A stretch of DNA of 60,826 bases, the filler included, from Dugesia japonica (taxonomy: Eukaryota): the NCBI GenBank assembly GCA_001938525.1. It is 6 parts of 6 records of this genome, joined end to end, with 100 filler letters (N's around TTAATTAATTAA, not from the genome) between each part and the next. Parts side by side here need not be neighbours in the genome. Positions count along the whole stretch, not along the records: positions 50,783 to 60,826 come from MQRL01600742.1; 5 more parts are not named here. One strand, written 5' to 3'. Shown here piece after piece: positions 1 through 60,826 of this stretch. Every line of letters starts with the position of its first letter. Positions within the stretch are counted from its first letter, which is position 1. The position numbers and the translations under genes are program-made. Below the pieces are notes generated by a model. The model saw only the letters and a program-made list of their open reading frames with translations. It was not told the DNA's origin and searched no databases.

Positions 1-72
1 ATTACATAACAAGTATATAATAATTACATAACAATTATATAATAATTACATAACAAGTATATAATAATTACA
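1..72. repeat. 22-bp tandem repeat, about 3 copies
   Basis: attacataacaagtatataata repeated. Confidence 0.85.
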
Positions 73-702
73 TATACTTGTTTATACATATTTTAAAAGG
101 TTTGGCGAATTATTTTAGGATTTTTTGTATATTAATATTCTACTTTTATAATTACAATTATTGCGAGAATAATTGTTGAACTTAACCATTGATCGCATTT
201 GAGATATCATTAAAATAAATATATTTTGATCGAAGCTTTTTCTTTATTATAATGAAATATTCTACAGGTTTGATTAATTAAGAATTGTTTCTTCTTTTGT
301 CCTTTTTTAAATTCCATTTTCTTTACCTGATAAAATATTTTGCTTCGAAAGTGTCTATTTGCTACAAAATTAGATTTGATGAATTTTATCTAACAGATAT
401 GGTTGAACCTTTGCATTTTGAAAAATGTTTATTTGATAAACATTGCTCTATGATGAAGTAGAAAACATTTAAATTCTTGCACAAATAAACCGCAAACATT
501 TTATATTTATTTAATGCTGTTAATTTTTAATCAATAAGAATTTGCTTAAAGCGAATGACTATTTAGGGTTTTTATGGTTGGAATGAATAGAATAATTGTT
601 CCTGATGAAGATTACCCAAATATTGTGCAATGCAAAAATATTTGTTAAAGTGCAAATCAACATCAAAAACATTCAAATAACATTTCTTAAGTTTTAACCA
701 GA

Positions 703-1734
703 TAATAGGTTGCCCCAAAAGTTCGGTTACAGATTATTTTATTGAACTTAAAAATAATAGCAACTATTCAAAGTACAGTCCATCATTACTCACAACTTTC
801 TGCTATCATTCAGCAAGTTTCCGTATCTTTTAAAAGTGCCAATCTGGCTTTTGCGAATGAAAAGAATGTTAACACGCCTCTTCAACTTTATCAAATAATT
901 CAAGTAGACGACCATTCAAGAAGTGCTGCGTGGATATAAGAAGACCTCATGCAACATCTGATCTATATTTAAAAACTAGTTAGTAGTGCAAAATGCCTTC
1001 AAAGATCCACCAGATACAAATCATAACTTTCTTACCAAATAGATCTTGACGCGGAACTGACGGCGTTGTCTGACCTCGCAGAAACCAGACTTTGTTTCGA
1101 TTGTGATTGAACAGAAAGACTCACTTATTGTCCTAGGTCACAATCCGTCCCCAGAATCGATCGTTCAATAGACTACTGAGCCGTTGACCACAATTGTCTA
1201 CTTCTTTGACTGCTTGTGCTTCATTAAGGTCGTGTGGAAATAACCAAGTTGCTGAAAATGCCAATGAATTGTTTATTTGCCAGCCCCAAATTTAGATTAA
1301 AAATCGCGAATGTTTTATGATGGATTGGCTTCTAAAGAATTTTGCTAATCTCTATCATCTAACATTGACAACCGACCGGAACAAGGCTGATATGTAAGAC
1401 TTATATTGTCTGATCAAAATACATTTGACTTACAATTCCTTTGCTTTATGTATCAAAGATCTCATTTGAAGTATCTCTTGTTGAAAGTTTGCGCTTAGAG
1501 CATTATCTTATCAAAACTCGAAGCTCAATTTTAACATTTGCTATTTATGCTGTACTTATAAATAATGTATTCATATAGTATAATATTATACTTGTAATCT
1601 TTGCAACGATTAGTTTTCAATTAAATAACAATTAAGGTTAAATCAAATAAAGCATTTAAATAAAATTACGTTTGAAACAAAATATAATGATTTATATTTC
1701 GCAGTCATAATAAGACTTTTAGGACAACCTAATA
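703..1734 (-). mobile_element. Degenerate mariner DNA transposon with both TIRs
   Basis: TIRs taataggttgccccaaaagt / acttttaggacaacctaata. Minus strand gives WLFPHDL (WVPHEL-like) and KKVMICIWW remnants. Confidence 0.8.
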
Positions 1735-1909
1735 ATATTTAAAATATAGAATATAGAATTTTTTGTGAAATGATAGAATTACCTGTCACCAAAAATAGCC
1801 TGGTTTATATTTCATGCATTAAATAATTTAAGTAAATAGACAAAAAACATAAACTCATTATTTTAATTATTTGTTGTTACTACATTAATAATTATTATAA
1901 TAAGCTGCT

Positions 1910-2270
1910 GATCCATTAACAATTAGTTCTTGGTCTATTATTATTTAGTTATTGATCCATGAATAATTATTTATTATCGATCTATTATTGATTAGTTATT
2001 GAGCTATTAATTATTAGTTATTGGTCCATGAATAATTAGTTATTATCGATCTATTATTGATTAGTTATTGAGCTATTAATTATTAGTTATTGATCCATGA
2101 ATAATTAGTTATTATCGATCTATTATTGATTAGTTATTGAGCTATTAATTATTAGTAATTGGTCCATGAATAATTAGTTATTATCGATCTATTATTGATT
2201 AGTTATTGAGCTATTAATTATTGGTTATTGGTCCATGAATAATTAGTTATTGGCGTACTATTAGTTAGTT
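1910..2270. repeat. 69-bp minisatellite (about 5 copies) made of three ~23-bp related subunits
   Basis: tccatgaataatta recurs at ~69-bp spacing; attagttatt occurs 3x per unit. Confidence 0.9.
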
Positions 2271-2689
2271 GTTGATTCACATATTTAAGCAAATAATTTA
2301 TTAAATGTTTTATAGCATTGAAATTACAATTTTTTACAGAACTCTACTGGAAAACTTTAAATATTCCTTTATTTTGTCAACATTCTATGTTAATTATGAA
2401 ACTTAAATAAGTCAAAAATTATCCAATCATTAACATATCTNNNNNNNNNNNNNNNNNNNNNNNNNNNNNNNNNNNNNNNNNNNNNNNNNNNNNNNNNNNN
2501 NNNNNNNNNNNNNNNNNNNNNACAGAATAAATCGACAAATGGTCAATTAAGAACTTAATGTTCGTTTTTTACTTTCAATTTTAAAGTAAAATAATTCAAA
2601 GATAACTAAACTTTATTAGTTCAAATAGTAACCATAATCAACACATAATAATAATAATAATAGTCAACACATGCGTGTCAACAGGCAAC

Positions 2690-3596
2690 TTAGGTTTTTC
2701 ATTTCACTCGTATATAAATTCACTGCTCTGGATTCAATAAAATTACTGAAGATATTTTCGCTATAAATCTTGGTTTTTAAGATTTCTTTCTCCAGGAATA
2801 AGCAAAGTGTTTTAAAAAGTTATGGTCAGTAGATGAGATGTGGCAAACTTTCGTAGCCTAAGTCATAAGCATTGTATTGTCATTTGTGTAGCATGTTGCC
2901 AAGTATTTTCATGGAGAACAATTTGACATTTCGACCAAAACTGGACGAAAAAGTTTCAACTTTTTATGCATCCCCACGATTTCTTTACAGTACTTGACTG
3001 CTGAAATCCTTTCATGGGAAACAGAAAGTTATAATGAATAATGCCTCCAGAATACCGCCAAATGCTTACCATTACCTTCTTTGGATGAAATTTGGATTTT
3101 GGCAATTATTGTGAATCTTGGTTATGGTCCAACAACTTTGCGAAAATCTCGCAATTATCATATGTTAACCATTTATATTGCACAACACTATCCAATCAAT
3201 GAAAGTATCGTAAATATTCTGAAGAAAAAGCGACGAGCAGACTTCACAACGCCAACTATTTTTGTTTTTCACTTCAGCATTCGGTACATATTTATCGAGT
3301 TTCTTCGCCTTGTCCAATTGTTTGAGATGATTCAGAATCGCTACAAGTTCGTAAATAGTTGTGCGCGAATCTGTCTTAACTAAGTCGTTCAATTTTTAAT
3401 TATTCACGAAACTGGACGTCAACAACCTTCTGCACCGTCCAGGCTCTCATCCTCATCTGTAAAATTTTGGAACCACCTCATTATCGAGCGCTCATTTATC
3501 GTCCTTTGGCCAAATGCGTGATTGATATTTTGACTTGGCTCTGCAGCCTTGTGGTTCAATTTGTAATCGTAAATAGCATGCATTTGGTGTTTTTTT
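2690..3596 (-). mobile_element. Degenerate mariner transposase fragment
   Basis: ORF 3165-3392 LVKTDSRTTIYEL..HLKQLDKAKKLDKYVP matches the mariner HTH-to-WVPHEL linker; multiple stops and frameshifts. Confidence 0.8.
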
Positions 3597-6027
3597 NNNN
3601 NNNNNNNNNNNNNNNNNNNNNNNNNNNNNNNNNNNNNNNNNNNNNNNNNNNNNNNNNNNNNNNNNNNNNNNNNNNNNNNNNNNNNNNNNNAATTAGTATA
3701 ATTTAATAAAGTTTAGTTGTCCTTGAGTTTAAAATTTTTAAAATCACAAAGGGATATTATATTCTTACCAGCCTAATGTTTTATTTCAAAAAATCTTTGA
3801 TTGCGAATGTACATTGATTCCTAGATTTGCACAAAAATTGCTTCCAAATAAAACTGATGCAAATTAAAACGATTAAAATCGAAACGTTTTATTTTATCTT
3901 TTTTCAGATTATTTCCCAAGAAAATAAAAAAATAATTTTTTAAATTAAAGTTTATTCAATTTAGAAAACAAGAATCCATTTTTTGTAAGTATTTGAAATG
4001 AAATTTATTGAACTTTATATCACACTTAATGGAGAACAAAACTTTATCTGATTAGGAAATATCCATGACTCTATATAGCTTTCATTTAATTAGGAATTTA
4101 TCGTGGGACTGACCATTAAAAATATAAAGATTATTACCTGATGGAATGTTTTAATTAGAAAGACTTGCTTTTACACAATTTCTAGTTTTATCTCGGGAAT
4201 CATTAAGAAAATTTTCGTTTACAGTTTCTTACAAAGTTTAACCTTTCTATTACACATAATGGAGAACAAAACTTATTAGGAAATATCTAGGACTCTGTAT
4301 AGGACTTTAGGACTTTAACATTTCTTTTATAGTTTCTGCATAACATATCAAACTTTATTATGACCTTTTCAATGGTACCAAATATTCGATGTTTTTCTCT
4401 CTTTTAAGCACTGATAAAGAAATTTCTTTTCTAATTGTGAACAACAATCTGGAAGTTATTAACGACAATATGTTTTACTGAAAATGAAAGAGTCGTTTGT
4501 GAATATCCAGTATTTGATCGAGAATATAGCTTGATTTTACATACATAAATGTATTTCTAATGAGAAATAGAAATTTTAAAATTTTTACATTCTTTTCTAA
4601 TTATTTCTAAATTCTTTGTGTTAAATTTTAAATTTCTTGACTTGCACTTTTTTCTTACTTTAGTTTCTTAGCCACATTTCTTTTTTGACAGATGCACATT
4701 AGTCAAGATTGTGTTACTTTTTCCAAATCTGCAAATCGAGATGATGCAAATTTCATATGCACAATTCGTGGCCTAATGTAGGTGGCCGGCGTGACACAAA
4801 AATCTATGGATTTTCTCGGTGTATTTGAAAATTACATTATTGTGTTGCTAAAAGATAAATAAAACGTAAGAATTATTAATAAAATACGGCTTAAAATATT
4901 GTGATTTCATTAAAATAAAGAAAAAGCTTCGTTCAAAAACAAATGTACTTTTTTTAAATATTCAAAATTTTTACAATTGACTTTATTAGTTAAATTCAAA
5001 ATTTCAAAACTCTCCATAAATTTTTATTGATTATTTACAAGTTTTTTATTTAAATGAAAAAATGATGAAGAACAATTCACAGTATTCAAACAAATAATCT
5101 GAGAAATTTTAATAAAATAGCTTTTTTAAAAATATCGATTTTCCTTTTTAAAATATTTTATATATCATAATTTTATAAAACAATTTTTATAATTTCAAAA
5201 TTTTACATAATATAAAATATCGATCCTGAGTTAAAAAACCATTTAATATCATAAAACAATTTTTATAATTTTTTATAATATAAAATATCTATTTTGATTT
5301 TTAAATAATTTAATTTCATAAAACACTTTATAATTTTTAAAAATTTATCTTAACTTTTTTCAATAATATTTGAAAGTTTCAGAAATAAATTTAAAATTAT
5401 ATATAAAAATTAAAAAATCTCAGACATTTGAAATCCATGAATCGTCCTTACGGTCTTCTACAGGAATATGAGGAAGACAATTATTGAAAATTTGAATATT
5501 TATAAAAAAACATTTTATTTTGATCGAAACTTTTTGTTTATTTTAATGAAATCTGAAATGCGATCAATGGTTAACTGCCCAACAATTATTCTCGTCATAA
5601 TTGTAATTTTAACATATTATATTTAATTAATTTTTTCTTTAAAATCAAAATTGAATTTTCAATTTTAAATCAGTTTGATTTTTAATCAATATTTTTGTAA
5701 ATTTTGCATAAGTAATACAATCCGTTACACTTTGAACATTACCGAAAATACGTTTTTCACGCAAATTAACAATGACACAATTTAATATTGACAGAAGTTG
5801 TTTTGTACTTGATTACCAATAATGTTTTTCTATCTATTGATTATCGCATAATTAAAAGAATTTGATAAAAATATTTGTAAATATTTTTTTTATTGATGCT
5901 ATAGTTATGGCTTAATACAATTTTATATTTTTTTTTAATAAACCAAGTGGTTAAGTTCGGTTGCCCAGTTATTTGTCGATGAAAATACAATTTTCATTAT
6001 TGTATATTATTATGATTTTCGCTTTAG

Positions 6028-6806
6028 AGGTAGCGAAGAATTTTGGGATTTACATCAACCCTGTGTAGATATCATAAACTCGACTCTTGGAAAAGCAATG
6101 GGTGGAACAATGGGAGGTTACACCGTTGGATCCAAGAGTTTAATTGATATGCTTCGACAGAAATCAAGACCATATTTATTTTCTAATACTTTGCCACCAA
6201 GTGTTGTGGCAGCATCAATTAAAGCTCTGGATTTGATAATAAATGACAATGATGGATTACTGGATAAACTACGTGAAAATACACATCGATTTCGAACTGA
6301 AATGACAAACCTCGGATTCAATATAATGGTTGATATTTATTTATGTTTATAAAGAGTATGCATATTTTATAAACAATCACAATAGTTATACTTTAACGAG
6401 AATGTCTAATTAGTCAATTTATCACTCCAAATTATTTATCATTTCACTTAAGTCTTCATAAAAATCAAATATCTTTATTGATATTTTTTGCGAAATTATT
6501 GACAAAATTAATTAGGGCGATAAATCTCATCCAATTTGTCCTGTGCTGTTAGGTGATGCCAAATTGGCAAGCGAATTTGCAGAAAATATGCTTAGTAAGT
6601 AGTGGGGTATTATGGAATTGATATTAAGTTAATAAATCAATCGGTTTACAGAAAAAGGGATCTATGTAATTGGATTTAGTTATCCCGTTGTTCCGAAAGA
6701 TAGAGCGAGAATAAGAGTGCAAATTTCAGCGGTTCACACAACTGAGCAAATTAACAAAGCAATTGATGCATTCAAACAAGTTGGATCTGATTTAAAAGTT
6801 ATTTAA
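6028..6806 (+). CDS. GCAT: 2-amino-3-ketobutyrate CoA ligase (glycine C-acetyltransferase), last 3 exons: 6028-6328, 6516-6594, 6652-6806; 5' exons not seen in window
   Basis: Spliced translation reads RGSEEFWD..DIINSTLGKAMGGTMGGY..LRQKSRPYLFSNTLPP..GFNIM|GDKSHPICPVLLGDAKLA..ML|KKGIYVIGFSYPVVPKDRARIRVQISAVH..KVI*. It contains the PLP-lysine motif STLGKA. GT-AG introns 6329-6515 and 6595-6651 preserve the frame. Confidence 0.95.
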
Positions 6807-8836
6807 TAATAATAATTACAAAACGAACATTTTTCATTTTTTTAATTTTTTATGGGAAAATTTGAAAAATTTACTATTTTGTTATTTAATTTTCTTTTAA
6901 TTTATTTAAATATAATTATGGTATTTTACTTTCCGTAGTGACATCATTACTATTATAATGGAACATGGGCTGTCGACTCAATCAGGTAAAGTTTTATTAA
7001 AAATATTTATAGACAAAACCAAATAATAATTAAATTATTTACAAATTAATCAAATACATCGTCTCCATCATTGTTCAAGAATTACTTCCATTTCTCAACC
7101 AATTTGTTGATGCCGTTTCGCCAGAAATCGCCTTGTCGGGTCTCTAAGAACTTCTTGTATTTCTAAGATCATAAATATCAAGACTGTCCGATATCTTGTA
7201 ATAATATCTTGCAAAATATCAAGACTGCCCCATCTCTTACATAAATAAATTAATTTAATTAAATTTGATTTAATAAATTGTTTCAAAATTAAAGAAAAAA
7301 TTTTGAAAAGTACAAAATAATAATGTGTTCCAAATACAATCCATTATTATCTGTGGTCTTTTGCTAACTTTCACTCAATTCTAATTAAGGCTCTAATTAC
7401 AATTTCTTTCTCCATTTTCTTTAACCTAAAAAGGTATGAATAATTTAAATCGATGAAACATAAATATGAACACGAAATATACGATAATATATGTCAAACA
7501 TACATTTATNNNNNNNNNNNNNNNNNNNNNNNNNNNNNNNNNNNNNNNNNNNNNNNNNNTATTATCTGTGGTCTTCTGCTAACTTTCACTCAATTCTAAT
7601 TAAGGCTCTAATTACAATTTCTTTCTCCATTTTCTTTAACCTAAAAAGGCATGAATAATTTAAATCGATGAAACATAAATATAAACACGAAATATACGAT
7701 AATATTTGTCAAACATACATTTATTTGAAAAATAATACATGATTTTGTGATAGAAATTAAATAGATAAAAAAGAGTTTAATAAGTATTGGCGAACATATA
7801 TAAATCAATCATAGACAGTTTCAGGCCATTTAGTACTTAATTCTTAATTGAAATTATCAAACATTAAGTTCATACATAAAATTAAATTTTTTAATCGGTC
7901 ACGTAAGTAGATGGATACTAGCGCACTGGAACAGCACCCCCCCCCTCTTATTATCTTTATCAATTGAACGGAATAATTACTTCTCATAGAATTGTTACAA
8001 ACTATAGATCAAATTTGCTGTACGTAAATTGCCTATACATATCATATATATATATATATATATATATATGATCAAAACAGGTGTAATTAGTGTACTCCGA
8101 TTTATTTATTTTCTACACATATTGTTACTTATTTGAGCTTCGAACATATTACGTAAATGAATGTCTATCTATATAAATTGTAAATTATTACTTTTTAACT
8201 ATAAATTTGATCAATAGTTTCTAATAATTCTATAAGAAGTAATTATTCTTTACAATTATTAAGGATAATGACTCAAATAATAACTGTAAAAAGATACATA
8301 AAATGGTAATAATAGTTACACAGGTATTGATAAGGTGAATAATAATTTCTCTAATATTCTCTAACNNNNNNNNNNNNNNNNNNNNNNNNNNNNNNNNNNN
8401 NNNNNNNNNNNNNNNNNNNNNNNNNNNNNNNNNNNNNNNNNNNNNNNNNNNNNNCATATAATAATGGTAGCAATATAGTCATTGGTAGCGAAGAATATAG
8501 CATTTTTCCTATTTTCCAAGAGTATTCGTTATGTATTATAGTAACTAGTAGCAACTGGTCACTCAAATTTCATGAAAAATGATTACTCAATATTTTTATT
8601 CAGCTTATGTGTTTCATAATTAAGAGTTACCATGTATCCTTTTCCAGAAAATATACATCCTTCATGATCTGTTCACGGTTTTGCATGCTCTCCCTCCTTT
8701 TACTCATCTACTCCCCTGCTTGCACATCCGGTTTCTGTGTTCCTTCTTTTCTTTAAATACCAAATAATCAGTTTCATTGTTAATAAAATCAANNNNNNNN
8801 NNNNNNNNNNNNNNNNNNNNNNNNNNNNNNNNNNNN

Positions 8837-8848
8837 TTAATTAATTAA
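8837..8848. other. Artificial contig-joining linker TTAATTAATTAA (also 18512-18523, 27909-27920, 40840-40851, 50727-50738)
   Basis: Identical six-frame-stop 12-mer embedded in N runs five times. Confidence 0.95.
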
Positions 8849-8892
8849 NNNNNNNNNNNNNNNNNNNNNNNNNNNNNNNNNNNNNNNNNNNN

Positions 8893-8955
<63 letters not shown>
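8893..8955. repeat. (TTA)n microsatellite
   Basis: perfect tta run next to a gap. Confidence 0.95.
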
Positions 8956-8956
<1 letters not shown>

Positions 8957-11579
8957 AGAATATTTTTTTAATTTTGTTTTAGAATGCAGTTAGATTTAAA
9001 CATATTTTAATAATATGTAAATATTTATAAATGTTTTCCACAATAAATTTATAAATTGTCACTTACTAATAATCATTTAATCGTAAACTTAATTTATATT
9101 ACTAAATGTTATGGAAATAAAATTGAAAGATGTAAAATTTGTTTGTGAAATATTAATATCAAAGAAATTAGTTATTTTAATAAATATTTTCAATTTCCAA
9201 TACTGTTCTGAAAATGATTTTCCTCAATTTTTTAAAAGGTTTTTTGATATAAGAATTAATTCAGTAGAAAATAAAAAAGATAGTTTAGGGAATATTTAAT
9301 GAGGCATATTATTGCATATAACGATTACTTTATAATACATATCTATATTTACGAAACAAATCTGTTAATAATTTAAAAACTTTTATTTTACAGAACTTAT
9401 GACGACCTTAATACGTTTTACATTATGTTAAGGTTTTGCTCATTATGACTAATGTTGACATTCTACTAAAACAAACTAAAGGGTTAATATTTCAGGAATT
9501 TAAGTTGACCTTTAAGAACCTACTAGAATTGTAATCCAATGTCTTTGGCTAGACTTTCAAAGCAAATTTAATAATTTATAACATCAAATCACAAAATACT
9601 GTTATTGTCTTTTCTCATTATTGCTGAAATTCAAGCGATTGTTATTGAGTTCCTACCCAGCCTTATATTCTGAAATCCATATCTAGAGCCTTGATCATTG
9701 ATGTATGGTTGTTTTATTTGTCCTCGGGAATCAGTTACTTTTAAATTTCATACGCCGCGGATGGAAAGTTTAGAAATTGTTTATTTTTAATAATAATAAT
9801 AGCTCACTAAAAAATCATTGTACATTTATCATCTAACAATATTAAAATTCAGATTTTGTGACTAGATTGATTTGAACCAGCATTCATAATGAAGAGTATG
9901 TCAAAATATTGAAAAATCAATGAAAATAGAAAAACTACAATTTGTATCGTTATGTTTTGAAAGATTTTATTTGATAAATACAAATCAATTGTTAACAAGT
10001 GAAAACATTTATTTTACTGCTGGCGCAAATTAACCGAAAACATTTTTAGTAAATTAAATTAATTTCTTAACCAATGAAAATTGGTTTTAATCAAATTAAT
10101 TCGAATTGTATTTTCATTAAGATTTTGTAATCAGAATAAGTTTAACAATGTATGATAAATAGAAAAACAATAATTTTTATTTTTGCATTTTAAAAACTTT
10201 TCTTTAATAATAAAGTTATAACATATTCAATTGTACTATCTTTAACTTTTAACCAAATATTCTAAATAAGAAAAATAATTAGTAAATAGAATAAAGGCAT
10301 CTTCTTATAAACACGACTTAGTATAAAAATTTGAAGATCTTGTAGATAGACATATGGCTGATGTAAACTTAATATCATATTAATTTATATTAATTTATGA
10401 ATTAATATATTAATTTAATATATTACTTTAATTGTCTTTTCTATATTAATAAATGCGTATTGATAAACTTAGTATTATTGATTCAATTATTGAAACGTCA
10501 ATGAGTGTTTCAACTATGACATTTAACGAAGGAGACATGGTATTTATAGATAAATTTATTCAAATATTGGAAAAAAACTCATAAGATTTTACTGTAATCA
10601 ATAAAAAATAATTGGAATGAAAATAATAATACAAGAAATAATTACAAATTGCTAAATCGTTTAAACTTGTTGTAAATTACTCTTTGATTTTACTAAATAT
10701 GTTAATACACAGAGAAAAATTATTAGAAAAAATTATCTAAATATAAAATAATTTTTCAAAATATATTTTATTAATTTTTGAAAATATAATTCTAAAATGT
10801 TAAACATTAATAAATAATTATATTAATAAAAAATATTTGATTGATTTTAATGCATCAATTTAAATAACATTGAAAAGTAAGTAAAGCATAAATAAGTATG
10901 TGTGTGATTAAAAATTTGGAAAATCCAAATGTTTAGTAACAATAAATTTCTTAATAGTGACTGTCTTTGAAAATCCAAATAAAAATTGCATGTGTTGTGT
11001 GTTATATTTTATGACTACGATTGTTTGTACGAGTTTGTATGTTAGAAAATCAGTATAAATACTAATTACAACTTAGTTGTCTCACACAATTGTAAAAGAT
11101 AAAAATTTTGAAAGCCCTGTAGTAGTCGTATTAATAATTATTTCAAGAAACATATTAATTTGATTTCTGGTGAAATTTTATTTTATCCCTCGACTCACCC
11201 TTATTTGATTTTGAGTCAGATAATTTGTTGATATTTATTAGACAACAATTTTCTTGAGGGTTTGAGCTATTGTTGTCTGAAATTTATATTATTATTTCGG
11301 TTGCGATCTCAGGTTATGTGTGTACTCCACCATAATTAATGAGCCTAAAAAAGAACTAAACTAAAGAATTAAAAATCATTTTAGTAGTGGATCAGAAATA
11401 TGAGAAGACATATTAAATTTCACTTTGTTCGAGATCAAAAATAGAGTTAACTAAACATTTATTGTTGTAGATTACATTGTCCAGTAACAAGACAAATCAA
11501 TTTATCGGAACGTGGCAATATAATATGCAAAACTGACAAATCAAAATAAAAAAAATGAGAATAATATAAATAGCTATTT

Positions 11580-12848
11580 TAATGCCTAAGAGATGCCCAG
11601 GGCAAAACGGAGCTAACTGTAAAAAAGTATTAGTTGCTCAATATGGAGGAAATCCTGCAAAGTTTATTGAGTTCATAAAATATTATCATGTGTAAAGTCA
11701 AACTTGTGGATGGTCAGAACAGATCATGATTTTAAAGTTGTCAATATATTTATCTAATTTCGTTATGTCATTAATTTATAATGCTTATTAATGATCCCTT
11801 ATCTAAACTGTTTTAATAAACATGGAAAAGTACGATATTCGAACCATTAATTTTGCATTCACTTCTGAAACTGTTAATCAAAGTATGGTGCAGCTTTAGT
11901 TTGAACAGTTTCATCAAGAAGATGTGACCCTTAAAAATGAGAATACTTGTACAGTAGACGATTTACTCTTAGGAAAAATCATAAAGCTTACTTCACCGGT
12001 AATTGACAATAGACAAAAAAAGAAAATAATCGAAGCTATCCTATCCAAAACCACCAAAGAAGTTGCAGAAGAACTCAGTGTCGACTATTTATTATTACTT
12101 TACCATTTAAATCAAACAAGAAAGATGAAAAATGGATAATTAGATGCGACACGAGCTGTGCAAAAAACAAAGAAATCGTCATTTTGAAAGGTCCTCTACA
12201 TGGACATTTCTTGTTCGAATCATGATATGCAATGAGAAATGAATGGTTTGGGACAATTGGTAACATTTGGTACAATGGATGGAAAATGATGAAGCTCTGA
12301 AACATTTCCAATAGTCTAAAAGCCAAATTTACACCAAGAAATATTATGTTGACTGTTTGGAGATCTACGACCGACTTGACAGTTTTTTAAATCCAAGTAA
12401 AATATATGTCTCATAGAAACACTGTTAACAGAAATACATGGGAAATTGCAACATATCAAACAGGTATTAACCAACAGAAAGGGTGCAATTATCTTGAATA
12501 AAAATGCTCGTCCATGCATTGCGCAAAGAACGCAGCAGAAACTAAACGAGTTGAGCTACAAAATTTTGCCTCATCCCTATATTCACTAGACCTATCGCCA
12601 ACAAACTTCCGTTTCTATAAGCACCTACACAACTTCTTGCAGAAAAGTAGCTTAAAACCAAGCTGATGCAGAAACAGCCTTGTTTCCAGAAACTTAAACA
12701 TTTGCTTAAAAATTATCAATAAACTTGTTGCGCGTTGGCAGAAATGTATTGAATCTGTTGGTTTTTATTTTAATCAATAAAGTTTATTTTGAGTTACAGC
12801 GTTTTTATTTTTATCAAAAAACTATATTAGTTTTGCACAAATCTAATA
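11580..12848 (+). mobile_element. Degenerate mariner element
   Basis: KTTKEVAEELSVD, WMRHEL, PHPYSLDLSPTNF (YSPDLAPSDF-like) remnants; 3' TIR ttttgcacaaatctaata. Confidence 0.85.
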
Positions 12849-14121
12849 TTTTATTAGAAAATCAATCGATATTATTAAACATTATCCTAAATAAACTCCA
12901 TGAAATAAAATATAGATAGAAATTCTTAATCACATTAACAAGATTAATAGAATTTCAAAACTTCAAACTTTCAGACATTTTTAAACCATCTAATAGAATT
13001 TTAATCCTCTGTTACATAATAGGAAATCCATTACACATTCAAAACAAATTTAAAGTTTATGTTTGTTTACTATTTTTATAAATTAATCTATTTAAACAAG
13101 TAATTTAAATTTATTAATATTTATTAGAAATAATTCAAAATTTTATTAATGTTTTCTTTAAAATAGTTTTTCTAATTTATTTCTATAAAAGAAAAATTGA
13201 AAATTTTCATATCATAAATTTTATGTTTATTTTCTGTGCTCAGCAACATGGTTTCTCATGGGATTGATGCTTTCTAGTGACACACCATCGAAACAATTAG
13301 TTAACAAAATTTATAAGATCATTAAATTTAAAAAAAAACAATATTTTAATTTATATATTAAATTATAACAAAAGTTTCCGATTTTCTTCTGGAATGTCAA
13401 CCGGCAAATAACGTAATAAAAAATTCATGAATAATTAATTCTAAGTTATGAAATTTAAAATTTTCAATTAAATGTTTTTTTGTTTTAATTATAACTTCTC
13501 TGTGTACAAGATTAAATACAACATGAATTAGTTTGTAATTTACCTGGAACTAGAAATTTATTTTTATGAAAGAAAAATGTAATTAAATAGAAACAAAAAA
13601 ATGAAGATTTCAATAGTTAAGAAACCTCTTTATCAGTTTTGAACAATTGAAAATTCATAAAAGGAATGAGGTTTAAAATGTTTTTGATTGAAATTCAACT
13701 AAAACAAAGAAATTCATTTGCAGAATACATGTAAATATGTATAAAATAAACGCCTCGTTAAAACAAATCACGTATTAGAAAAAATAAATCATTGGTAGTG
13801 CGGAGACAGTAGTTTTGAATTTGTAAAGTTAAATTAACAAATTACAANTATTTCACTTTTTTAATGAAAATCAAGTTAAAATTTTTTCTTTCAAATTTCT
13901 TTCAAATGAATTTTAGAAAAAGTTATAAATATTTTTTAAACTAAAAGCTTTCAATAATAAAAAAAACAGATGTTTAAAAGAACTGTTTTATAAGCAGTAT
14001 CAGAATTCAATTTAATTTTAACAATATATTTTAATATTTTTTACCTTTTAACAATTTCAAATTAGATTTTCTTTCTGTAATTTTCTACCTTAAAAAATAA
14101 AATAATGAATTTATAATGAAA

Positions 14122-14610
14122 TACAGGGTTTTCAAATTTAAGGTTACATTTTATATTTTCAAAAAAAGAAGCTAAAGGTATGAAATGTAGCAATATATTT
14201 ATTTACAATGATAGTATATATATTCCGGTTTACAAATAAAAAAGAATGTCATGTAAGTGACCTCCGGCTGCTTCATAGCAAGCTTCCATTATTTTACAAA
14301 AGTTTTTTATGACATTTTGGCACAACTGGGGCTTAATTTCACCAAGGATGATGTTCACTTTAAGATCAACAATTGTTTGAGGAATACTAATATACACCGT
14401 TTCCTTTAAATAACCCCAAAAGAAAAAATTTAGAGACATTAAATCGCAGAATCTGGGCGGCCAATTAATGTTTGCATTTCGAGAATTTAATCTTAACACC
14501 ATAACACCACCCGCCCAAAAACCACACTAAATGAATGGAATTCCATCCACACAAAACAAAAATAAATGGAATTAAATGTAAAATGTAACCTTAATTTTCG
14601 AATTTTCTGT
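14122..14610 (-). mobile_element. Internally deleted Tc1/mariner element, with a second 5'-end fragment at 14717-14778 in opposite orientation
   Basis: WPPRFCDLMSLNFFFWGYLKETVY motif; TIRs tacaggg..ttaaggttaca / tgtaaccttaa..ctgt. Confidence 0.85.
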
Positions 14611-15837
14611 TTATTAATTTATTGTTTCAGATAATGTTCAAAAATAATTCAATATAGTCGATTCTTGTATAACATTGTTTGTTTTATAGAAACTGCACTA
14701 AACTAAATTAAAAAAATACAGAGTGTTCCAATTTAAGGTTACATTTTACATTTAATTCCATTTATTTTTGTTTTGTTTTATTAAATTAATAATTGTTGAA
14801 TATCATTAAATTTTCTTGAATTATATGATTTATCCTATTCAAAAGTTCTATTAAATTTACTTAGAGTAGAAAATTACTCTATTTGAAAATAAGAATTTTC
14901 AATTCGGTGGATTAAAATAATTTTACGTCTTGTGTCCTTATTTGAACAATTTGTACAAGTGAACGATGAAATGATTCACCAGGTAAAATGGTTTCACAAA
15001 ATACATAATTATATGTTGAGGTACAAATAGTTTGTTAATTCTAATAAAATTTTATTGATAAAGAAAACTATTCGCCTTGTATCAATCATCGTTTTGTCTG
15101 TTCAGAGGAAACATTTCTTTTCAGATCTCGGAGCAAAGAAAGCTGCTTTTCTACATGAAAAGAAGGTTAACTCCATATAATGAGTCACTTCGCAGTTTAA
15201 AAGTAACTAGTTTGGTCAAACTTCCAGGTAAAGCGTTCTTCCATTCAGAAATTTCAAGATCAAAGAAATAATTCATAGTTCGACTGATATATAAAAGACA
15301 GCATTTTCATTAGATAAAGAAAGAATACTTTCTTATTCATCCAATCGAAAAAGAGAAATTTTGTTAGTTTGTCGATCAAAGACTTGAACATTCATGTAAA
15401 ACGACCAGGAATTATTTTATAAAAAGAATTAACNTTAAACTATTAATGAAGTATAAATAATCATTGCATTATCCGTGCTCAGAACTCATTGCATTATTAA
15501 TAATGCTCAGAAATTCTACAACAAACAATTATTTACATTTTCTTGTCAAGCATTATTAGATTACAGATCCGATTGTATCAGTATTAGTACTGAATCATAT
15601 TTGTATTATTCAATCTATAATTTATCTAATGTGATTCTAACACAAACACTTCTTTTAAAAATGCTAAATGATTCACTTTAATTTTGTTTATTGTAATTAC
15701 ATTTCTAATATTATACATTTTAACTATCGTTAAAGTTTCTATGATAATCATTAGTAACACCAATTAACTATTTCCACATTACTTTTACTATCACTATCGA
15801 CGACGTTACTAATATTATTATGAGGGGAATTTTTGAT

Positions 15838-15887
15838 GTTTCTTTCTGTGAAGTGTAGAAATGTTTCTACACTTCACAGAAAGAAAC
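15838..15887. repeat. Perfect 24-bp inverted repeat with 2-nt spacer
   Basis: gtttctttctgtgaagtgtagaaa-tg-tttctacacttcacagaaagaaac. Confidence 0.95.
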
Positions 15888-16630
15888 CTGAACAAATATT
15901 AATTAAAGAAGATAAATCTCAGATTAATGTAGTGTTCAACAATTACAATATTTGAAAAAAAAATAATTTTGATTAAAAAAAGTTTATATCTAGAAATAAT
16001 ATTTTTAAAATTAATATATTTTTTATATAAAAAATTTAAAAAACGAAATAATATTAATTNNNNNNNNNNNNNNNNNNNNNNNNNNNNNNNNNNNNNNNNN
16101 NNNNNNNNNTTTTTAAAATTAATATATTTTTTATATAAAAAATTTAAAAAACGAAATAATATTAATTAAATATAATATTAATATTAATTATTAAATATAT
16201 TAATTAGTTGTCTTAATACGAATTTTAAAGAAATTTTAAAAATTTTTATTTCAAAGAAAATTAATTTTATAATATTGTGTAAAATTAGTTCATTTTTGAA
16301 TGAATTTTTATAAAGAAATTTATAAAAAATAATATTTATTACATAAATTATATGTATTAAAAACACAAAAAACAAAATGAAATTTTTAAAAATTTTCAAA
16401 AAAAATACAAAAAAACTGAAATTAAAAAATTTTAAGTATAATATATATATAATATCTAAAAGACTTTTCTGTAATTATCAAAAAAATTTTGTTTTGAAAT
16501 TTTTTGAGTTAATTTAAAAATAAAAATTAAAATCATTAAATTTTAAAAAAATAAACCAATAAAATTTTGATAAAATTTAAAGAATTTAGTAACAAAGATA
16601 TATTGAATTGAATATCTCAAGAAGCCAACA

Positions 16631-16665
16631 TGTTCCTGAAGAAGACTATTGTCGAAAATTTGAAC
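16631..16665 (+). ncRNA. Minimal type I hammerhead ribozyme-like motif in a Penelope-like terminal repeat
   Basis: gttc-CTGAAGA-a-gac-tatt-gtc-GAAA-attt-gaac: stem I, catalytic core, stem II and a very short stem III. Related degenerate repeat copies lie at ~150-260, ~5460-5610 and ~47130-47275. Confidence 0.5.
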
Positions 16666-18236
16666 TTTTTTACAAATAAATTTTGTTTTGATCGAAGCTT
16701 TTTCTTATTTATGAAATATATTAGAAAGTTTGTGATTTAAATTTTATTGTGTTTCAATTAAATTTGTAATTTATTTTGTAAACAGTAACTATATTTGTTA
16801 ATAATGTATTTTGTTTATAAATTTCTTTTAATTTATTGCAGTTATAACATTCACGAAATGTTTGTAAAGGAAGAAAATTTTATTAATGAGGTGTGTATTC
16901 CTCACAATTACAATTTACGTTTATTATTCTTATCGATAGTGTCGTATTTATTGATATAGATATTCTTTTAACGTAATATACTATTAAGAACATTATTGTC
17001 GATTTTTAGTTATTATCATTGACATTATTTTTATAGCCAAAGTTAATGAGATGTTTAAGGTTATTGTTATCATAGTCTTTCTTATTATTATTACTAGTAT
17101 TACTATAAATATTATTATAACTCACAAAGGTAGATTTATTATTATTGTTAGTATTACTGTTAAATTGTAGTCCTATTCGTATTGATATTGAGCTTAACTT
17201 CATCAAAATTTTTAGTTAATATTATTAATATTTCAAAACACATTGTAGTCGACTATTATCTTTATCCCTGTCTATCACAATCAATTGTATTATCATTAGC
17301 ATCATTGCTGTTATCATTATCCTTCAGCAAATATTTCATACGTTAAGGCAGTAGATAAGAATTTAAAATTTTTGCTTTTCAAATATTGCTTCAACACTAG
17401 TCGATTACAACTTACAAANCAGGAACTGAAGCTCTCACAGTATCTAACGTGTGGATGGGAACAAACCTTACAATTCCACTAACTATCCAAAGCAGAATTA
17501 AATCTCAATTGGTGAATTTCACAGTAATCTGAGCTAATATTAAATTCGGTTCATGTCCTTGAAACTTTAGGCAAAATAGATTTGTGGCTCTTTTTGAAAC
17601 CTTACAGTTTTGATTTGTTTATCTTAGCAGTGAGCTCTAAATTAATTAAAATCTTCTGCAACTAATGGTTTATACACTATTAGTTTTCCTTCACCACACG
17701 CACATACAAATGTTATGGACGCTCCGCTCAAACTCTAGAATCACACATCTAAACGAGCTAATCCCAAATTTTAGAAAATCTTTAAATATTGACTCATTCT
17801 ATTTGAAAAAAATATTAAATATATCAATTTAAAAAGACACAAACAAATTCTGAAAATATTCTCCTAGAACATGATAATTAGATTCCTGGGTATAGCCGTG
17901 TCAAATTAGATTAGAAGTTAGCATAAAAAAAGAAGGTTGTGTTGTTCATAATTTTTATATACTGATTGGTNNNNNNNNNNNNNNNNNNNNNNNNNNNNNN
18001 NNNNNNNNNNNNNNNNNNNNNNNNNNNNNNNNNNNNNNNNNNNNNNNNNNNNNNNNNNNNNNNNNNAAAAAAATTAACATCATTACATCCTAATTTGAAA
18101 TTGTAATCTTATGATAAACAACATCATAATTTGCATTAAGAACAAAATATATGGAAACAAAGCCTTATTCATTTAGTTAAGTTTTAAATAAATATAATTT
18201 TTTAATTACTTATATGGTTTTTTTTCATAAGGTAAG

Positions 18237-18300
18237 CAGGGCTGTCTTAAGAAATTCGGCGTCTGTGGGCTACTAAAAATAGTGCGCCCTTTTTCGTAAG
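18237..18300 (+). mobile_element. Probable hAT-type terminal sequence
   Basis: cagggctgtcttaag..ggcgtc..gcgccc resembles CAGGGCCG-type hAT termini; other end not seen. Confidence 0.35.
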
Positions 18301-18567
18301 AAAAGTCACAGAATAACATACGGGAGCGGGGTGTCCGGCAAAGTTATACAAAAGTGTCAGAACTAGAAAAAAAACAATTTATTACTTATATACTAAACAA
18401 AAACACAAAATTGAATTAAATAAAACTAAAAAACCTTTATAAACAAAAACAAACCTTAATGTAAACANNNNNNNNNNNNNNNNNNNNNNNNNNNNNNNNN
18501 NNNNNNNNNNNTTAATTAATTAANNNNNNNNNNNNNNNNNNNNNNNNNNNNNNNNNNNNNNNNNNNN

Positions 18568-18718
18568 GGTTCCAGTTCTTTCATCCCTCATACGAGTTTT
18601 GGCCTTCTAGTCCCATTTTGGTTTTCGTAATTCTTCTCTCTTTTCTTATGTAGATTCTTTGAATTTCGTGTTTACCTACGCCATTATATTTGCCTTAATC
18701 CGGTGTTTCACACCAATA
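18568..18718 (+). mobile_element. Right end of the TGTTGGGG..CCCCAACA LTR-like family, abutting the Maverick capsid gene
   Basis: Aligns by eye to 50880-51070 (..tacgccatt..tttgccttaatc.ggtgtttcac.ccaa.a). Confidence 0.8.
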
Positions 18719-19320
18719 GTTTTACAGTTTTTGATATTCTTTGAATAAATAAATTATTATTCTTTTAATAAGAAATTTCTGAATATTTTACACTTATAAA
18801 TATATGTCTTGGTTTATAAGATAAAAAAACTTAATTTTACTGAATAATAGTTTCTTGAATCTAGATTTGTTTTGGAAACAATTCTATTTAAAAAGGAAAC
18901 TTGAATAGATTTATTTGCGTTAATTCTTTCCAAAAGATTCAATTCCATTTTTGGTGCTAATCTACATTTTGGAATATGTTTTTCTAGAGTTGTTAATTTT
19001 AAAGTAGCAGTATTATCTTTATCACCATAAAATAATAATTTATCATTTATTTGTATATTACAAGTAAATTCAATCATTGTATTATATAATAATCTGTTAT
19101 AAAATTGTAAAAATCCAAATAATTTTTTAATGAAAAATAACCTTTAAATTTCTTTTTTGAATTATAAAATTTCTTTCTTCTGTAAAAACCCATATTTGCA
19201 TCCCATCCATCAACATCAACGTCATCTTTATTTATATCTGGAATTTATCCACATTAATCATCGTATTCCTTTTTACAAGTTGAAGCAATTGTAATAAAAT
19301 TAAAAATCAATTTTTTAAAA
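18719..19320 (-). pseudogene. Double jelly-roll major capsid protein (hexon-like), Maverick type
   Basis: LFGFLQFYNRLLYNTMIEF..LKLTTLEKHIPKCRLAPKMELNLLERINANKSIQVSF..KPRHIFI follows the Maverick MCP pattern GF..DY.KII.N..HEL..W..P.V.L....L.LL....K.I.ISF..KPRYVI. Confidence 0.7.
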
Positions 19321-19399
19321 AGTCTTATTCAATAGACTATTTCAGAGATTTTTATTTTAGATTTTAAAAAGTCTATTTTTATCTTCTTTTCCATTTAAA

Positions 19400-20218
19400 A
19401 TTAGCTTATCTAAAATAAGTAATTTATTATGTTTATGAAGCTCTTCTAAAATCTCTTTAATGTTTCAAAAATTATTACATATTTGATGCCAAGATAAAGT
19501 ACAATTCAAAAGTACATCATCATTTGAGATTTTGAATTTTTAACTTTTATGTGTAGACCACTTAATTGCTCCCCTAATTTATAATAAACTTTATTTACTT
19601 TAGATGTATAATTAATTAACCAAGAATCTAATGTTTTCATATTATTAAATAAAGAAGATATATATAGATGGAATACTTTTTGTATGATTCGGTTTAATTA
19701 TCTCTGGTAAATTATGAACAATACTTTAGAATGAATTAAAAAAACTTTAAAACCATTTAGAATTGGAATTTATTTTTGGATTTCTTCTTAAATTTCTTCA
19801 TTTTCTTCTTCTTGGATTTCTTCTTGATTATTTACTTCTTCTTGAACTTCTTCTTCATTAGATTCAATTTCTTTAATATGATTATATTGAATTGGGATTG
19901 GAATTTCTTTATGATTATTTGGAATTGGTTCTTCATCATCTTTAGAATCATCTTCATCATTTTCACATTCATTTTCAGAATCTGATAAATCAGCACTCAA
20001 CTCCAATAAAATTTGTTCAGCCCCAACTTCATTTTTTTTTCTTTTTTTGCTTGTTTAATTTTTCTATCAATATTTTCTAAATATATTTTAAAAAAATTCT
20101 TCACACTCATTACACATCATTTTTGTTAAGAGTGTTTTAATATATTTATATAAATTATCATCGTTTCTTACATACCTTGTAATATCTTTTAGACTCAATT
20201 GATTCAAGTTAGTATCCA
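19400..20218 (-). pseudogene. Acidic (E/D-rich) orphan protein of the Maverick, frameshifted
   Basis: MDTNLNQLSLKDITRY..KKEKK, then frameshift into ORF 19788-20006 (SDSENECENDEDD..EEIQEEENEEI). Confidence 0.45.
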
Positions 20219-20384
20219 TTTTAAGTATCTAGTTATTAGTTAGATATTATTTTTTTAAAAGTCAAGTAAATAAAATTTCTTCAGTATCAGAATAAGAGTT
20301 GATTGATTTGATAAATTCTAATAAATGTAAATCATTAAAAGTTAATGGTCAAAACTATTGATTGGTAAATAAGTTAAAGAAGAA

Positions 20385-20774
20385 ATGAAAAAGAGATTAG
20401 ACAAAGAACATGAAAGTGGTTTTGCTTTTTTGCTGCTATTCCTGCTATAATTGCTGGTTTAGCATCAACAGCAGAAATTGCAACTGGAATGGCTTCAACT
20501 GTAAGCAATTCAAAAGATGCTATCAAAAAAATAAAAATAAACTGAATTAATTAAATTACAGAAAAAGAAACTTGAAAATAAATTACAAAATGAAAGTTTA
20601 AAACCTAGTTCTCAAACAGGATTATGTCTATAACCTTCTCAAGGAAGTGCAATAAATAAGTATTTAAAAAATACTTTAGAAGTTGAAAGTTCAGAGTTGA
20701 AGATGATTACTAAAAATTTTTAAAAAGGAGTTAAACTTGAATTAAAAGGTTATGGTTCGTATTTAAAACCTTAA
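20385..20774 (+). pseudogene. Maverick core/membrane-lytic-like protein (GGFL / G-x-G-x-YLKP family)
   Basis: ESGFAF..AAIPAIIAGLASTAEIATGMASTVSNSK amphipathic segment and terminal KGYGSYLKP motif. Confidence 0.6.
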
Positions 20775-20803
20775 GTTAATTCCTTATGAAAATCCTAAAT
20801 AAA

Positions 20804-21555
20804 ATGGATAATATGAAAATATTATATGGAAAGAATAAAACTTTTAAAAGATTTAATCAAAGCTCAAGATGATTATAATACTTTATTTACTGGTAATGTA
20901 ATTGAATCAAAAGCTTTACAAGATACTCTAACATGTGAACAACAATTTACTATTAAAGCTATTGAAATATTAAGTTTAAAACCTGATTTAAAATTTTATT
21001 CACAACCTAATTTTAACAAGAAAATAACCAAGCTAAAAGTCTTTTTAAAAATAGAATACCATAACTAAACTTGATTTTCATAAAAACATTTATCTGACTC
21101 AATTAGACCTATATTAGAAACACAAGTTATTTCTGATAAAAAGTTTCAAACAATAATTCATCTTATTTGAAGAAGATTCTAAGAAATACTTTTTATCTAA
21201 AGAATTAAATCCTTATTCTGAAGAAGTAATGAATTTAATTTTAGGAAAAAGAAGTAATGATCTAGAAGCAATTAATATTTATTTAAATAAATTAAATATT
21301 AAAATTCCAACTTCTAATTATTATAAAAACTTTATTAAACCAATTCTTAGGAAGGGTGAAGGTTTTGACTTTACTTCAAACTCAAAATCAGATGTAATAA
21401 ATTTATTTGAGAGATTAACATTATTAATTTCATCATTAAAAGCTGGTCATAATAATTTAAACAAAGATATTAAATATATATGTCAAGAATTATTAGATAA
21501 TGAATTAATTACCAAAGATGTATATAATAATTATAAAAATAAATATTTTAGTTAA
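20804..21555 (+). pseudogene. Conserved Maverick protein located immediately upstream of the penton
   Basis: C-terminus GEG..LFERLTLLISSLKAGHNNLNKDIKYICQELLDNELI matches the L..RL.LL..S..AGN....EI..I..EL motif. Confidence 0.7.
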
Positions 21556-21560
21556 AGAAA

Positions 21561-22225
21561 ATGTATCATCAATTTTTACTTGTTGGCAAAGAATCTAATT
21601 TAGAAGTTTTTTTAAGATTTCCAAAAAAAATTAGATTAGATTCTGACTATGAAATGGGTTTATTATTTTTTTGTTATTATAATATAATTTTTAATGTTAC
21701 TTGTAAAAATAATACTTTTAACTGTAATAATCAAGAAAAAACGATAGAGCCGAGTGCTCTAAAATACTTAAAATTACAAAAATCTCTAGTAAATTAAAGA
21801 TCACGGAAAAGATATTACACCAAATCTTTCAACAACAAAATGTAATTTAACAACAAAACATTCTTTAAAATTTCATACCAAATATTTTTTCAAACTATCT
21901 TGGGTTTTTTACCCGAAGAATACTTACCAGGAAAATATTATTCAAAAAATAAAGTTGATATTTTAAACATTAATATAATAAATATAACTTGTAATTTAGT
22001 TAAAGGTAATTATATTACTTAATTCTCCAATGAATTTATTATATTCTTTCCCAACAAATACTGTTGGTTTTGGTTACAAAATTAAAGAAAGACCTTCTAC
22101 TCATATTTATTAAAAATTAAACTTCAAGTGTGTTGATTCTTAAAAATTTAATATTATAGATGAAAATAATAACCTATAGATTTTGATGGTGAAACTATTT
22201 CTTTATCAGTTCATATTGTTAAGTA
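21561..22225 (+). pseudogene. Minor capsid protein (penton), Maverick
   Basis: FLLVGKESNL..IRLDSDYEMGLL..YNIIFNVTCKNNTF..INITCNLVKGNY..GYKIKERPS..IIDENN.IDFDGETISLSVHI. Confidence 0.85.
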
Positions 22226-23235
22226 TTTCTACTCAACAAGTTATTTTATAGTTCGTTAATTTAAAGCTGTTGGATAAAAATTTATTTATCAATTTATGGG
22301 TGTTATCATTTCTTTCGTATTTTAGTACAAATATTATATAATATATATCGTTAAATGAAATTTATAAATAGTGTAATATATGTGTAAATATAAATAAATC
22401 AAGAATTTACCTTTTAAAATAATTTATTTGTGGTGTATACAACGATATAGTATAACAATAAAAACTTATAAGATTTATTTTATATTAAATTATCGATGCA
22501 GCCCAGAGAGTTTGGATGCTAATTTATAGCTTTTTGTCTGAACAATCACTGAAACAGATCAGTATTTATACTAAATCTGTTCAAGGTGCACACACATTAT
22601 TCCATTCACACATAGTACATATTTATATAACATTAAATAAAATTTCATTAAAATAAACATAAATTGAATAAAGTTCTTCATAAAATAAAATAATCACAAA
22701 ATTATTATTTTCATTCACTTTCATGAAATAGTCCAATCAATAAAATTATTATTTCGATTCACATTTATAGAACTTAAAATAGAATAATTAGAAAAATTAT
22801 TATTTACATTATTCACATTTGTTCAATCAATAAAATTAACATAATGAATTCACATAATGAAGTCTTCTATAAATACAGTTTTAATAGAAGAAAGTTTTGT
22901 ACTCAATTATCGAATGTTGATTCATTTTGATTTATCATCGAATGTTGTTTGATGATTTATTATCAAATGTGGATTGATTGATAATTATTGAATTCTCAGA
23001 ACTGACTAATACGTGATGTGTATTTGAATGTTGTATATAGGTATGTGTTGTGTTTTTGTGACCTATTTCAACAATATAAGAAAATGTCTTATATAAACTG
23101 TACAATATTAGATTTTCTAAAAACATTTGAAATTAATACCAAAACCAATTTTGATTTATATTCTATTGCAGATTTTTCAAATATTGATATTAAGGTTTTA
23201 ATGAAAAATGAAATAACAAATGAAATTTTGAATAT

Positions 23236-23699
23236 TGTATTTTTGAGTATTTTTTGTATTTTTATATGGGAAGGGGTGTTTTTCTATATTTTTTGGAGAG
23301 GAAGAGGGTAGTTTTGATTTTTTGGCTGGAAATAAAAATTTTTTTTGGAGAGAAATTTAAATTTTTTTTTGAGCAGACTGTATATTTATGTATGGGATAG
23401 GGCAGTCTTGATATTTTGCATAGGATAAGGGGAGTCTCTATATCAAATATCAAGACTGCCCAATTCCATACATAAATATACAGTCTGCTCTAAAAAAAAT
23501 TTTAATTTTTCCCGCTACCAAAGAAGTATTTAAATTTCTCTCCCAAAAAATAATTTTTTAATTTCTCGCCAAAAAATAATTTTTAAATTTCCAGCCGAAA
23601 AAAATTTCTTTAAAAATATCGAAACTACCCTCTTTCTCTCCTAAAAATATACAAAACACCCCTTCCCATACAAAAATACAAAAAATACTCAAAAATACA
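23236..23699. repeat. Large imperfect palindrome (~460 bp)
   Basis: Arms include gagcagactgtatatttatgtatgg / ccatacataaatatacagtctgctc and tatgggaaggggtgtttt / aaaacaccccttcccata; central loop ~25 nt near 23430. Confidence 0.95.
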
Positions 23700-26318
23700 T
23701 CATTTTTACAAAAATACCATTTTTTTTCAACTAATTCATCATTTTAAGCTAAATACAGCATTTTTAGACCAAATTAAGTTTTCAAAAAATTATTACGTCA
23801 CCTACTTGACAGAAAATTTTCAAATAAATCTTATAAAATCCGATAATTAATTTTCTTTCAACCCATACCACTTTCCTTCTACCGAAAATTTTTTTTAACA
23901 CACTTTTACTACTTACAAACCTCAACTAATCAAATTCAACCACAAAAAATCAGAAATTAAAGCACAATTGACATCCAAAATCTTTCCAATCACATTACTT
24001 TTCCAACAACCCATCAACCAACAAAATCCATTAAATCCCTACAAAGATAAACCCTCCCAAAAACACCCTACGATAACTCATACTCCTGTGCCGTGGCGCC
24101 ATTACTCTTTGTAGGCCAAACCTTCCATCCTACTTCATTAGTCTTTAAGACAATGTATAGATAGAATATTTGTCCAACAACAACCAAACCTTAAAAACAC
24201 CCAAAAAATTATTTTCAAGATCTCCACATCTCCCTCGAGTTTGAATTCACTCTTTCACACACGCACACACACGGAAACTCAACTTGACCTACTTTAAATT
24301 AACCCCCTTAGCAACACAAAAACACACAACATTTAAAAATTAAAAATACACACACACACTTTCTGGATCAAAAATTTCGCATCCAATCAAAAAAAATGTT
24401 CTGATCATAATTTTTTTCATCCCAAAAATCTGAGAAAAAAAACTACACAAAAATCATAGCACAAATTCTAAGCATAATCCGAGGCTCTCGGGGTGTAAAT
24501 TGGGGCGTGGCGCCACTATCCCTCTACATATTTATATTCAACAACTTTTGGAAAATAATAATCAGTGTATTAGAGATATAGCTCAGTTGATAATTAAAAT
24601 AAATAAATTCAAAGATTAAGTTTGTGAGGGTTCGTATGAATCCTATTCTCAACCTTATGTTCTTTTATGTTTTTTTATGAAGCAACATTATTACTTAATT
24701 TTAAATAAAGATAAGATAATTAATTGTAATAATAATATGATAGCAATAATTATAGGAATATTAAATGATAATAATAAATTCATTACAAAATATGAATAAA
24801 TAGACAATGATAATACTGTAATAATAGATATAGAAATATTAAATAGCAATAATTGGTAGACATATGTATAAGTAGATAATAAATAATATTATTAATATAA
24901 GAATTAATGGAAAAATAGTAATAATAGAGTTAATAATTTAGAATGAAATAATAATAATATTAAGTATAATAATAATAATTTTTTAATTAAGCTTTGTTCA
25001 AGATAGTTGATTATTTTCAAATAAATGACTAATAAGTCACATGAAATTGTGAAATAAAGAAAATTACTATAATTAGATTGTAGTCAAAATTAGTAATTTT
25101 AAAATTACCAAATTTGGATAGCAGACTATTTTTGGTAATTTATCTGATTAGTTGTGCAATTTAATATAAATTGCAACCACACAACAGAAATAAGACAATA
25201 AATTACGACACAAAATTTTACGATATAAATTTATTAGTGACACTAAAATTTGAATTGATTGATAAATTTGTGAAAAGGCAAATTAATTTTTGTTAAAATC
25301 AAATTTTAATTTTAGTTATATTTCTAGGGTTTAGAGGCTAGTGAAAGATAACCCCTCGATCTACAGTATCGAGTTAAGTTTAAATTAAAAATTACGACTT
25401 AAAATCAATTGAATAAACGCAAGTTGATACAATCTGGACGAGTTGCTCTTTAATTAATAAAAACATTTCCCCAGAAATTCATTTTTTTTATTAAGGCATT
25501 GCACTAAAAACGGTGAGCCAACGTTTTTTTATTTTTGGCAAATTGATATCTTGTATACTCTGTTTTTTATAGGAAAACGCCAAGTAATGGCTTGTAAATT
25601 TACATTAAAAGTTTTCCTTTTTATAAATTATTTGTGTTGTATAAATTGATAATAAATTATTGGATCTTATTGTTTTTGTTTTCAAGTTTTTATATTATTT
25701 GATAATAATAATTAAAATATTGCAGTTCTATTCAGAACTTACAAAGCACAGATTGAAGTAAAATACTTACATAATTATCGATTCCTTCCAAACTCATTTA
25801 ATTTACTGCAACCGGAAATTAACTGATTTTGGACTAAGATACGAGCACCCAGTGTGAGGAACCCTAAAATCATATTTACATTTTTACAATACATTTTTAA
25901 AAATACAAAAAACGTAACCAAACACATTTTTGAACCTCACAAGTAACTTCAAGAAGTTGAACAAAAAATAAATAATTTATCTAGCAATTGTTCTCCTGAA
26001 AAATTTAAAAAAATAAATTATGATTTAGAAAAATTAAATTACAAAATTAAATTTAATAAACAAATGATGAATGACCCTTTACTTTCTTTAGAAAAAAGGA
26101 TTCATCAAAATAAAAAATGATTATCATAATGACCAAGTTAAAGAAATTAATGATTATATTAATAAATTAAATAAACAAAAATCATTAGGAAAACTTTATG
26201 AACACGATTTATTAAACAAAATTAAAGAAATAATTGATAATTATTTTCTATTTCTTATAAAAAGAAATTATGGTGAGTATAATAATATACTAGTAATCTT
26301 ATTAACCACTTTTATTAT

Positions 26319-26691
26319 TGAAAGGTAGTTTTTAAAAGTAGATTTAATATTTTGTATTTGGTGGCGGAATTTATTGAAATCAGATTGTTAAATATTTAAA
26401 TAAGAAAATAAGATAAAATATTTAAAAAGTATTTTTAAATTGGAAATTTAATAAATTGTGGATAAATTAAAATAAGATAAAATATGTAAAATGTATTTTT
26501 ATAATTTGAGAATAGATAAATTTTAAAATGTTTTGGAAATACTGATATTTGATGTTTTTTGTTTTGAATATAAAATTCTAAATTTGTTTGAAAAAAACAA
26601 ATTTATATGTATAGTTTTGTTTTATTAAATGTTGTTATGTATTCGAGTTCTGATATTAATGATCCTATGAGTATTCCAAACTCATCTAACA
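26319..26691 (+). mobile_element. Solo LTR with 5-bp target-site duplication ATTAT
   Basis: TG...CA ends with attat on both sides; homologous to the LTR at 47895-48357 (gatattaatgatcc.atgagta.t.caaactcatctaaca). Confidence 0.8.
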
Positions 26692-27152
26692 ATTATAATA
26701 AATGAATTGCCGTGTTATTATGGTTTAATAGCTCCATTTAAAATAAAAGAAAAGGAATACTAAGTAATCCTGTAAGTAACTATAACAACTCAATAAAATA
26801 TTATTTTCTTGAAAAACCATTAGAATTTTATTTTCGTTTAAATAAGTTAATAGATAAAGCACATTTTATAATTCAAGGATATTGTGATGTTCCATTTTTT
26901 TAAATATATGTAATGATTAATAATACTCCAAAAGAATTTGAAAACAACTTTACTGAAAAAAAGATATTTGCTCTTTTTACGGATGCTCAAGAAATTCTAT
27001 TCACTAACGAACAAATAATTATAGAAAGAATTATTTTAATTTACCTTAAAATATTTATATTTATAAAATTATTATTTTAAGTGATTACTCAAGTACTCAA
27101 AAATTATATTCTGAATTATTATTAAATTATCCTAAATTATCATTTAAATAAA

Positions 27153-27842
27153 ATGGTTGAGCGTACTCAAGCAGAAAGCTATAATTTAAATGAGCGAATG
27201 CAAGCTTTTGATAATTCAAATGAAGATTTAAATAAAAATATTTATCCAAACATAAATCAAAATATCAATGAATATATATACAAGGATCATAAATTTACTA
27301 TTCAAGATTTTAAAATTAGATTTTCAAATTTAAGAATTGTAGATTTTGAATCAGATTTATATTATATTGATGATAAGATTAAACATTATAAAAAGATTTT
27401 AAAAGATGGTCAAGTTTAGATACTTCAATAAGATTAACAGAAATATTTATTGGAACATGTGTTGGAATAAGTGGAGCAGTTTTAACTTCTTTAGGGACTT
27501 TTGGTGTTGGTACAAGTTTAATTCCTTTAATCTTAATTATAACAGTTTTGTGAATTCATATAATTGGAAGTTTAAATTCATGTTTAATTAAATTAAAAAA
27601 GAAGAAATATCAAAATTTAATTCATGAGTTAGAAACTATAAAATATAAATTATTTTTATTTCACCACAAAGCTCTTAGTGAGTGATGAAATTGCTATAAG
27701 CAAAAATATGATTAAACAAATTAAAGATTTTATTTCACATGAAAAAATTAAGAATGATAATTATAATAATGATATTTTAAAAAAACTTGAAGATCAAATT
27801 GAAAATCAACAAAAAGTAATTGATAAATTAATAAAGTATTAA
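27153..27842 (+). pseudogene. Maverick-associated two-TM coiled-coil protein, frameshifted
   Basis: IKHYKKIL(fs)KRWSSLDTSIRLTEIFIGTCVGISGAVLTSLGTFGVGTSLIPLILII..KLKKKKYQNLIHELETIKYKL..HKALS. Confidence 0.55.
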
Positions 27843-29061
27843 ATTTGAGCTCTTTTCAATTGATNNNNNNNNNNNNNNNNNNNNNNNNNNNNNNNNNNNN
27901 NNNNNNNNTTAATTAATTAANNNNNNNNNNNNNNNNNNNNNNNNNNNNNNNNNNNNNNNNNNNNTAAGTAGAAAAATACTTAACGCCTTTAACGACAAAG
28001 GAGTTTAACAATAACAGATTAGTAAAACCAAAAGAATTATTATATGATGATTTACCTTAAACTAGATGTTTTCTTTTTGGCAGACTTTTTTCAAAAATTT
28101 CGAGAATAGACACACAACAGATTTGAGCCTTTAACATTCTTCGGTATTCCAGGCAGGAGCCGGGCATCAGCTCCTTACAAATTGCTTAAAANNNNNNNNN
28201 NNNNNNNNNNNNNNNNNNNNNNNNNNNNNNNNNNNNNNNNNNNNNNNNNNNNNNNNNNNNNNNNNNNNNNNNNNNNNNNNNNNNNNNNNNNNNNNNNNNN
28301 NNNNNNNNNNNNNNNNNNNNNNNNNNNNNNNNNNNNNNNNNNNNNNNNNNNNNNNNNNNNNNNNNNNNNNNNNNNNNNNNNNNNNNNNNNNNNNNNNNNN
28401 NNNNNNNNNNNNNNNNNNNNNNNNNNNNNNNNNNNNNNNNNNNNNNNNNNNNNNNNNNNNNNNNTATGTAAATGTGTTTATTTAATTTCGATAAGATTTT
28501 AGAATAGTGCAGAACATTAGAATTGGAATCATTGTCATATGGTTATTCATTAGTGAATTCATATGGGAATTCCTGATGATATTCACAATTATCTTAGTGA
28601 TTAAGAGAAAATCAAAATATCGACTAGTATCTAGATATTCCAAATTACTTAATTACTTATGTCATTATCTCCTTTACCATCAAGAACATAAATTTTCGTA
28701 TTTCGTGGTTTTTATTTTATAATGTGGTCCGTTTTTAGTTTCATTTTTTCTACTGCGCTCACACTTTCTGCGCTCCAACTGTTGTATTTCAGATTTTTCC
28801 TTAAATGGGAAATGATAAAATATTTACCTGAGTTTCAGCTTCATTTCCACTAACTTTTTAAATCTGATTATAATTTGTTCAATGTTCGTTGTTATAAGTT
28901 CTAACCATGTTTCTGACTCTAACAAGTCATAGTACTTTATGATACTTTTAATAATAAAAGTTCAATTAAAACAAAAAATTATTAAAAATAAATAAAACAA
29001 AATATATAAATGACAAAAATCAGAATAAAAAATTTCAAAAAGTTATTCTTATTAATTAATT

Positions 29062-30156
29062 TCACTCTAATTTTATCTTTTTGCAATTATTTAAATTGTT
29101 TTCTGTTGAATTTGATCGTTTTAATGAAACAATTTTGTTTACGTTATTATTTGAACTATTTGATAATAATTTCTCTTTATTTTTTATCCAATATAAAATA
29201 GTTGATAATGAAACATTTAAATCACTAGCAAGTGTTGTTATTGTTTCTCCATTTTCGTATCTTTTAATTGCTTTTAATTTATCTAAAATTGGTATATTAG
29301 ATTTTGGTAGTTTCTTTATTCCGATAAATACATTTTCTTCATTTATTTCTTCAATAAAATTATAAAAATTTTTATTTGTCTTTACTCCTTGGTCATCAAT
29401 GAAATTTTCAGAAATATTTAAAAAAGATTTTTGTAATTTGTCTTGATTATTATACCAACTATAAATAGTTTTTTTACTTACTTTAAAAGCACAACTGAGG
29501 CTTTTCAATGTTTCTCCTTTTTTATATCTTTGAATTACTTTTAACTTTTCTAAAATTGATTGTAAAGATTTTGGCCGATACTTTATAATGTTGAAAATAT
29601 TTTCTTCAATTATTTTGTGTTCTTCTTTTTTATTGAAATCAGATAAAGTTTTATTTTCATTTACTACATCAATTGAAAATTCAGAAGAAGATTTTGAATA
29701 TTTCTTCTTTAATTTTTCTTTATTATTATACCAATATAAAATAGACGATTCACATACTTTAATATCACAACTAATGCTTTTCAATTTTTCTCCATTTTCA
29801 TATCTTTTTACAGCTTCTAACTTCTTAAAAATTGGTATTTTTACTTTAATTTCTTTTTTCTGTTTGTTTTCAATATTTTCATTTAATATTATTTGTTCAC
29901 CAATCAAATTTCTAGAAATTTCTGAAATTAATTGATCTTTATTATTTCCCCAAATGAAAGATTTTGATGAATTTACATTTAATTCACAACCAACTCTTTC
30001 AATTGTTATTTCATTTTCACTTTGTTCTTCTGTTTTGGATTTTTGCAAAAGTGGTTTTTGTTTTGAAATTAATATTTCAATTTCTAAATTTTTCTCACGA
30101 ATTTCTATTTGATTTTCTGTTTGAAATTCTTCAGAAATACTAGTATTATCTTTCAT
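29062..30156 (-). CDS. Intronless protein with three tandem CENP-B N-terminal/pipsqueak-type HTH DNA-binding repeats
   Basis: Intact 364-aa ORF in aaaATG context. Three repeats of K(L)..(V/I).RY..GE....(I/L).....VS..(T/S)I..W..N..KL, and a basic C-terminus KKIK. Confidence 0.85.
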   Translation of the reverse strand: MKDNTSISEEFQTENQIEIREKNLEIEILISKQKPLLQKSKTEEQSENEITIERVGCELNVNSSKSFIWGNNKDQLISEISRNLIGEQIILNENIENKQKKEIKVKIPIFKKLEAVKRYENGEKLKSISCDIKVCESSILYWYNNKEKLKKKYSKSSSEFSIDVVNENKTLSDFNKKEEHKIIEENIFNIIKYRPKSLQSILEKLKVIQRYKKGETLKSLSCAFKVSKKTIYSWYNNQDKLQKSFLNISENFIDDQGVKTNKNFYNFIEEINEENVFIGIKKLPKSNIPILDKLKAIKRYENGETITTLASDLNVSLSTILYWIKNKEKLLSNSSNNNVNKIVSLKRSNSTENNLNNCKKIKLE

Positions 30157-31049
30157 TTTAACAATGTTTTAATTATATTTAATTGATTTATAATAATAGA
30201 AAATTAATAATAATAAATTTTATATTTGATTAATTTTATTGGATAAAATTTTAAAAAATAATTACTAAATAATATAAATTAATTAAATTAATGTGATTAA
30301 GAGAACTTCCAATAAAACAATTCAAAAAATTTGATTCTTTCAATATCTCNNNNNNNNNNNNNNNNNNNNNNNNNNNNNNNNNNNNNNNNNNNNNNNNNNN
30401 NNNNNNNNNNNNNNNNNNNNNNNNNNNNNNNNNNNTTAAATTTAATTTAAATTTAATTCATTAAAATGAATTAATAGTAACAACTATCTATTTGGTGGCA
30501 CAACCACGAAAATAGAGCGTCATACTCAACAAAAATTACCTGACAATTTTTATGATCTACAAGTTTCCTGGGAGCTATATAAACTGGCAAATAGAAGATA
30601 GGGACACATAAATCAGAGGCTCGTTTCTATGTAGATTCTTATAGAAAATTAATTTAAATTGAAAATTTTTGAAATGTGTAATTATTAATTGTAAAAATTG
30701 TTTTAAAAATTCGAATTGTCATAAATTAATATAATTTTATTCAACTCAATTCTCATTGTTATACTATTTTTTAAAATTATTTATTTTAAATTATTATGTT
30801 ATTAAATTATAATAATAATAATAATAAATTATTTAAATAATTATTCGAAATTTTTTGAAAATTTTTGTTCTAATTAATTTTTATTATTTTCTATATAATT
30901 AAAAATAATACATTAAAATTATTTATTTTTTCATTAAATTTTATCAAAAAGCTTCTTTCATTTCATATCAAAAATTTTCGTTTATTTCGTTTTTTCTAAA
31001 ATTTTTAAAATTTAATTTATTGATATTAATATTTTTAAAATTTTAATTA

Positions 31050-31812
31050 TTATAATTGCTGTTTTTTTAGGATTTGGATGTTTAAATCTTTCTCTGATCT
31101 CTACAACCCCGCTCTCATTTTAAATATTTTCATTGTCATGTCTAGGGGCATACCTAAAAAACACAAGCATTTGTGTCAACTCTGTGACATGCCCCTCTTT
31201 TCCACGGGTTCAGGGCGACTTTGTGGTATCGCGTCTTACTCCATAACTTTATGAACCCCGACAGCAATCTCTCGCTCATATGCTCAGTATTTCTTATTTT
31301 TAAGACAAGAGTAAATGACCAAAATAAGACTCTGCAAATGTATCAACTCGGTTTAAGTACTCTATGTCAACATTAAACTTCGACCATAATTCAAAAATGC
31401 ATAGTAAACGACGACCACAAAAACATCAAAATAACTCAACGAATTTCGGCTAACATTTATTTACACATCAAGCTATGAGTCCAAATCTACTGATACATAA
31501 TTTTCTTCAGCTTCTGCTGGTACGGATCTGTAATTCAGCCACATCGTTCGGAGAGTAGCTAACAGGAAATTTTTCCGATCTGAGTACGTTTTAATTACGT
31601 CCGCCATAAGCCTATTCGAAAATTGAAGGGACAGTTTTTTATCCTGAGCTGTTCATATTTAGCAGTCTGTTTAACTACCTGCCCCTTCAACCTCAATACC
31701 TCATTTCGGACTTCCCGGCGCTCCTCCTTTAATCGTTTCTGCATTGTGATCACTTACTTTCTTGATACGGTTTCTTCATTACTTTGATTCACTGTGTTGA
31801 GGTTTGCATGCA
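31050..31812 (-). pseudogene. Two decayed orphan ORFs resembling the antisense cassette at 51-55 kb
   Basis: MHANLN..MQKRLKEERREVRNEVLRLKGQVVKQTAKYEQLR..MADVIKTYSDRKN.. coiled coil, stop followed by AATAAA; N-terminus resembles xHSSLN of cassette ORF A. Confidence 0.45.
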
Positions 31813-32914
31813 TAACAAAATATAACACATAACAATCACCATTCGAGTCAACCCCATTCGGACCAATTCGAGTAATTCAACACCAATTCGAGTCAAAATT
31901 AGACAATCAATTCTGTTTTGATAATTTGTGCAATAAAGCAATGACATTTATTTTATTGCGATAATGTGTTCAAAAATCAATGACATTTATTTTTATCAAG
32001 AATTTATGTGACAACTTATTTTAGTTTATTTGACTTTATTTACACAATTTATTTTTATAGATTTTTCGACTTTATACAATTTATTTTTATTTTATTTTAA
32101 TAATTCTAATAATTGGTTTTGTAAATATTTGATAATTCAGTTATGTTATCTGTTCATTTTTGAAATAATATCCGGTATGTTAGAAATCTGATTAATATAA
32201 TAATGTTAATAATTGGTTTTGTAAATATTTGTTTGATAATTTAATATCAAGGAAAAATTGAATGTGTATGTATATCCTTGCATGTGTGTATGTCCTGAAA
32301 AATCAGTATAAATACTGATTAGTTTAGTGGAAAAATCAGACTTTTTAAATTGAGAAAACCTCTCTCTTTGAGTGGCTTTTCTCCTTTTATTAAAATATAT
32401 CGTTTAGTTGTATTGTCATACAGCCATAAATAACATATTTTAAAAGGTGTTTATTTATTTTATTCACATAAGAACTAATACAATATATAACATATTTATA
32501 TTTTAATAGTATATCTCTTATATAATACCATATTTACATACAAGCACTAAAAAACTAAAGAGACTCATTAACAAACATCAACTAAAAAGCGAACCATTAT
32601 TTTTTGTTGAGTTGAAAACCCAACAAATGAAATATAAATGCCGATTATAATAATTATGTCATAAGATAAAGTTGTATAAATAAATTTGATGTAAAATTAT
32701 CTTAATCGTTGCAACTTGAACCACCATAAATAAAATATTCACTCAATGTTATACTGCCTCTGCAGACTACTTTATCATGCTATAAAAAAATGTTGTGACG
32801 TACATATCACTAAATCAGTATTATTATTTTCACAATCAAAACAGAAATGATGAGACAAACCAAGCTTACAAAACTTTCTATTAATAAGATTATATCATCA
32901 TCAATCAAAAAATG

Positions 32915-33590
32915 GTCTAGACTTAACAGTGCGAGATCCTTCATCTGCATGAGCTCCTGGATCATACGAGCTTCCTCGGCTTAATCTTCATCTACACTTA
33001 CTCCGACCACAGTCCGTACATTGGTTATGAGTAGTTCCACCTCCTTCGCGGGTGCCGGACGCGCTTGAAATTAGTGTTACTTTTCTTCTTGCAGACATCT
33101 TTGTTGGTACTCCACCAAGTGCCAGTTGGCATCTTTAATGGCTATCTGTAGCTGAGATGCCTCCAAGTCTGCCTTTAAGCTTTACGTTATTAAAGCTGCT
33201 TATTCCGCATCTGAGCCAGCATTGTCTGCACTTCTCTCCATTCAAGGTAGTAGTTCCCGTCCTGATCTACATATGACGATGCGGCCGCCTCGACTTGCGC
33301 GTTTACTTCCTGATTTTTATGCATCTAATAAATAATTTAAAAAGTGAGCAGAATATAAACAGAACACAAATTTGTTAAATATTAAACAGGAAATAAACCC
33401 AGACGATGTCTTCGGCCTGCGGCCTATCTGATCTTCATCCCCGCTTCTATTACATGGATCAGAGAATATGCCTACTAACGCAACCATCTTTTCTGGTTCT
33501 GGCTAGTCTAAAGCTCTCTCAAGAATTTCCCTAAACGTTCGACGAATTTGAAACGTGTGATAAAAATCCTCTCTCAAACCAGCACAGTAA
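32915..33590 (-). pseudogene. Decayed orphan ORF pair, GC-richer islands with a ttattag|ATG start
   Basis: tag|ATG CAT AAA AAT CAG.. MHKNQEVNAQVEAAASSYVDQDGNYYLEWREVQTMLAQMR.. with in-frame stops. Confidence 0.4.
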
Positions 33591-33859
33591 ATTAAATTTT
33601 ATCGAGTTATTCATTATTCAACTTAATTACAAATGTAAATTAATAAATATGGTTCTAATAAAGTTAACAAAGATTAAAATATAAAACCATAATATTTTCA
33701 ACACCGGGATTGTTAACTGAAATCATTTATATAATCACAATGATCAAAATATTAAACCACAAAAAAAATTTAATTAGTTACGAATCGTAAATTGTCTGAA
33801 CACAATCTCATTTTGTCATTTAATAGTTTGAGCCTTCTTTATTTGACTATTCCAATTTT

Positions 33860-34230
33860 CTATCGTTTCACTTTTGTAAATCATGATTGTCATTCTCGCA
33901 ATGTTTGCTGGACTCTCGTTCTCGTAACTTTTGATTGCATCTCTTGAACTATTTTCTAGCATTCCATTTTTGTCACTCACGATAGAAATTCTCGCAATAC
34001 TTCTGGCATATCTTTCTTGTAACGTCTCATTGTCATATTTTCGGTCTTATCATTCTCGTCACGTTTCCTTGTAATTCTCGTAATATTTTCTGTCGTATCG
34101 TCTTGTTACGCCTCATTGAACTTTTCGTAATATTTTTTTGTCAAATTATTTTTGTCACGTCTCATTGACATTCTCGAAATGTTCTCTGATATATTATTTT
34201 TGTCACGTCTCATTGAAAATCTCGAAAAAT
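33860..34230. repeat. Degenerate ~50-bp tandem repeat
   Basis: recurring tgtcacgtctcattga / attctcg motifs. Confidence 0.65.
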
Positions 34231-34295
34231 AAATACTTCGATACAATTCTATTTGAATAGCTATTATTTAGAAATTTATTTTTGATAAACCTGAG

Positions 34296-34962
34296 TAGGG
34301 GTTCAAACTATTCGTCATTTTCAACTATCCGGATATCGAATAATAAAACTGAATCTATACGGATAGTTTTAGTAAGTATAAAAATAACAAAACACTACTA
34401 TATATATATAAGTTTATATACTAAAATAATACATTAAAAACAATTTCATTTGTAATATAAGTCATTTATTCAGATTTTAAAAAGTATTTAAAATCTTTTT
34501 TCAGATTATTTGTATTGTCATTTGTATTGTCATCAGTTTCCGCGAGAGATAAAATAAAATTACGCATTTCATGTTGCAATTCGGAAGTCAAAAAAGAAAG
34601 AGGTGTTACTTCCACATCAGAGTCCTAAGTGATTTCATCATTACTAGATAACAAATTTGGGTGAATTCTGTCAATAATAATTTGTGCCAAAGAAATGGCC
34701 TCATATTTATTTGAGTATTGAAGATGTTCATTAGAACTGGGGACATTTCCATTTTGCAGATATATCATGAGTGTGATTATTTTTTGTATGTGTGCGTTCG
34801 CTCATTTCTAAGTAATGGTATTCATATCATCTTTCGTCGATTTTGTAAAATATTTCATTAAAGGTTACAACGAATACTATCCAGATATTTCCTTAATTAT
34901 CTGGATATCGAATAGTTAAAAAAGGACCGGATATATCCGGATATCCGAGTTAGAATCCCCAA
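34296..34962 (-). mobile_element. Non-autonomous hAT-like element
   Basis: TIR taggggttcaaact / agttagaatccccaa; subterminal tatccggatatc repeats at both ends. Confidence 0.6.
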
Positions 34963-34969
34963 ACAGGTA

Positions 34970-37110
34970 CTGTTATCAAGATTATAGAAATGAGATCCCT
35001 AATGAAAATTTACGAGGACAAGGAACATCGTACCAACGAATTGTTGAAAAGGAAGGTATTTGTGATACAAAAAAGATGAGTTATGCAAATGTAGTTAAAC
35101 CATACATAAATAGAGTTAAAGAGGATAAACATAAAATACCTTTTAATAATTTGTCAGTAAAAAGAGTATATGAGAGGAGCACCCAACCAGTGATAATGGA
35201 AGATAGAACACAGGTGATGAGGCCAAAACCGACAAAATCGATGAAATAATTGACAAGATTTTATTTTAATAGACAAAGAAGATTTCCAGAACCTCGTGAA
35301 GAGAAACACCAAGAGTAACAATGTTATTGCTGTTGAGAACATAAGCATAAACGATACCAATGCCCGTTAAAAGACAAATTTTTAATTTGCGGCACGTCTG
35401 GACATAACTTTAGGTCTTGTTCGATTTTACTGGGTTCGTCTAACAGAAGGAACATTAAAGTTTTGTGTATTCAAGAAGAATTAGACTATTCAAAAGATGA
35501 CGATGAGAGTGTGAAAGATCATGTTGTAGTAATGGCAAAAAACAAGAACGACTCCATTGCTTAGATTTTGTCGATGGAGTCAGTATAGAAAAAGACGAAA
35601 TAAATCGAGAGTGGAGACGAGTAAATGTTAATGGAGTAAAGTTAGAGGTGTTGTGGGATTCATGAGCTTCGGCGAAAGTCATGAGTGAAAACTATTGGAT
35701 TAAAATTGAAAAACCGTTGTGGTCAATGTTTAATATCAGATTAAATGGAGCATTTAATAAAGACAGATAAAAACCGTTTGGCATAGCAGAATTAAGTATA
35801 CAGTGGAAAAGAAAGTCAGAAAATTTAAAGTCATCATAGTTAGACAGATCCACCAAGAATTAATAGGCGGTATTGATACAATGCAAATTTTTAAAGTGAA
35901 ATTAACAGAAATAAATAACATCAAAAATGAGAGTCTGAAGATAACAGATTCTGATGAAGATAGAAAAAATAACGCGTTGAAATTTTTTTAATAACAGAAA
36001 AATGGTTCAGTTGATTCATAATCTTCGTGAGATATTCAAAGCTTCAAAGTTCGACATTAGGCATACGAGAAAAGCAATACATGAAATAAAAGTTAATAGA
36101 GATCCAATAGTTCAGTACCCTAGAAGAAAGCCAATGCCTTTAAAAAAGAAAATTGAAGATATGGTTAAAGAATTAGAAAAGATTGGTGTGATTAGTAAGT
36201 ATTATAGTCCTTGGAATTCCCCTTTAGTGATTGTGAGTAAAAAGGATGGCTCGATAAAGATGTGCGTGGATTACAGAAAATGGAATTTGAGGACAGAAAA
36301 GGTGTCTTTTCCAATACCAAACATGCATTTATTATTAGATTATTTATCTGGCTGGGAAATATTTTCATCGATTGATCTAAGCCAGGCTTGTAATAAAGTG
36401 GAGTAAGCGGAAAAGTCAAGGGTTGTCACTGCTTTTAGAACAAAGGAAAGCCAATTCAGATTTAACCGAATTCCTTTTGGAGTAGTTACAACACCGATCA
36501 CATTTCAAAATTTAATGCACTAGTTATTGGATGGATTAATTTTCAAAGGAGTTATTGTATATCTAGTCAATATTTTGTTGTACGTAAAATCTTTGGAGGA
36601 TCACGCCAAAATGTTATAGACAGTCTTTTACAGGATCAGAGACTCGGGATTAAGAATAAATACGGAGAAAAAAAGTTTTATCAGAAAGAAGTTTTATTCT
36701 CGATGCATACAGTGATTGCAACTGGTAAATGTACTATTGAATTTAAGATTTAGGAGATTAAGGATGCTATAGTTCTAGAATGTTCTTCAAAACTTCGTTC
36801 GTTTCTTGGACTAACAAACTACTACAGACGTTTCATAAAATATTATGCAAAGATAGCAGCTCCTATATATGAAGCAACTTCAGGTTGCAACAAACTGTTA
36901 GTTTGAACAGATGCATACCAGAACAGTTTCAATGCGTTAAAGGACAATTTATGTAGTGCTCCAGTATAAGAATATCCAAGGGAGGTTCGGGTGTTCATTT
37001 TAGACACTGGCGCCAGTTTTAGTAATATGGGTGCACTCCTTAGTCAATGCGAAGAGGAAAAGAGAGTGGCGTGTGTATTCAGACATTTGACAGCTTATAA
37101 AAATATAGAA
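34970..37110 (+). mobile_element. Degenerate Ty3/Gypsy gag-pol (zinc knuckle, protease, RT, RNase H), truncated
   Basis: CGTSGHNFRSC knuckle; LWDS*AS protease; SPWNSPLVIVSKKDGSIKMCVDYRK RT; LRSFLGLTNYYRRFI; ILDTGAS RNase H. Confidence 0.92.
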
Positions 37111-37151
37111 ATAATTTCTTAATAACAATGCAATGACAAGTTGTAGAGTTA

Positions 37152-38442
37152 TACAGCGTGTGAGAAAAATAAGTAACTATCAGATTTTAAAATTTTATAT
37201 TGTTAAATGTATTTGAAATAATATTGCAAATATTTAACACAATAAAATTCAAATATTAAAATTTAATATTTTTCTACAGAACATCCATTAAAATCGATAC
37301 AAGTTTGTAAACGATTATAAAAAGAAGTCATAGCATTTTCATACATTTCCAGTGGTACTTTAGCTGCCTCTTCTTCAATTAAATCTTTCAGGTCTTGGAT
37401 CGTCTTTGGTTTTCATATATAAACCTTTGTCTTCAAGTATCCCCAAAGAGAAAAATCCATTGATGAAAGGTCTGGTGATCTCGCAGCCCAATTGAATGAC
37501 CCACATCTTCCAATCTGCCTTCCTGGAAATGTTGTGTTCAAAAAATGTCTAGACTGAAGCGAGTAATGAGCAGGCTGTCCATCCTGTTGAAAAGTTAATT
37601 TCAATATTGTTCTGAGACGAAGTTGAAGCATGAGCTAAGATTTAAGAATCTCTAAATAATTAGAGCCATTCACATATTCATGAAAGAAGAAGGGAATACT
37701 CATCCAAGCAGTAACCTTTAGATTGGAATGGCATATTTGGATTATTACATTGGGCGGTTCAGTTCCCCAAATTCCGCAAGTTTGTCTATTGACAAATCGA
37801 TTTAAATAAAAAGTGGCTTCATCAATGCAAATAAGATTTTCTAGAAACTCTGAATCATTGTAGATTTTATTAAGTAATGTTTGATACATTCCTATGCTTT
37901 CAGCATAATTCTCATCATGCAGCAGATAGAGCACTTCAATTTTTATGGAAAAAATGAAGTTTACGTCGTAGTACATTATGTACTGTTTTGAAACTGCATT
38001 CAACTTCCTTAGCAGCATTTCTGGTAGAAGTCATAGGAGCTTCTGCATAAATTTCACAAATTTCATTCATTTTTCTGTCATCAATTGAAGGTTTTCTAGT
38101 GTTGTGAATATCGCAAGCACTGCCAGTCTTTTGAAATTTTGTAAATATGTCTTTATCGTATATTTTTCCATTTGATATTTTTTAAATGTCGTTGAACTAA
38201 TGTCGCTGAATTCTTCTAAGCCATCAACAATACAATTTCAACTCTTTCTTCAATAGTGAAAAATATACAAACTTGAATTCACCGCACCTAAATGTTTTTT
38301 GTATTAATTTATTTAAACAGTTTTACACTTAGAAAAGATTTTGAAATTCTATTTTTATATAAAGTAAAATTGGTAAAATGAAATTATAAAATAAACGTTT
38401 GGTAGTTTTAAAATCTAGTATTTACATTTTACACACCCTTTA
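37152..38442 (-). mobile_element. Near full-length degenerate Tc1/mariner-superfamily element
   Basis: DEATF..VNRQTCGIWG, FQQDGQPAH and WAARSPDLSSMDFSLWGYLKTKVY motifs; TA-flanked TIRs cagcgtgtg../..cacaccctt. Confidence 0.9.
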
Positions 38443-39078
38443 TTTAAGACAACATACACAAATATTTCAATTTACAACTCCTATCAGACATGCAATTATT
38501 TTGGACCGATTGATGTATGTAATCAACTGGCATAAAGCACCAATATTAAAATTAGTAACAGTTGTATGCAGGCAATGCCATATTGAATAAAACCTAACTG
38601 TGACATCGATTTTTATAATTGCATGTCGCCGTTTTGGTTCGTGTCATCTCGTTCTTTAATCTTGGTATTAGAAAAATACTGTTGTACTGATAATATGCGA
38701 CTGTCAGTTTTCAAGTGACTTGTTCTGAGAGATATAAATTGTTCTTTGATTTTGATATTTAAATGTTTAAAACTGTAATTATAATAAAGTTTGGGTATTA
38801 ACTCCACACTTTTCAAGCGATCAAATAGAAAAAATCGATCTAATCTCGTCCGTAGCTAGACTGTTATGTCACGTTTCAAAGTGATTTTTAACCAATTTCC
38901 GTATGCGTGGTGATACCATGTGGGAGGTTTACATAAAAATACACTCTGGAAATCAAAGTTTCAAATTACAACGAATGTACGATTAAAACACCTCAGCAGG
39001 TTATAAAAGTGTTTTTGATATCTCAAAGGATTTTTACACAAAACACAGATATATAAGGGAGTGTATGAGAAGTTTGTT

Positions 39079-39538
39079 TAAAGTGACCAGGCGTCCAGGA
39101 TTAAAGATGTACATTTAACAGTGTACCGGAAAACGTCCCATGTTTGGAAATGTAACCTTTTTTGATTTTCTTTTCAAATTTCATTGAATATAATCGCGTT
39201 GTTTAATATATGAATTGAAATTTGAAAATCATTATCGGATGTTGTAAATAAAATATGATCCTAGAATAAGGTGTCCAACTGTTCTTCTTTGTTAAGATCT
39301 GTCCTCCTTTTTGGATAAATTTAATATGTGTTATATCAGTTATTTAAAAAAGGTTTATGTTGCGTATAAATCATGATTGTTCTTGAAGATCCCGTGCTCA
39401 TACACCATGAATAAGGCTATGTGGTACTATCACCCTCCGTTTCTTTTTTTGTTGAGATGTAACTAGTGAGGAGAAATCAAATAAACATTTTTCCTAATAA
39501 TGTCCTACATTCCCACTCAAAATATCTGGTCATTTTAA
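39079..39538. mobile_element. hAT-like MITE
   Basis: Ends taaagtgaccagg / tctggtcatttta with subterminal gtcc motifs. Confidence 0.5.
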
Positions 39539-40149
39539 GTATATGTTATATCCGTCTATGGGCTTTATGTGAGAAAATACGAGTTTTAAGAAAGGGTTAT
39601 TGGTACAAGAAGCCCGCTACAAAATCATTACAAATTTAAATTCAAAGAATGCTATAATTTTATTATCTTGTAAAGTGGATTGAAGTGAGATGAAACTGGA
39701 GCTACGCTTTCTACCCTGACAAAAAAAATGTTCTTTTTAGATGATCCGGATAATTTGTAAGTTATAATTATAAAGTTGGGATTTAACCATCAGCATTTCC
39801 ATACATGAAACTTATGCATACCAAATCTTGTATATGCACATATATATACCCCGTTATACAATAATAAATAATTCAAAGTTGTGTCAAATCTTGGTAAAAG
39901 GTCTTCTTACTCTTTATCATCATTTGTTGTGTATAATTCACAATCTTTAAATTTTTAAATGCATGTTGAAAGTAATTTGTAATGGTTTCTGTGTAACACA
40001 TTACTAAGCCTTTTTTGAAATAACTAATACTTCGTACTATGTTATTTTTATCACTGAAGCATATAGATATGTTTTCACTGAATCTAATTTTATAAGAACT
40101 TTTGAATTTATCACTTTTTATCTATCAAGCTGGCGAATAGGAAAGGGAT

Positions 40150-40520
40150 ATTATACGGGAATGCAGGTTCGTTAACAGACTAGAAAGTAATAGATCCATC
40201 AATGCCACATGGACCATGCCAAGGGGAAGTCAAAGAAACTTAAGACTAAATTGTTAAAAGAACAGATCGACATCTTGGGAGTTAAAAGAGTAAATGTATA
40301 GAAGAATTATAGTGAAAAGGGAAACAACACCTTTAATAACAGGGAAGATGGGTCAAAAAAATTGGAAATATGCCAGTTTTCCTGTCATGCAGAGGCAGAG
40401 AAGAAGAAAGAATATCTGTACACAATATGTTGAAGATTCTTTGAGAAAGGATTAAGAGTTAGTAAGAGGGTTTATGATGCCAGAAAGTGAAAACGAATAC
40501 GGTGGGTACCACAGAGTTTA
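40150..40520 (+). pseudogene. Possible non-LTR retrotransposon endonuclease remnant
   Basis: IDILGV and FVVIFVVWA resemble the APE motifs IDILG.SE and I.VYAP; heavily decayed. Confidence 0.3.
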
Positions 40521-42043
40521 CAGTTAGTTCGAAAACAGGTGACCCATTTGTAGTAATTTTTGTAGTCTGGGCTTGTTCAAAACTCTATGTTTAAATAATT
40601 AATTAATTTTCAGTGAAATCAACCATCACTATTTTATCCTAGTGAGTAGGATATATTTCTGATAATTAAATTTTGATTTGACCAATATGTATGTTGTGAT
40701 TGATGTGACTCGTATGAACATTGTGTAGGAATGATATAATATATTTCTCGAATCATTGCATCACTTATATTCCCCATATTTAAGAATTTGATTGGNNNNN
40801 NNNNNNNNNNNNNNNNNNNNNNNNNNNNNNNNNNNNNNNTTAATTAATTAANNNNNNNNNNNNNNNNNNNNNNNNNNNNNNNNNNNNNNNNNNNNATTAA
40901 ATATTTATTTCAAATAAAATTCTGATTATACATTTCAATAGGAAGATTTGTTAAACTTTTTATTGATATCAATGAAAATTAAAAGAAAATTATCAAAAAA
41001 ACATGAAAAAAGAACTTTCATTGGGATAATGGTTTCAAACATATTTTAATTAGTTTATTTTACTGAATCTCTAAAAGAAAATGAAAATTGAAAACAGAAT
41101 TATACTTTTAGCTATCATTAAATATAATAAAATAAACATGTATTTATATTGGATATTAACAGACGAATGGGATTTATTTTATAACTCCGAAATGTATTTC
41201 TTTCATTAAAAAATTGAAATCCAACAATAACGAGTTAACTAGAAATATCAACCATTGAAATTTATATATACTTTTAGTTCTGTGACAAAACACTTCTAGT
41301 TGCAATATTTACATGATTGCATCAAATTTTGTAGCTGTCACAATACTAGGAAAAATGTACGGAGTTAATTTATTTTCAATAAAAACGCTTCTTATACAAA
41401 ATAAAATAAAATGGAATCATTCTCAAAATCAAAACTATTTTACCCAATTTTTATTTGTCAGCAAAGAATTTTTAGAAACTCCTTAAAAGATTTTTCAAAC
41501 AAAATTTCTAAAATAAATTTGTTTTTCTTCAATATTTGCTTTAATAATGAATCAATCATCACGAGTATCACAATACATAAAAAATATAGTAAAAAATCAA
41601 AATGTCAAACAATAATATATTATATTCAAAATTCGCGAATTAAAATGTCACGTAATAATAATTAATAGTAGTGATAAAGCAAAAATTTTAAAAAATACAA
41701 AATTAAATAAATCTCGGATTATTACTTTGAGACTTTAATAATTTCTTCTGATGTTTCTTTGGTATATAATATTGTGTATGTTTGCTCGTGTGAATATTAA
41801 AGTAGATTTTGATTAAACAATTTGTTTGAATGATAGAAAAATTGGACTTGTAATGCTATGTTAGGAATGTTCTTACAATAGATAACAAATAATATAACCA
41901 AATATATAACGATTTAATTGATAAACGAAATTAAAAGAACAACATATACAAATTAATATCTTATTAAACTGATAATTTAACTATAATAATTATTAACTCA
42001 TGAAATCAATAAAATTAAAATTAACAAAATAAGTAATTGTTAT

Positions 42044-44157
42044 TGTTGCGTCACTAAATTATTTGTTTTAATTAACTTTTTTGTGATAAAAATACAATTT
42101 TTAAATTCAAACTCTGCTGATTCTATTCGTTAATTATTATACAAAATAATTNGGAACACAANATTTTTGTCGGAAGTGTAATTTCAGAAAACAGTCATGT
42201 CTCAATCAAGTTTCCGAATTATTTTGAAAATTCTTCAGTATGGTTCAAGTAGAATGAAGCAATTTTTCAATTATCCAATATCTGTAGGCCAAGGACAATG
42301 TTCCTGCACTTGATATCAAACATTCCATAAAATATTCTTGACGAATTTCATGAACATCTGGACTTCAACGGTGACATGGCGTGTGAACACATGAAAGAAC
42401 CCATAATTCAAAGCAAAATCGGAAATCCACTTCATGTCACATGAAGAAAATATTTGACAAATCAATGCACCAGAGTGGTCGTCAATCAACAAAGACACTA
42501 AGGAAAATGTTGGGGCACTTCAAACAGATATCTGCAACAATGTAATGCTTCGTATCACATTCATTCAACATTTTCCTAAATCAATAGCACAACATCTAGC
42601 CTTACAGGACTCCATATCCATAAAAGATCTACGTCTGACGGCCAGTAATCTAAAGCAATGGAGCGATGCCACCACATCTACACCACCAACTAACAAAATA
42701 CAAAACAAAATTCTCACGAATAATAAAACACTGTGATAATGTTACCGTTGATGTATATAATTGCCTAGAAAGAATAAGTTGTTTCAGATTTGAAGAATTC
42801 CAGAAATTAAACAACTTCTCATAACGCGAGGCAAACAACTCTATAAAGATGGTCAAACAACGCTATCTATATCTCAATATGAAATTGGACATCAGAAGAT
42901 GGACAAGAGAATGTCTTAAATGCCAAAAAGCTAAAATATTAAGACAGACAAATCAACCTTAGGAATACTACAAAACTTAGGAAGCGTAATAGGTAAAAAT
43001 TATAGAAGCAGTGCCATTGGGTTAGATAACAAAAAAAATTTATTGAGGTTTTATAAAGAGAATGATTCAGCAGATTCAGTAGTCTGAAATATTAATCACA
43101 GATCAAAGGAAGCAATTCACTTCATCAACATTTCAAGACATGAGCAATAAAATTGGTATCAATAACATGATTACAACAATATATTATTCACAATACAATG
43201 AAAAAGTCGAGAGATTTCACAAAACCCTAGAAAACGCAGTCAGGGTGCACTGTATCAATGCCAAGAAAATACGGAACAAAGACCTTTTAAAAGTAATAAA
43301 AAACTGTTATTCATCACTATGACGAACTATCACCAGAAGAAGTAGATAAAAAAATAAAAATCAGCGACAATCAACACCGACCAAAAATTCAGAAATTAAG
43401 ACTTTATTTCCTAATGAATTATACGACTGCAAACATACTTCATACTGTAATTATAGCTATAATTATAGCTGTATATTATTATATACCAAAAATCAAATTT
43501 AAAGTGTATTATTTTGTTTCTTTATAAAGGCAAACGAATACACTATCTTAACATATTCATACGTTTACGATAAAGATATAATTTATATAATAATTGTATC
43601 GACATATAACAAAGGGTAAAATCAAAAAATCGTAAACTCATCAAACTTATCGTCAATTATTTAGCTTTAATATTCGAACCATAAACTCAACAGATAATTC
43701 AACTATACGGTTTCTAGGGGACTTGCAAATTAGAATTCATTTTGACGAACTATAACAAGAAGTAGATAAAAAAAATCAAAATCAACGATAATCAACACCG
43801 ACCGAGGATGCACAAATGTAAGACTCTCTTTACTAATGAATTAAACGACTGTAAAGAAGAGTGGTTGAAAATTGAAAACCCGAGAAGTTTACAATTCTTA
43901 TGTGAAGGCCCATTCAAAGTAATCGATAGAAGTGCAGATATGAAAGACTTCAAAATCTAGATCAATGGCGAATCAAAAAATGTCTCCGTAGATCATCGAA
44001 AGCCAACAAACAATCATTTTGAAATTACTCAGTGATTCTGTTGGGGGCAGTGTTGCGTCATAAATAATTTGTCTTAATTAACTTTTTATAAAATTACAAT
44101 TATTAAATTAAAATTCTTTGCTGATTCTTTTCGTTAATACAAAATAATTTGAACACA
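42044..44157 (+). mobile_element. Internally deleted Ty3/Gypsy element with two ~110-bp LTRs (42044-42160, 44051-44157)
   Basis: tgttgcgtca..gaacaca LTRs; PPT gggggcag; gag FPNY..WF..EA.F; integrase ..RWTRECLKCQKAK, DQRKQFTS, VERFHKTL; no RT. Confidence 0.88.
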
Positions 44158-44732
44158 ACTTTTCTATTATAATAATTTGAATTTTGTTAAAATGTACGGA
44201 TTATCGACAAGCAGATCTTTTTAAATTTGGTGAAATACATTTTTTGAATGATTTAATTTTTACTTTATTAAAAACAGCAATTAAAAATTTTCTTGTTAAT
44301 AACAATGAATCAAGAAAAATAATTGACAATGATGGCTTTAAATTAAAATGTTTCAATAATTTTAGCTATATGAATAGATATCACTAAAGTTTCTTTCAAA
44401 GTTAAGCTCTTAACGAAACCCTTATTAAAGTAATTGTTAATATAGTTCACTTTATCATAAGAAAGTTTTACTTCACATTCTGAGCGCAGATAAAGCCTTT
44501 GCCAAATGTAGTTTTGCTGATTGCTTCATACTTATATTCATGCATATGTATCTATACATATTTGGATATTTGCAAATAGTTAGATTCACAAATTTTAAAA
44601 TCTGTTTCATTAATAAAAACCCATAATAAAATAATAAGTTCTTCAGTGACACACGCATCCAGCGTTAATGACAACTGATCATNNNNNNNNNNNNNNNNNN
44701 NNNNNNNNNNNNNNNNNNNNNNNNNNNNNNNN

Positions 44733-45631
44733 ACGATAATCAACACCGACCGAGGATGCAGAAATGTAAGACTCTCTTTACTAATGAATTAAACGACTGT
44801 AAAGAAGATTGGTTGAAAATTGAAAACCCGAGAAGTTTACAATTCTTATGTGAAGGCCCATTCAAAGTAATCGATAGAAGTGCAGATATGAAAGACTTCA
44901 AAATCTAGATCAATGGCGAATCAAAAAATGTCTCCGTAGATCGCCGAATGCCAACAAACAAACATTTTGAAATTACTCAGTGATTCTGTTGGGGGCAGTG
45001 TTGCGTCACTATATAATTTGTCTTAATTAACTTTTTATAAAATTACAATTTTTAAATTAAAATTCTTTCCTGATTCTTTTCGTTAATACAAAATAATTTG
45101 AACACAATTTTTGTATTATAATAATTTGAATTTTGTTTAAATGTACGGATTATCGACAAGCAGATCTTTTTAAATTTGGTGAAATACATTTTTTGAATGA
45201 TTCAATTTTTACTTTATTAAAAACAGCAATTAAAAATGTTATTGTTAATAACAATGAATCAAGAAAAATAATTGACAATGATGGCTTTAAATTAAAATGT
45301 TTCAATAATTTTAGCTATATGAATAGATATCACTAAAGTTTCTTTCAAAGTTAAGCTCTTAACGAAACCCTTATTAAAGTCATTGTTAATATAGTTCATT
45401 TTATCATAAGAAAGTTTTACTTCACATTCCGAGCGCAGATAAAGCCTTTGCCAAATAAAGTTTTTCTGATGCCTCCATACTTATATGCATGCATATGTAT
45501 CTATACATATTTGGATATTTGCAAATAGTAAGATTCACAAATTTTAAAATCTGTTTTATTAATAAAAACCCATAATAAAATAATAAGTTCTTCAGTGACA
45601 CACGCATCCAGCGTTAATGACAACTGATCAT
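44733..45631 (+). repeat. Near-identical duplicate of ~43785-44682 across a gap
   Basis: Same integrase end, LTR and flank with scattered substitutions; probably an uncollapsed haplotype. Confidence 0.85.
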
Positions 45632-46599
45632 ATGCAACCCGTTGATACGCTACTGACTTATAAACACGAGAATATTTTCGAACAGTATCTTTTCATATTT
45701 TGAAAAAATTCAAATAAACAAAATATTACCATCGGTTCATCAACTTCTACATCTGATTCATTGAAAAATAGATCGATACAACTATTTAAAGTTACCGAAG
45801 AATTTGATTTCTGAAAAAAAGTTCTACTATAATAAATAAACAATTAATTAAGTATAATAAAAAAATTAATTTTTAAATTTTATTAACAATGTCAGTTTAA
45901 TGAAAAATACTAAATAAATTTAACTCAAAAATGAAAATAAGTATTTTCCGAAAATTATTAGTATGAAAACTGAATAACAAGCAGAGATAGTTTTATGATT
46001 ATTATTGAAACAAAACAAAATTATTTAGAAGCTACATCTGATTAAATACGTTCTTTTCGATTACTTGGCAATATTTATAATTTTAATATAAATAGTAATA
46101 ATGCAGTGAAATTTAGTGATCTTATGCCTGGAATTCAATAAATAAATGTTTTATGCTCTCGAAAGACTTAACTACCAATTAATTTTGAAAAATGATGGTT
46201 GATAGAAAAGTTTTTCTTATACCGTATTTATTATAATGTTAATTGAATCAATAATAAATAATGTTAATATTGTTTAAATTATACGTATTTATAACCCAAT
46301 CAAATTCAAATGGAAACAGTTGATTAAATAAATGACCAACTTAGATTTTTCTTTGAAATGATAAATATAAATTTTTAGAATTATAATTTGAAGATAATTC
46401 AGAAATCATTTTTACAAAATTTATTCACTAATAAATTATAATTTTACATTATAATTAATTACAATAAAAAATTAGTTATTAAGTTGCAATTTTCAATTAT
46501 AAATTTATAGATAGCAAAATAAAATTATATCAAATATAATCTTCAAATATAAAATTTAATAAAATCCAACTCTAATTAAATTACCTCTTAATAATAAGA

Positions 46600-47275
46600 A
46601 ATGTGCCCAAATTATGCAAAATACAATAAAAAATTGAAACTCAAACACAATCCAAGAATAACATTCAAATCGCAAAAGCACCTTTGGGTATCTAATTATA
46701 AAAACAAAGACAACACTTTTGTGGTTCCAAACTCATTTGTGTTAGTAGAAATATATGCAATAAGAGAAATTTCACTTAAAAAATAATATGTACCGTATGT
46801 AAAGATATATTTGGAGATAGATATGAAGAACCATCCGAACAAGAATCAAATAACATCTTAAACAGAAAGAAAGTGAAGTCTTCAAACACTTTCAACACAA
46901 ACATAAAATTTCACCAGAACAACATCATAAAACACGGAAAAAATTAGACATAGGCTACACTTTTACACTTAAGAGGAAGAAACATGAAGAAATTTTAATC
47001 AAAGATGATAAACCTAAAATAAATGTAATTTTTAATAATTAAAATAAATGACCCAATAAAAAAGTTAGTAAAAGAAAATAAATTTTGAAATAATTTCGAT
47101 TTAAACTTGAATAAATCAAAAAGTCTAATTTTCTTGATGAAGTCGAAAATTTGGATAACTAACAAAGGAAAAGAAAGAAAAACAATATTTCGATCAAAGA
47201 TTTTAAATTAATAAAATCTTAAATACGATCAATGGTTAAGTCCAACAAATATTCTCACAATAATTGTAATTATAT
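46600..47275 (+). mobile_element. Penelope-like element 3' remnant (GIY-YIG tail plus terminal repeat)
   Basis: HKHKISPE..KLD..RKKHEEILIKDDKPKINV resembles the GIY-YIG C-terminus, followed by degenerate tgatgaagtcgaaaattt and the repeat shared with 150-260 and 5460-5610. Confidence 0.5.
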
Positions 47276-47894
47276 GATAAATAATAATACAGTAGACTCT
47301 CGAAATTCAGAGCTAAAGATGGGGAAAAAAGCAACGGATAATCAGAAAAAAACGCATAATTCAAATGAATTTTTCTGAAGTATTAATAAGTATATAACTA
47401 AACTAAAAAATTTTCGATTTCCAATTTTATTGGTCGAATTTTGGCTCAAAAATTCGAATTTTAGTGTATAATTTTTTCGGTCAATTTTTATTGCATGGAT
47501 TCAAATTTAGTATGGTTGAACTCGGAATTAAATTCTCTATATGGGTATCACATTACTTTTATTAGGTTCTCACAAAAAGGTAGTAGCGCACTAAACCGCT
47601 TTAAATTGTTTAATAAATTTTTCGTTAAAAAATTATCGTATCGCTTCGCAAATAATACTATTCGATTCAGAATAAAATTCTGAACATATTTTTTGTAAAA
47701 ATATGCTTTGTTCTCAAAATAGAAAATTGGCACTTTGGATAAAAAATTATTTACTATAGAAATACTTATAATAATCAAACAAATTTAGTATTGCTGAACC
47801 CAGAATAAAAAACTGAGCATATTTCATATAGAGTTTGCTTTATAAAAATTTTTGCTTCTCTGGGAAAAGGGTGTGCAGAACGGGATCACTTGTA

Positions 47895-48689
47895 TGTAAG
47901 ATAGTTTTTAAAACAGATTTAATATTTTTGTATTTTAAAAAAGGAATTTATGAAAATCAAATTTGTATTTAAATTTGTATCAGAAAAATAATTTATAAAA
48001 TACATTTTAAAATTTAAAGATATTTTGAATAGAATAATATATGAAATGAAATAAATGAAATATGTTTTTTAGAGTATTTAAAAATTGGATATTAATAAAA
48101 TTTTAAAATCAAAATATATTTTGAATAGAATAAAATATAAAATTAAATGAATGAAATGTTTTTTTAGTGTATTTTAAAAGTGGATAGTTAAAAATTTTAA
48201 AATTATAATATTTAGTATTTTCCGTTTTTAAATATGAATTTTTAAATTTGTTTGAAAAAAGCAAATTTATGCTTATANNTTTGTTTGNGAATAAATTTTG
48301 TTATGGAATCGAGTTTTGATATTAATGATCCGATGAGTACTTCAAACTCATCTAACATGGTGGAACCGGTAAACACCTATGCGATCACATAGAGATTGTT
48401 GCTAAAAATATTTTGTAGAGTCGAAAAAAAAAGCGAAGAGAAGTTTATTAAATGGTGTGAAATATACTTCGAGGCAAAGAACATCGTTATTAAGAAAGAT
48501 CAGGAGCGTTGGATAACACGTATGCTTCATGAAGATTTAATGGGAGAATATGTGAAAACATTGAAGAAAGCTGACGGATATCGAGAGAGATTACGATTAG
48601 CTTTTGAGAGCAAGAGAGATGTAATAAAAGATTTGCAGAATCTTGTAAGCTATCGACGTGGTGATGAAGACCTTGAGGCGTTTTTATGA
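47895..48689 (+). mobile_element. 5' LTR (47895-48357), primer-binding site (tggtggaacc, 48358) and gag fragment
   Basis: TG..CA LTR directly followed by TGG; gag-like EKFIKWCEIYFEAKNI ORF. Confidence 0.75.
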
Positions 48690-48899
48690 CTTTCATATTT
48701 CACATATGGTTTACTGTAAAAAATGCGTGGTTCTCAAAATAATATATAATTATATAATTAATTATTAATCATAATTATTATTAAAATAATAATAATTTTT
48801 CAAATATTTTTAGACCATTCAACTCAGATATAAAAACTCTAAAGAAATATAATTTTACTTTTCTCAAAACATGCTTAATTCTCTCAGAAAGAGCTGTGA

Positions 48900-49975
48900 G
48901 GTTTAGTTTATCAGGTAAATGACGGTTTGAAAAACGAGAAAAATCGAACAAATATGGACAGACCCGAAAAATCCAGCAGGGTTCAAATGAGTGGAAAAAC
49001 TATGGAAAGCAAAACACAATTCGAAAAGCGAGACAAAAAAGTGGTTATCGAACAAGATATCGTTCAGTCTGAACAAGCCAATGTTGAAAAGATTCTCAAC
49101 AAGACCGTATAAAACCTATGGTATTGATGATTTATGGCAAATGGATATAATGGAAATGATACATTATTCGAGAATTAATAAAGAATACAAGTATATTTTG
49201 ACATGTGTTCTTTAGTAGATTTGCAAGAGTTGTAACAATAAAATCAAAATCTGCTAATGAAATGGAAGCTGGAATCAAAACAATTTTTAAAGAGGGGCAT
49301 TTAGATAACTTACAAACTGATTTGGGAAAAGAATTTTATAATTCAACGGTCAAGAATATTATTAATCATCTCAAGATTAATAATTATTCTGTATTTTCAC
49401 AATACATAGCAGTATAAGTTGAAAGATTTAATCGAAAATTGAGAGATGCATTGAAAAAGTACTTTGTACATACTGGTAATAAAATTAAATAATAAAACCT
49501 GGATAGATGTGTTACCGAAAGTAATAGTTATAATCATACAAGTCACAGAGAATTAAATGTAGCTAGACTCGTTATCAGTTAGACCCGTCTGATAATTCAA
49601 TGAAATTATGGCTTTTGAGACAACAACCAAAAGAAATCAAGAAACCAAAATATAAAGTTGGTGATCATGTTAGAATATCAAATATATCAGCTTCATCATT
49701 CATCAAGAATTTCGAAAGGAATTGGAGCGATAAAGTGTTTGAAATAACAAATACAAAGCAGAATCTTATCACGTATGTGAAACAAATATCATTGTTGGAA
49801 AATTCTATGAACAAATATAACAAATTATTCCATAACCGAGAGTATTTAGAAAAGAAAAGATTGTCAGATTAAATGAAATTGGATAAACAATTATATGTAA
49901 AGTATCATGGATATGAAAAACAAAGTTGGATATCAGAAGCTCAAGTAGTAAATTTAACAAAGAAGAATAAAAATG
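48900..49975 (+). pseudogene. Maverick/Polinton retroviral-like integrase with C-terminal chromo-like domain
   Basis: GIDDLWQMDI..YKYILTCV, LQTDLGKEFYN, VERFNRKL, KYKVGDHVRIS..NWSDKVFEI, YVKYHGY..SWI. Confidence 0.92.
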
Positions 49976-50350
49976 AGCAAAACGACTAATTTCTATACAA
50001 CATTACAGAGTAATAGTTGTCCACGTACTCATCCTGATAATAAAGCAAGTAGATTCATAGTTGTACTAGAAAAACATATTTACTTGAATGAATAATGGGA
50101 AGTAGCATTGATGGACTTTACCTTTATATATTTTGCCTTTCAATTATATAATAAATCATACATAAAATATATGTAACAATTGATGATTATGAGAGGAATG
50201 TAGAAATCATAATCAATAACAAAGAAAAATCATTTTTGGTTAATGATATTGGTTTTGGGATAATTGATAAAAAAAATCATTATTAATCGCATTAAAACAT
50301 CATGATTATGTTGAAATATTTGGCAATTAAGAATATGCCAAAAGACTTCG
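49973..50350 (+). pseudogene. Maverick penton N-terminus of a second lineage
   Basis: NFYTTLQSNSCPRTHPDNKASRFIVVLEKHIYLNE*WEVALMDF matches FY.TLPSN....PDN..S.F...L...I.L...WEVAL. Confidence 0.8.
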
Positions 50351-50782
50351 ATTTAATACTTTAAGGAATGATATAGATACCTATTCTTGAGAGAACTTTC
50401 ATGTCTTGGTTGACAGAGTATACTACTCCAGTTAGAAAAGGTGATGATTTGGAAACTTCCAGTTTAACAATTTGTAATATTTTATAAAGTATGTCTTCAT
50501 AAAGAAAGTTTTCCATAAGTTCTGTATTTAACATAGTGAAAAGCTTAGTATTTTGAAAGCTATCTTTTAGTTCATGATATTTCCGAACATTCATTGTCTA
50601 TCTTGCTGTTGTAGTAAAATGGTCTTTAAGTAATATTTTCTAATGGTATATGGTTTGTAATCTCTGCATCTGGTTTTTGAGCNNNNNNNNNNNNNNNNNN
50701 NNNNNNNNNNNNNNNNNNNNNNNNNNTTAATTAATTAANNNNNNNNNNNNNNNNNNNNNNNNNNNNNNNNNNNNNNNNNNNN

Positions 50783-51070
50783 ATGAATCAGTTCCTTGGC
50801 CATCGTTTATTATTTTCGTTGTTCGGATTACCGCTTTTTTACTTTGTTGGCTTTTTATTTCCTCGTTATCTCTTGCTGTAGTTCTAGTTCTTTCGTCCTT
50901 CGCACGAATTTTGGTCTTCTTATCCAATTTTGGCTTTCGTCATTCTTTTCTCCAAATAGATTATGCCTTTCTTGTCCGATTTCTTCATTTTCTTTTCTTA
51001 GGTAGATTTTTCAAAGTTCGTGTTTACTTACGCCATTTTATTTGCCTTAATCTGGTGTTTCACCCCAACA
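50783..51070 (+). mobile_element. Right end of LTR-like unit (..gtttcaccccaaca)
   Basis: Same terminus at 18718, 58339 and 60090. Confidence 0.8.
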
Positions 51071-51091
51071 ATACTAAGAAAGTAATAATAC

Positions 51092-53160
51092 TGTTGGGGT
51101 ACTACCTGACTTTTGTGGCGGAAAAATGGAAAAACAGCCCTCAGGGAACCCTTTCAAGAATTTAACCTAAAGTCTCTTATTTAGGCTTTCAGTGTAGAGC
51201 GGTTGACTTTTTATTTTATGAGAGGTACACACCCGTACACCTTTAATTCGGGTCCATACTTTTCGTTTCTCTTATGCATAAGATTCAAAGAAAACTAGTT
51301 GAAAAGTTCTATTGACATAACAGTTACATTTCTTCCAACGCACTAGGATCTAACCACTGATCTGGATCGGTCGTCACAAAATTGAAGGCGGCGACGTCGT
51401 CGTTGTCGTCCCATTGCACCCAAGTGGGGTTACCAATTTGACATGACAGGTCGGCTATATATTGTTTTAAGAAATCTACTTTCCGTTGCAATATCTGGGT
51501 ATTCTGTGCTTTGAAAGCCTTAGTTTTTTTCGGCCAAGTCATTTTGTTTCTTAACCACTGAATCTAACTTCTTGATCAATTGATCTCGCTCAGAGAGATG
51601 TCTTAACAGAGCCCGGTCGGTTTTACGCTTTAAATGGCGTTCTAGCAACAGACGGCGCATGATCCGATGACATCTCCGCAAACTATTTGGAAAAAAAAAT
51701 TCGTGGCACTAAATTATTAATCATTAATAATAGGGAAAAAACAATGAATATTATCGATATCAAACTAGTCTAGTCAAAATTTAGGTGATATACGCTAAGG
51801 CAAAGATTATAACACTCGATTATTTATTTACAGAAACAGAAAATTTAGTCACGCGATATGGATTTTGCCTGCGTGCTCTTATCAACCATGAGGGGTTCTA
51901 GGTAGGATTTTTTTAAAGATGCAGGATATCCTTGACCAGTTTATTTTCACGGTCATGGCTGGACTGGATAATCTCGGCGAACGACTCTACCTGGGATTTC
52001 CAAATTCTTTCTTTGTCGTGCGCAGCTTCCATCTCTTTGCGTACGTTAACAAATTTATTCCTATAACGCTTCACTTTTGCGTTCGCAGTGGATATCTCAG
52101 CTTCAAAACGGCGTTTTGCCAGCCGATATAACTCCCAGGACATTTCGGTGTCATCACTGGAGTCTCTCATCTGCTTATTGGGGGCCGATGGTCAGTTTAA
52201 TGATGAATGCACTGTAACATAAATACAATAAAATAATGGAATCTAAATAGGACTGGCTATGGTTCAAAAAGTAAAAACAGAATGGGGTCTTAACCAATCA
52301 AGTAATAAAAAGACAGAGAAAAGCAAATTCTTAATTAAATCTTTATTTCAAATTAACTAGGTTACACTAACACCTCTGAGATTTCCTCCTCGGCGTTTTC
52401 GTTGTTATTACTAGACATATCATTACAGGCACTCCATAAATAGTTCTGAACGAATTGGGTTGCTGAGGGCAGGCTACTGGTAGTCATGCCTACTAAAGAA
52501 GGTCCATTATGCCATATACGTTCTACTTGTTGTGCTTTCCGATTTCTCTCAAAAGAAAGCGGTGCCGGGGGAAAAACAACCCGGTCTCTTTTAGGACCAG
52601 TCCAGTCGTAGTATGCGTGTCTCTCGGTTGCATTCCAGTGTATCTCTGTTATTGCCTGGTCAAACGGCAAGTTTGATCTTTCTACCAAAACTCCTGCATC
52701 TCGGTCGTAGAGGTTTTGATATTTTTTAAACACTGTGCGTCCTGAATTAATGTCGAGACTAATCTCCCATTTATACTACATCTATTAAAGTGAAAATATT
52801 TAAAGTAACATTCGCAAATACAAATCTCGCAATAATGAACACAAAAGTAAAAATTTTATTCGGTACGAATTAATTTAACATGCAATTTCTTATTCCCCTC
52901 AGACTCTATTTGATCTTCCAGAGGAAACATCTCTGCAAAACACTGAAGATCAGTTTCGTTTGGATGTTTGATTTTCCCATTAGTCAAAAAATGAGCTATT
53001 AACTGTCAAAATCGAGCGGTTTGGCGTTGTTGTCTTATTCATCGCAGGGTATGGCGCAGTTCTGCTGACAATAGCTAAAAATAATAAATGTATACTGGTT
53101 AAATTCAAAGTTTGAGTTCTCATAAACTATCTAAAGACACGTAGCATAGAAGTGTAGTAA
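51092..53160 (+). mobile_element. Truncated left half of LTR-like unit with antisense 4-ORF cassette (copy 1)
   Basis: Starts tgttggggt; colinear with 53384-55500. Minus-strand ORFs D ~52885-53074, C 52362-52781, A 51845-52211, B 51324-51708. Confidence 0.8.
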
Positions 53161-53383
53161 TATCATTAGTGGCCTTGTAGTATTCAATATTTTGTTAATA
53201 ATATCTAGAAAAATAATGTTGGGTGTTTTAGTATTATTGGTAATAATGATGATAAAAAATTTTTAAATACTTTTCAAGATGATATCAATACTAATAATAA
53301 TGGTAAGAATAAATCCTAATAATAATTATTATTAATGATAATAGCAATAGTAATATTAATAATAATAATAACAATAATAATAA

Positions 53384-56300
53384 TTTTGGAGTCCCACCTG
53401 AGTTGAGTCACAAGGAAAAATGGCTGGGGAAAAATCAGCCCTCAGGTAAACCCTTTCAAGAATTTACCCTACCGTCCCTGTAGTAGGTTTTCAGTTTATG
53501 GCGGTTGACCTTACTCTTAATGGAAGGTGCTCACCGATAAACCTTTAATTTCGGGTTCTATATTTTTCCCTATTATTAAAAAAAATTAAATTACAACGCT
53601 GATTAAATATTTTATTAAAATTAAACATTTTAGAGCAGATCCAATGCTCTCGGATCTAGCCACTGGTCAGGGGACGTTACTACGAAATTGAACGCAGCGA
53701 CATCGTCATCGTCATCCCATGGCGCTACATTGGGATTGCCAATTTGTCGGTACAGGTCAGCAATATATTGCTTCAAAAAGTCGATTTTTCGCTGCAATAA
53801 TTGCTTCGTTTCGGCTTCTAATGCCTTGGTCTGGATAGCAAGGTCATTTTGTTTCTTTATGATGGTGTCTAATTTTTTAATTAACTGGTCTCGTTGCGCC
53901 AGATGCTTTCATATGGCTTTGTCGGCCTTACACTTCAGGTGCTGTTCCAGAAGAAGGCGGCGCATAATGCGATGACATCTTCTAAGGTTATTTGGGAACT
54001 GAATGCGTGGCACTAAAAATTAACAAAATATAATGAAGGTTAATATCATTGAAATTGTCATCAACGAACTAAACAAAGAAATTGAAAAAATTCAAGGTCA
54101 AGAGACATAAAAACTCATATATTTTTATAAATGTCAAACGTGGGGATTAAGTTTGGTCTGGGTGCCCTTATCAATCATAAGGGGCTCCAGATAAGATTTC
54201 TCTTTTAAAATGAGAATATCTTTGACCAGTTTATTCTCGCGGTCATGGCTTGACCGGATAATCTCAGCGAAGGATTCCACCTGGGCCTTCCATACCCGCT
54301 CTTAATTTTGTACCATCTTCATTTTGTCGCGGACATTTATACATTTGGTTTTGTACCGCTTTACTTTAGCGTTAATGGTTGCGATTTCTGCCTCCCAACG
54401 CCTCTTGGCCAATTTATATAGTTCTCAGGTAATCTCTCTATCCTCGTTATCCTCGCGTAGTTTTTTTGTTGGGGCTTGTGATCGGTTTAAAGACGAGTGC
54501 ACTAAAATACAATTTACATAACATTTAAGAATTCTACGGAAGACTGAATTTAAAAAATAAAAAAAAATACGGTCAATAAGACAAGAATTATTTAGTTATA
54601 ATTTACTAAAGAAAACAAATATCGTTTTAAATTTTATTTCAGGACTAGAATGTTAAACTAACACGTCGGAATGCTCCTCTACATTTTCATCATTAGTACT
54701 AATTAATGCGTTTCGAACTCCCCACAGATTGTTCTGTATAAAGGATGTGAGTTGTGCCGTGGGAGGCAAGAAACTCGTAGTAAGGCCGACCGATGAAGGG
54801 CCATCGTGTCAGACACGTTCTATTGGTGGGATTTCTGCCGAACGTTCAAAGGAAAGAGTTGCTGGGGGGTGGCGACCGGGTCTCTACGTGGACCTCGCCA
54901 ACTATAGTAAGCAGCTCGTTCGGTTGCATCCCATTGCCGCTAATTATCAGCTATTTCAGGAGGTAGATTGGTGTTATAGACCAACACACTGGCATCCCGG
55001 TTATATGGGTTCCGATATCTTTTGAAGGTTGTCTTACCAGTGTAGATATCTAGGCATACCTCCCATTTAGATTCCATGTCTGTTTATTTATCTTCTATAA
55101 TAAATAGCCGATTAAGCAAATTTTTATTTACCAAAAATGAAGTATATTTAATTAGTATCTAGTTTATATTCAGGAGAAATAAACCACAAGTAAAATAAAA
55201 CATCGAATTTTAATTCATAAACAATATATGACACTTGACTGAATACACTTCGACTGAGAGATTATACCATTGATTTAGCTAGTGTGGTTACTCCTCATTC
55301 ATGTCCACTCTATGTTCAAGAGGAAACATCTCAACGAAACACTGAAGGTCAGTTTCGTCGGGGTGCTCCACTCTGCCTTTTGTCAGATAGTGGACGATCA
55401 ATTGTTTTAGGCGAGTGGCTTGCCGTTGCTTTCTTATCTGACGTAGAAGGTCTCGAAATGTTGACGCCCTCATCTAATCACAAAACACAATTTTAATTTT
55501 TTATAGTAACCCCTGCCTCTGTTACACCTTTGAAGGGAGATTTGGCTGTGGTCGGCCTATTTTATAATGCTGTCACTTGGCTGAATCAAATCACTAATCT
55601 CCCAGTTTATTATTATAAAACCCAATCACATCTTATTGGGTAATTTTTTGTCTTAATATGAGTCCGGTTTCAAAGCCACTCCATAGAATTGATAGTGATA
55701 TTAATTAGATCGAACCGAGAATTAGACATTGGGTTTACAGGGATCATACCCGTAGTTTTCGCAGGCATGTACCATCAGTCATATTAGTAATAACAAATGA
55801 AAGAATTAATATTAGCCCTACTACTAATAACGGTATTAGCAAGATCCTTCCAAAGTAGTCAAGCTTATCAGTGATTTTAACATAGTACAGATTATCCCAA
55901 TACTCGTAACGTGGATGAAGATGGCTAGAAAATTTTAATAATATAATACTGTTACTCTCAATGCTAACAAGAATATTAATATTAATAATGTCACTAATAA
56001 ACCATAACAATAAAAAACGTTAGTAACCATAATATCACTAATCACCTCGTCAATAATAATAAAATGCAAATATCCGAATAAAATTTATAATAACAATACT
56101 ACTCCTATTATGAGGTTAAGAATTAATGAATAATAATAACCCTTACAATATATTAATAATAATCATGATAAAGCACTAAGATTCCCAATAATAATATTAG
56201 TTACAACCATGGAGGTATCAGTGCAATATTTAAACAGGACTAGTATCAGAGAAATTAAAAAAAACAGAATATTTGATTTGTATTTCGTCACTACAAGCTC

Positions 56301-58339
56301 AGAAGCCTCCCAAAATATCCGAGTGTTATTATATAATTATTGTATTCAAATTCCGGCCTTACATCGTTGCTTGGCGACTAAGTTAATCTATTCTACATGC
56401 ACACGTACTCGAGGTTAGACGGTAAATTACACCACTACTTGGCTAATTCTAATCATTAACGCAGAATGTATATTGCATAATTTTCCATGAAAAACAATGA
56501 TACCCGAAAAGTGGAATTTATTTGGCTCAAATCGTGACTAATCAATTCTTTTTCCTTTTTATTTATGCCATGCAAAACTGCAGACACATTTTGATTATGT
56601 TAGGCATTTTTGATTGACGAGTTGGATTTATGGATTTTATCGCCAAAACTAGAGTTATCTCGTGTGTCGTTTCGAACGGATATTATTATTTATTTTGGAT
56701 GAATAACTTTCTAGTGATAGAATAGTGAGTTATTTTGTTAAAACATTAAATAAATTCATTTAGTAGTTGTTTCTTAATCTATGTATTAATAGCTAATTTG
56801 TTTTAAAATTTACCTAAAATATATCAAATAGGAGTAACATTTATTAATTTCTTATTTATTTGTCAATCCCTGTATTGGTTATATGCAAAGTGTTTCTTCT
56901 AAAATTGATTATCATTTCATAGCAAGGAACTTCAGTTAATACTGTGATTTATCTAGTCAGTAATTTTCATTGATTACCCTAGAGTAAACTACTTTCAATT
57001 TGAATTTTATTTATTATCACATGGATTTAAAGTTTCTAATTTTGACTTATTCACTAATCAGATTACTAATTAAACATTGTGCAAATTATTTTGAATTTGA
57101 ATATTATTAAAGAGACTCAGGCTACTAACGTTGAATTATTTCTTAACGCATATCTAAACATAATGTAAATCATTTTTAATTTGAAATTTCTCAACGAGAC
57201 TTAAGCTTCTATTTCTGCTATTTTATCTAATAGTTAAACATAAAATAAAATTCAAAAAAGGAAAATTTTTAATAACATTAATTATGAAATAGACACACCA
57301 TTATAAAATACATATTAAAATTTACTTTTCAAATCAGCAACTATTCTGGTTTAACAACAGTTAAATATGGGAGGATGGCGATAGCAAATTTCGGTAGACG
57401 ATTACTTCTTCTGTGGCTTACTAAAATACTCAGAATTTTATTCTCTCGACCCGAGTTTTCTTCCCGTACGATATCACGATGGCAATTTTTATTGAAGGGT
57501 ATTCTAGAAGAATTTATTACAAGTGAAGCTATTTCAGTCTCCAACTAACTGTTTGAATAGTTAATTTTAGTGGTGGTTGATTTCTCGAACCAATGATGAA
57601 CAATTTTTTCAAAGGCTTAAATTAGGTCTTATCAAGGATTAACGTATGAAAAATAATGATAATAATGAATTAATTTACTAAAATCAGAGATCTATTTTAT
57701 AGGGTTTATCTTAGAACCCGTCTTCTTTTAGATTTGCTGACTATTTTTAGATCAGCCTCTTTTTGATTCTATTGGTTTCATCCCCCAATCTTTATAATTT
57801 TCTACAAATTTTTTGTGCTATGATTGGCAGCTATTTTTATCAGGCCACATGATATTTGGTTCTTTGTTATATTTTTAATTTCAGGTTTTCTATTGGCCGG
57901 ATCTTAGGAACCTTGCGGTACCCTTCTGGAAGGTGGTAAGTTTTCCTTCTTCGGGAATTTAATTGCACTTGGCTATTTTCTCTTTATTTTTTCTTGTCCT
58001 GATTCTTTCCGACTTCCAGGACCAAAGTTATCCAAGGAAAATAGATTTTTGATTAATTTTGTTTCTTTTTTATTTTAAAATTAATTAATTTTCTTTTGTT
58101 AATTAATTATTTTTCTCATTGCTTTTCTTCGCTGTTTATTATTAAATTAATAATTGCTTTTAATTTCCCAAGTAAGTTGCTCAGTTTATCATATTCACCT
58201 TTGATTTTATTTCGTTCCCTTCCAATATTGATTTCAGACCTTATTTTTCTATTACAGGTGATTATTGTGGTTCTATTATTATTATACGTTGATTTATCTT
58301 TTCGGCTTGTTCCCGTTTAGCGGGTGTTTCACCCCAACA
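53384..58339 (+). mobile_element. Apparently complete ~4.96-kb LTR-like unit with antisense 4-ORF cassette (copy 2)
   Basis: Degenerate start ttttggagt, end accccaaca, ATAA on both sides. Minus-strand ORFs D 55288-55473, C 54653-55077, A 54134-54501, B 53630-54012. Continuity of the middle part is inferred. Confidence 0.6.
55288..55473 (-). CDS. Orphan 61-aa cassette ORF D (open in copy 2)
   Basis: gattag|ATG start; the homologue in copy 1 conserves IR.QRQ..R..QLI.H.LT.G...HP.ETDLQCF.EMFPLE. Confidence 0.55.
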   Translation of the reverse strand: MRASTFRDLLRQIRKQRQATRLKQLIVHYLTKGRVEHPDETDLQCFVEMFPLEHRVDMNEE

Positions 58340-58590
58340 ATAATAATGATAATAACAGTAAGAATAATACTAATAATANNNNNNNNNNNNNNNNNNNNNN
58401 NNNNNNNNNNNNNNNNNNNNNNNNNNNNNNNNNNNNNNNNNNNNNNNNNNNNNNNNNNNNNNNNNNNNNNNNNNNNNNNNNNNNNNNNNNNNNNNNNNNN
58501 NNNNNNNNNNNNNNNNNNNNNNNNNNNNNNNNNNNNNNNNNNNNNNNNNNNNNNNNNNNNNNNNNNNNNNNNNNNNNNNNNNNNNNNNNN

Positions 58591-58649
<59 letters not shown>

Positions 58650-58700
58650 CATAATAACAATTATCATAATAATGATAATCATAATAATAACCACAGTAAT
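58591..58700. repeat. (AAT)n microsatellite between LTR-like units
   Basis: perfect then degenerate aat run. Confidence 0.95.
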
Positions 58701-58719
58701 AGTAACGAGAAGTTTACTA

Positions 58720-60090
58720 GTCTGATTAAACATAATCACAAAGAGGTAATTACTAATAATCAGGCAAAAAATATATATAACTAAGTCATCTAAATGCATA
58801 CGATCATGGATAGTCGGTAATCCGAATGACTGTGTCCACCCCCGGGTTTCAGCGTATTTACTCTCACTTGTTTAAAATTTATAATCCCATGCTAATTATA
58901 TTTTCTGGTTTGCACTGTGACAATTGCATGTCAAGTTGCCAATGGTTAAGGACAGTGGAAATTACTCCCTGCGGTATTATGGCCGAAAAACAACATGCTG
59001 CATTGACACAGAACACCATCGATTTGATATTACGGTTGCTATTTTTCTCTATCATTAATTGAAAGAGAAAATATATTTGAAGAATAAATAACTAATTTCG
59101 GATTAAACGTTGTATTTTTGTACAGTTAAAATTAAATTTAACAACACTATTTATTACATCATACTACATTTTCAGTGTTAAATTTCTCACTAATTTTCTT
59201 CTAGTAGTAGAATACTTTGTCCACTTGAAGAAAATTCAATTGATTTGTTACATGTTTCTACGATGAACAATAAAGTGACTTTACGTACTCCTGGTTTTGC
59301 ACTAGTAAAGTAAAATTTGACGATAATGCTGGTAATGCCAAGTAACTTTTATAAAGTGATACAGTCTTGGTGTTAGTTTTTGTTAAAGTTTTTTGTTGTT
59401 TTTTCACTAAACTTTCCATGGCTTATATAGGACTTTGGTTGCATCCCGACTGTGTTCTTGTTGGTCGGTTATTTTTAGTTTGAATCTTTTAAATTTCATT
59501 GGATCTGATGTCAATCTTCGGAGAGTTCTGGAATTCTGATTGGTAGCTATTTTTGGATTGTCAGGTGAGATTTTGTTCTTTGTTTTATTTTATTTTCAGG
59601 TATTTCATTGGTCCAGTTTTCAGGGTACTACCACAGTATTCTGGGTGATGGTAAGGTTTATTACTGGTGAAATATTGATGAACCAGTCTGAGTCCTTCCA
59701 AAATTTATTTACGCTGAGCTTCTCGGATTTCCTGGAGCAAAGATATTTAGCATAAACGAATTTTTTGTTTAATTTTCCTTTATTTTAGAACTTAATTAAT
59801 TATTATTTTCTTTATAATTAATTCTTTTGATTAATAATTTTCTTGTTTCTTTACTAACAATTTAATAATTTTCTTTAATTGATTACATTAATGGATGTTG
59901 GCTTGATGACCCAAGTTCATTGTTGTCGGGTTTCTCTTAGGTTGTTCATTCACTCATTAATTTACACCTTGTTCGATGGTTGTACTCGTTCTTTTAACCG
60001 TTTTTGGTGCCTTATAATTCTTTCCCGTATTTTATAATCAATGATCGCCTTGATCTTGCTTCTTCCTTTATTGTGTGTTTCACCCCAACA
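58720..60090 (+). mobile_element. Diverged right part of another LTR-like unit
   Basis: 59560-59760 is homologous to 57845-58050; ends gtttcaccccaaca followed by an AAT-rich tract; left boundary uncertain. Confidence 0.65.
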
Positions 60091-60826
60091 ATACTAATAA
60101 CTATAATAATAATGTGGGATCATGTGGGAATTAATGGTAATGTTATTGCTAGCCTTAATAATGATAATAATGTGAAGAATAATAATAAGAATGATAATAA
60201 TGATGGTAACAATAGCAATAACAATAATAATAATAATAATAATACTAACAATAACTAATAATAACGATAAATAATGATGATAAATAATAATCACACCACT
60301 AATAATAAGCATGATAGAGTTAATCATGAAATCAACCAAATTAGTACTGATGAAGGGATAGCAAATGCATTATCCATGACATTAGACATAGACACATTTT
60401 TGATTACACAAGAATGATGGCAGCAGTGAATCATTATGAATTTCAAAGCTAGGACATGTTTACTCGGTTAAAGCCCAGCTAATGATGATTATCAGTGAAA
60501 AATTTAGTTGATCAACAATTCCGAAAATATTAGCTGACAGTGCGAAGTATACCAGTCGACTGTGGGTATTGATACTTTTATGAATCATCAGTAAAGAGAC
60601 TAGAATTAATTGTTAACTAGCAAGATTATGGAATGAATAACTACTAGTAGAGAAAAAATTCCGTGAACGTTGCTAATTGCTGATTCAGTCAAATTTATCA
60701 AAAAAAAATATTTTCCTTTTCTATTGCTTTGGCATTCTTTTTTTGTGACAATTAGATAGTGGCGCACTGTATCACCCCCCCCCTCAAGGTCAAATTTTTT
60801 CAAGGTCGATGATACAGTAAACCTGT

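Follow-up and report, generated by a model that had tools for sequence, protein, structure and literature searches.

Nested TGT..ACA units in Dugesia japonica as candidate solo LTRs of a giant retroelement with a conserved ORF cassette

What are the kilobase-scale units with TGT..ACA ends that crowd together at one locus of the planarian Dugesia japonica, and what could have moved them? The locus lies at positions 50783-60826 (record MQRL01600742.1) of the window, by which we mean the whole analysed stretch of 60,826 nucleotides from assembly GCA_001938525.1. A preliminary description read it as an array of ~5-kb units, either giant solo LTRs or a non-autonomous element.

Results

The right terminus is defined by the 16-mer GTGTTTCACCCCAACA, an exact copy of which ends at each of 51070, 58339 and 60090, and a copy with two mismatches at 18718, which confirms the four right ends described earlier; no further site with up to three mismatches occurs on either strand of the whole window. 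Of the two left termini proposed at the same time, that at 51092 is exact (TGTTGGGGT), whereas that at 53384 has decayed to 7 of 9 bases. The 9-bp terminal inverted repeat also stands, with 9/9 pairing between the left end at 51092 and the right ends at 51070, 58339 and 60090, and beyond it pairing drops to 12-17 matches in 51 across positions 10-60. The ends, TGTTGGG..CCCAACA (9/9 complementary), fit the TGTTRNR..YNYAACA integrase signal described as the short inverted repeats that end Metaviridae and retroviral LTRs (PMC3601003).

Only one unit, B, spans about 5 kb (53384-58339, 4,956 bp). It is a complete element inserted into a second one, A..C (51092-60090), which measures about 4.0 kb without it and which holds it in its internal AAT-rich tract. 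The left arm A (51092-53383, from the left terminus to an internal AAT tract at about 53200-53383) is 68% identical to B over 1,045 nt (E 6e-79), and the right arm of C (58340-60090, comprising the remaining AAT tract, a variable middle and the arm itself) matches the right end of B at 428 of 619 positions (69%, z 23.6). As each arm is homologous to one end of B and both have ATAC as their flank, we conclude that B is nested in A..C, and the tandem-array reading is rejected. A, B and their junction fall within one gap-free stretch, and homology between copies is collinear end to end. The join of A to C spans an N gap (58379-58590). The internal AAT-rich tract of B, degenerate and with approximate limits (55780-56220, plus strand), aligns to that of A at z 5.5 in low-complexity sequence, and the middle regions, about 2.1 kb in B versus 0.7 kb in C, do not align (z 0.1). 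In neither B nor A..C does a direct repeat link one end to the other, so the two direct terminal repeats of a TRIM/LARD-type element are absent.

Both complete elements are flanked by 4-bp target duplications, ATAC/ATAC for A..C and ATAA/ATAA for B (53380-53383 and 58340-58343), a length within the 4-6 bp range described for Ty3/Gypsy elements (PMC12440569). These duplications and the terminus comparison support the integrase-type TG..CA ends suggested at the outset. The left ATAC forms the last four bases of a 21-bp piece of AAT-type target tract (51071-51091, plus strand), and the right ATAC begins the AAT-rich tract that A..C entered (60091-60330, plus strand). Low-complexity flanks weaken the evidence from target duplications. 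Within these AAT tracts ATAC accounts for 9 of 815 4-mers and ATAA for 97 of 815, and thus the duplication around B, taken alone, is weak evidence; ATAC also directly follows the neighbouring unit Z, and so may simply be the preferred target.

Z (50783-51070) adjoins A and is the right end of a third subfamily, recognized by homology and terminus match, truncated by a scaffold gap (50683-50782) and followed by ATACTAA. A second, older right end of this subfamily, Y (18569-18718), is 82-86% identical to Z and likewise truncated by a gap. The flank of Y is not AAT, which counts against AAT preference. Public DNA runs indicate a high-copy family, with Z showing the highest summed DNA depth along the examined stretch. 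Contigs from two DNA runs give coverage in 30 of 30 bins, and none of them spans the whole stretch.

As the preliminary description had noted, no reverse transcriptase (RT), integrase or transposase is visible inside the units: no Pfam family reached E<=0.05 in any of 12 reading frames of 50783-60826 (stops read as X), and the same frames showed no family of capsid, Rep or helicase proteins. By the same method decayed RT, RNase H and integrase were found elsewhere in the window, and a Polinton-type relic at 49100-49870 gave no Pfam match in 3 of 3 frames. The proposed check for paired copies around gag-pol, with a primer-binding site (PBS) and polypurine tract (PPT), was run within the window, where 0 of 6 termini adjoin a PBS or G-rich PPT and no copy flanks gag-pol or is attached to internal sequence. 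Solo LTRs permit ends that lack a PBS and PPT, which is no positive proof of them. The Gypsy gag-pol at 34960-37090 shares neither a terminus nor LTR homology with the units and was rejected as a parent. Pattern and protein scans for more copies returned nothing from any of the viral, metagenome and prokaryote collections.

Four short minus-strand ORFs (a-d) are retained in both lineages, A and B, and have been under long purifying selection. Across 409 codons pN/pS between A and B is 0.26 (bootstrap 0.22-0.30), a ratio biased downward since segments were chosen from translated matches in those frames; five control frames gave 0.41-1.88. Synonymous sites are saturated (pS 0.70-0.91). The suggestion that the unit contains real genes is thereby upheld. 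ORF d (51324-51708 in A, with a frame break near 51525; 53630-54012 in B, with one internal stop) is coiled-coil-like with an acidic, Trp-containing tail, and ORF c (51845-52211 in A, with a single stop and a break in frame near 51915; 54134-54501 in B, with two internal stops) is also coiled-coil-like. ORF b occupies 52362-52781 in A and 54653-55079 in B, where it has one stop and a frame break near 54860, and ORF a is interrupted by stops in A (52856-53074) and open over 61 codons in B (55288-55473). Each ORF begins behind an AG. The stops of b, c and d fall at the same codon in A and B, and that of c is also kept in two further variants that lack a GT donor there (DNA-run sequences at 54152, judged by eye); a single multi-exon gene a-b-c-d was therefore rejected. 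A paralogous origin of c and d was also rejected (probability 0.1). A short relic of ORF c lies at 30515-30618 on the plus strand (E 0.009 by protein profile, 0.001 by DNA profile), and the stretch 31180-34230 was discarded as a relative after non-significant profile searches.

Sequence comparison leaves the ORFs as orphans, with the exception of one unnamed relative. ORF b had three matches among 1.84 billion representatives, of which P0001 was retained and two bacterial repeat proteins were dismissed as chance matches. For ORF c no candidate homologue was found (proteins of 50-161 aa), and for ORF d none of four candidates was significant (proteins of 69-221 aa). Pfam returned only weak coiled-coil matches below the cut-off for the ORFs, and the alignment of ORF b matched neither Pfam nor any PDB sequence. 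The best ESM Atlas scores, 0.77 and 0.78, are leads only, and the predicted model of ORF b is of low confidence (pLDDT 62; best structural Z 3.3; best Foldseek E 0.096). A protein comparison that scored 8,000 candidates gave no match above 67% among the 120 listed. Hydra, from which a close RefSeq match would have been expected, was rejected as host on this basis; the host looks like a fast-evolving animal for which no closely related annotated proteome exists.

A predicted inward Pol II promoter, with three CCAAT boxes and a TATA box, is conserved on the minus strand about 650 bp from the right end in B (57696-57896) and C (59424-59611). CCAAT boxes stand 568/516/447 and 592/551/483 bp, and TATA boxes 643 and 666 bp, from the end in B and C, respectively. 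A 51-nt unit from TTTCAG to a GGTAAG donor-like site, equal in length in the two copies (57885-57935 and 59600-59650, plus strand), may be an exon, or a plus-strand start site with a major donor. On the plus strand T makes up 45-50% of the right end in 4 of 4 copies, versus 35% window-wide. The conserved non-coding left-end block (51092-51260, 70% identical between A and B) carries a minus-strand ATTAAA about 160 bp from the left end in both copies, and shows no unusual RNA fold (z 0.94 and -0.31). Between the donor-like site and the end, plus-strand AATAAA/ATTAAA occurs once in B and not in C, with none conserved. Upstream of ORF a there is no good shared leader exon or donor, and neither an Rfam match nor a tRNA was found. 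No RNA data set was listed among the public runs containing the sequence. Two RNA runs gave 561 matching records of 13.6 million and 140 of 11.6 million (528 and 124 matching only partly), and no junction listed from them joins the ORFs.

Discussion

On balance, we somewhat favour the reading of these units as solo LTRs of a giant Ty3/Gypsy-type element, Burro- or GLT-like, whose LTR would carry a cassette of accessory genes and which would prefer AAT tracts, its own included. The insertions lie in AAT-rich tracts, as B does within A..C, and the short inverted repeat (9 bp versus about 40-270 bp in Ginger) fits an LTR better than a Ginger transposon (PMC3601003, PMC2836005). The promoter spacing kept in B and C and the T-rich right ends also count in favour of this reading. 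Additionally, the retention of the ORFs in deeply split lineages, both without an enzyme, fits selection on a larger parent. Such a full-length parent with gag-pol would insert into AAT tracts, and recombination between its 4-5 kb LTRs would leave a single LTR. As each LTR contains an AAT tract, later copies could land within earlier ones. The right-end promoter would probably drive a single transcript of the cassette, in which a-d serve as alternative last exons joined by splicing. We weakly favour a plus-strand LTR orientation, which would place the cassette antisense in a 4.5-kb U3, so that its acceptors and poly(A) signals could survive reverse transcription, with the CCAAT cluster driving both directions. 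The minus-strand reading would need an R-U5 of about 4.2 kb with internal poly(A) signals. Textbook LTR order is obtained in neither orientation. Our guess is that the ORF proteins are small adaptors of coiled-coil type or modulators of the host, and that selection on active parent lineages has maintained them.

The main rival, which we consider possible and clearly the less probable, holds that the 4-5 kb unit is itself the whole, enzyme-free element, moved in trans by cut and paste after a Gypsy integrase or Ginger-like transposase recognises the 9-bp ends, with the right-end promoter and the left-end poly(A) signal bounding a single transcription unit. The position of the promoter near one end and of ATTAAA near the other frames just such a unit, both complete copies stand alone with 0 of 6 ends touching internal sequence, and Ginger2 is described as making 4-bp duplications in AT-rich targets (PMC2836005). 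However, the terminal inverted repeats are far shorter than those of Ginger, and trans-acting genes of an enzyme-free DNA element would not be expected to remain under strong selection across saturated lineages. Should the unit have no gag-pol parent, it would be a free-standing mobile element that has its own four conserved genes, borrows a retroviral-type integrase, targets microsatellite-like AAT tracts and brings its target along so that copies nest, in effect a gene-bearing satellite of LTR retrotransposons; we regard this as unlikely.

The differing length of the unalignable middles could instead point to internal-deletion derivatives of an autonomous DNA transposon that once held its transposase there, and a badly decayed integrase can be missed, as the Polinton-type relic illustrates. 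This is very unlikely: loss of the enzyme would need to have struck the same place in two saturated lineages, stops are dense in the middles (52-78 per 737 codons in B), which give no Pfam match, and the method that detected decayed enzymes elsewhere in the window found none here. We hold it scarcely probable that unrelated fragments have come together here by chance, that the locus was misassembled at AAT microsatellites or that a small DNA virus has integrated. The two gaps and the want of a DNA-run contig across the stretch leave some room for this, but the gap-free A-B junction, the collinear homology and the complete bin coverage by DNA-run contigs speak against chance or artefact, and the missing viral families and empty viral contig scans against a virus.

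The solo-LTR reading places the units beside several described systems. Planarian giant Gypsy elements have internal parts of up to 25 kb and totals of over 30 kb, and Burro/GYPSM1 resembles our units in implied LTR size class, thousands of copies, accessory ORFs and an AT-rich animal host (PMC6431247). It differs in that the polyprotein, or else an accessory ORF upstream, contains its extra domains, and the sections of that account available to us mention neither a four-ORF LTR cassette nor AAT targeting (PMC6431247). The likeness to Burro is by description; a published BURRO1 primer is not matched in the window, a result that says little. GLT2 is filed in Repbase as an LTR element. It is a Schmidtea element silenced by SMEDWI-2, and its probe, viewed by eye on the other strand, has an AT-rich run that ends in an AG acceptor-like site, followed by an open frame, coiled-coil-like and matching ORFs c and d in phase, but, over this part of GLT2, no clear residue-level similarity to our ORFs (PMC8532177); one GLT2 primer is likewise unmatched in the window.

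Metaviridae and retroviral LTRs share with our units, besides the inverted repeats, a TATA-type promoter and a plus-strand T-rich 3' part (PMC3601003). Unlike them, the units here are 4-5 kb long, contain four internal ORFs equipped with acceptors and poly(A)-like signals of their own, and show no conserved AATAAA in normal U3-R-U5 order. Ginger1 and Ginger2/TDD share with the units TGTNR ends, 4-bp duplications and intron-bearing genes (PMC2836005). The Ginger1 duplication is CCGG/CCGT, in contrast to ATAC/ATAA here; Ginger2/TDD, with repeats of about 50-180 bp, shares the 4-bp duplication and AT-rich target, though our sites are not RTATAY, and autonomous copies of both groups are described as encoding a Gypsy-integrase-like transposase (PMC2836005), of which none was found in our copies.

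Retroviral genes are encoded in or antisense to LTRs in MMTV, with sag in U3, and HTLV-1, with hbz antisense from the LTR. Here too protein genes would lie within an LTR or be driven backwards from it, but as a cassette of four orphan ORFs in an invertebrate element. Our literature search, mostly at the level of titles and abstracts, returned no description of these ends, of an AAT-targeted LTR element or of a planarian LTR with several ORFs. Repbase may already contain the family, as a Burro or GLT type; as it is abundant, it is probably already in repeat libraries, and its anatomy is the possibly new part.

If the solo-LTR reading is true, an LTR with a selected four-gene cassette goes beyond the one-gene retroviral cases. 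In AT-rich animal genomes, an AAT-preferring integrase combined with an AAT-carrying element would explain nested repeat blocks near microsatellites and assembly gaps. A giant planarian retroelement has been reported to affect stem-cell survival (as cited in PMC13465017). Thus, solo copies that are abundant and bear a promoter and orphan genes are candidates whose effects on the host can be tested.

Nested copies with integrase-type ends

The preliminary description placed an array of ~5-kb units here; we find that the copies are nested instead. A complete 4,956-bp element, B (53384-58339), lies in the AAT tract of an outer element, A..C (51092-60090), with matching flanks in each case: ATAC to the left of arm A (51092-53383) and to the right of arm C (58340-60090), and ATAA on both sides of B (9/815 and 97/815 of the 4-mers in these tracts). 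A matches the left part of B at 68% across 1,045 nt, with collinearity continuing to ~53075, and C shares 428 of 619 positions with the right 640 bp of B (z 23.6). A ends and C begins in an AAT-rich tract, and a comparable tract occupies the middle of B. The simplest reading is a single ~4.0-kb element A..C with B inserted in its tract, although the A..C join spans an N gap (58379-58590) and ATAC, which also follows end Z, may be just a preferred target.

The window has a GC content of 26% and contains scaffold gaps. The 16-mer GTGTTTCACCCCAACA forms exact right ends at 51070, 58339 and 60090 and, with two mismatches, at 18718, with no further site at ≤3 mismatches on either strand of the whole window. 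On the left, the terminus reads TGTTGGGGT at 51092 and is present in decayed form (7/9) at 53384. Left and right ends are complementary at 9/9 positions, falling to 12-17 over the next 51, confirming the termini and 9-bp terminal inverted repeat described earlier. The claim of TG..CA-type integrase ends is likewise borne out by the fit to TGTTRNR..YNYAACA, given as the LTR (long terminal repeat) integrase signal in the sections of PMC3601003 used here. None of the six element ends in the window is flanked by a PBS or PPT.

Right ends Z (50783-51070) and Y (18569-18718), both cut by a gap, are 82-86% alike and share little with B and C past the terminal 16-mer (z 2.9 and -0.4), and are another subfamily. 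AAT-type sequence adjoins five of the six ends, the exception being Y. The tract at 60091-60330, entered by A..C and Z, resembles the internal tract that the elements themselves carry, so that both may sit within a fourth, outer copy; sequence past 60091-60330 gave no alignment with B or C.

Seven runs of DNA type, produced by three studies on a single organism, contain parts of the stretch, and the element family is plainly very abundant: 16,100 and 13,428 contigs matched at 85% likeness in two runs, with 30/30 bins covered. Summed depth in run X1, which does not equal copy number, was ~282,000 for Z, 126,000 for the left end of B and 66,000 for ORF c, 77-208 in the middle of B, and 4.3 for one exact-match contig. 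By this measure the ends and ORF c are the most shared parts of the family.

A selected four-ORF cassette

Genes inside the unit, as had been proposed, are supported by four minus-strand ORFs (a-d, ~60-140 codons each) in identical order in A and B. Their pN/pS is 0.26 over 409 aligned codons (bootstrap 0.22-0.30; individual ORFs 0.36, 0.40, 0.21 and 0.16), a value biased downward because codon segments were picked from translated hits. Control frames gave 1.04, 1.85, 0.93, 1.88 and 0.41, the last an antisense frame with third positions in common. Of 818 codons in the chosen frames, 10 are stops, versus 27-64 in control frames, and A-B conservation is 62-68% in the ORFs versus 49-54% in the AT-rich spacers. 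We conclude that the cassette is selected; both the A and B copies are interrupted by stops and frame shifts.

An AG precedes each ORF at the corresponding place in A and B (2-nt offset for b); the spacers hold other AGs, and the pyrimidine tract at the b site of B is poor. ORFs b, c and d terminate at matching codons in A and B, and AATAAA-like signals follow most of these stops. Two more variants, judged by eye (loose ends at 54152; 32 and 25 contigs), keep the stop codon of c and have no GT donor. Conservation of ORF d extends to sequence before its first Met, so that a spliced leader would be needed. We predict that one leader is spliced to each of the ORFs as an alternative last exon; no convincing leader or donor was found, and RNA reads over the stretch were too few to show splicing.

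With pS at 0.70-0.91, synonymous sites are saturated; non-coding DNA that still aligns despite such saturation of neutral sites is probably constrained. On the minus strand, B and C each have a TATA (643 bp from the right end in B, 666 bp in C) together with three CCAAT boxes, and similarity between B and C fades directly beyond the TATA. Conservation is 70% across the leftmost 170 bp, which hold a minus-strand ATTAAA. A 51-nt plus-strand unit between TTTCAG and GGTAAG is common to B and C, with no conserved plus-strand poly(A) signal after it, and plus-strand T makes up 45-50% of the last 150-380 bp at all four right ends.

ORFs c and d are coiled-coil in appearance (weak Pfam matches, under cut-off) and had no relatives within the protein length ranges searched. 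For ORF b a single relative turned up, the unnamed P0001 (E 1.6e-13, 48%), on a 512-bp ENA contig; the model of ORF b was of poor quality and matched no fold. As first noted, no RT, integrase or transposase is visible inside: no Pfam family appeared in 12/12 frames of 50783-60826. Applied to other parts of the window, this method picked up decayed RT, RNase H and integrase and missed a Polinton-type integrase relic, making the evidence for enzyme absence good but not absolute.

Other features of the window

A similar layout occurs at 31180-34230, with broken, coiled-coil-like minus-strand ORFs (31461-31760, 32911-33320) behind AT-rich spacers, ~48-bp tandem repeats (33856-34233), a minus-strand TATA (33733) and one ORF ending in a motif resembling the tail of ORF d; profile comparisons with the studied family were not significant. 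A short plus-strand relic of ORF c at 30515-30618 is a further family fragment. The MITE-like insert at 34296-34961 (imperfect ~14-bp terminal inverted repeats, internal ATCCGGAT palindromes), which we take to be hAT-like, has no clear 8-bp duplication. Beside it is a decayed plus-strand Gypsy gag-pol of ordinary size (34960-37090; RT and RNase H by Pfam) with no link to the studied elements. Another decayed Gypsy-type gag and integrase relic lies within 42200-45631, where a 949-bp tandem duplication across a gap (97% identical; 43785-44682 and 44733-45631) is possibly an assembly overlap. Polinton/Maverick-like relics at 18720-23300 and 49100-50480, comprising part of a double jelly-roll capsid (E 1e-5) and an integrase-like fragment seen by eye only (no Pfam match), adjoin the family ends Y and Z. 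An open 368-codon frame at 29062-30168 encodes three helix-turn-helix repeats of CENP-B type (E 2e-21) and probably represents a host gene, or an exon of one, derived from a transposase. The host gene for 2-amino-3-ketobutyrate CoA ligase has an exon at 5942-6352; at 6023-6331 there is no relative >67% among the best 120 of 5,680, a result compatible with a planarian host although no proof of one. A mariner/Tc1-type transposase-like fragment, by eye and with no Pfam match, lies at 37635-38030. The 100-base gaps at 8793-8892, 18468-18567, 27865-27964, 40796-40895 and 50683-50782 carry an TTAATTAATTAA linker mid-gap and are artificial scaffold joins, leaving order across them uncertain.

Nature of the elements

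We lean towards reading the units as solo LTRs that derive from a giant element of the Gypsy type. Two deeply split lineages retain four genes and both are without an enzyme, which a larger parent under selection would explain most easily; deletion derivatives seem improbable. LTRs of 4-5 kb would be possible in size given planarian Burro/GYPSM1 (>30 kb in total, internal part up to 25 kb), whose account in the consulted portions of PMC6431247 is silent on AAT targeting and on any cassette within the LTR, and the range of LTR-element target duplications includes 4 bp according to an excerpt of PMC12440569. In a plus-oriented LTR, a cassette lying antisense within U3 would have its acceptors and poly(A) signals protected in reverse transcription; the absent plus-strand AATAAA counts against this arrangement.

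A free-standing element moved in trans is a less probable, tentative alternative. Ginger transposons, as partially covered from PMC2836005, share TGT ends and 4-bp duplications with A..C and B, but have terminal inverted repeats of ~40-270 bp, unlike the 9 bp here. In the Schmidtea GLT2 probe (PMC8532177, Table S1 portion), the acceptor-then-coiled-coil layout is by eye as here, without clear residue similarity to our ORFs. The extracts of PMC11410931, PMC13238120, PMC10954484 and PMC13465017, and of two of their supplements, added nothing on LTR anatomy. An artefact or virus is the least probable reading.

The family itself is probably already catalogued; our literature searches turned up no description of this anatomy. 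It is a real mobile-element family with an unusual anatomy, combining nesting in its own AAT tract, a selected four-ORF cassette and integrase-type ends. Targeting of AAT tracts by elements carrying their own would produce nested copies, and a parent retroelement would copy these units as its LTRs, with selection acting on the parent.

Follow-up and report, generated by a model that had tools for sequence, protein, structure and literature searches.

The small accessory ORFs of LTR retrotransposons have mostly been overlooked. The few that have been studied are described, in the parts of the literature drawn on here, as fusogens or RNA-export factors (bioRxiv 10.1101/2025.03.14.642691, PMC10309623). 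In the MDG1/412 group of Gypsy elements, passages of the same preprint describe sORF1 and sORF2 as accessory ORFs of 70-110 aa with low dN/dS; the elements have an internal poly(A) site, and sORF1 is nuclear (bioRxiv 10.1101/2025.03.14.642691). Excerpts on Burro, a giant Gypsy-like element of planarians, and on the plant element Ogre report multi-kb LTRs, accessory ORFs and thousands of copies (PMC6431247), and an extract from another source places Burro in a genome of >70% AT (PMC11410931). Accessory regulatory proteins are also expressed from LTR promoters: as outlined in portions of the sources, HBZ of HTLV-1 is antisense (PMC12846392), and CERV of C. elegans Cer1 is produced via splicing (PMC10309623).

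The window analysed here is a stretch of 60,826 nucleotides made of six parts from the AT-rich genome of Dugesia japonica (GCA_001938525.1), joined with filler. It contains two diverged copies of a cassette of four small ORFs, each copy in a separate repeated unit (Table 1). The best reading of the sequence, to which we give roughly even confidence, is that these units are solo LTRs of a Gypsy-type element and that they carry a four-gene unit of alternative last exons. The sequence supports four separate small genes and not the exons of one protein, and alternative last exons from one promoter would be the best fit for the cassette.

Table 1. Positions in the window of the two units, their cassettes and associated features.
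Feature	Positions	Strand	Description
Inner unit	53384..58339		4956 bp; between its two termini lie cassette copy 1, a low-copy middle and the promoter-like block
Outer unit	51092..60090		~4040 bp once the inner unit is excluded; 9-bp terminal inverted repeat, perfect
Third, diverged unit's end	50790..51070	-	identical 15-20 bp terminus, 21 nt from outer unit, cut by gap
Terminal block, copy 1	53384..53555		conserved 170 bp, 72% to copy 2; family's deepest part in run X1
Terminal block, copy 2	51092..51250		conserved
ORF D copy 1	55288..55473	-	61 aa, AG|ATG; sole unbroken ORF
ORF C copy 1	54653..55077	-	own ATG; in-frame stops and frameshift; AATAAA at 54638
ORF A copy 1	54134..54501	-	AG|TG start; coiled coil and, at the C-terminus, LC8-type motif; 2 in-frame stops
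ORF B copy 1	53630..54012	-	AG|TG start; 1 in-frame stop; AATAAA at 53616
ORF D copy 2	52856..53074	-	acceptor without ATG; 2 in-frame stops
ORF C copy 2	52362..52781	-	AG|ATG; codon 2 is a stop, followed by 137 open codons; AATAAA at 52347
ORF A copy 2	51845..52211	-	AG|TG start; 1 stop and 1 frameshift; AATAAA at 51828
ORF B copy 2	51324..51708	-	AG|TG start; 2 frameshifts
Promoter-like block, inner unit	57695..58339	-	CCAAT at 57892, 57823, 57771; TATAAA 57701-57696, facing cassette
Promoter-like block, outer unit	59423..60090	-	CCAAT at 59607, 59539, 59498; TATATAA ~59429
Candidate leader donor, inner unit	57416..57422	-	A|GTAAGC, GT at 57421; predicted
Candidate leader donor, outer unit	59283..59289	-	A|GTACGT, GT at 59288; predicted

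The preliminary description had proposed two colinear minus-strand copies in the order D-C-A-B, and these were found, with junctions at 55473, 54501, 54012, 53074, 52781, 52211 and 51708. Its picture of GC-rich ORFs set among poorly conserved spacers was borne out: the copy 1 ORFs have a GC content of 0.43-0.47 vs 0.13-0.25 in the spacers, and identity between copies is 0.61-0.68 in the ORFs vs 0.49-0.55 in the spacers. The past purifying selection that it suggested is seen in a pN/pS between copy 1 and copy 2 of 0.18-0.37 in the frames originally read. By ORF, the two-copy comparison gives 0.37 for D, 0.33 for C, 0.21 for A and 0.18 for B, with bootstrap upper bounds of 0.55, 0.43, 0.28 and 0.24, respectively; the other two frames on the same strand give 0.62-2.61. 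Synonymous sites are near saturation between the copies, with pS ~0.9 for A and B. As had also been stated, the copies are mostly pseudogenised, and seven of the eight ORFs are now broken.

The ORF boundaries were described as a pyrimidine-rich YAG at the start and, in most cases, AATAAA after the stop. The YAG itself is present at all eight starts (2 nt ahead of the ATG in C copy 1), but its pyrimidine richness is not general, since only three of the eight acceptors exceed the 90th percentile of the 1114 YAGs in the window (0.65, with a median of 0.5). Five YAGs are common to both copies and aligned in 589 spacer columns, and three of the five are ORF boundaries. The poly(A) signal likewise stands for half of the ORFs: AATAAA begins 14-17 nt past the stop in both copies of C, copy 2 of A and copy 1 of B (shuffle p 0.01-0.06 each), it overlaps the stop in D copy 2, and there is none within 80 nt of the stop in D copy 1, A copy 1 or B copy 2. 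The stops of C, A and B fall in identical alignment columns in both copies, and identity falls beyond them. The stop of D is unaligned, leaving 61 codons in one copy and 72 in the other.

GC-rich blocks separated by AT-rich spacers of intron size, with AG at every start and weak GT-containing sites by the end of C in both copies, could also come from one or two ordinary proteins whose exons a mobile element captured or duplicated, with the stops arising by decay. We regard this as most unlikely. The C, A and B stops stay column-aligned in copies at synonymous saturation and selection reaches the stop; no strong donor near the ORF ends is common to both copies, the best scores being 0.7 or less for D, C and A; and the start phases differ, being 0 for D and 1 for A and B. 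Moreover, a homolog of C (P0003, see below) is called from its own Met, at a position matching the C start. The statement that these are not exons of one protein thus holds.

New in this analysis are the AG|TG starts of A and B, the coding ahead of their first ATG and the LC8-type motif of A. The AG|TG start is kept in all four A and B copies despite the saturation of synonymous sites, and both ORFs are coding upstream of the first ATG. In the 13 codons of B ahead of the first Met, 5 differ synonymously between copies, 2 by replacement and 6 are identical; in the 22 such codons of A, the counts are 8, 11 and 3, with the first five codons all kept. Since A and B start with TG after AG and are coding before the first ATG, a leader ending in A would complete the start codon.

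Another source of a common leader would be trans-splicing, as the preliminary description had offered: the cassette would be a mobile operon, its single pre-mRNA cleaved at every poly(A) site and capped by a spliced leader at each acceptor. The spacers from stop to next acceptor are 74-208 nt long, with AATAAA and a T-rich tract. By the sections of the source used here, they match operons having an intervening sequence and lie within the ≤300 bp spacing used for flatworm operons, and the reported flatworm spliced leaders all end in ATG (PMC12582326). It is with such a leader that the proposal breaks down, because A and B would be out of frame: in each copy of A, that frame closes after 4 codons, and the phase-0 frame of B is the unselected frame. 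With a leader ending in G, as in nematodes and cnidarians, A has no early ATG common to the copies. We therefore consider the operon decidedly unlikely.

ORF A ends in a coiled coil plus an LC8-type motif. The motif is given in part of the literature as [D/S]KX[T/V/I]Q[T/V], with I/V at -5 (PMC3078936). The copy 1 tail fits it beside the coiled coil, including I/V at -5 (shuffle p 0.0012); copy 2 has A instead of T/V at +1, and its motif sits in the frameshifted tail. The product of A is predicted to be an LC8-bound coiled-coil dimer. The product of B in copy 1 has a basic N-terminus, a long helix and an acidic aromatic tail, and is predicted to resemble a transcription regulator in its basic, coiled-coil and acidic-tail arrangement. 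The A and B profiles are unrelated to each other. The product of C is predicted to be a small domain of three strands plus a helix. No membrane segment was found in any cassette ORF (maximum 19-residue hydropathy, KD19, 0.8), and a Pfam scan of 10 cassette peptides gave nothing at or above a curated cut-off, the matches being of coiled-coil type only. A WW-like reading of the start of C gained no Pfam support and was dropped.

A distant homolog was found for C: P0003, from an ENA assembly, at 48% identity (E 1e-13). Alignment searches restricted to near-query lengths gave 1 of 194 candidates for C, with P0003 itself part of the query, and no homolog among 14 candidates for A; the search for B, restricted likewise, gave none among 4. 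A search of representatives with C gave three matches; two of them, P0004 and P0005, were judged spurious, being long proteins of repetitive sequence. The PDB sequence search with C returned no matches, and the best ESM Atlas values, 0.80 for C and 0.78 for B, are too low to use. The structure model of C has a pLDDT of 55. At that quality, its comparison with 6sy0_A, which bears on a DNA-binding domain of AP2/integrase type with a three-strand sheet packed on a helix, gave Z 4.0, with 51 aligned at rmsd 3.2, a level that unrelated entries also reached. Foldseek against PDB and predicted viral structures gave nothing at E≤0.001, and the best VIA Z was 4.4.

Both cassettes lie inside 4-5 kb units with TGTTG..CAACA-type ends, in keeping with the claimed linkage to TG..CA termini. 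The claim of mobility is likewise upheld by same-ended repeated units set in (TAA)n and by thousands of related contigs in the public run X1, where 11,088 of 10,231,477 contigs map to 51050-58340, mostly at <95% identity. The inner unit has ATAA on both flanks, in (TAA)n, and its left terminus matches the 9-bp inverted repeat with two mismatches (7/9); the outer unit has ATAC on both flanks. The inner unit appears to be nested in the outer unit and to split it, the flanks matching in this pairing; the join of the outer unit crosses an N gap at ~58378-58590. These 4-bp flanks are low-complexity and lie in microsatellite, and the third unit's terminus, in a sequence ~80-86% like 18569-18716, also has ATAC. 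The inverted repeat is limited to 9 bp, with identity of 0.24-0.27 past that. An excerpt gives a TGTNR pattern for Gypsy LTRs, with which the termini agree (PMC2836005). Neither unit has gag, pol, a primer-binding site or a polypurine tract next to it, the nearest RT match being ~14 kb off, and by blastn the ends of a unit share no direct repeat of the kind that bounds TRIM/LARD non-autonomous LTR elements. Rfam gave no matches in 50000-60826, nor did the tRNA search. Folding of the terminal block is no better than that of shuffles (z -0.40 to 0.52). A candidate hairpin there is short, and its 2 double changes across two copies are too thin to claim.

It is unlikely that each unit is instead a DNA element, complete but non-autonomous, whose TG..CA ends are very short, which carries the same four-gene spliced cassette as cargo and for which an integrase-type transposase is supplied in trans. 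In favour of this, all the unit ends abut microsatellite and not internal retroelement sequence, and introns and several poly(A) sites should be no burden to a DNA element. Were the cassette sense to gag-pol, transcription would have to read through all four of its poly(A) sites in the LTR, which counts against the solo LTR reading; sense and antisense are about evenly balanced. Ginger1 and Ginger2 are described, in the portion of the source used, with TGT termini, 4-bp duplications, introns, inverted repeats of 40-270 bp and an integrase-like transposase (PMC2836005), and a partial account of GingerRoot gives inverted repeats of 100-150 bp. However, the inverted repeat here is 9 bp, and no integrase-like transposase had a Pfam match in the ORFs scanned within 51092-60090. 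The outward-facing donor-like GGTAAG conserved on the plus strand (57935 in the inner unit, 59650 in the outer) also better fits an LTR followed by internal sequence. A 51-nt exon-like block on the plus strand at ~57886-57936 may be coding.

The layout also recalls an adenovirus late unit, and integrase- and penton-like peptides without Pfam match can be seen by eye at ~48900-50200, beyond a gap. The cassette could then be what is left of a DNA virus or Polinton-like element that had integrated, with the TG..CA ends belonging to separate insertions. In both copies, however, the cassette passes straight into the conserved terminal block, and no relative of A, C or the terminal motif was found in viral and metagenome contigs, nor any relative in predicted viral structures. 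This origin is very unlikely.

Returning to solo LTRs, the two promoter-like blocks align with a score of 269 vs a shuffled maximum of 87 (30 shuffles), and the three CCAAT plus TATA are aligned between them. Ahead of the first ATG, the candidate donor has the best score under rough generic donor weights, on the intron side among 17 GTs in the inner unit and among 9 in the outer. In both 5' halves, that donor has A at -1, a weak indication (chance ~0.15). Conservation between the units does not extend to the leader region, which has low depth in run X1. Of the 13.6, 11.6 and 10.5 million reads in three RNA runs, only 297, 85 and 37, respectively, fitted in part; they fell on both strands, nearly all at <95% identity. 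Among the 15 joints listed (there are 43 further joints), none had support in these few, divergent reads, and no transcription start site at the CCAAT/TATA block was seen in them.

From the conserved motifs, we propose that a CCAAT/TATA promoter ~650 bp from one end of the unit would fire toward the cassette. The predicted leader, short, non-coding and with A as its last base, would be spliced to one of the four acceptors; D and C would supply their own ATG, and in A and B the A of the leader would complete the start codon. A poly(A) signal ~15 nt past each stop would terminate that message, such that the choice of splice and poly(A) site would decide which protein is produced. The motifs suggest that the products may be soluble regulators of the element's life cycle. 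Insertion of the element would be into (TAA)n and would duplicate 4 bp; recombination between its LTRs would leave the cassette in solo copies, which would then decay.

If true, a four-gene unit in the terminal repeat would outlast LTR-LTR recombination, and the genome could therefore hold many stand-alone copies acting in trans on the element or host. A splice-split start codon would tie translation strictly to correct splicing and would conceal genes from ORF finders. The LC8 motif offers a direct and cheap functional test. The full picture is tentative and, taken whole, probably more than will prove correct: an animal retrotransposon LTR with one promoter, a split-start leader and four alternative last exons, each with a poly(A) site of its own, in adenovirus style, whose solo copies would be self-contained cassettes making LC8-bound and transcription-regulator-like proteins.

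No such LTR cassette is described in the literature titles and abstracts that we searched, and a repeat library such as Repbase may already have an entry for it. The adenovirus major late unit joins a common leader to each of several acceptors and has separate poly(A) sites. That is a DNA virus with capsid genes, and the likeness to the cassette is an analogy of mechanism only. MMTV sag and HIV nef are single genes lying in U3, inside the LTR. HBZ and CERV are each a single gene in the internal region, whereas the cassette has four, and sequence similarity to them would not be expected. Compared with Ginger1 and Ginger2, the unit is missing both the long inverted repeats and the transposase. 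The extra ORFs of Burro and Ogre, compared by description only, are in the internal region or polyprotein and not in a spliced LTR cassette. The cassette ORFs do not have the transmembrane segment followed by a basic region of the MDG1-type sORF2/FAST fusogens. They resemble the MDG1/412 sORFs in small size and low dN/dS and, if the units are LTRs, in being accessory to an invertebrate LTR element that has an internal poly(A) site; they differ in numbering four within a terminal-bounded unit, each behind an acceptor and none membrane-spanning.

The four-gene cassette is real, selected and repeated, and it has LTR-like ends. As the preliminary description held, two colinear minus-strand copies of ORFs D, C, A and B are present (see the table; suffixes 1 and 2 denote the copies). 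The window is AT-rich, with GC mostly 0.14–0.36 and 0.34–0.39 at 51–56 kb. Between the copies, with codons containing gaps or stops left out, pN/pS is 0.37 for D (59 codons), 0.33 for C (117), 0.21 for A (116) and 0.18 for B (124); pS is 0.71–0.91, and third positions are enriched for mismatches. The remaining same-strand frames give 0.62–2.61, which upholds the proposed past purifying selection. The opposite-strand mirror frame is also low, as expected (0.31–0.52), and lies above the reading frame in every ORF. The copies are mostly pseudogenised, as suspected: seven of eight ORFs carry stops or frameshifts, D1 alone being unbroken.

In X1, a public run of contigs (0.21 of the words), 11,088 of 10,231,477 records were placed on 51050–58340: 794 at 99+% identity, 1734 at 95–99%, 4224 at 90–95% and 4336 under 90%. 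Summed depth, which is not copy number, is 28–330 over 55442–57637, 43,655 over the end of A in copy 2 and 61,520–68,248 at the terminal block, a conserved stretch at one end of each unit. The counts, identity spread and depth thus mark the unit as a diverse repeat family rather than a gene cluster at a single locus; the thousands of diverse records agree with the suggestion that the cassette is mobile.

D, C, A and B are separate genes, not exons of one protein, as first surmised. In C, A and B the stop occupies an identical alignment column in both copies, with identity of 0.58–0.69 in the 36 columns before and 0.44–0.53 after; the D stop is unaligned. Using rough generic weights, we found no strong donor common to both copies near any ORF end, and a single multi-exon gene built from these blocks is most improbable. 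Each start was said to follow a pyrimidine-rich YAG. The YAG is there in all eight, and three of the five YAGs common to both copies within 589 spacer columns lie at ORF starts, but the pyrimidine content is unremarkable (three of eight exceed the window's 90th percentile). The claim that AATAAA follows most stops holds in part: in four of eight ORFs it begins 14–17 nt past the stop, with shuffle p of 0.030, 0.010, 0.012 and 0.064; in D2 it shares bases with the stop, and none was found within 80 nt after the stops of D1, A1 and B2. These motifs presumably act as poly(A) signals.

The ATG comes directly after AG in D1 and C2 and two bases downstream of it in C1. All four copies of A and B start AG|TG, lacking a single base of a full codon. 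Judged by codon comparison, both are coding upstream of their first ATG: the 13 codons in B comprise six identical, five synonymous and two replacing, and the first five residues of A are conserved, three via synonymous change. A leader with a terminal A would complete the ATG in A and B without affecting D or C. In the ATG-free stretch after the TATA in both 5' halves, the top-scoring donor has A at −1 (one of 17 and one of nine GTs, intron bases alone scored; chance ~0.15). D2, which lacks an ATG, would fit the predicted leader and split ATG only as a decay product. An SL operon, in which trans-splicing would serve these acceptors, seems rather improbable.

Identical 15-bp ends occur at 58339, 60090 and 51070, and each cassette copy leads, by way of a conserved 170-bp block, to the complementary end, which lies at 51092 and, with two mismatches, at 53384. 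(TAA)n-like DNA adjoins all ends. The inverted repeat is 9 bp and identity past it is 0.24–0.27; a DNA element with such short ends is an unlikely, though not negligible, reading. Ends pair with ATAA on both flanks of the inner unit (4956 bp) and ATAC on both flanks of the outer (~4043 bp). Because the flanks are low-complexity, ATAC is also at the third end and an N gap lies within the join, nesting is only inferred. The 650 bp adjoining ends 58339 and 60090 align mutually (score 269 versus a shuffled maximum of 87), conserving a putative promoter directed at the cassette (three CCAAT boxes and a TATA) as well as an outward-facing plus-strand GGTAAG. We take A/T-rich boxes next to the CCAATs to be MEF2-site-like. 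Between unit middles, conservation is limited to a microsatellite.

We give about an even chance to the units being solo LTRs of a Gypsy-type element, in which one promoter within the repeat would drive a leader spliced to one of four alternative last exons. The cassette could be sense to the element: the TATA block lies where a U3 promoter is expected, and MDG1 elements are transcribed past an internal poly(A) site, according to 10.1101/2025.03.14.642691. It could also be antisense, whereby acceptors and poly(A) sites would be shielded in retrotransposition; the outward plus-strand donor fits. The units lacked the features tested for Ginger and TRIM/LARD, as the ORFs did those for sORF2/FAST.

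Junction-spanning RNA reads, the proposed check, did not appear: none of the 15 joints listed, of 58, was supported in three runs (about 25, 25 and 6 in 100 of reads sampled). These runs gave 297, 85 and 37 reads, all partial fits and from both strands; in each run a single read reached 99%+ identity, and no pile-up marked a start or an end. The copies here appear silent in the samples used; the test is too weak for intact relatives.

The cassette proteins, none of them recognised in the preliminary description, gave no family, structure or atlas match, and no ORF has a membrane segment. That the cassette is a viral remnant is very doubtful. The sole C homolog, P0003 (94 aa, 512-bp ENA contig, 48% identity, E 1.1e-13), has a Met start coinciding with that of C. 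The low-confidence C model (pLDDT 55) has three strands and helices within residues 1–57; structure comparison with VIA gave a top Z of 4.4, with an AP2 domain at Z 4.0, neither being significant. B is modelled as a long helix (residues 36–90, pLDDT mostly >90) with a low-confidence tail; net charge goes from +8 over the first third to −7 over the last, a layout that may be transcription-regulator-like. D (61 aa) is basic, then acidic. A has sub-cut-off coiled-coil-type matches, and its tail then fits the LC8 motif [D/S]KX[T/V/I]Q[T/V], position −5 being I or V. In copy 1 all six positions of the pattern agree (shuffle p 0.0012), and copy 2 deviates at +1. All roles are predictions. According to PMC3078936, LC8 motifs commonly adjoin coiled coils and Val at −5 strengthens affinity (Kd 0.07 uM for that study's peptide).

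The window content is eukaryotic, as seen from the aminotransferase exon, the CENP-B-type HTH protein and the reverse transcriptase (RT) remnant. Judging by base composition and repeats, the host is probably an animal and perhaps planarian-like.

Features of the window, with coordinates and strand
Feature	Coordinates	Strand	Remarks
Cassette copy 1	55473-53630	minus	four coding blocks, colinear with copy 2
Cassette copy 2	53074-51324	minus	four coding blocks, colinear with copy 1
Inner unit	53384-58339		carries copy 1
Outer unit	51092-60090		carries copy 2
Terminal block	51092-51250, 53384-53555		short hairpin, double changes between copies; subterminal inverted match to end; overall folding at chance level
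TATA-like site, CCAAT nearby	55500-55640	minus	just upstream of D1; low X1 depth; no counterpart upstream of D2; could be alternative promoter
51-nt block, TTTCAG to GGTAAG	57886-57936, 59601-59651	+	equal length in both units; possible exon
Similar terminus	18569-18716		~80-86% similar to 50881-51068; beside assembly gap; second subfamily, only last 15-20 bp common with cassette-bearing units
Aminotransferase exon	5942-6349	+	host exon; class I/II, PF00155, E 3e-11; presumably glycine C-acetyltransferase-like
CENP-B-type HTH protein	29062-30168	minus	open 368-codon frame, three repeats, PF04218 E 2e-21; transposase domain not detected
Decayed pol pieces	36002-36640	+	with the next two rows: RT remnant (RVT_1, E 5.5e-15); presumed integrase-like peptide by eye, no Pfam match
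Decayed pol pieces	about 43050-43300
Decayed pol pieces, duplicated	43785-45309		950-bp period, 97-98%, around N gap; may be assembly artefact
Presumed Mariner/Tc1-like transposase remnant	37400-38200	minus	by eye; no Pfam match at E 0.01
Decayed peptides, presumably Polinton/Maverick integrase- and penton-start-like	48900-50200	+	no Pfam match
N gap (example)	50683-50782		N runs separated by a TTAATTAATTAA spacer; assembly marker and source of false repeats

The layout is analogous to that of the adenovirus late unit. The split-start-codon model and the LC8 motif offer testable predictions. No title or abstract in the literature searched (Repbase, subscription journals and supplements lying outside it) describes a cassette of several spliced ORFs within an invertebrate LTR. 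The cassette would resemble the MDG1 sORFs (10.1101/2025.03.14.642691), CERV (PMC10309623) and HBZ (PMC12846392) in specifying small LTR-driven accessory proteins.

Follow-up and report, generated by a model that had tools for sequence, protein, structure and literature searches.

A repeated four-ORF cassette of Dugesia japonica with start codons that may be completed by splicing

How might two small open reading frames that begin with the dinucleotide TG, directly behind an acceptor-like AG, obtain their initiation codon? The question is raised by a locus in Dugesia japonica (GCA_001938525.1), lying in the window of 60,826 nucleotides, filler included, by which we mean the whole stretch of DNA that was analysed. 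In this AT-rich animal genome a cassette of four ORFs, in the order D, C, A, B, occurs on the minus strand in two decayed copies that are 68% identical (Table 1). The ORFs of both copies are disrupted by stops or frameshifts and are pseudogenes, copy-2 D alone being unbroken. Each ORF is preceded by an acceptor-like AG and most are followed by an AATAAA-like signal, such that spacers of 79-208 nt between the same-strand genes run from a poly(A) signal to an acceptor. That the ORFs might be exons of one multi-exon gene was considered and rejected: the stop codons that close A, B and C occupy corresponding positions in the two copies, and ahead of those stops the copies show no donor in common.

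Table 1. The two cassette copies and the surrounding element; positions are those of the window, and a slash marks the putative acceptor boundary
Feature	Position	Strand	Remarks
ORF A, copy 2	54134..54501	-	~122 codons; stops at codons 26, 67; TG directly after AG 54503-54502
ORF A, copy 1	51845..52211	-	TG after CAG 52214-52212; stop at codon 7; frameshift near 51915
ORF B, copy 2	53630..54012	-	~127 codons; TG after AG 54014-54013; stop at codon 35
ORF B, copy 1	51324..51708	-	TG after AG 51710-51709; frame offset in T-run 51699-51691, another near 51525
ORF C, copy 2	54653..55079	-	CAG/AC ATG; stops at codons 46, 86 and a frameshift
ORF C, copy 1	52362..52781	-	TAG/ATG; stop at codon 2, thereafter open for 137 codons
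ORF D, copy 2	55288..55473	-	TAG/ATG; 61 codons; only unbroken ORF; two helices predicted
ORF D, copy 1	52856..53074	-	TAG, no ATG behind; stops at codons 12, 23
Spacer C-A, copy 2	54502..54653	-	20% GC; AATAAA at 54638, T-rich tract, acceptor
Spacer C-A, copy 1	52212-52361	-	layout as in copy 2; AATAAA at 52347
Spacer A-B, copy 2	54013..54133	-	21% GC; AATATA at 54123, T-rich tract, acceptor
Spacer A-B, copy 1	51709-51845	-	AATAAA at 51828
Candidate promoter	55474..55566	-	TATAAAA matches at 55566 and 55505; no ATG precedes D
Upstream part of element	55600..58339	-	from the TGTTGGGGTGAAACAC terminus at 58339; 29% GC
Conserved terminal block after B, copy 1	51092..51260	-	ends in ACCCCAACA, inverse of the start motif
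Conserved terminal block after B, copy 2	53385..53560	-	degenerate terminus adjoining an ATT microsatellite
Next family member, start	50783..51070	-	TGTTGGGGTGAAACAC at 51070, 21 nt beyond the end of copy 1; truncated by an assembly gap

The first-pass annotation of this DNA had claimed that A and B begin YAG/TG in both copies, and all four minus-strand sites bear this out: A opens with TAG/TG at 54501 and CAG/TG at 52211, and B with TAG/TG at both 54012 and 51708. Upstream of each of these acceptors, a stretch of 20 nt holds 10-13 T and is free of further AGs. In the genome the in-frame codon straddling the A and B acceptors is GTG, and no usable ATG is present there in either copy, all copies of A and B that were examined for one being old or partial. 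The accompanying claim that C and copy-2 D have their own ATG at or near the acceptor is equally borne out: the ATG of C directly adjoins the acceptor in copy 1 and follows it after 2 nt in copy 2, and that of D lies at the acceptor in copy 2 only. All 8 of the 8 ORF starts thus lie at a YAG or 2 nt behind one, with YAG making up 2% of positions.

Codon conservation, which had been proposed to reach the acceptor in phase 1, does so in its codons and third-position bias, with the phase of B being ambiguous from the two copies alone. Between the copies, codons 1-14 of A comprise 4 identical, 5 synonymous and 5 non-synonymous pairs, and codons 1-17 of B comprise 9, 6 and 2, respectively; 16 of the 27 base differences in A codons 2-14 and B codons 2-17 are third-position changes (binomial p ~0.005). 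Read from the first exon base, copy-1 B is in frame, and the change counts of B in the two phases are similar. A family contig over B (53801-54018; 23 differences, 0 gaps) favours phase 1 of copy 2, and a family contig over A likewise retains phase 1 with 0 gaps; the contig sets (X10-X12) behave like DNA, since contigs cross the spacers. No internal start of A is shared, because the methionine at codon 15 of copy 1 is a leucine in copy 2, where the first in-frame ATG is found at offset 179. An ORF at 31813, put forward earlier as a distant relative of A with an ATG of its own, reads as described. It does not resemble A significantly (scores as high arise in 147 and 186 of 1000 shuffles, and there is no tblastn match at E<3), and it is therefore no evidence for a former genomic ATG of A. 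Another candidate relative, an ORF at 33.3 kb, was discarded for the same lack of significant likeness. On the anatomy of the ORF starts and their conservation, the reading of these AGs as putative splice acceptors, with A and B translated from the straddling codon, is well supported at the level of sequence.

The explanation that we put forward for the missing base, and to which we would give an even chance, is that the A of A/TG in A and B comes from a cis-spliced leader common to the ORFs, with C and D using their own ATG. In an intact element a single non-coding exon with a terminal A would serve as leader and be cis-spliced to one of the four acceptors, completing the A/TG of A and B, whereas C and D would be served by the ATG that they already possess. 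The ORFs would share one promoter and this leader and would have alternative 3' ends, a layout similar to the adenovirus late unit. A likely origin of such an arrangement is the loss of one A from AG/ATG, a loss tolerable only where an A-ended leader makes it good. From RNA of the element that stays unspliced, no full-length A or B would be obtained. We infer the use of the AGs, the common leader and promoter, the terminal A of the leader, and the identity of the element as a Gypsy-type long LTR (or LTR-derived).

In favour of a leader ending in A is the observation that TG, the sole dinucleotide that it would complete to ATG, begins two unrelated ORFs; no relatedness of A and B was detected (418 and 440 of 500 shuffles reach such a score). 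Within the window, 140 of 2331 YAG sites (6%) are followed by TG, and the probability that TG follows the YAG of both ORFs by chance is 0.4% if TG is specified, or ~10% for any common dinucleotide. A non-coding leader fits because C and D have an ATG at the acceptor and no ATG is present between the TATA match and D. Against an A-ended leader, copy-1 D has no ATG, and introns within start codons are relatively rare, as indicated in part of PMC1626468. Of the earlier proposal that translation of A and B depends on splicing through A/TG, the acceptors and the straddling codon are well supported by the sequence, but the A at the end of the leader is conjectural: no splice joint was seen in the 3 RNA runs, the ORF at 31813 is an unproven outgroup, and the nearby GT sites would end exons in other bases.

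These sites lie in the candidate promoter that had been proposed near 55560, where a TATAAAA match is indeed present; the three GT sites between it and the D acceptor, at 55527, 55525 and 55510, would end the exon in G, T and G. Further upstream, GT[AG]A sites comprise 12 that would leave an A-ended and 5 a G-ended exon, none of them singled out, and the host uses an A-ended donor at 6594/6595 (one intron). The proposed leader exon is likely to be located in the upstream part of the element; both the TATA match and these upstream 2.7 kb were each examined in a single copy, the one with the TATA match being decayed. The spacers contain no conserved mini-exon, as previously stated: before A or B there is no GT donor common to both copies.

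Among 279 partial RNA reads from 3 runs no splice joint was seen, loose ends being taken from the 12 listed of 40 rows. Relatives of A and D are transcribed; C attracted no reads and B next to none in the 3 runs, which at 80% likeness is uninformative on expression. Three X6 reads represent a third, transcribed variant of A with G-TG instead of ATG and an open frame over the nine codons seen, in which the G at -1 is probably genomic. The three X6 reads whose loose end is longest terminate precisely on the G of GTG; they are probably antisense, and hence this end would be no 5' end. Four likely sense X3 reads cover 52191, with 154-156 bases aligned in the bin 52181-52387, and the X3 reads extend on average to ~52219, some 8 nt beyond the A acceptor, so that at least some of them look unspliced.

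Donors ending in G are the usual kind, which lends some appeal to a short coding leader, i.e. an ATG and a few codons with a phase-1 donor, that would be joined to A and B, C and D relying on a different donor or promoter; its exon could hide in the upstream 2.7 kb seen in one copy. The endogenous retroviruses of flies provide precedents, in that env is attached to a short coding leader in 3 of 4 subclades, those of ZAM, Beagle and idefix employing a short peptide or a Gag peptide (bioRxiv 2023.08.03.551782, in excerpt). However, under this explanation the TG of two unrelated ORFs must be a coincidence of the size given above, a common coding leader would place an out-of-frame ATG ahead of C and D, and neither the spacers, with no conserved mini-exon, nor the interval from the TATA match to D, with no ATG, offers such an exon; we regard it as rather unlikely. 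The GT sites near the TATA match would instead suit a leader ending in G (55527, 55510) or T (55525), from which A and B would be translated at low level from a near-cognate GTG or TTG at the junction. Two of these sites are separated from the D acceptor by 54 and 52 nt, distances similar to the size of a 57-nt host intron, and the only base recorded at -1 in RNA is G, though probably a genomic one. Conserved near-cognate starts in two of four genes would nevertheless be unusual, and the TATA match that defines these sites comes from one decayed copy, with a second TATAAAA at 55505. Leader-made NUG starts are discussed in a portion of PMC9851317. On balance, near-cognate initiation appears decidedly unlikely.

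Flatworm spliced leaders can supply a start AUG through the leader that is spliced on, and the corresponding operons have short spacers (parts of PMC9851317 and PMC12582326), gaps in the operon candidates being at most 300 bp (PMC12582326, in part). The cassette resembles them in that its spacers are short and carry a poly(A) signal, a U-rich tract and an acceptor AG, and in the notion of a leader-supplied start; it could thus be pictured as an operon resolved by trans-splicing, with the leader added at the acceptor of each ORF. A leader ending in AUG would match the frame of D in copy 2 and in copy 1 (the latter without an ATG), of copy-1 C and of copy-1 B. However, what the flatworm leader adds is an entire AUG, in phase 0, whereas A and B have phase 1, as backed by the family contigs. 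The earlier assertion that such a leader would be out of frame stands for A in copies 1 and 2 and for B in copy 2, the distance to a stop being 4, 4 and 25 codons, but fails for copy-1 B; copy-2 C is out of frame too. No loose end resembling a spliced leader was found among the 12 listed of 40 rows, with few reads reaching the acceptors, and trans-splicing seems very improbable. Still less probable is that no splicing takes place, with a small promoter in each spacer and initiation of A and B at the genomic GTG, or that the pattern arose by chance in decayed repeats. The missing joint, the likely sense reads that seem to pass the A acceptor and the X6 reads ending at the G of GTG are in line with it; against it, nearly all ORF starts, those bearing an ATG included, have a YAG with a T-rich, AG-free tract, the X6 ends are compromised by their probable antisense orientation, and read-through of thousands of dead copies would yield unspliced reads in any case.

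The cassette is part of a high-copy mobile element bounded by TGTTGGGGT termini, found on the minus strand at 58339, 60090 and 51070, with an inverse copy at 51092; its ends are of the TG...CA type, beginning with TGT, and carry an inverted repeat of only 9 bp. ATT-type repeats adjoin all five termini, the four clear ones and the degenerate one, and TTAT, of the size of a 4-5 bp target-site duplication, flanks both 58339 and the degenerate 53385 end, as expected by chance inside such repeats. The termini are compatible with solo LTRs, and we infer a Gypsy-type LTR identity for the element. Ginger DNA transposons combine TGT termini with terminal inverted repeats of tens to hundreds of bp and a Gypsy-like integrase; here the TGT ends are present, but the inverted repeat is 9 bp and no integrase match was found. 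A six-frame Pfam search of the upstream part gave zero matches, as did Pfam searches of 58700-60090, and no gag-pol, PBS or polypurine tract was recognized beside the element; a Gypsy pol at ~36-37 kb of the window is 14 kb away and not linked to it. In the conserved terminal block, 3 of 25 pairs are changed on both sides, which 72 of 500 shuffles matched, and single-strand fold z-scores of -0.40 to 0.52 leave a structured RNA unsupported; an Rfam search returned 2 snoRNA matches, both due to chance. Elsewhere in the window, a neighbouring GCAT exon has animal proteins as its best named matches, on which ground a mycorrhizal fungus was discarded as host.

Searches with the ORFs revealed no homologue. 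Pieces of C and A retrieved 4 candidates each, none at E<=0.001, and B, with stops read through as X, had 0 matches among 1.84 billion representatives. In the ESM Atlas there was no usable match for C, and A matched generic coiled-coil clusters with recognition below threshold; Pfam searches with pieces of A, B, C and D likewise produced weak coiled-coil matches under the cut-off, and the product of A is likely a coiled coil. The predicted structure of C was unusable (pLDDT 36), while D is modelled as two helices (pLDDT 76), without a match at E<=0.001 in PDB or BFVD. No env likeness of the cassette ORFs was found. Searches of viral contigs with the terminal motif and with alignments of A and D gave 0 loci, and the sole metagenome contig match (L001) was dismissed as a chance match in bacterial DNA of 68% GC. 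Taken at its fullest, the proposal would be of a new LTR-like family of animals whose long terminal unit contains a virus-style unit of at least four small genes from new families, in which an A-ended leader provides the first start-codon base of several unrelated ORFs and is joined by a splice choice that alone selects the protein, unspliced RNA being silent for them; this we advance tentatively, judging it somewhat doubtful.

Adenovirus has a major late unit with a common non-coding leader, rows of acceptors and poly(A) sites, and one ORF per mRNA, each ORF having its own ATG; the layout is alike, and the differences lie in those ATGs and in the cassette being a chromosomal repeat. A near counterpart is the springer subclade of insect endogenous retroviruses (Drosophila gypsy group), where env, an LTR-retroelement ORF without its own start, is spliced to the AU dinucleotide of a start codon (bioRxiv 2023.08.03.551782, in excerpt). 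There a single ORF has a phase-2 split, AU/G, whereas in the cassette two of four unrelated small ORFs have a predicted phase-1 split, A/UG. In Epstein-Barr virus EBNA-LP's initiating methionine is created by alternative splicing, and several EBNA genes derive from one alternatively spliced unit (bioRxiv 176099, in part); this is a herpesvirus with no sequence relation to the cassette, and there splicing of the same leader may or may not include the AUG. The giant Gypsy elements of planarians known as Burro share with the present element a high copy number in an AT-rich animal genome, accessory ORFs and decayed copies, there being thousands of copies, and decayed fragments in some species (PMC6431247, in part). 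They differ in their polyprotein and in BIR, BCL2, MATH and ankyrin domains, of which, as of env, Pfam detected none in the scanned pieces of A, B, C and D or in the upstream part, and section 7 of PMC6431247 mentions no spliced small-ORF cassette.

Split start codons are already known from springer env and EBNA-LP, so that the cassette would at best be a new variant, and nothing would be overturned, the principle being known and both copies dead. If the A-ended leader is real, split start codons would extend from single viral or retroviral genes to a multi-gene transposon cassette, with a simple evolutionary route from AG/ATG to AG/TG under such a leader. There would then also be four small transposon protein families that gene finders miss or truncate.

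Between 51.1 and 55.5 kb of the window, a minus-strand cassette of four small ORFs in the order D, C, A, B, followed by a conserved terminal block, is present in two tandem copies that share 68% identity over their best match (1045 nt). The ORFs have a GC content of 39-47% against 20-27% in the spacers; an AATAAA-like signal lies in the spacer 3' of D, C and A in both copies, and downstream of B the signal is AATAAA in copy 2, AATAGA in copy 1. This anatomy is real and beyond chance. Stops or frameshifts break 7 of the 8 ORFs, only copy-2 D being whole, and both copies are dead members of an abundant, unannotated repeat family, to which 12,088 contigs of sequencing run X1 are assigned by at least 80% likeness to 50850-58000 (30/30 bins covered). 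In copy 1 there is, in addition, a short reading frame (ATG CAT) at 51279.

The first-pass annotation had proposed that A and B acquire their start codon by splicing. The YAG|TG start on which this was based, a predicted acceptor followed by the last two letters of the codon, is seen in 4/4 cases, each with a T-rich tract 5' of it and no other AG in 20 nt; in the window YAG occupies 2% of positions, and TG comes next at 140 of 2331 YAG sites. A and B have no mutual likeness. Codon conservation does extend 5' of the first internal ATG, with a coding signature in both ORFs: between the copies, the 14 codons of A comprise 4 identical, 5 synonymous and 5 non-synonymous, and the 17 of B comprise 9, 6 and 2, respectively, while codon position 3 takes 16/27 base differences in these N-terminal codons (p 0.005). 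The ATG at codon 15 of A in copy 1 is not a common start, because copy 2 has a leucine codon there. C has its own ATG, as had been noted, at the acceptor in copy 1 and 2 bases past it in copy 2; D has one in copy 2 only. The longer T-run of copy-1 B is likewise present, but whether its T is extra cannot be told from the two copies alone, as the first exon base of copy-1 B is already in frame; family contigs decide in favor of phase 1, the phase of copy 2. Among the 32 of 17,726 pieces listed, X11 record 16 spans 53801-54018 in B (23 differences, 0 gaps) and X12 record 26 spans 54237-54520 in A (27 differences, 0 gaps); X11 and X12 behave like DNA runs.

A T-rich tract and AG before each ORF, with poly(A)-like signals after it, would be expected if one leader were joined to alternative last exons. 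Such a leader should be non-coding, because C and D supply an ATG themselves, and no ATG separates the TATA-like box from D. If it ended in A, one simplest rule would serve all four ORFs, giving A|ATG, A|ACATG, A|TG and A|TG. Only an A-ended leader would make the loss of one A from AG|ATG neutral, which would account for the convergence on TG in two unrelated ORFs. We consider a predicted A|TG junction the best single explanation for the start of A and B, with evenly balanced confidence; this weighting and those below are judgements, not computed values. The host uses an A-ended donor in one case, the glycine C-acetyltransferase (GCAT) intron 6595-6651. The TATA box proposed as candidate promoter did not bear out the scheme: the three GT sites behind it would end the exon in G, T or G, not A. 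Upstream GT[AG]A sites are A-ended in 12 cases and G-ended in 5, an excess that is the chance expectation of AT-rich DNA.

Three raw-read RNA runs with the same species label gave 239, 32 and 8 reads on 51560-57750, all partial and mostly less than 90% alike, so that they derive from other family members or chance matches; no splice joint is listed among them. Transcripts of relatives of A and D are present. By eye, the D frame carries on in loose ends 3' of D (52917, 55325), and RNA run X3 has a stop at the codon where copy-2 D stops. Three reads of RNA run X6 diverge at 52185 and extend for up to 27 letters, the nine first codons of a third A variant; this stretch starts G-TG-CAT, is open throughout and ends at the position equivalent to 52212; no A thus precedes TG in that transcribed variant. 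The libraries are stranded, the first mate at a host-like match (53105-53137) being on minus in 41/41 X3 reads, and the open frame there, on plus only by eye, points to the usual antisense-first-mate chemistry. The X6 reads are then probably antisense to A, and their G the genomic acceptor G rather than one from a splice junction. Under that chemistry four X3 reads covering 52191 would be sense, and the depth of bin 52181-52387 (154-156 bases) places the mean read end at ~52219, ~8 nt inside the predicted intron; the 12 of 40 loose-end rows listed do not include theirs. At least some of them are probably unspliced, and they count against, not for, a splice-made start, but weigh little because host transcripts hold thousands of dead copies.

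A short coding leader joined to A and B, as described for env in the ZAM, Beagle and idefix subclades (bioRxiv 2023.08.03.551782, in part), would go against the expected non-coding leader and is a less probable reading. A GTG or TTG start made at the junction draws on the exon ends behind the TATA box, and would forgo the A-ended rule; we regard it as unlikely. Spliced-leader (SL) trans-splicing has a background in flatworms, where a whole AUG can come from the SL (PMC9851317, in part) and operon candidates have spacing of at most 300 bp (PMC12582326, in part). An AUG-ended SL suits D; as had been predicted, it is out of frame for A in both copies and for copy-2 B, making this reading very unlikely. 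That the ORFs are not spliced at all is scarcely more than marginal and the least probable: the lack of a listed joint and the X3 reads seemingly running ~8 nt into the predicted intron favor it, and the discounted weight of such reads stands against it.

As to element class, the motif TGTTGGGGT starts elements at 58339, 60090 and 51070 (minus), and its inverse ends copy 1 at 51092 and, in degenerate form, copy 2 (near 53385); ATT-type repeats adjoin every one of these ends. The TG...CA ends and their inverted repeat of 9 bp are suggestive of a Gypsy-type element, in the form of a long solo LTR; RNA opposite to the ORF strand would fit the genomic RNA of that element. X1 contig depth is far higher over terminal parts than over the ORFs. 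No PBS, PPT, integrase or gag-pol joined to the element was found, and the Gypsy RT/RNase H at ~36-37 kb is not linked to it. The terminal block (51092-51260 and 53385-53560, minus) is the most conserved, highest-depth part of the family; its possible hairpins, with 3 two-sided changes, are not significant in two sequences. Three of four same-family starts (58339, 60090, 51070, ~18716) lie inside ATT microsatellites and two are head-to-tail with a neighbor; targeting of ATT repeats is possible. The 5' parts of two members share a block (57820-58165 and 59537-59880, 66% identity) in which a plus-strand T-rich tract runs up to CAG and may be an acceptor for splicing in the other direction. A short fragment related to A (30530-30598, plus; 0/500 shuffles as high) adjoins an assembly gap and represents a further, older member.

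Other features of the window
Feature	Position	Strand	Evidence
Decayed Gypsy-type gag-pol	34900-37500	+	Zinc-knuckle-like motifs (by eye); RVT_1, E 4.7e-19; RT_RNaseH_2, E 1.9e-08
Two small GC-richer decayed ORFs, ATG CAT start	33324-32900, 31813-31460	-	Reading frames
Double jelly-roll-like domain fragment	18817-19143	-	PF21738, E 1e-05, below cut-off
368-aa ORF, three CENP-B N-terminal helix-turn-helix repeats	29062-30168	-	PF04218, E 2e-21
Last exons of host GCAT gene	6030-6808	+	Protein matches
100-nt assembly gaps	8782-8892, 18468-18567, 27865-27964, 40796-40895, 50683-50782		Several hold TTAATTAATTAA spacer within Ns
Recent 0.9-kb tandem duplication	43785-44682 and 44733-45631		97% identity

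The two ATG CAT ORFs lie upstream of and antisense to the Gypsy gag, the 33324 ORF directly 3' of a T-rich TAG, and may be a second cassette of like design, their homology to A-D being not significant. The 31813 ORF does read MHANLN, as claimed, but its likeness to A is reached by 147 and 186 out of 1000 shuffles, so it is unfit as an ATG-bearing outgroup. The jelly-roll fragment is a possible Polinton/adintovirus-like remnant, and the CENP-B repeats correspond to 267/276-nt direct repeats. The best named matches of the GCAT exon are animal proteins (~50-66% identity), which places the host among animals; its AT content, short introns and repeats tentatively suggest a triclad flatworm. One 57-nt intron of this gene has the A-ended donor and another apparently a GTT donor. 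The gaps are scaffolding marks, making long-range order across them uncertain, and the duplication is possibly an assembly artefact.

Sequence, Pfam, ESM Atlas, viral-contig and structure searches, which between them covered A-D or pieces of these ORFs, found no known homologue or family. A and B are coiled-coil-like by weak Pfam and Atlas matches only, and D is predicted to form two helices. The literature searched, which included few subscription journals or Repbase reports, yielded no case of split start codons in a transposon cassette of several ORFs. Planarian Burro elements carry accessory ORFs and also occur as decayed fragments (PMC6431247, in part); the available text of PMC8532177 and PMC11410931 adds nothing on their splicing. 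Among insect ERVs of the springer subclade, env is spliced to an AU dinucleotide that forms part of its start codon (bioRxiv 2023.08.03.551782, in part), the methionine of EBV EBNA-LP arises by alternative splicing (bioRxiv 176099, in part), and introns within the start codon exist, relatively rarely, in cellular genes (PMC1626468, in part). The principle of a splice-made start codon thus already has precedent, and the splice-made start of A and B, which like C and D probably encode accessory proteins of this element, is a predicted one.
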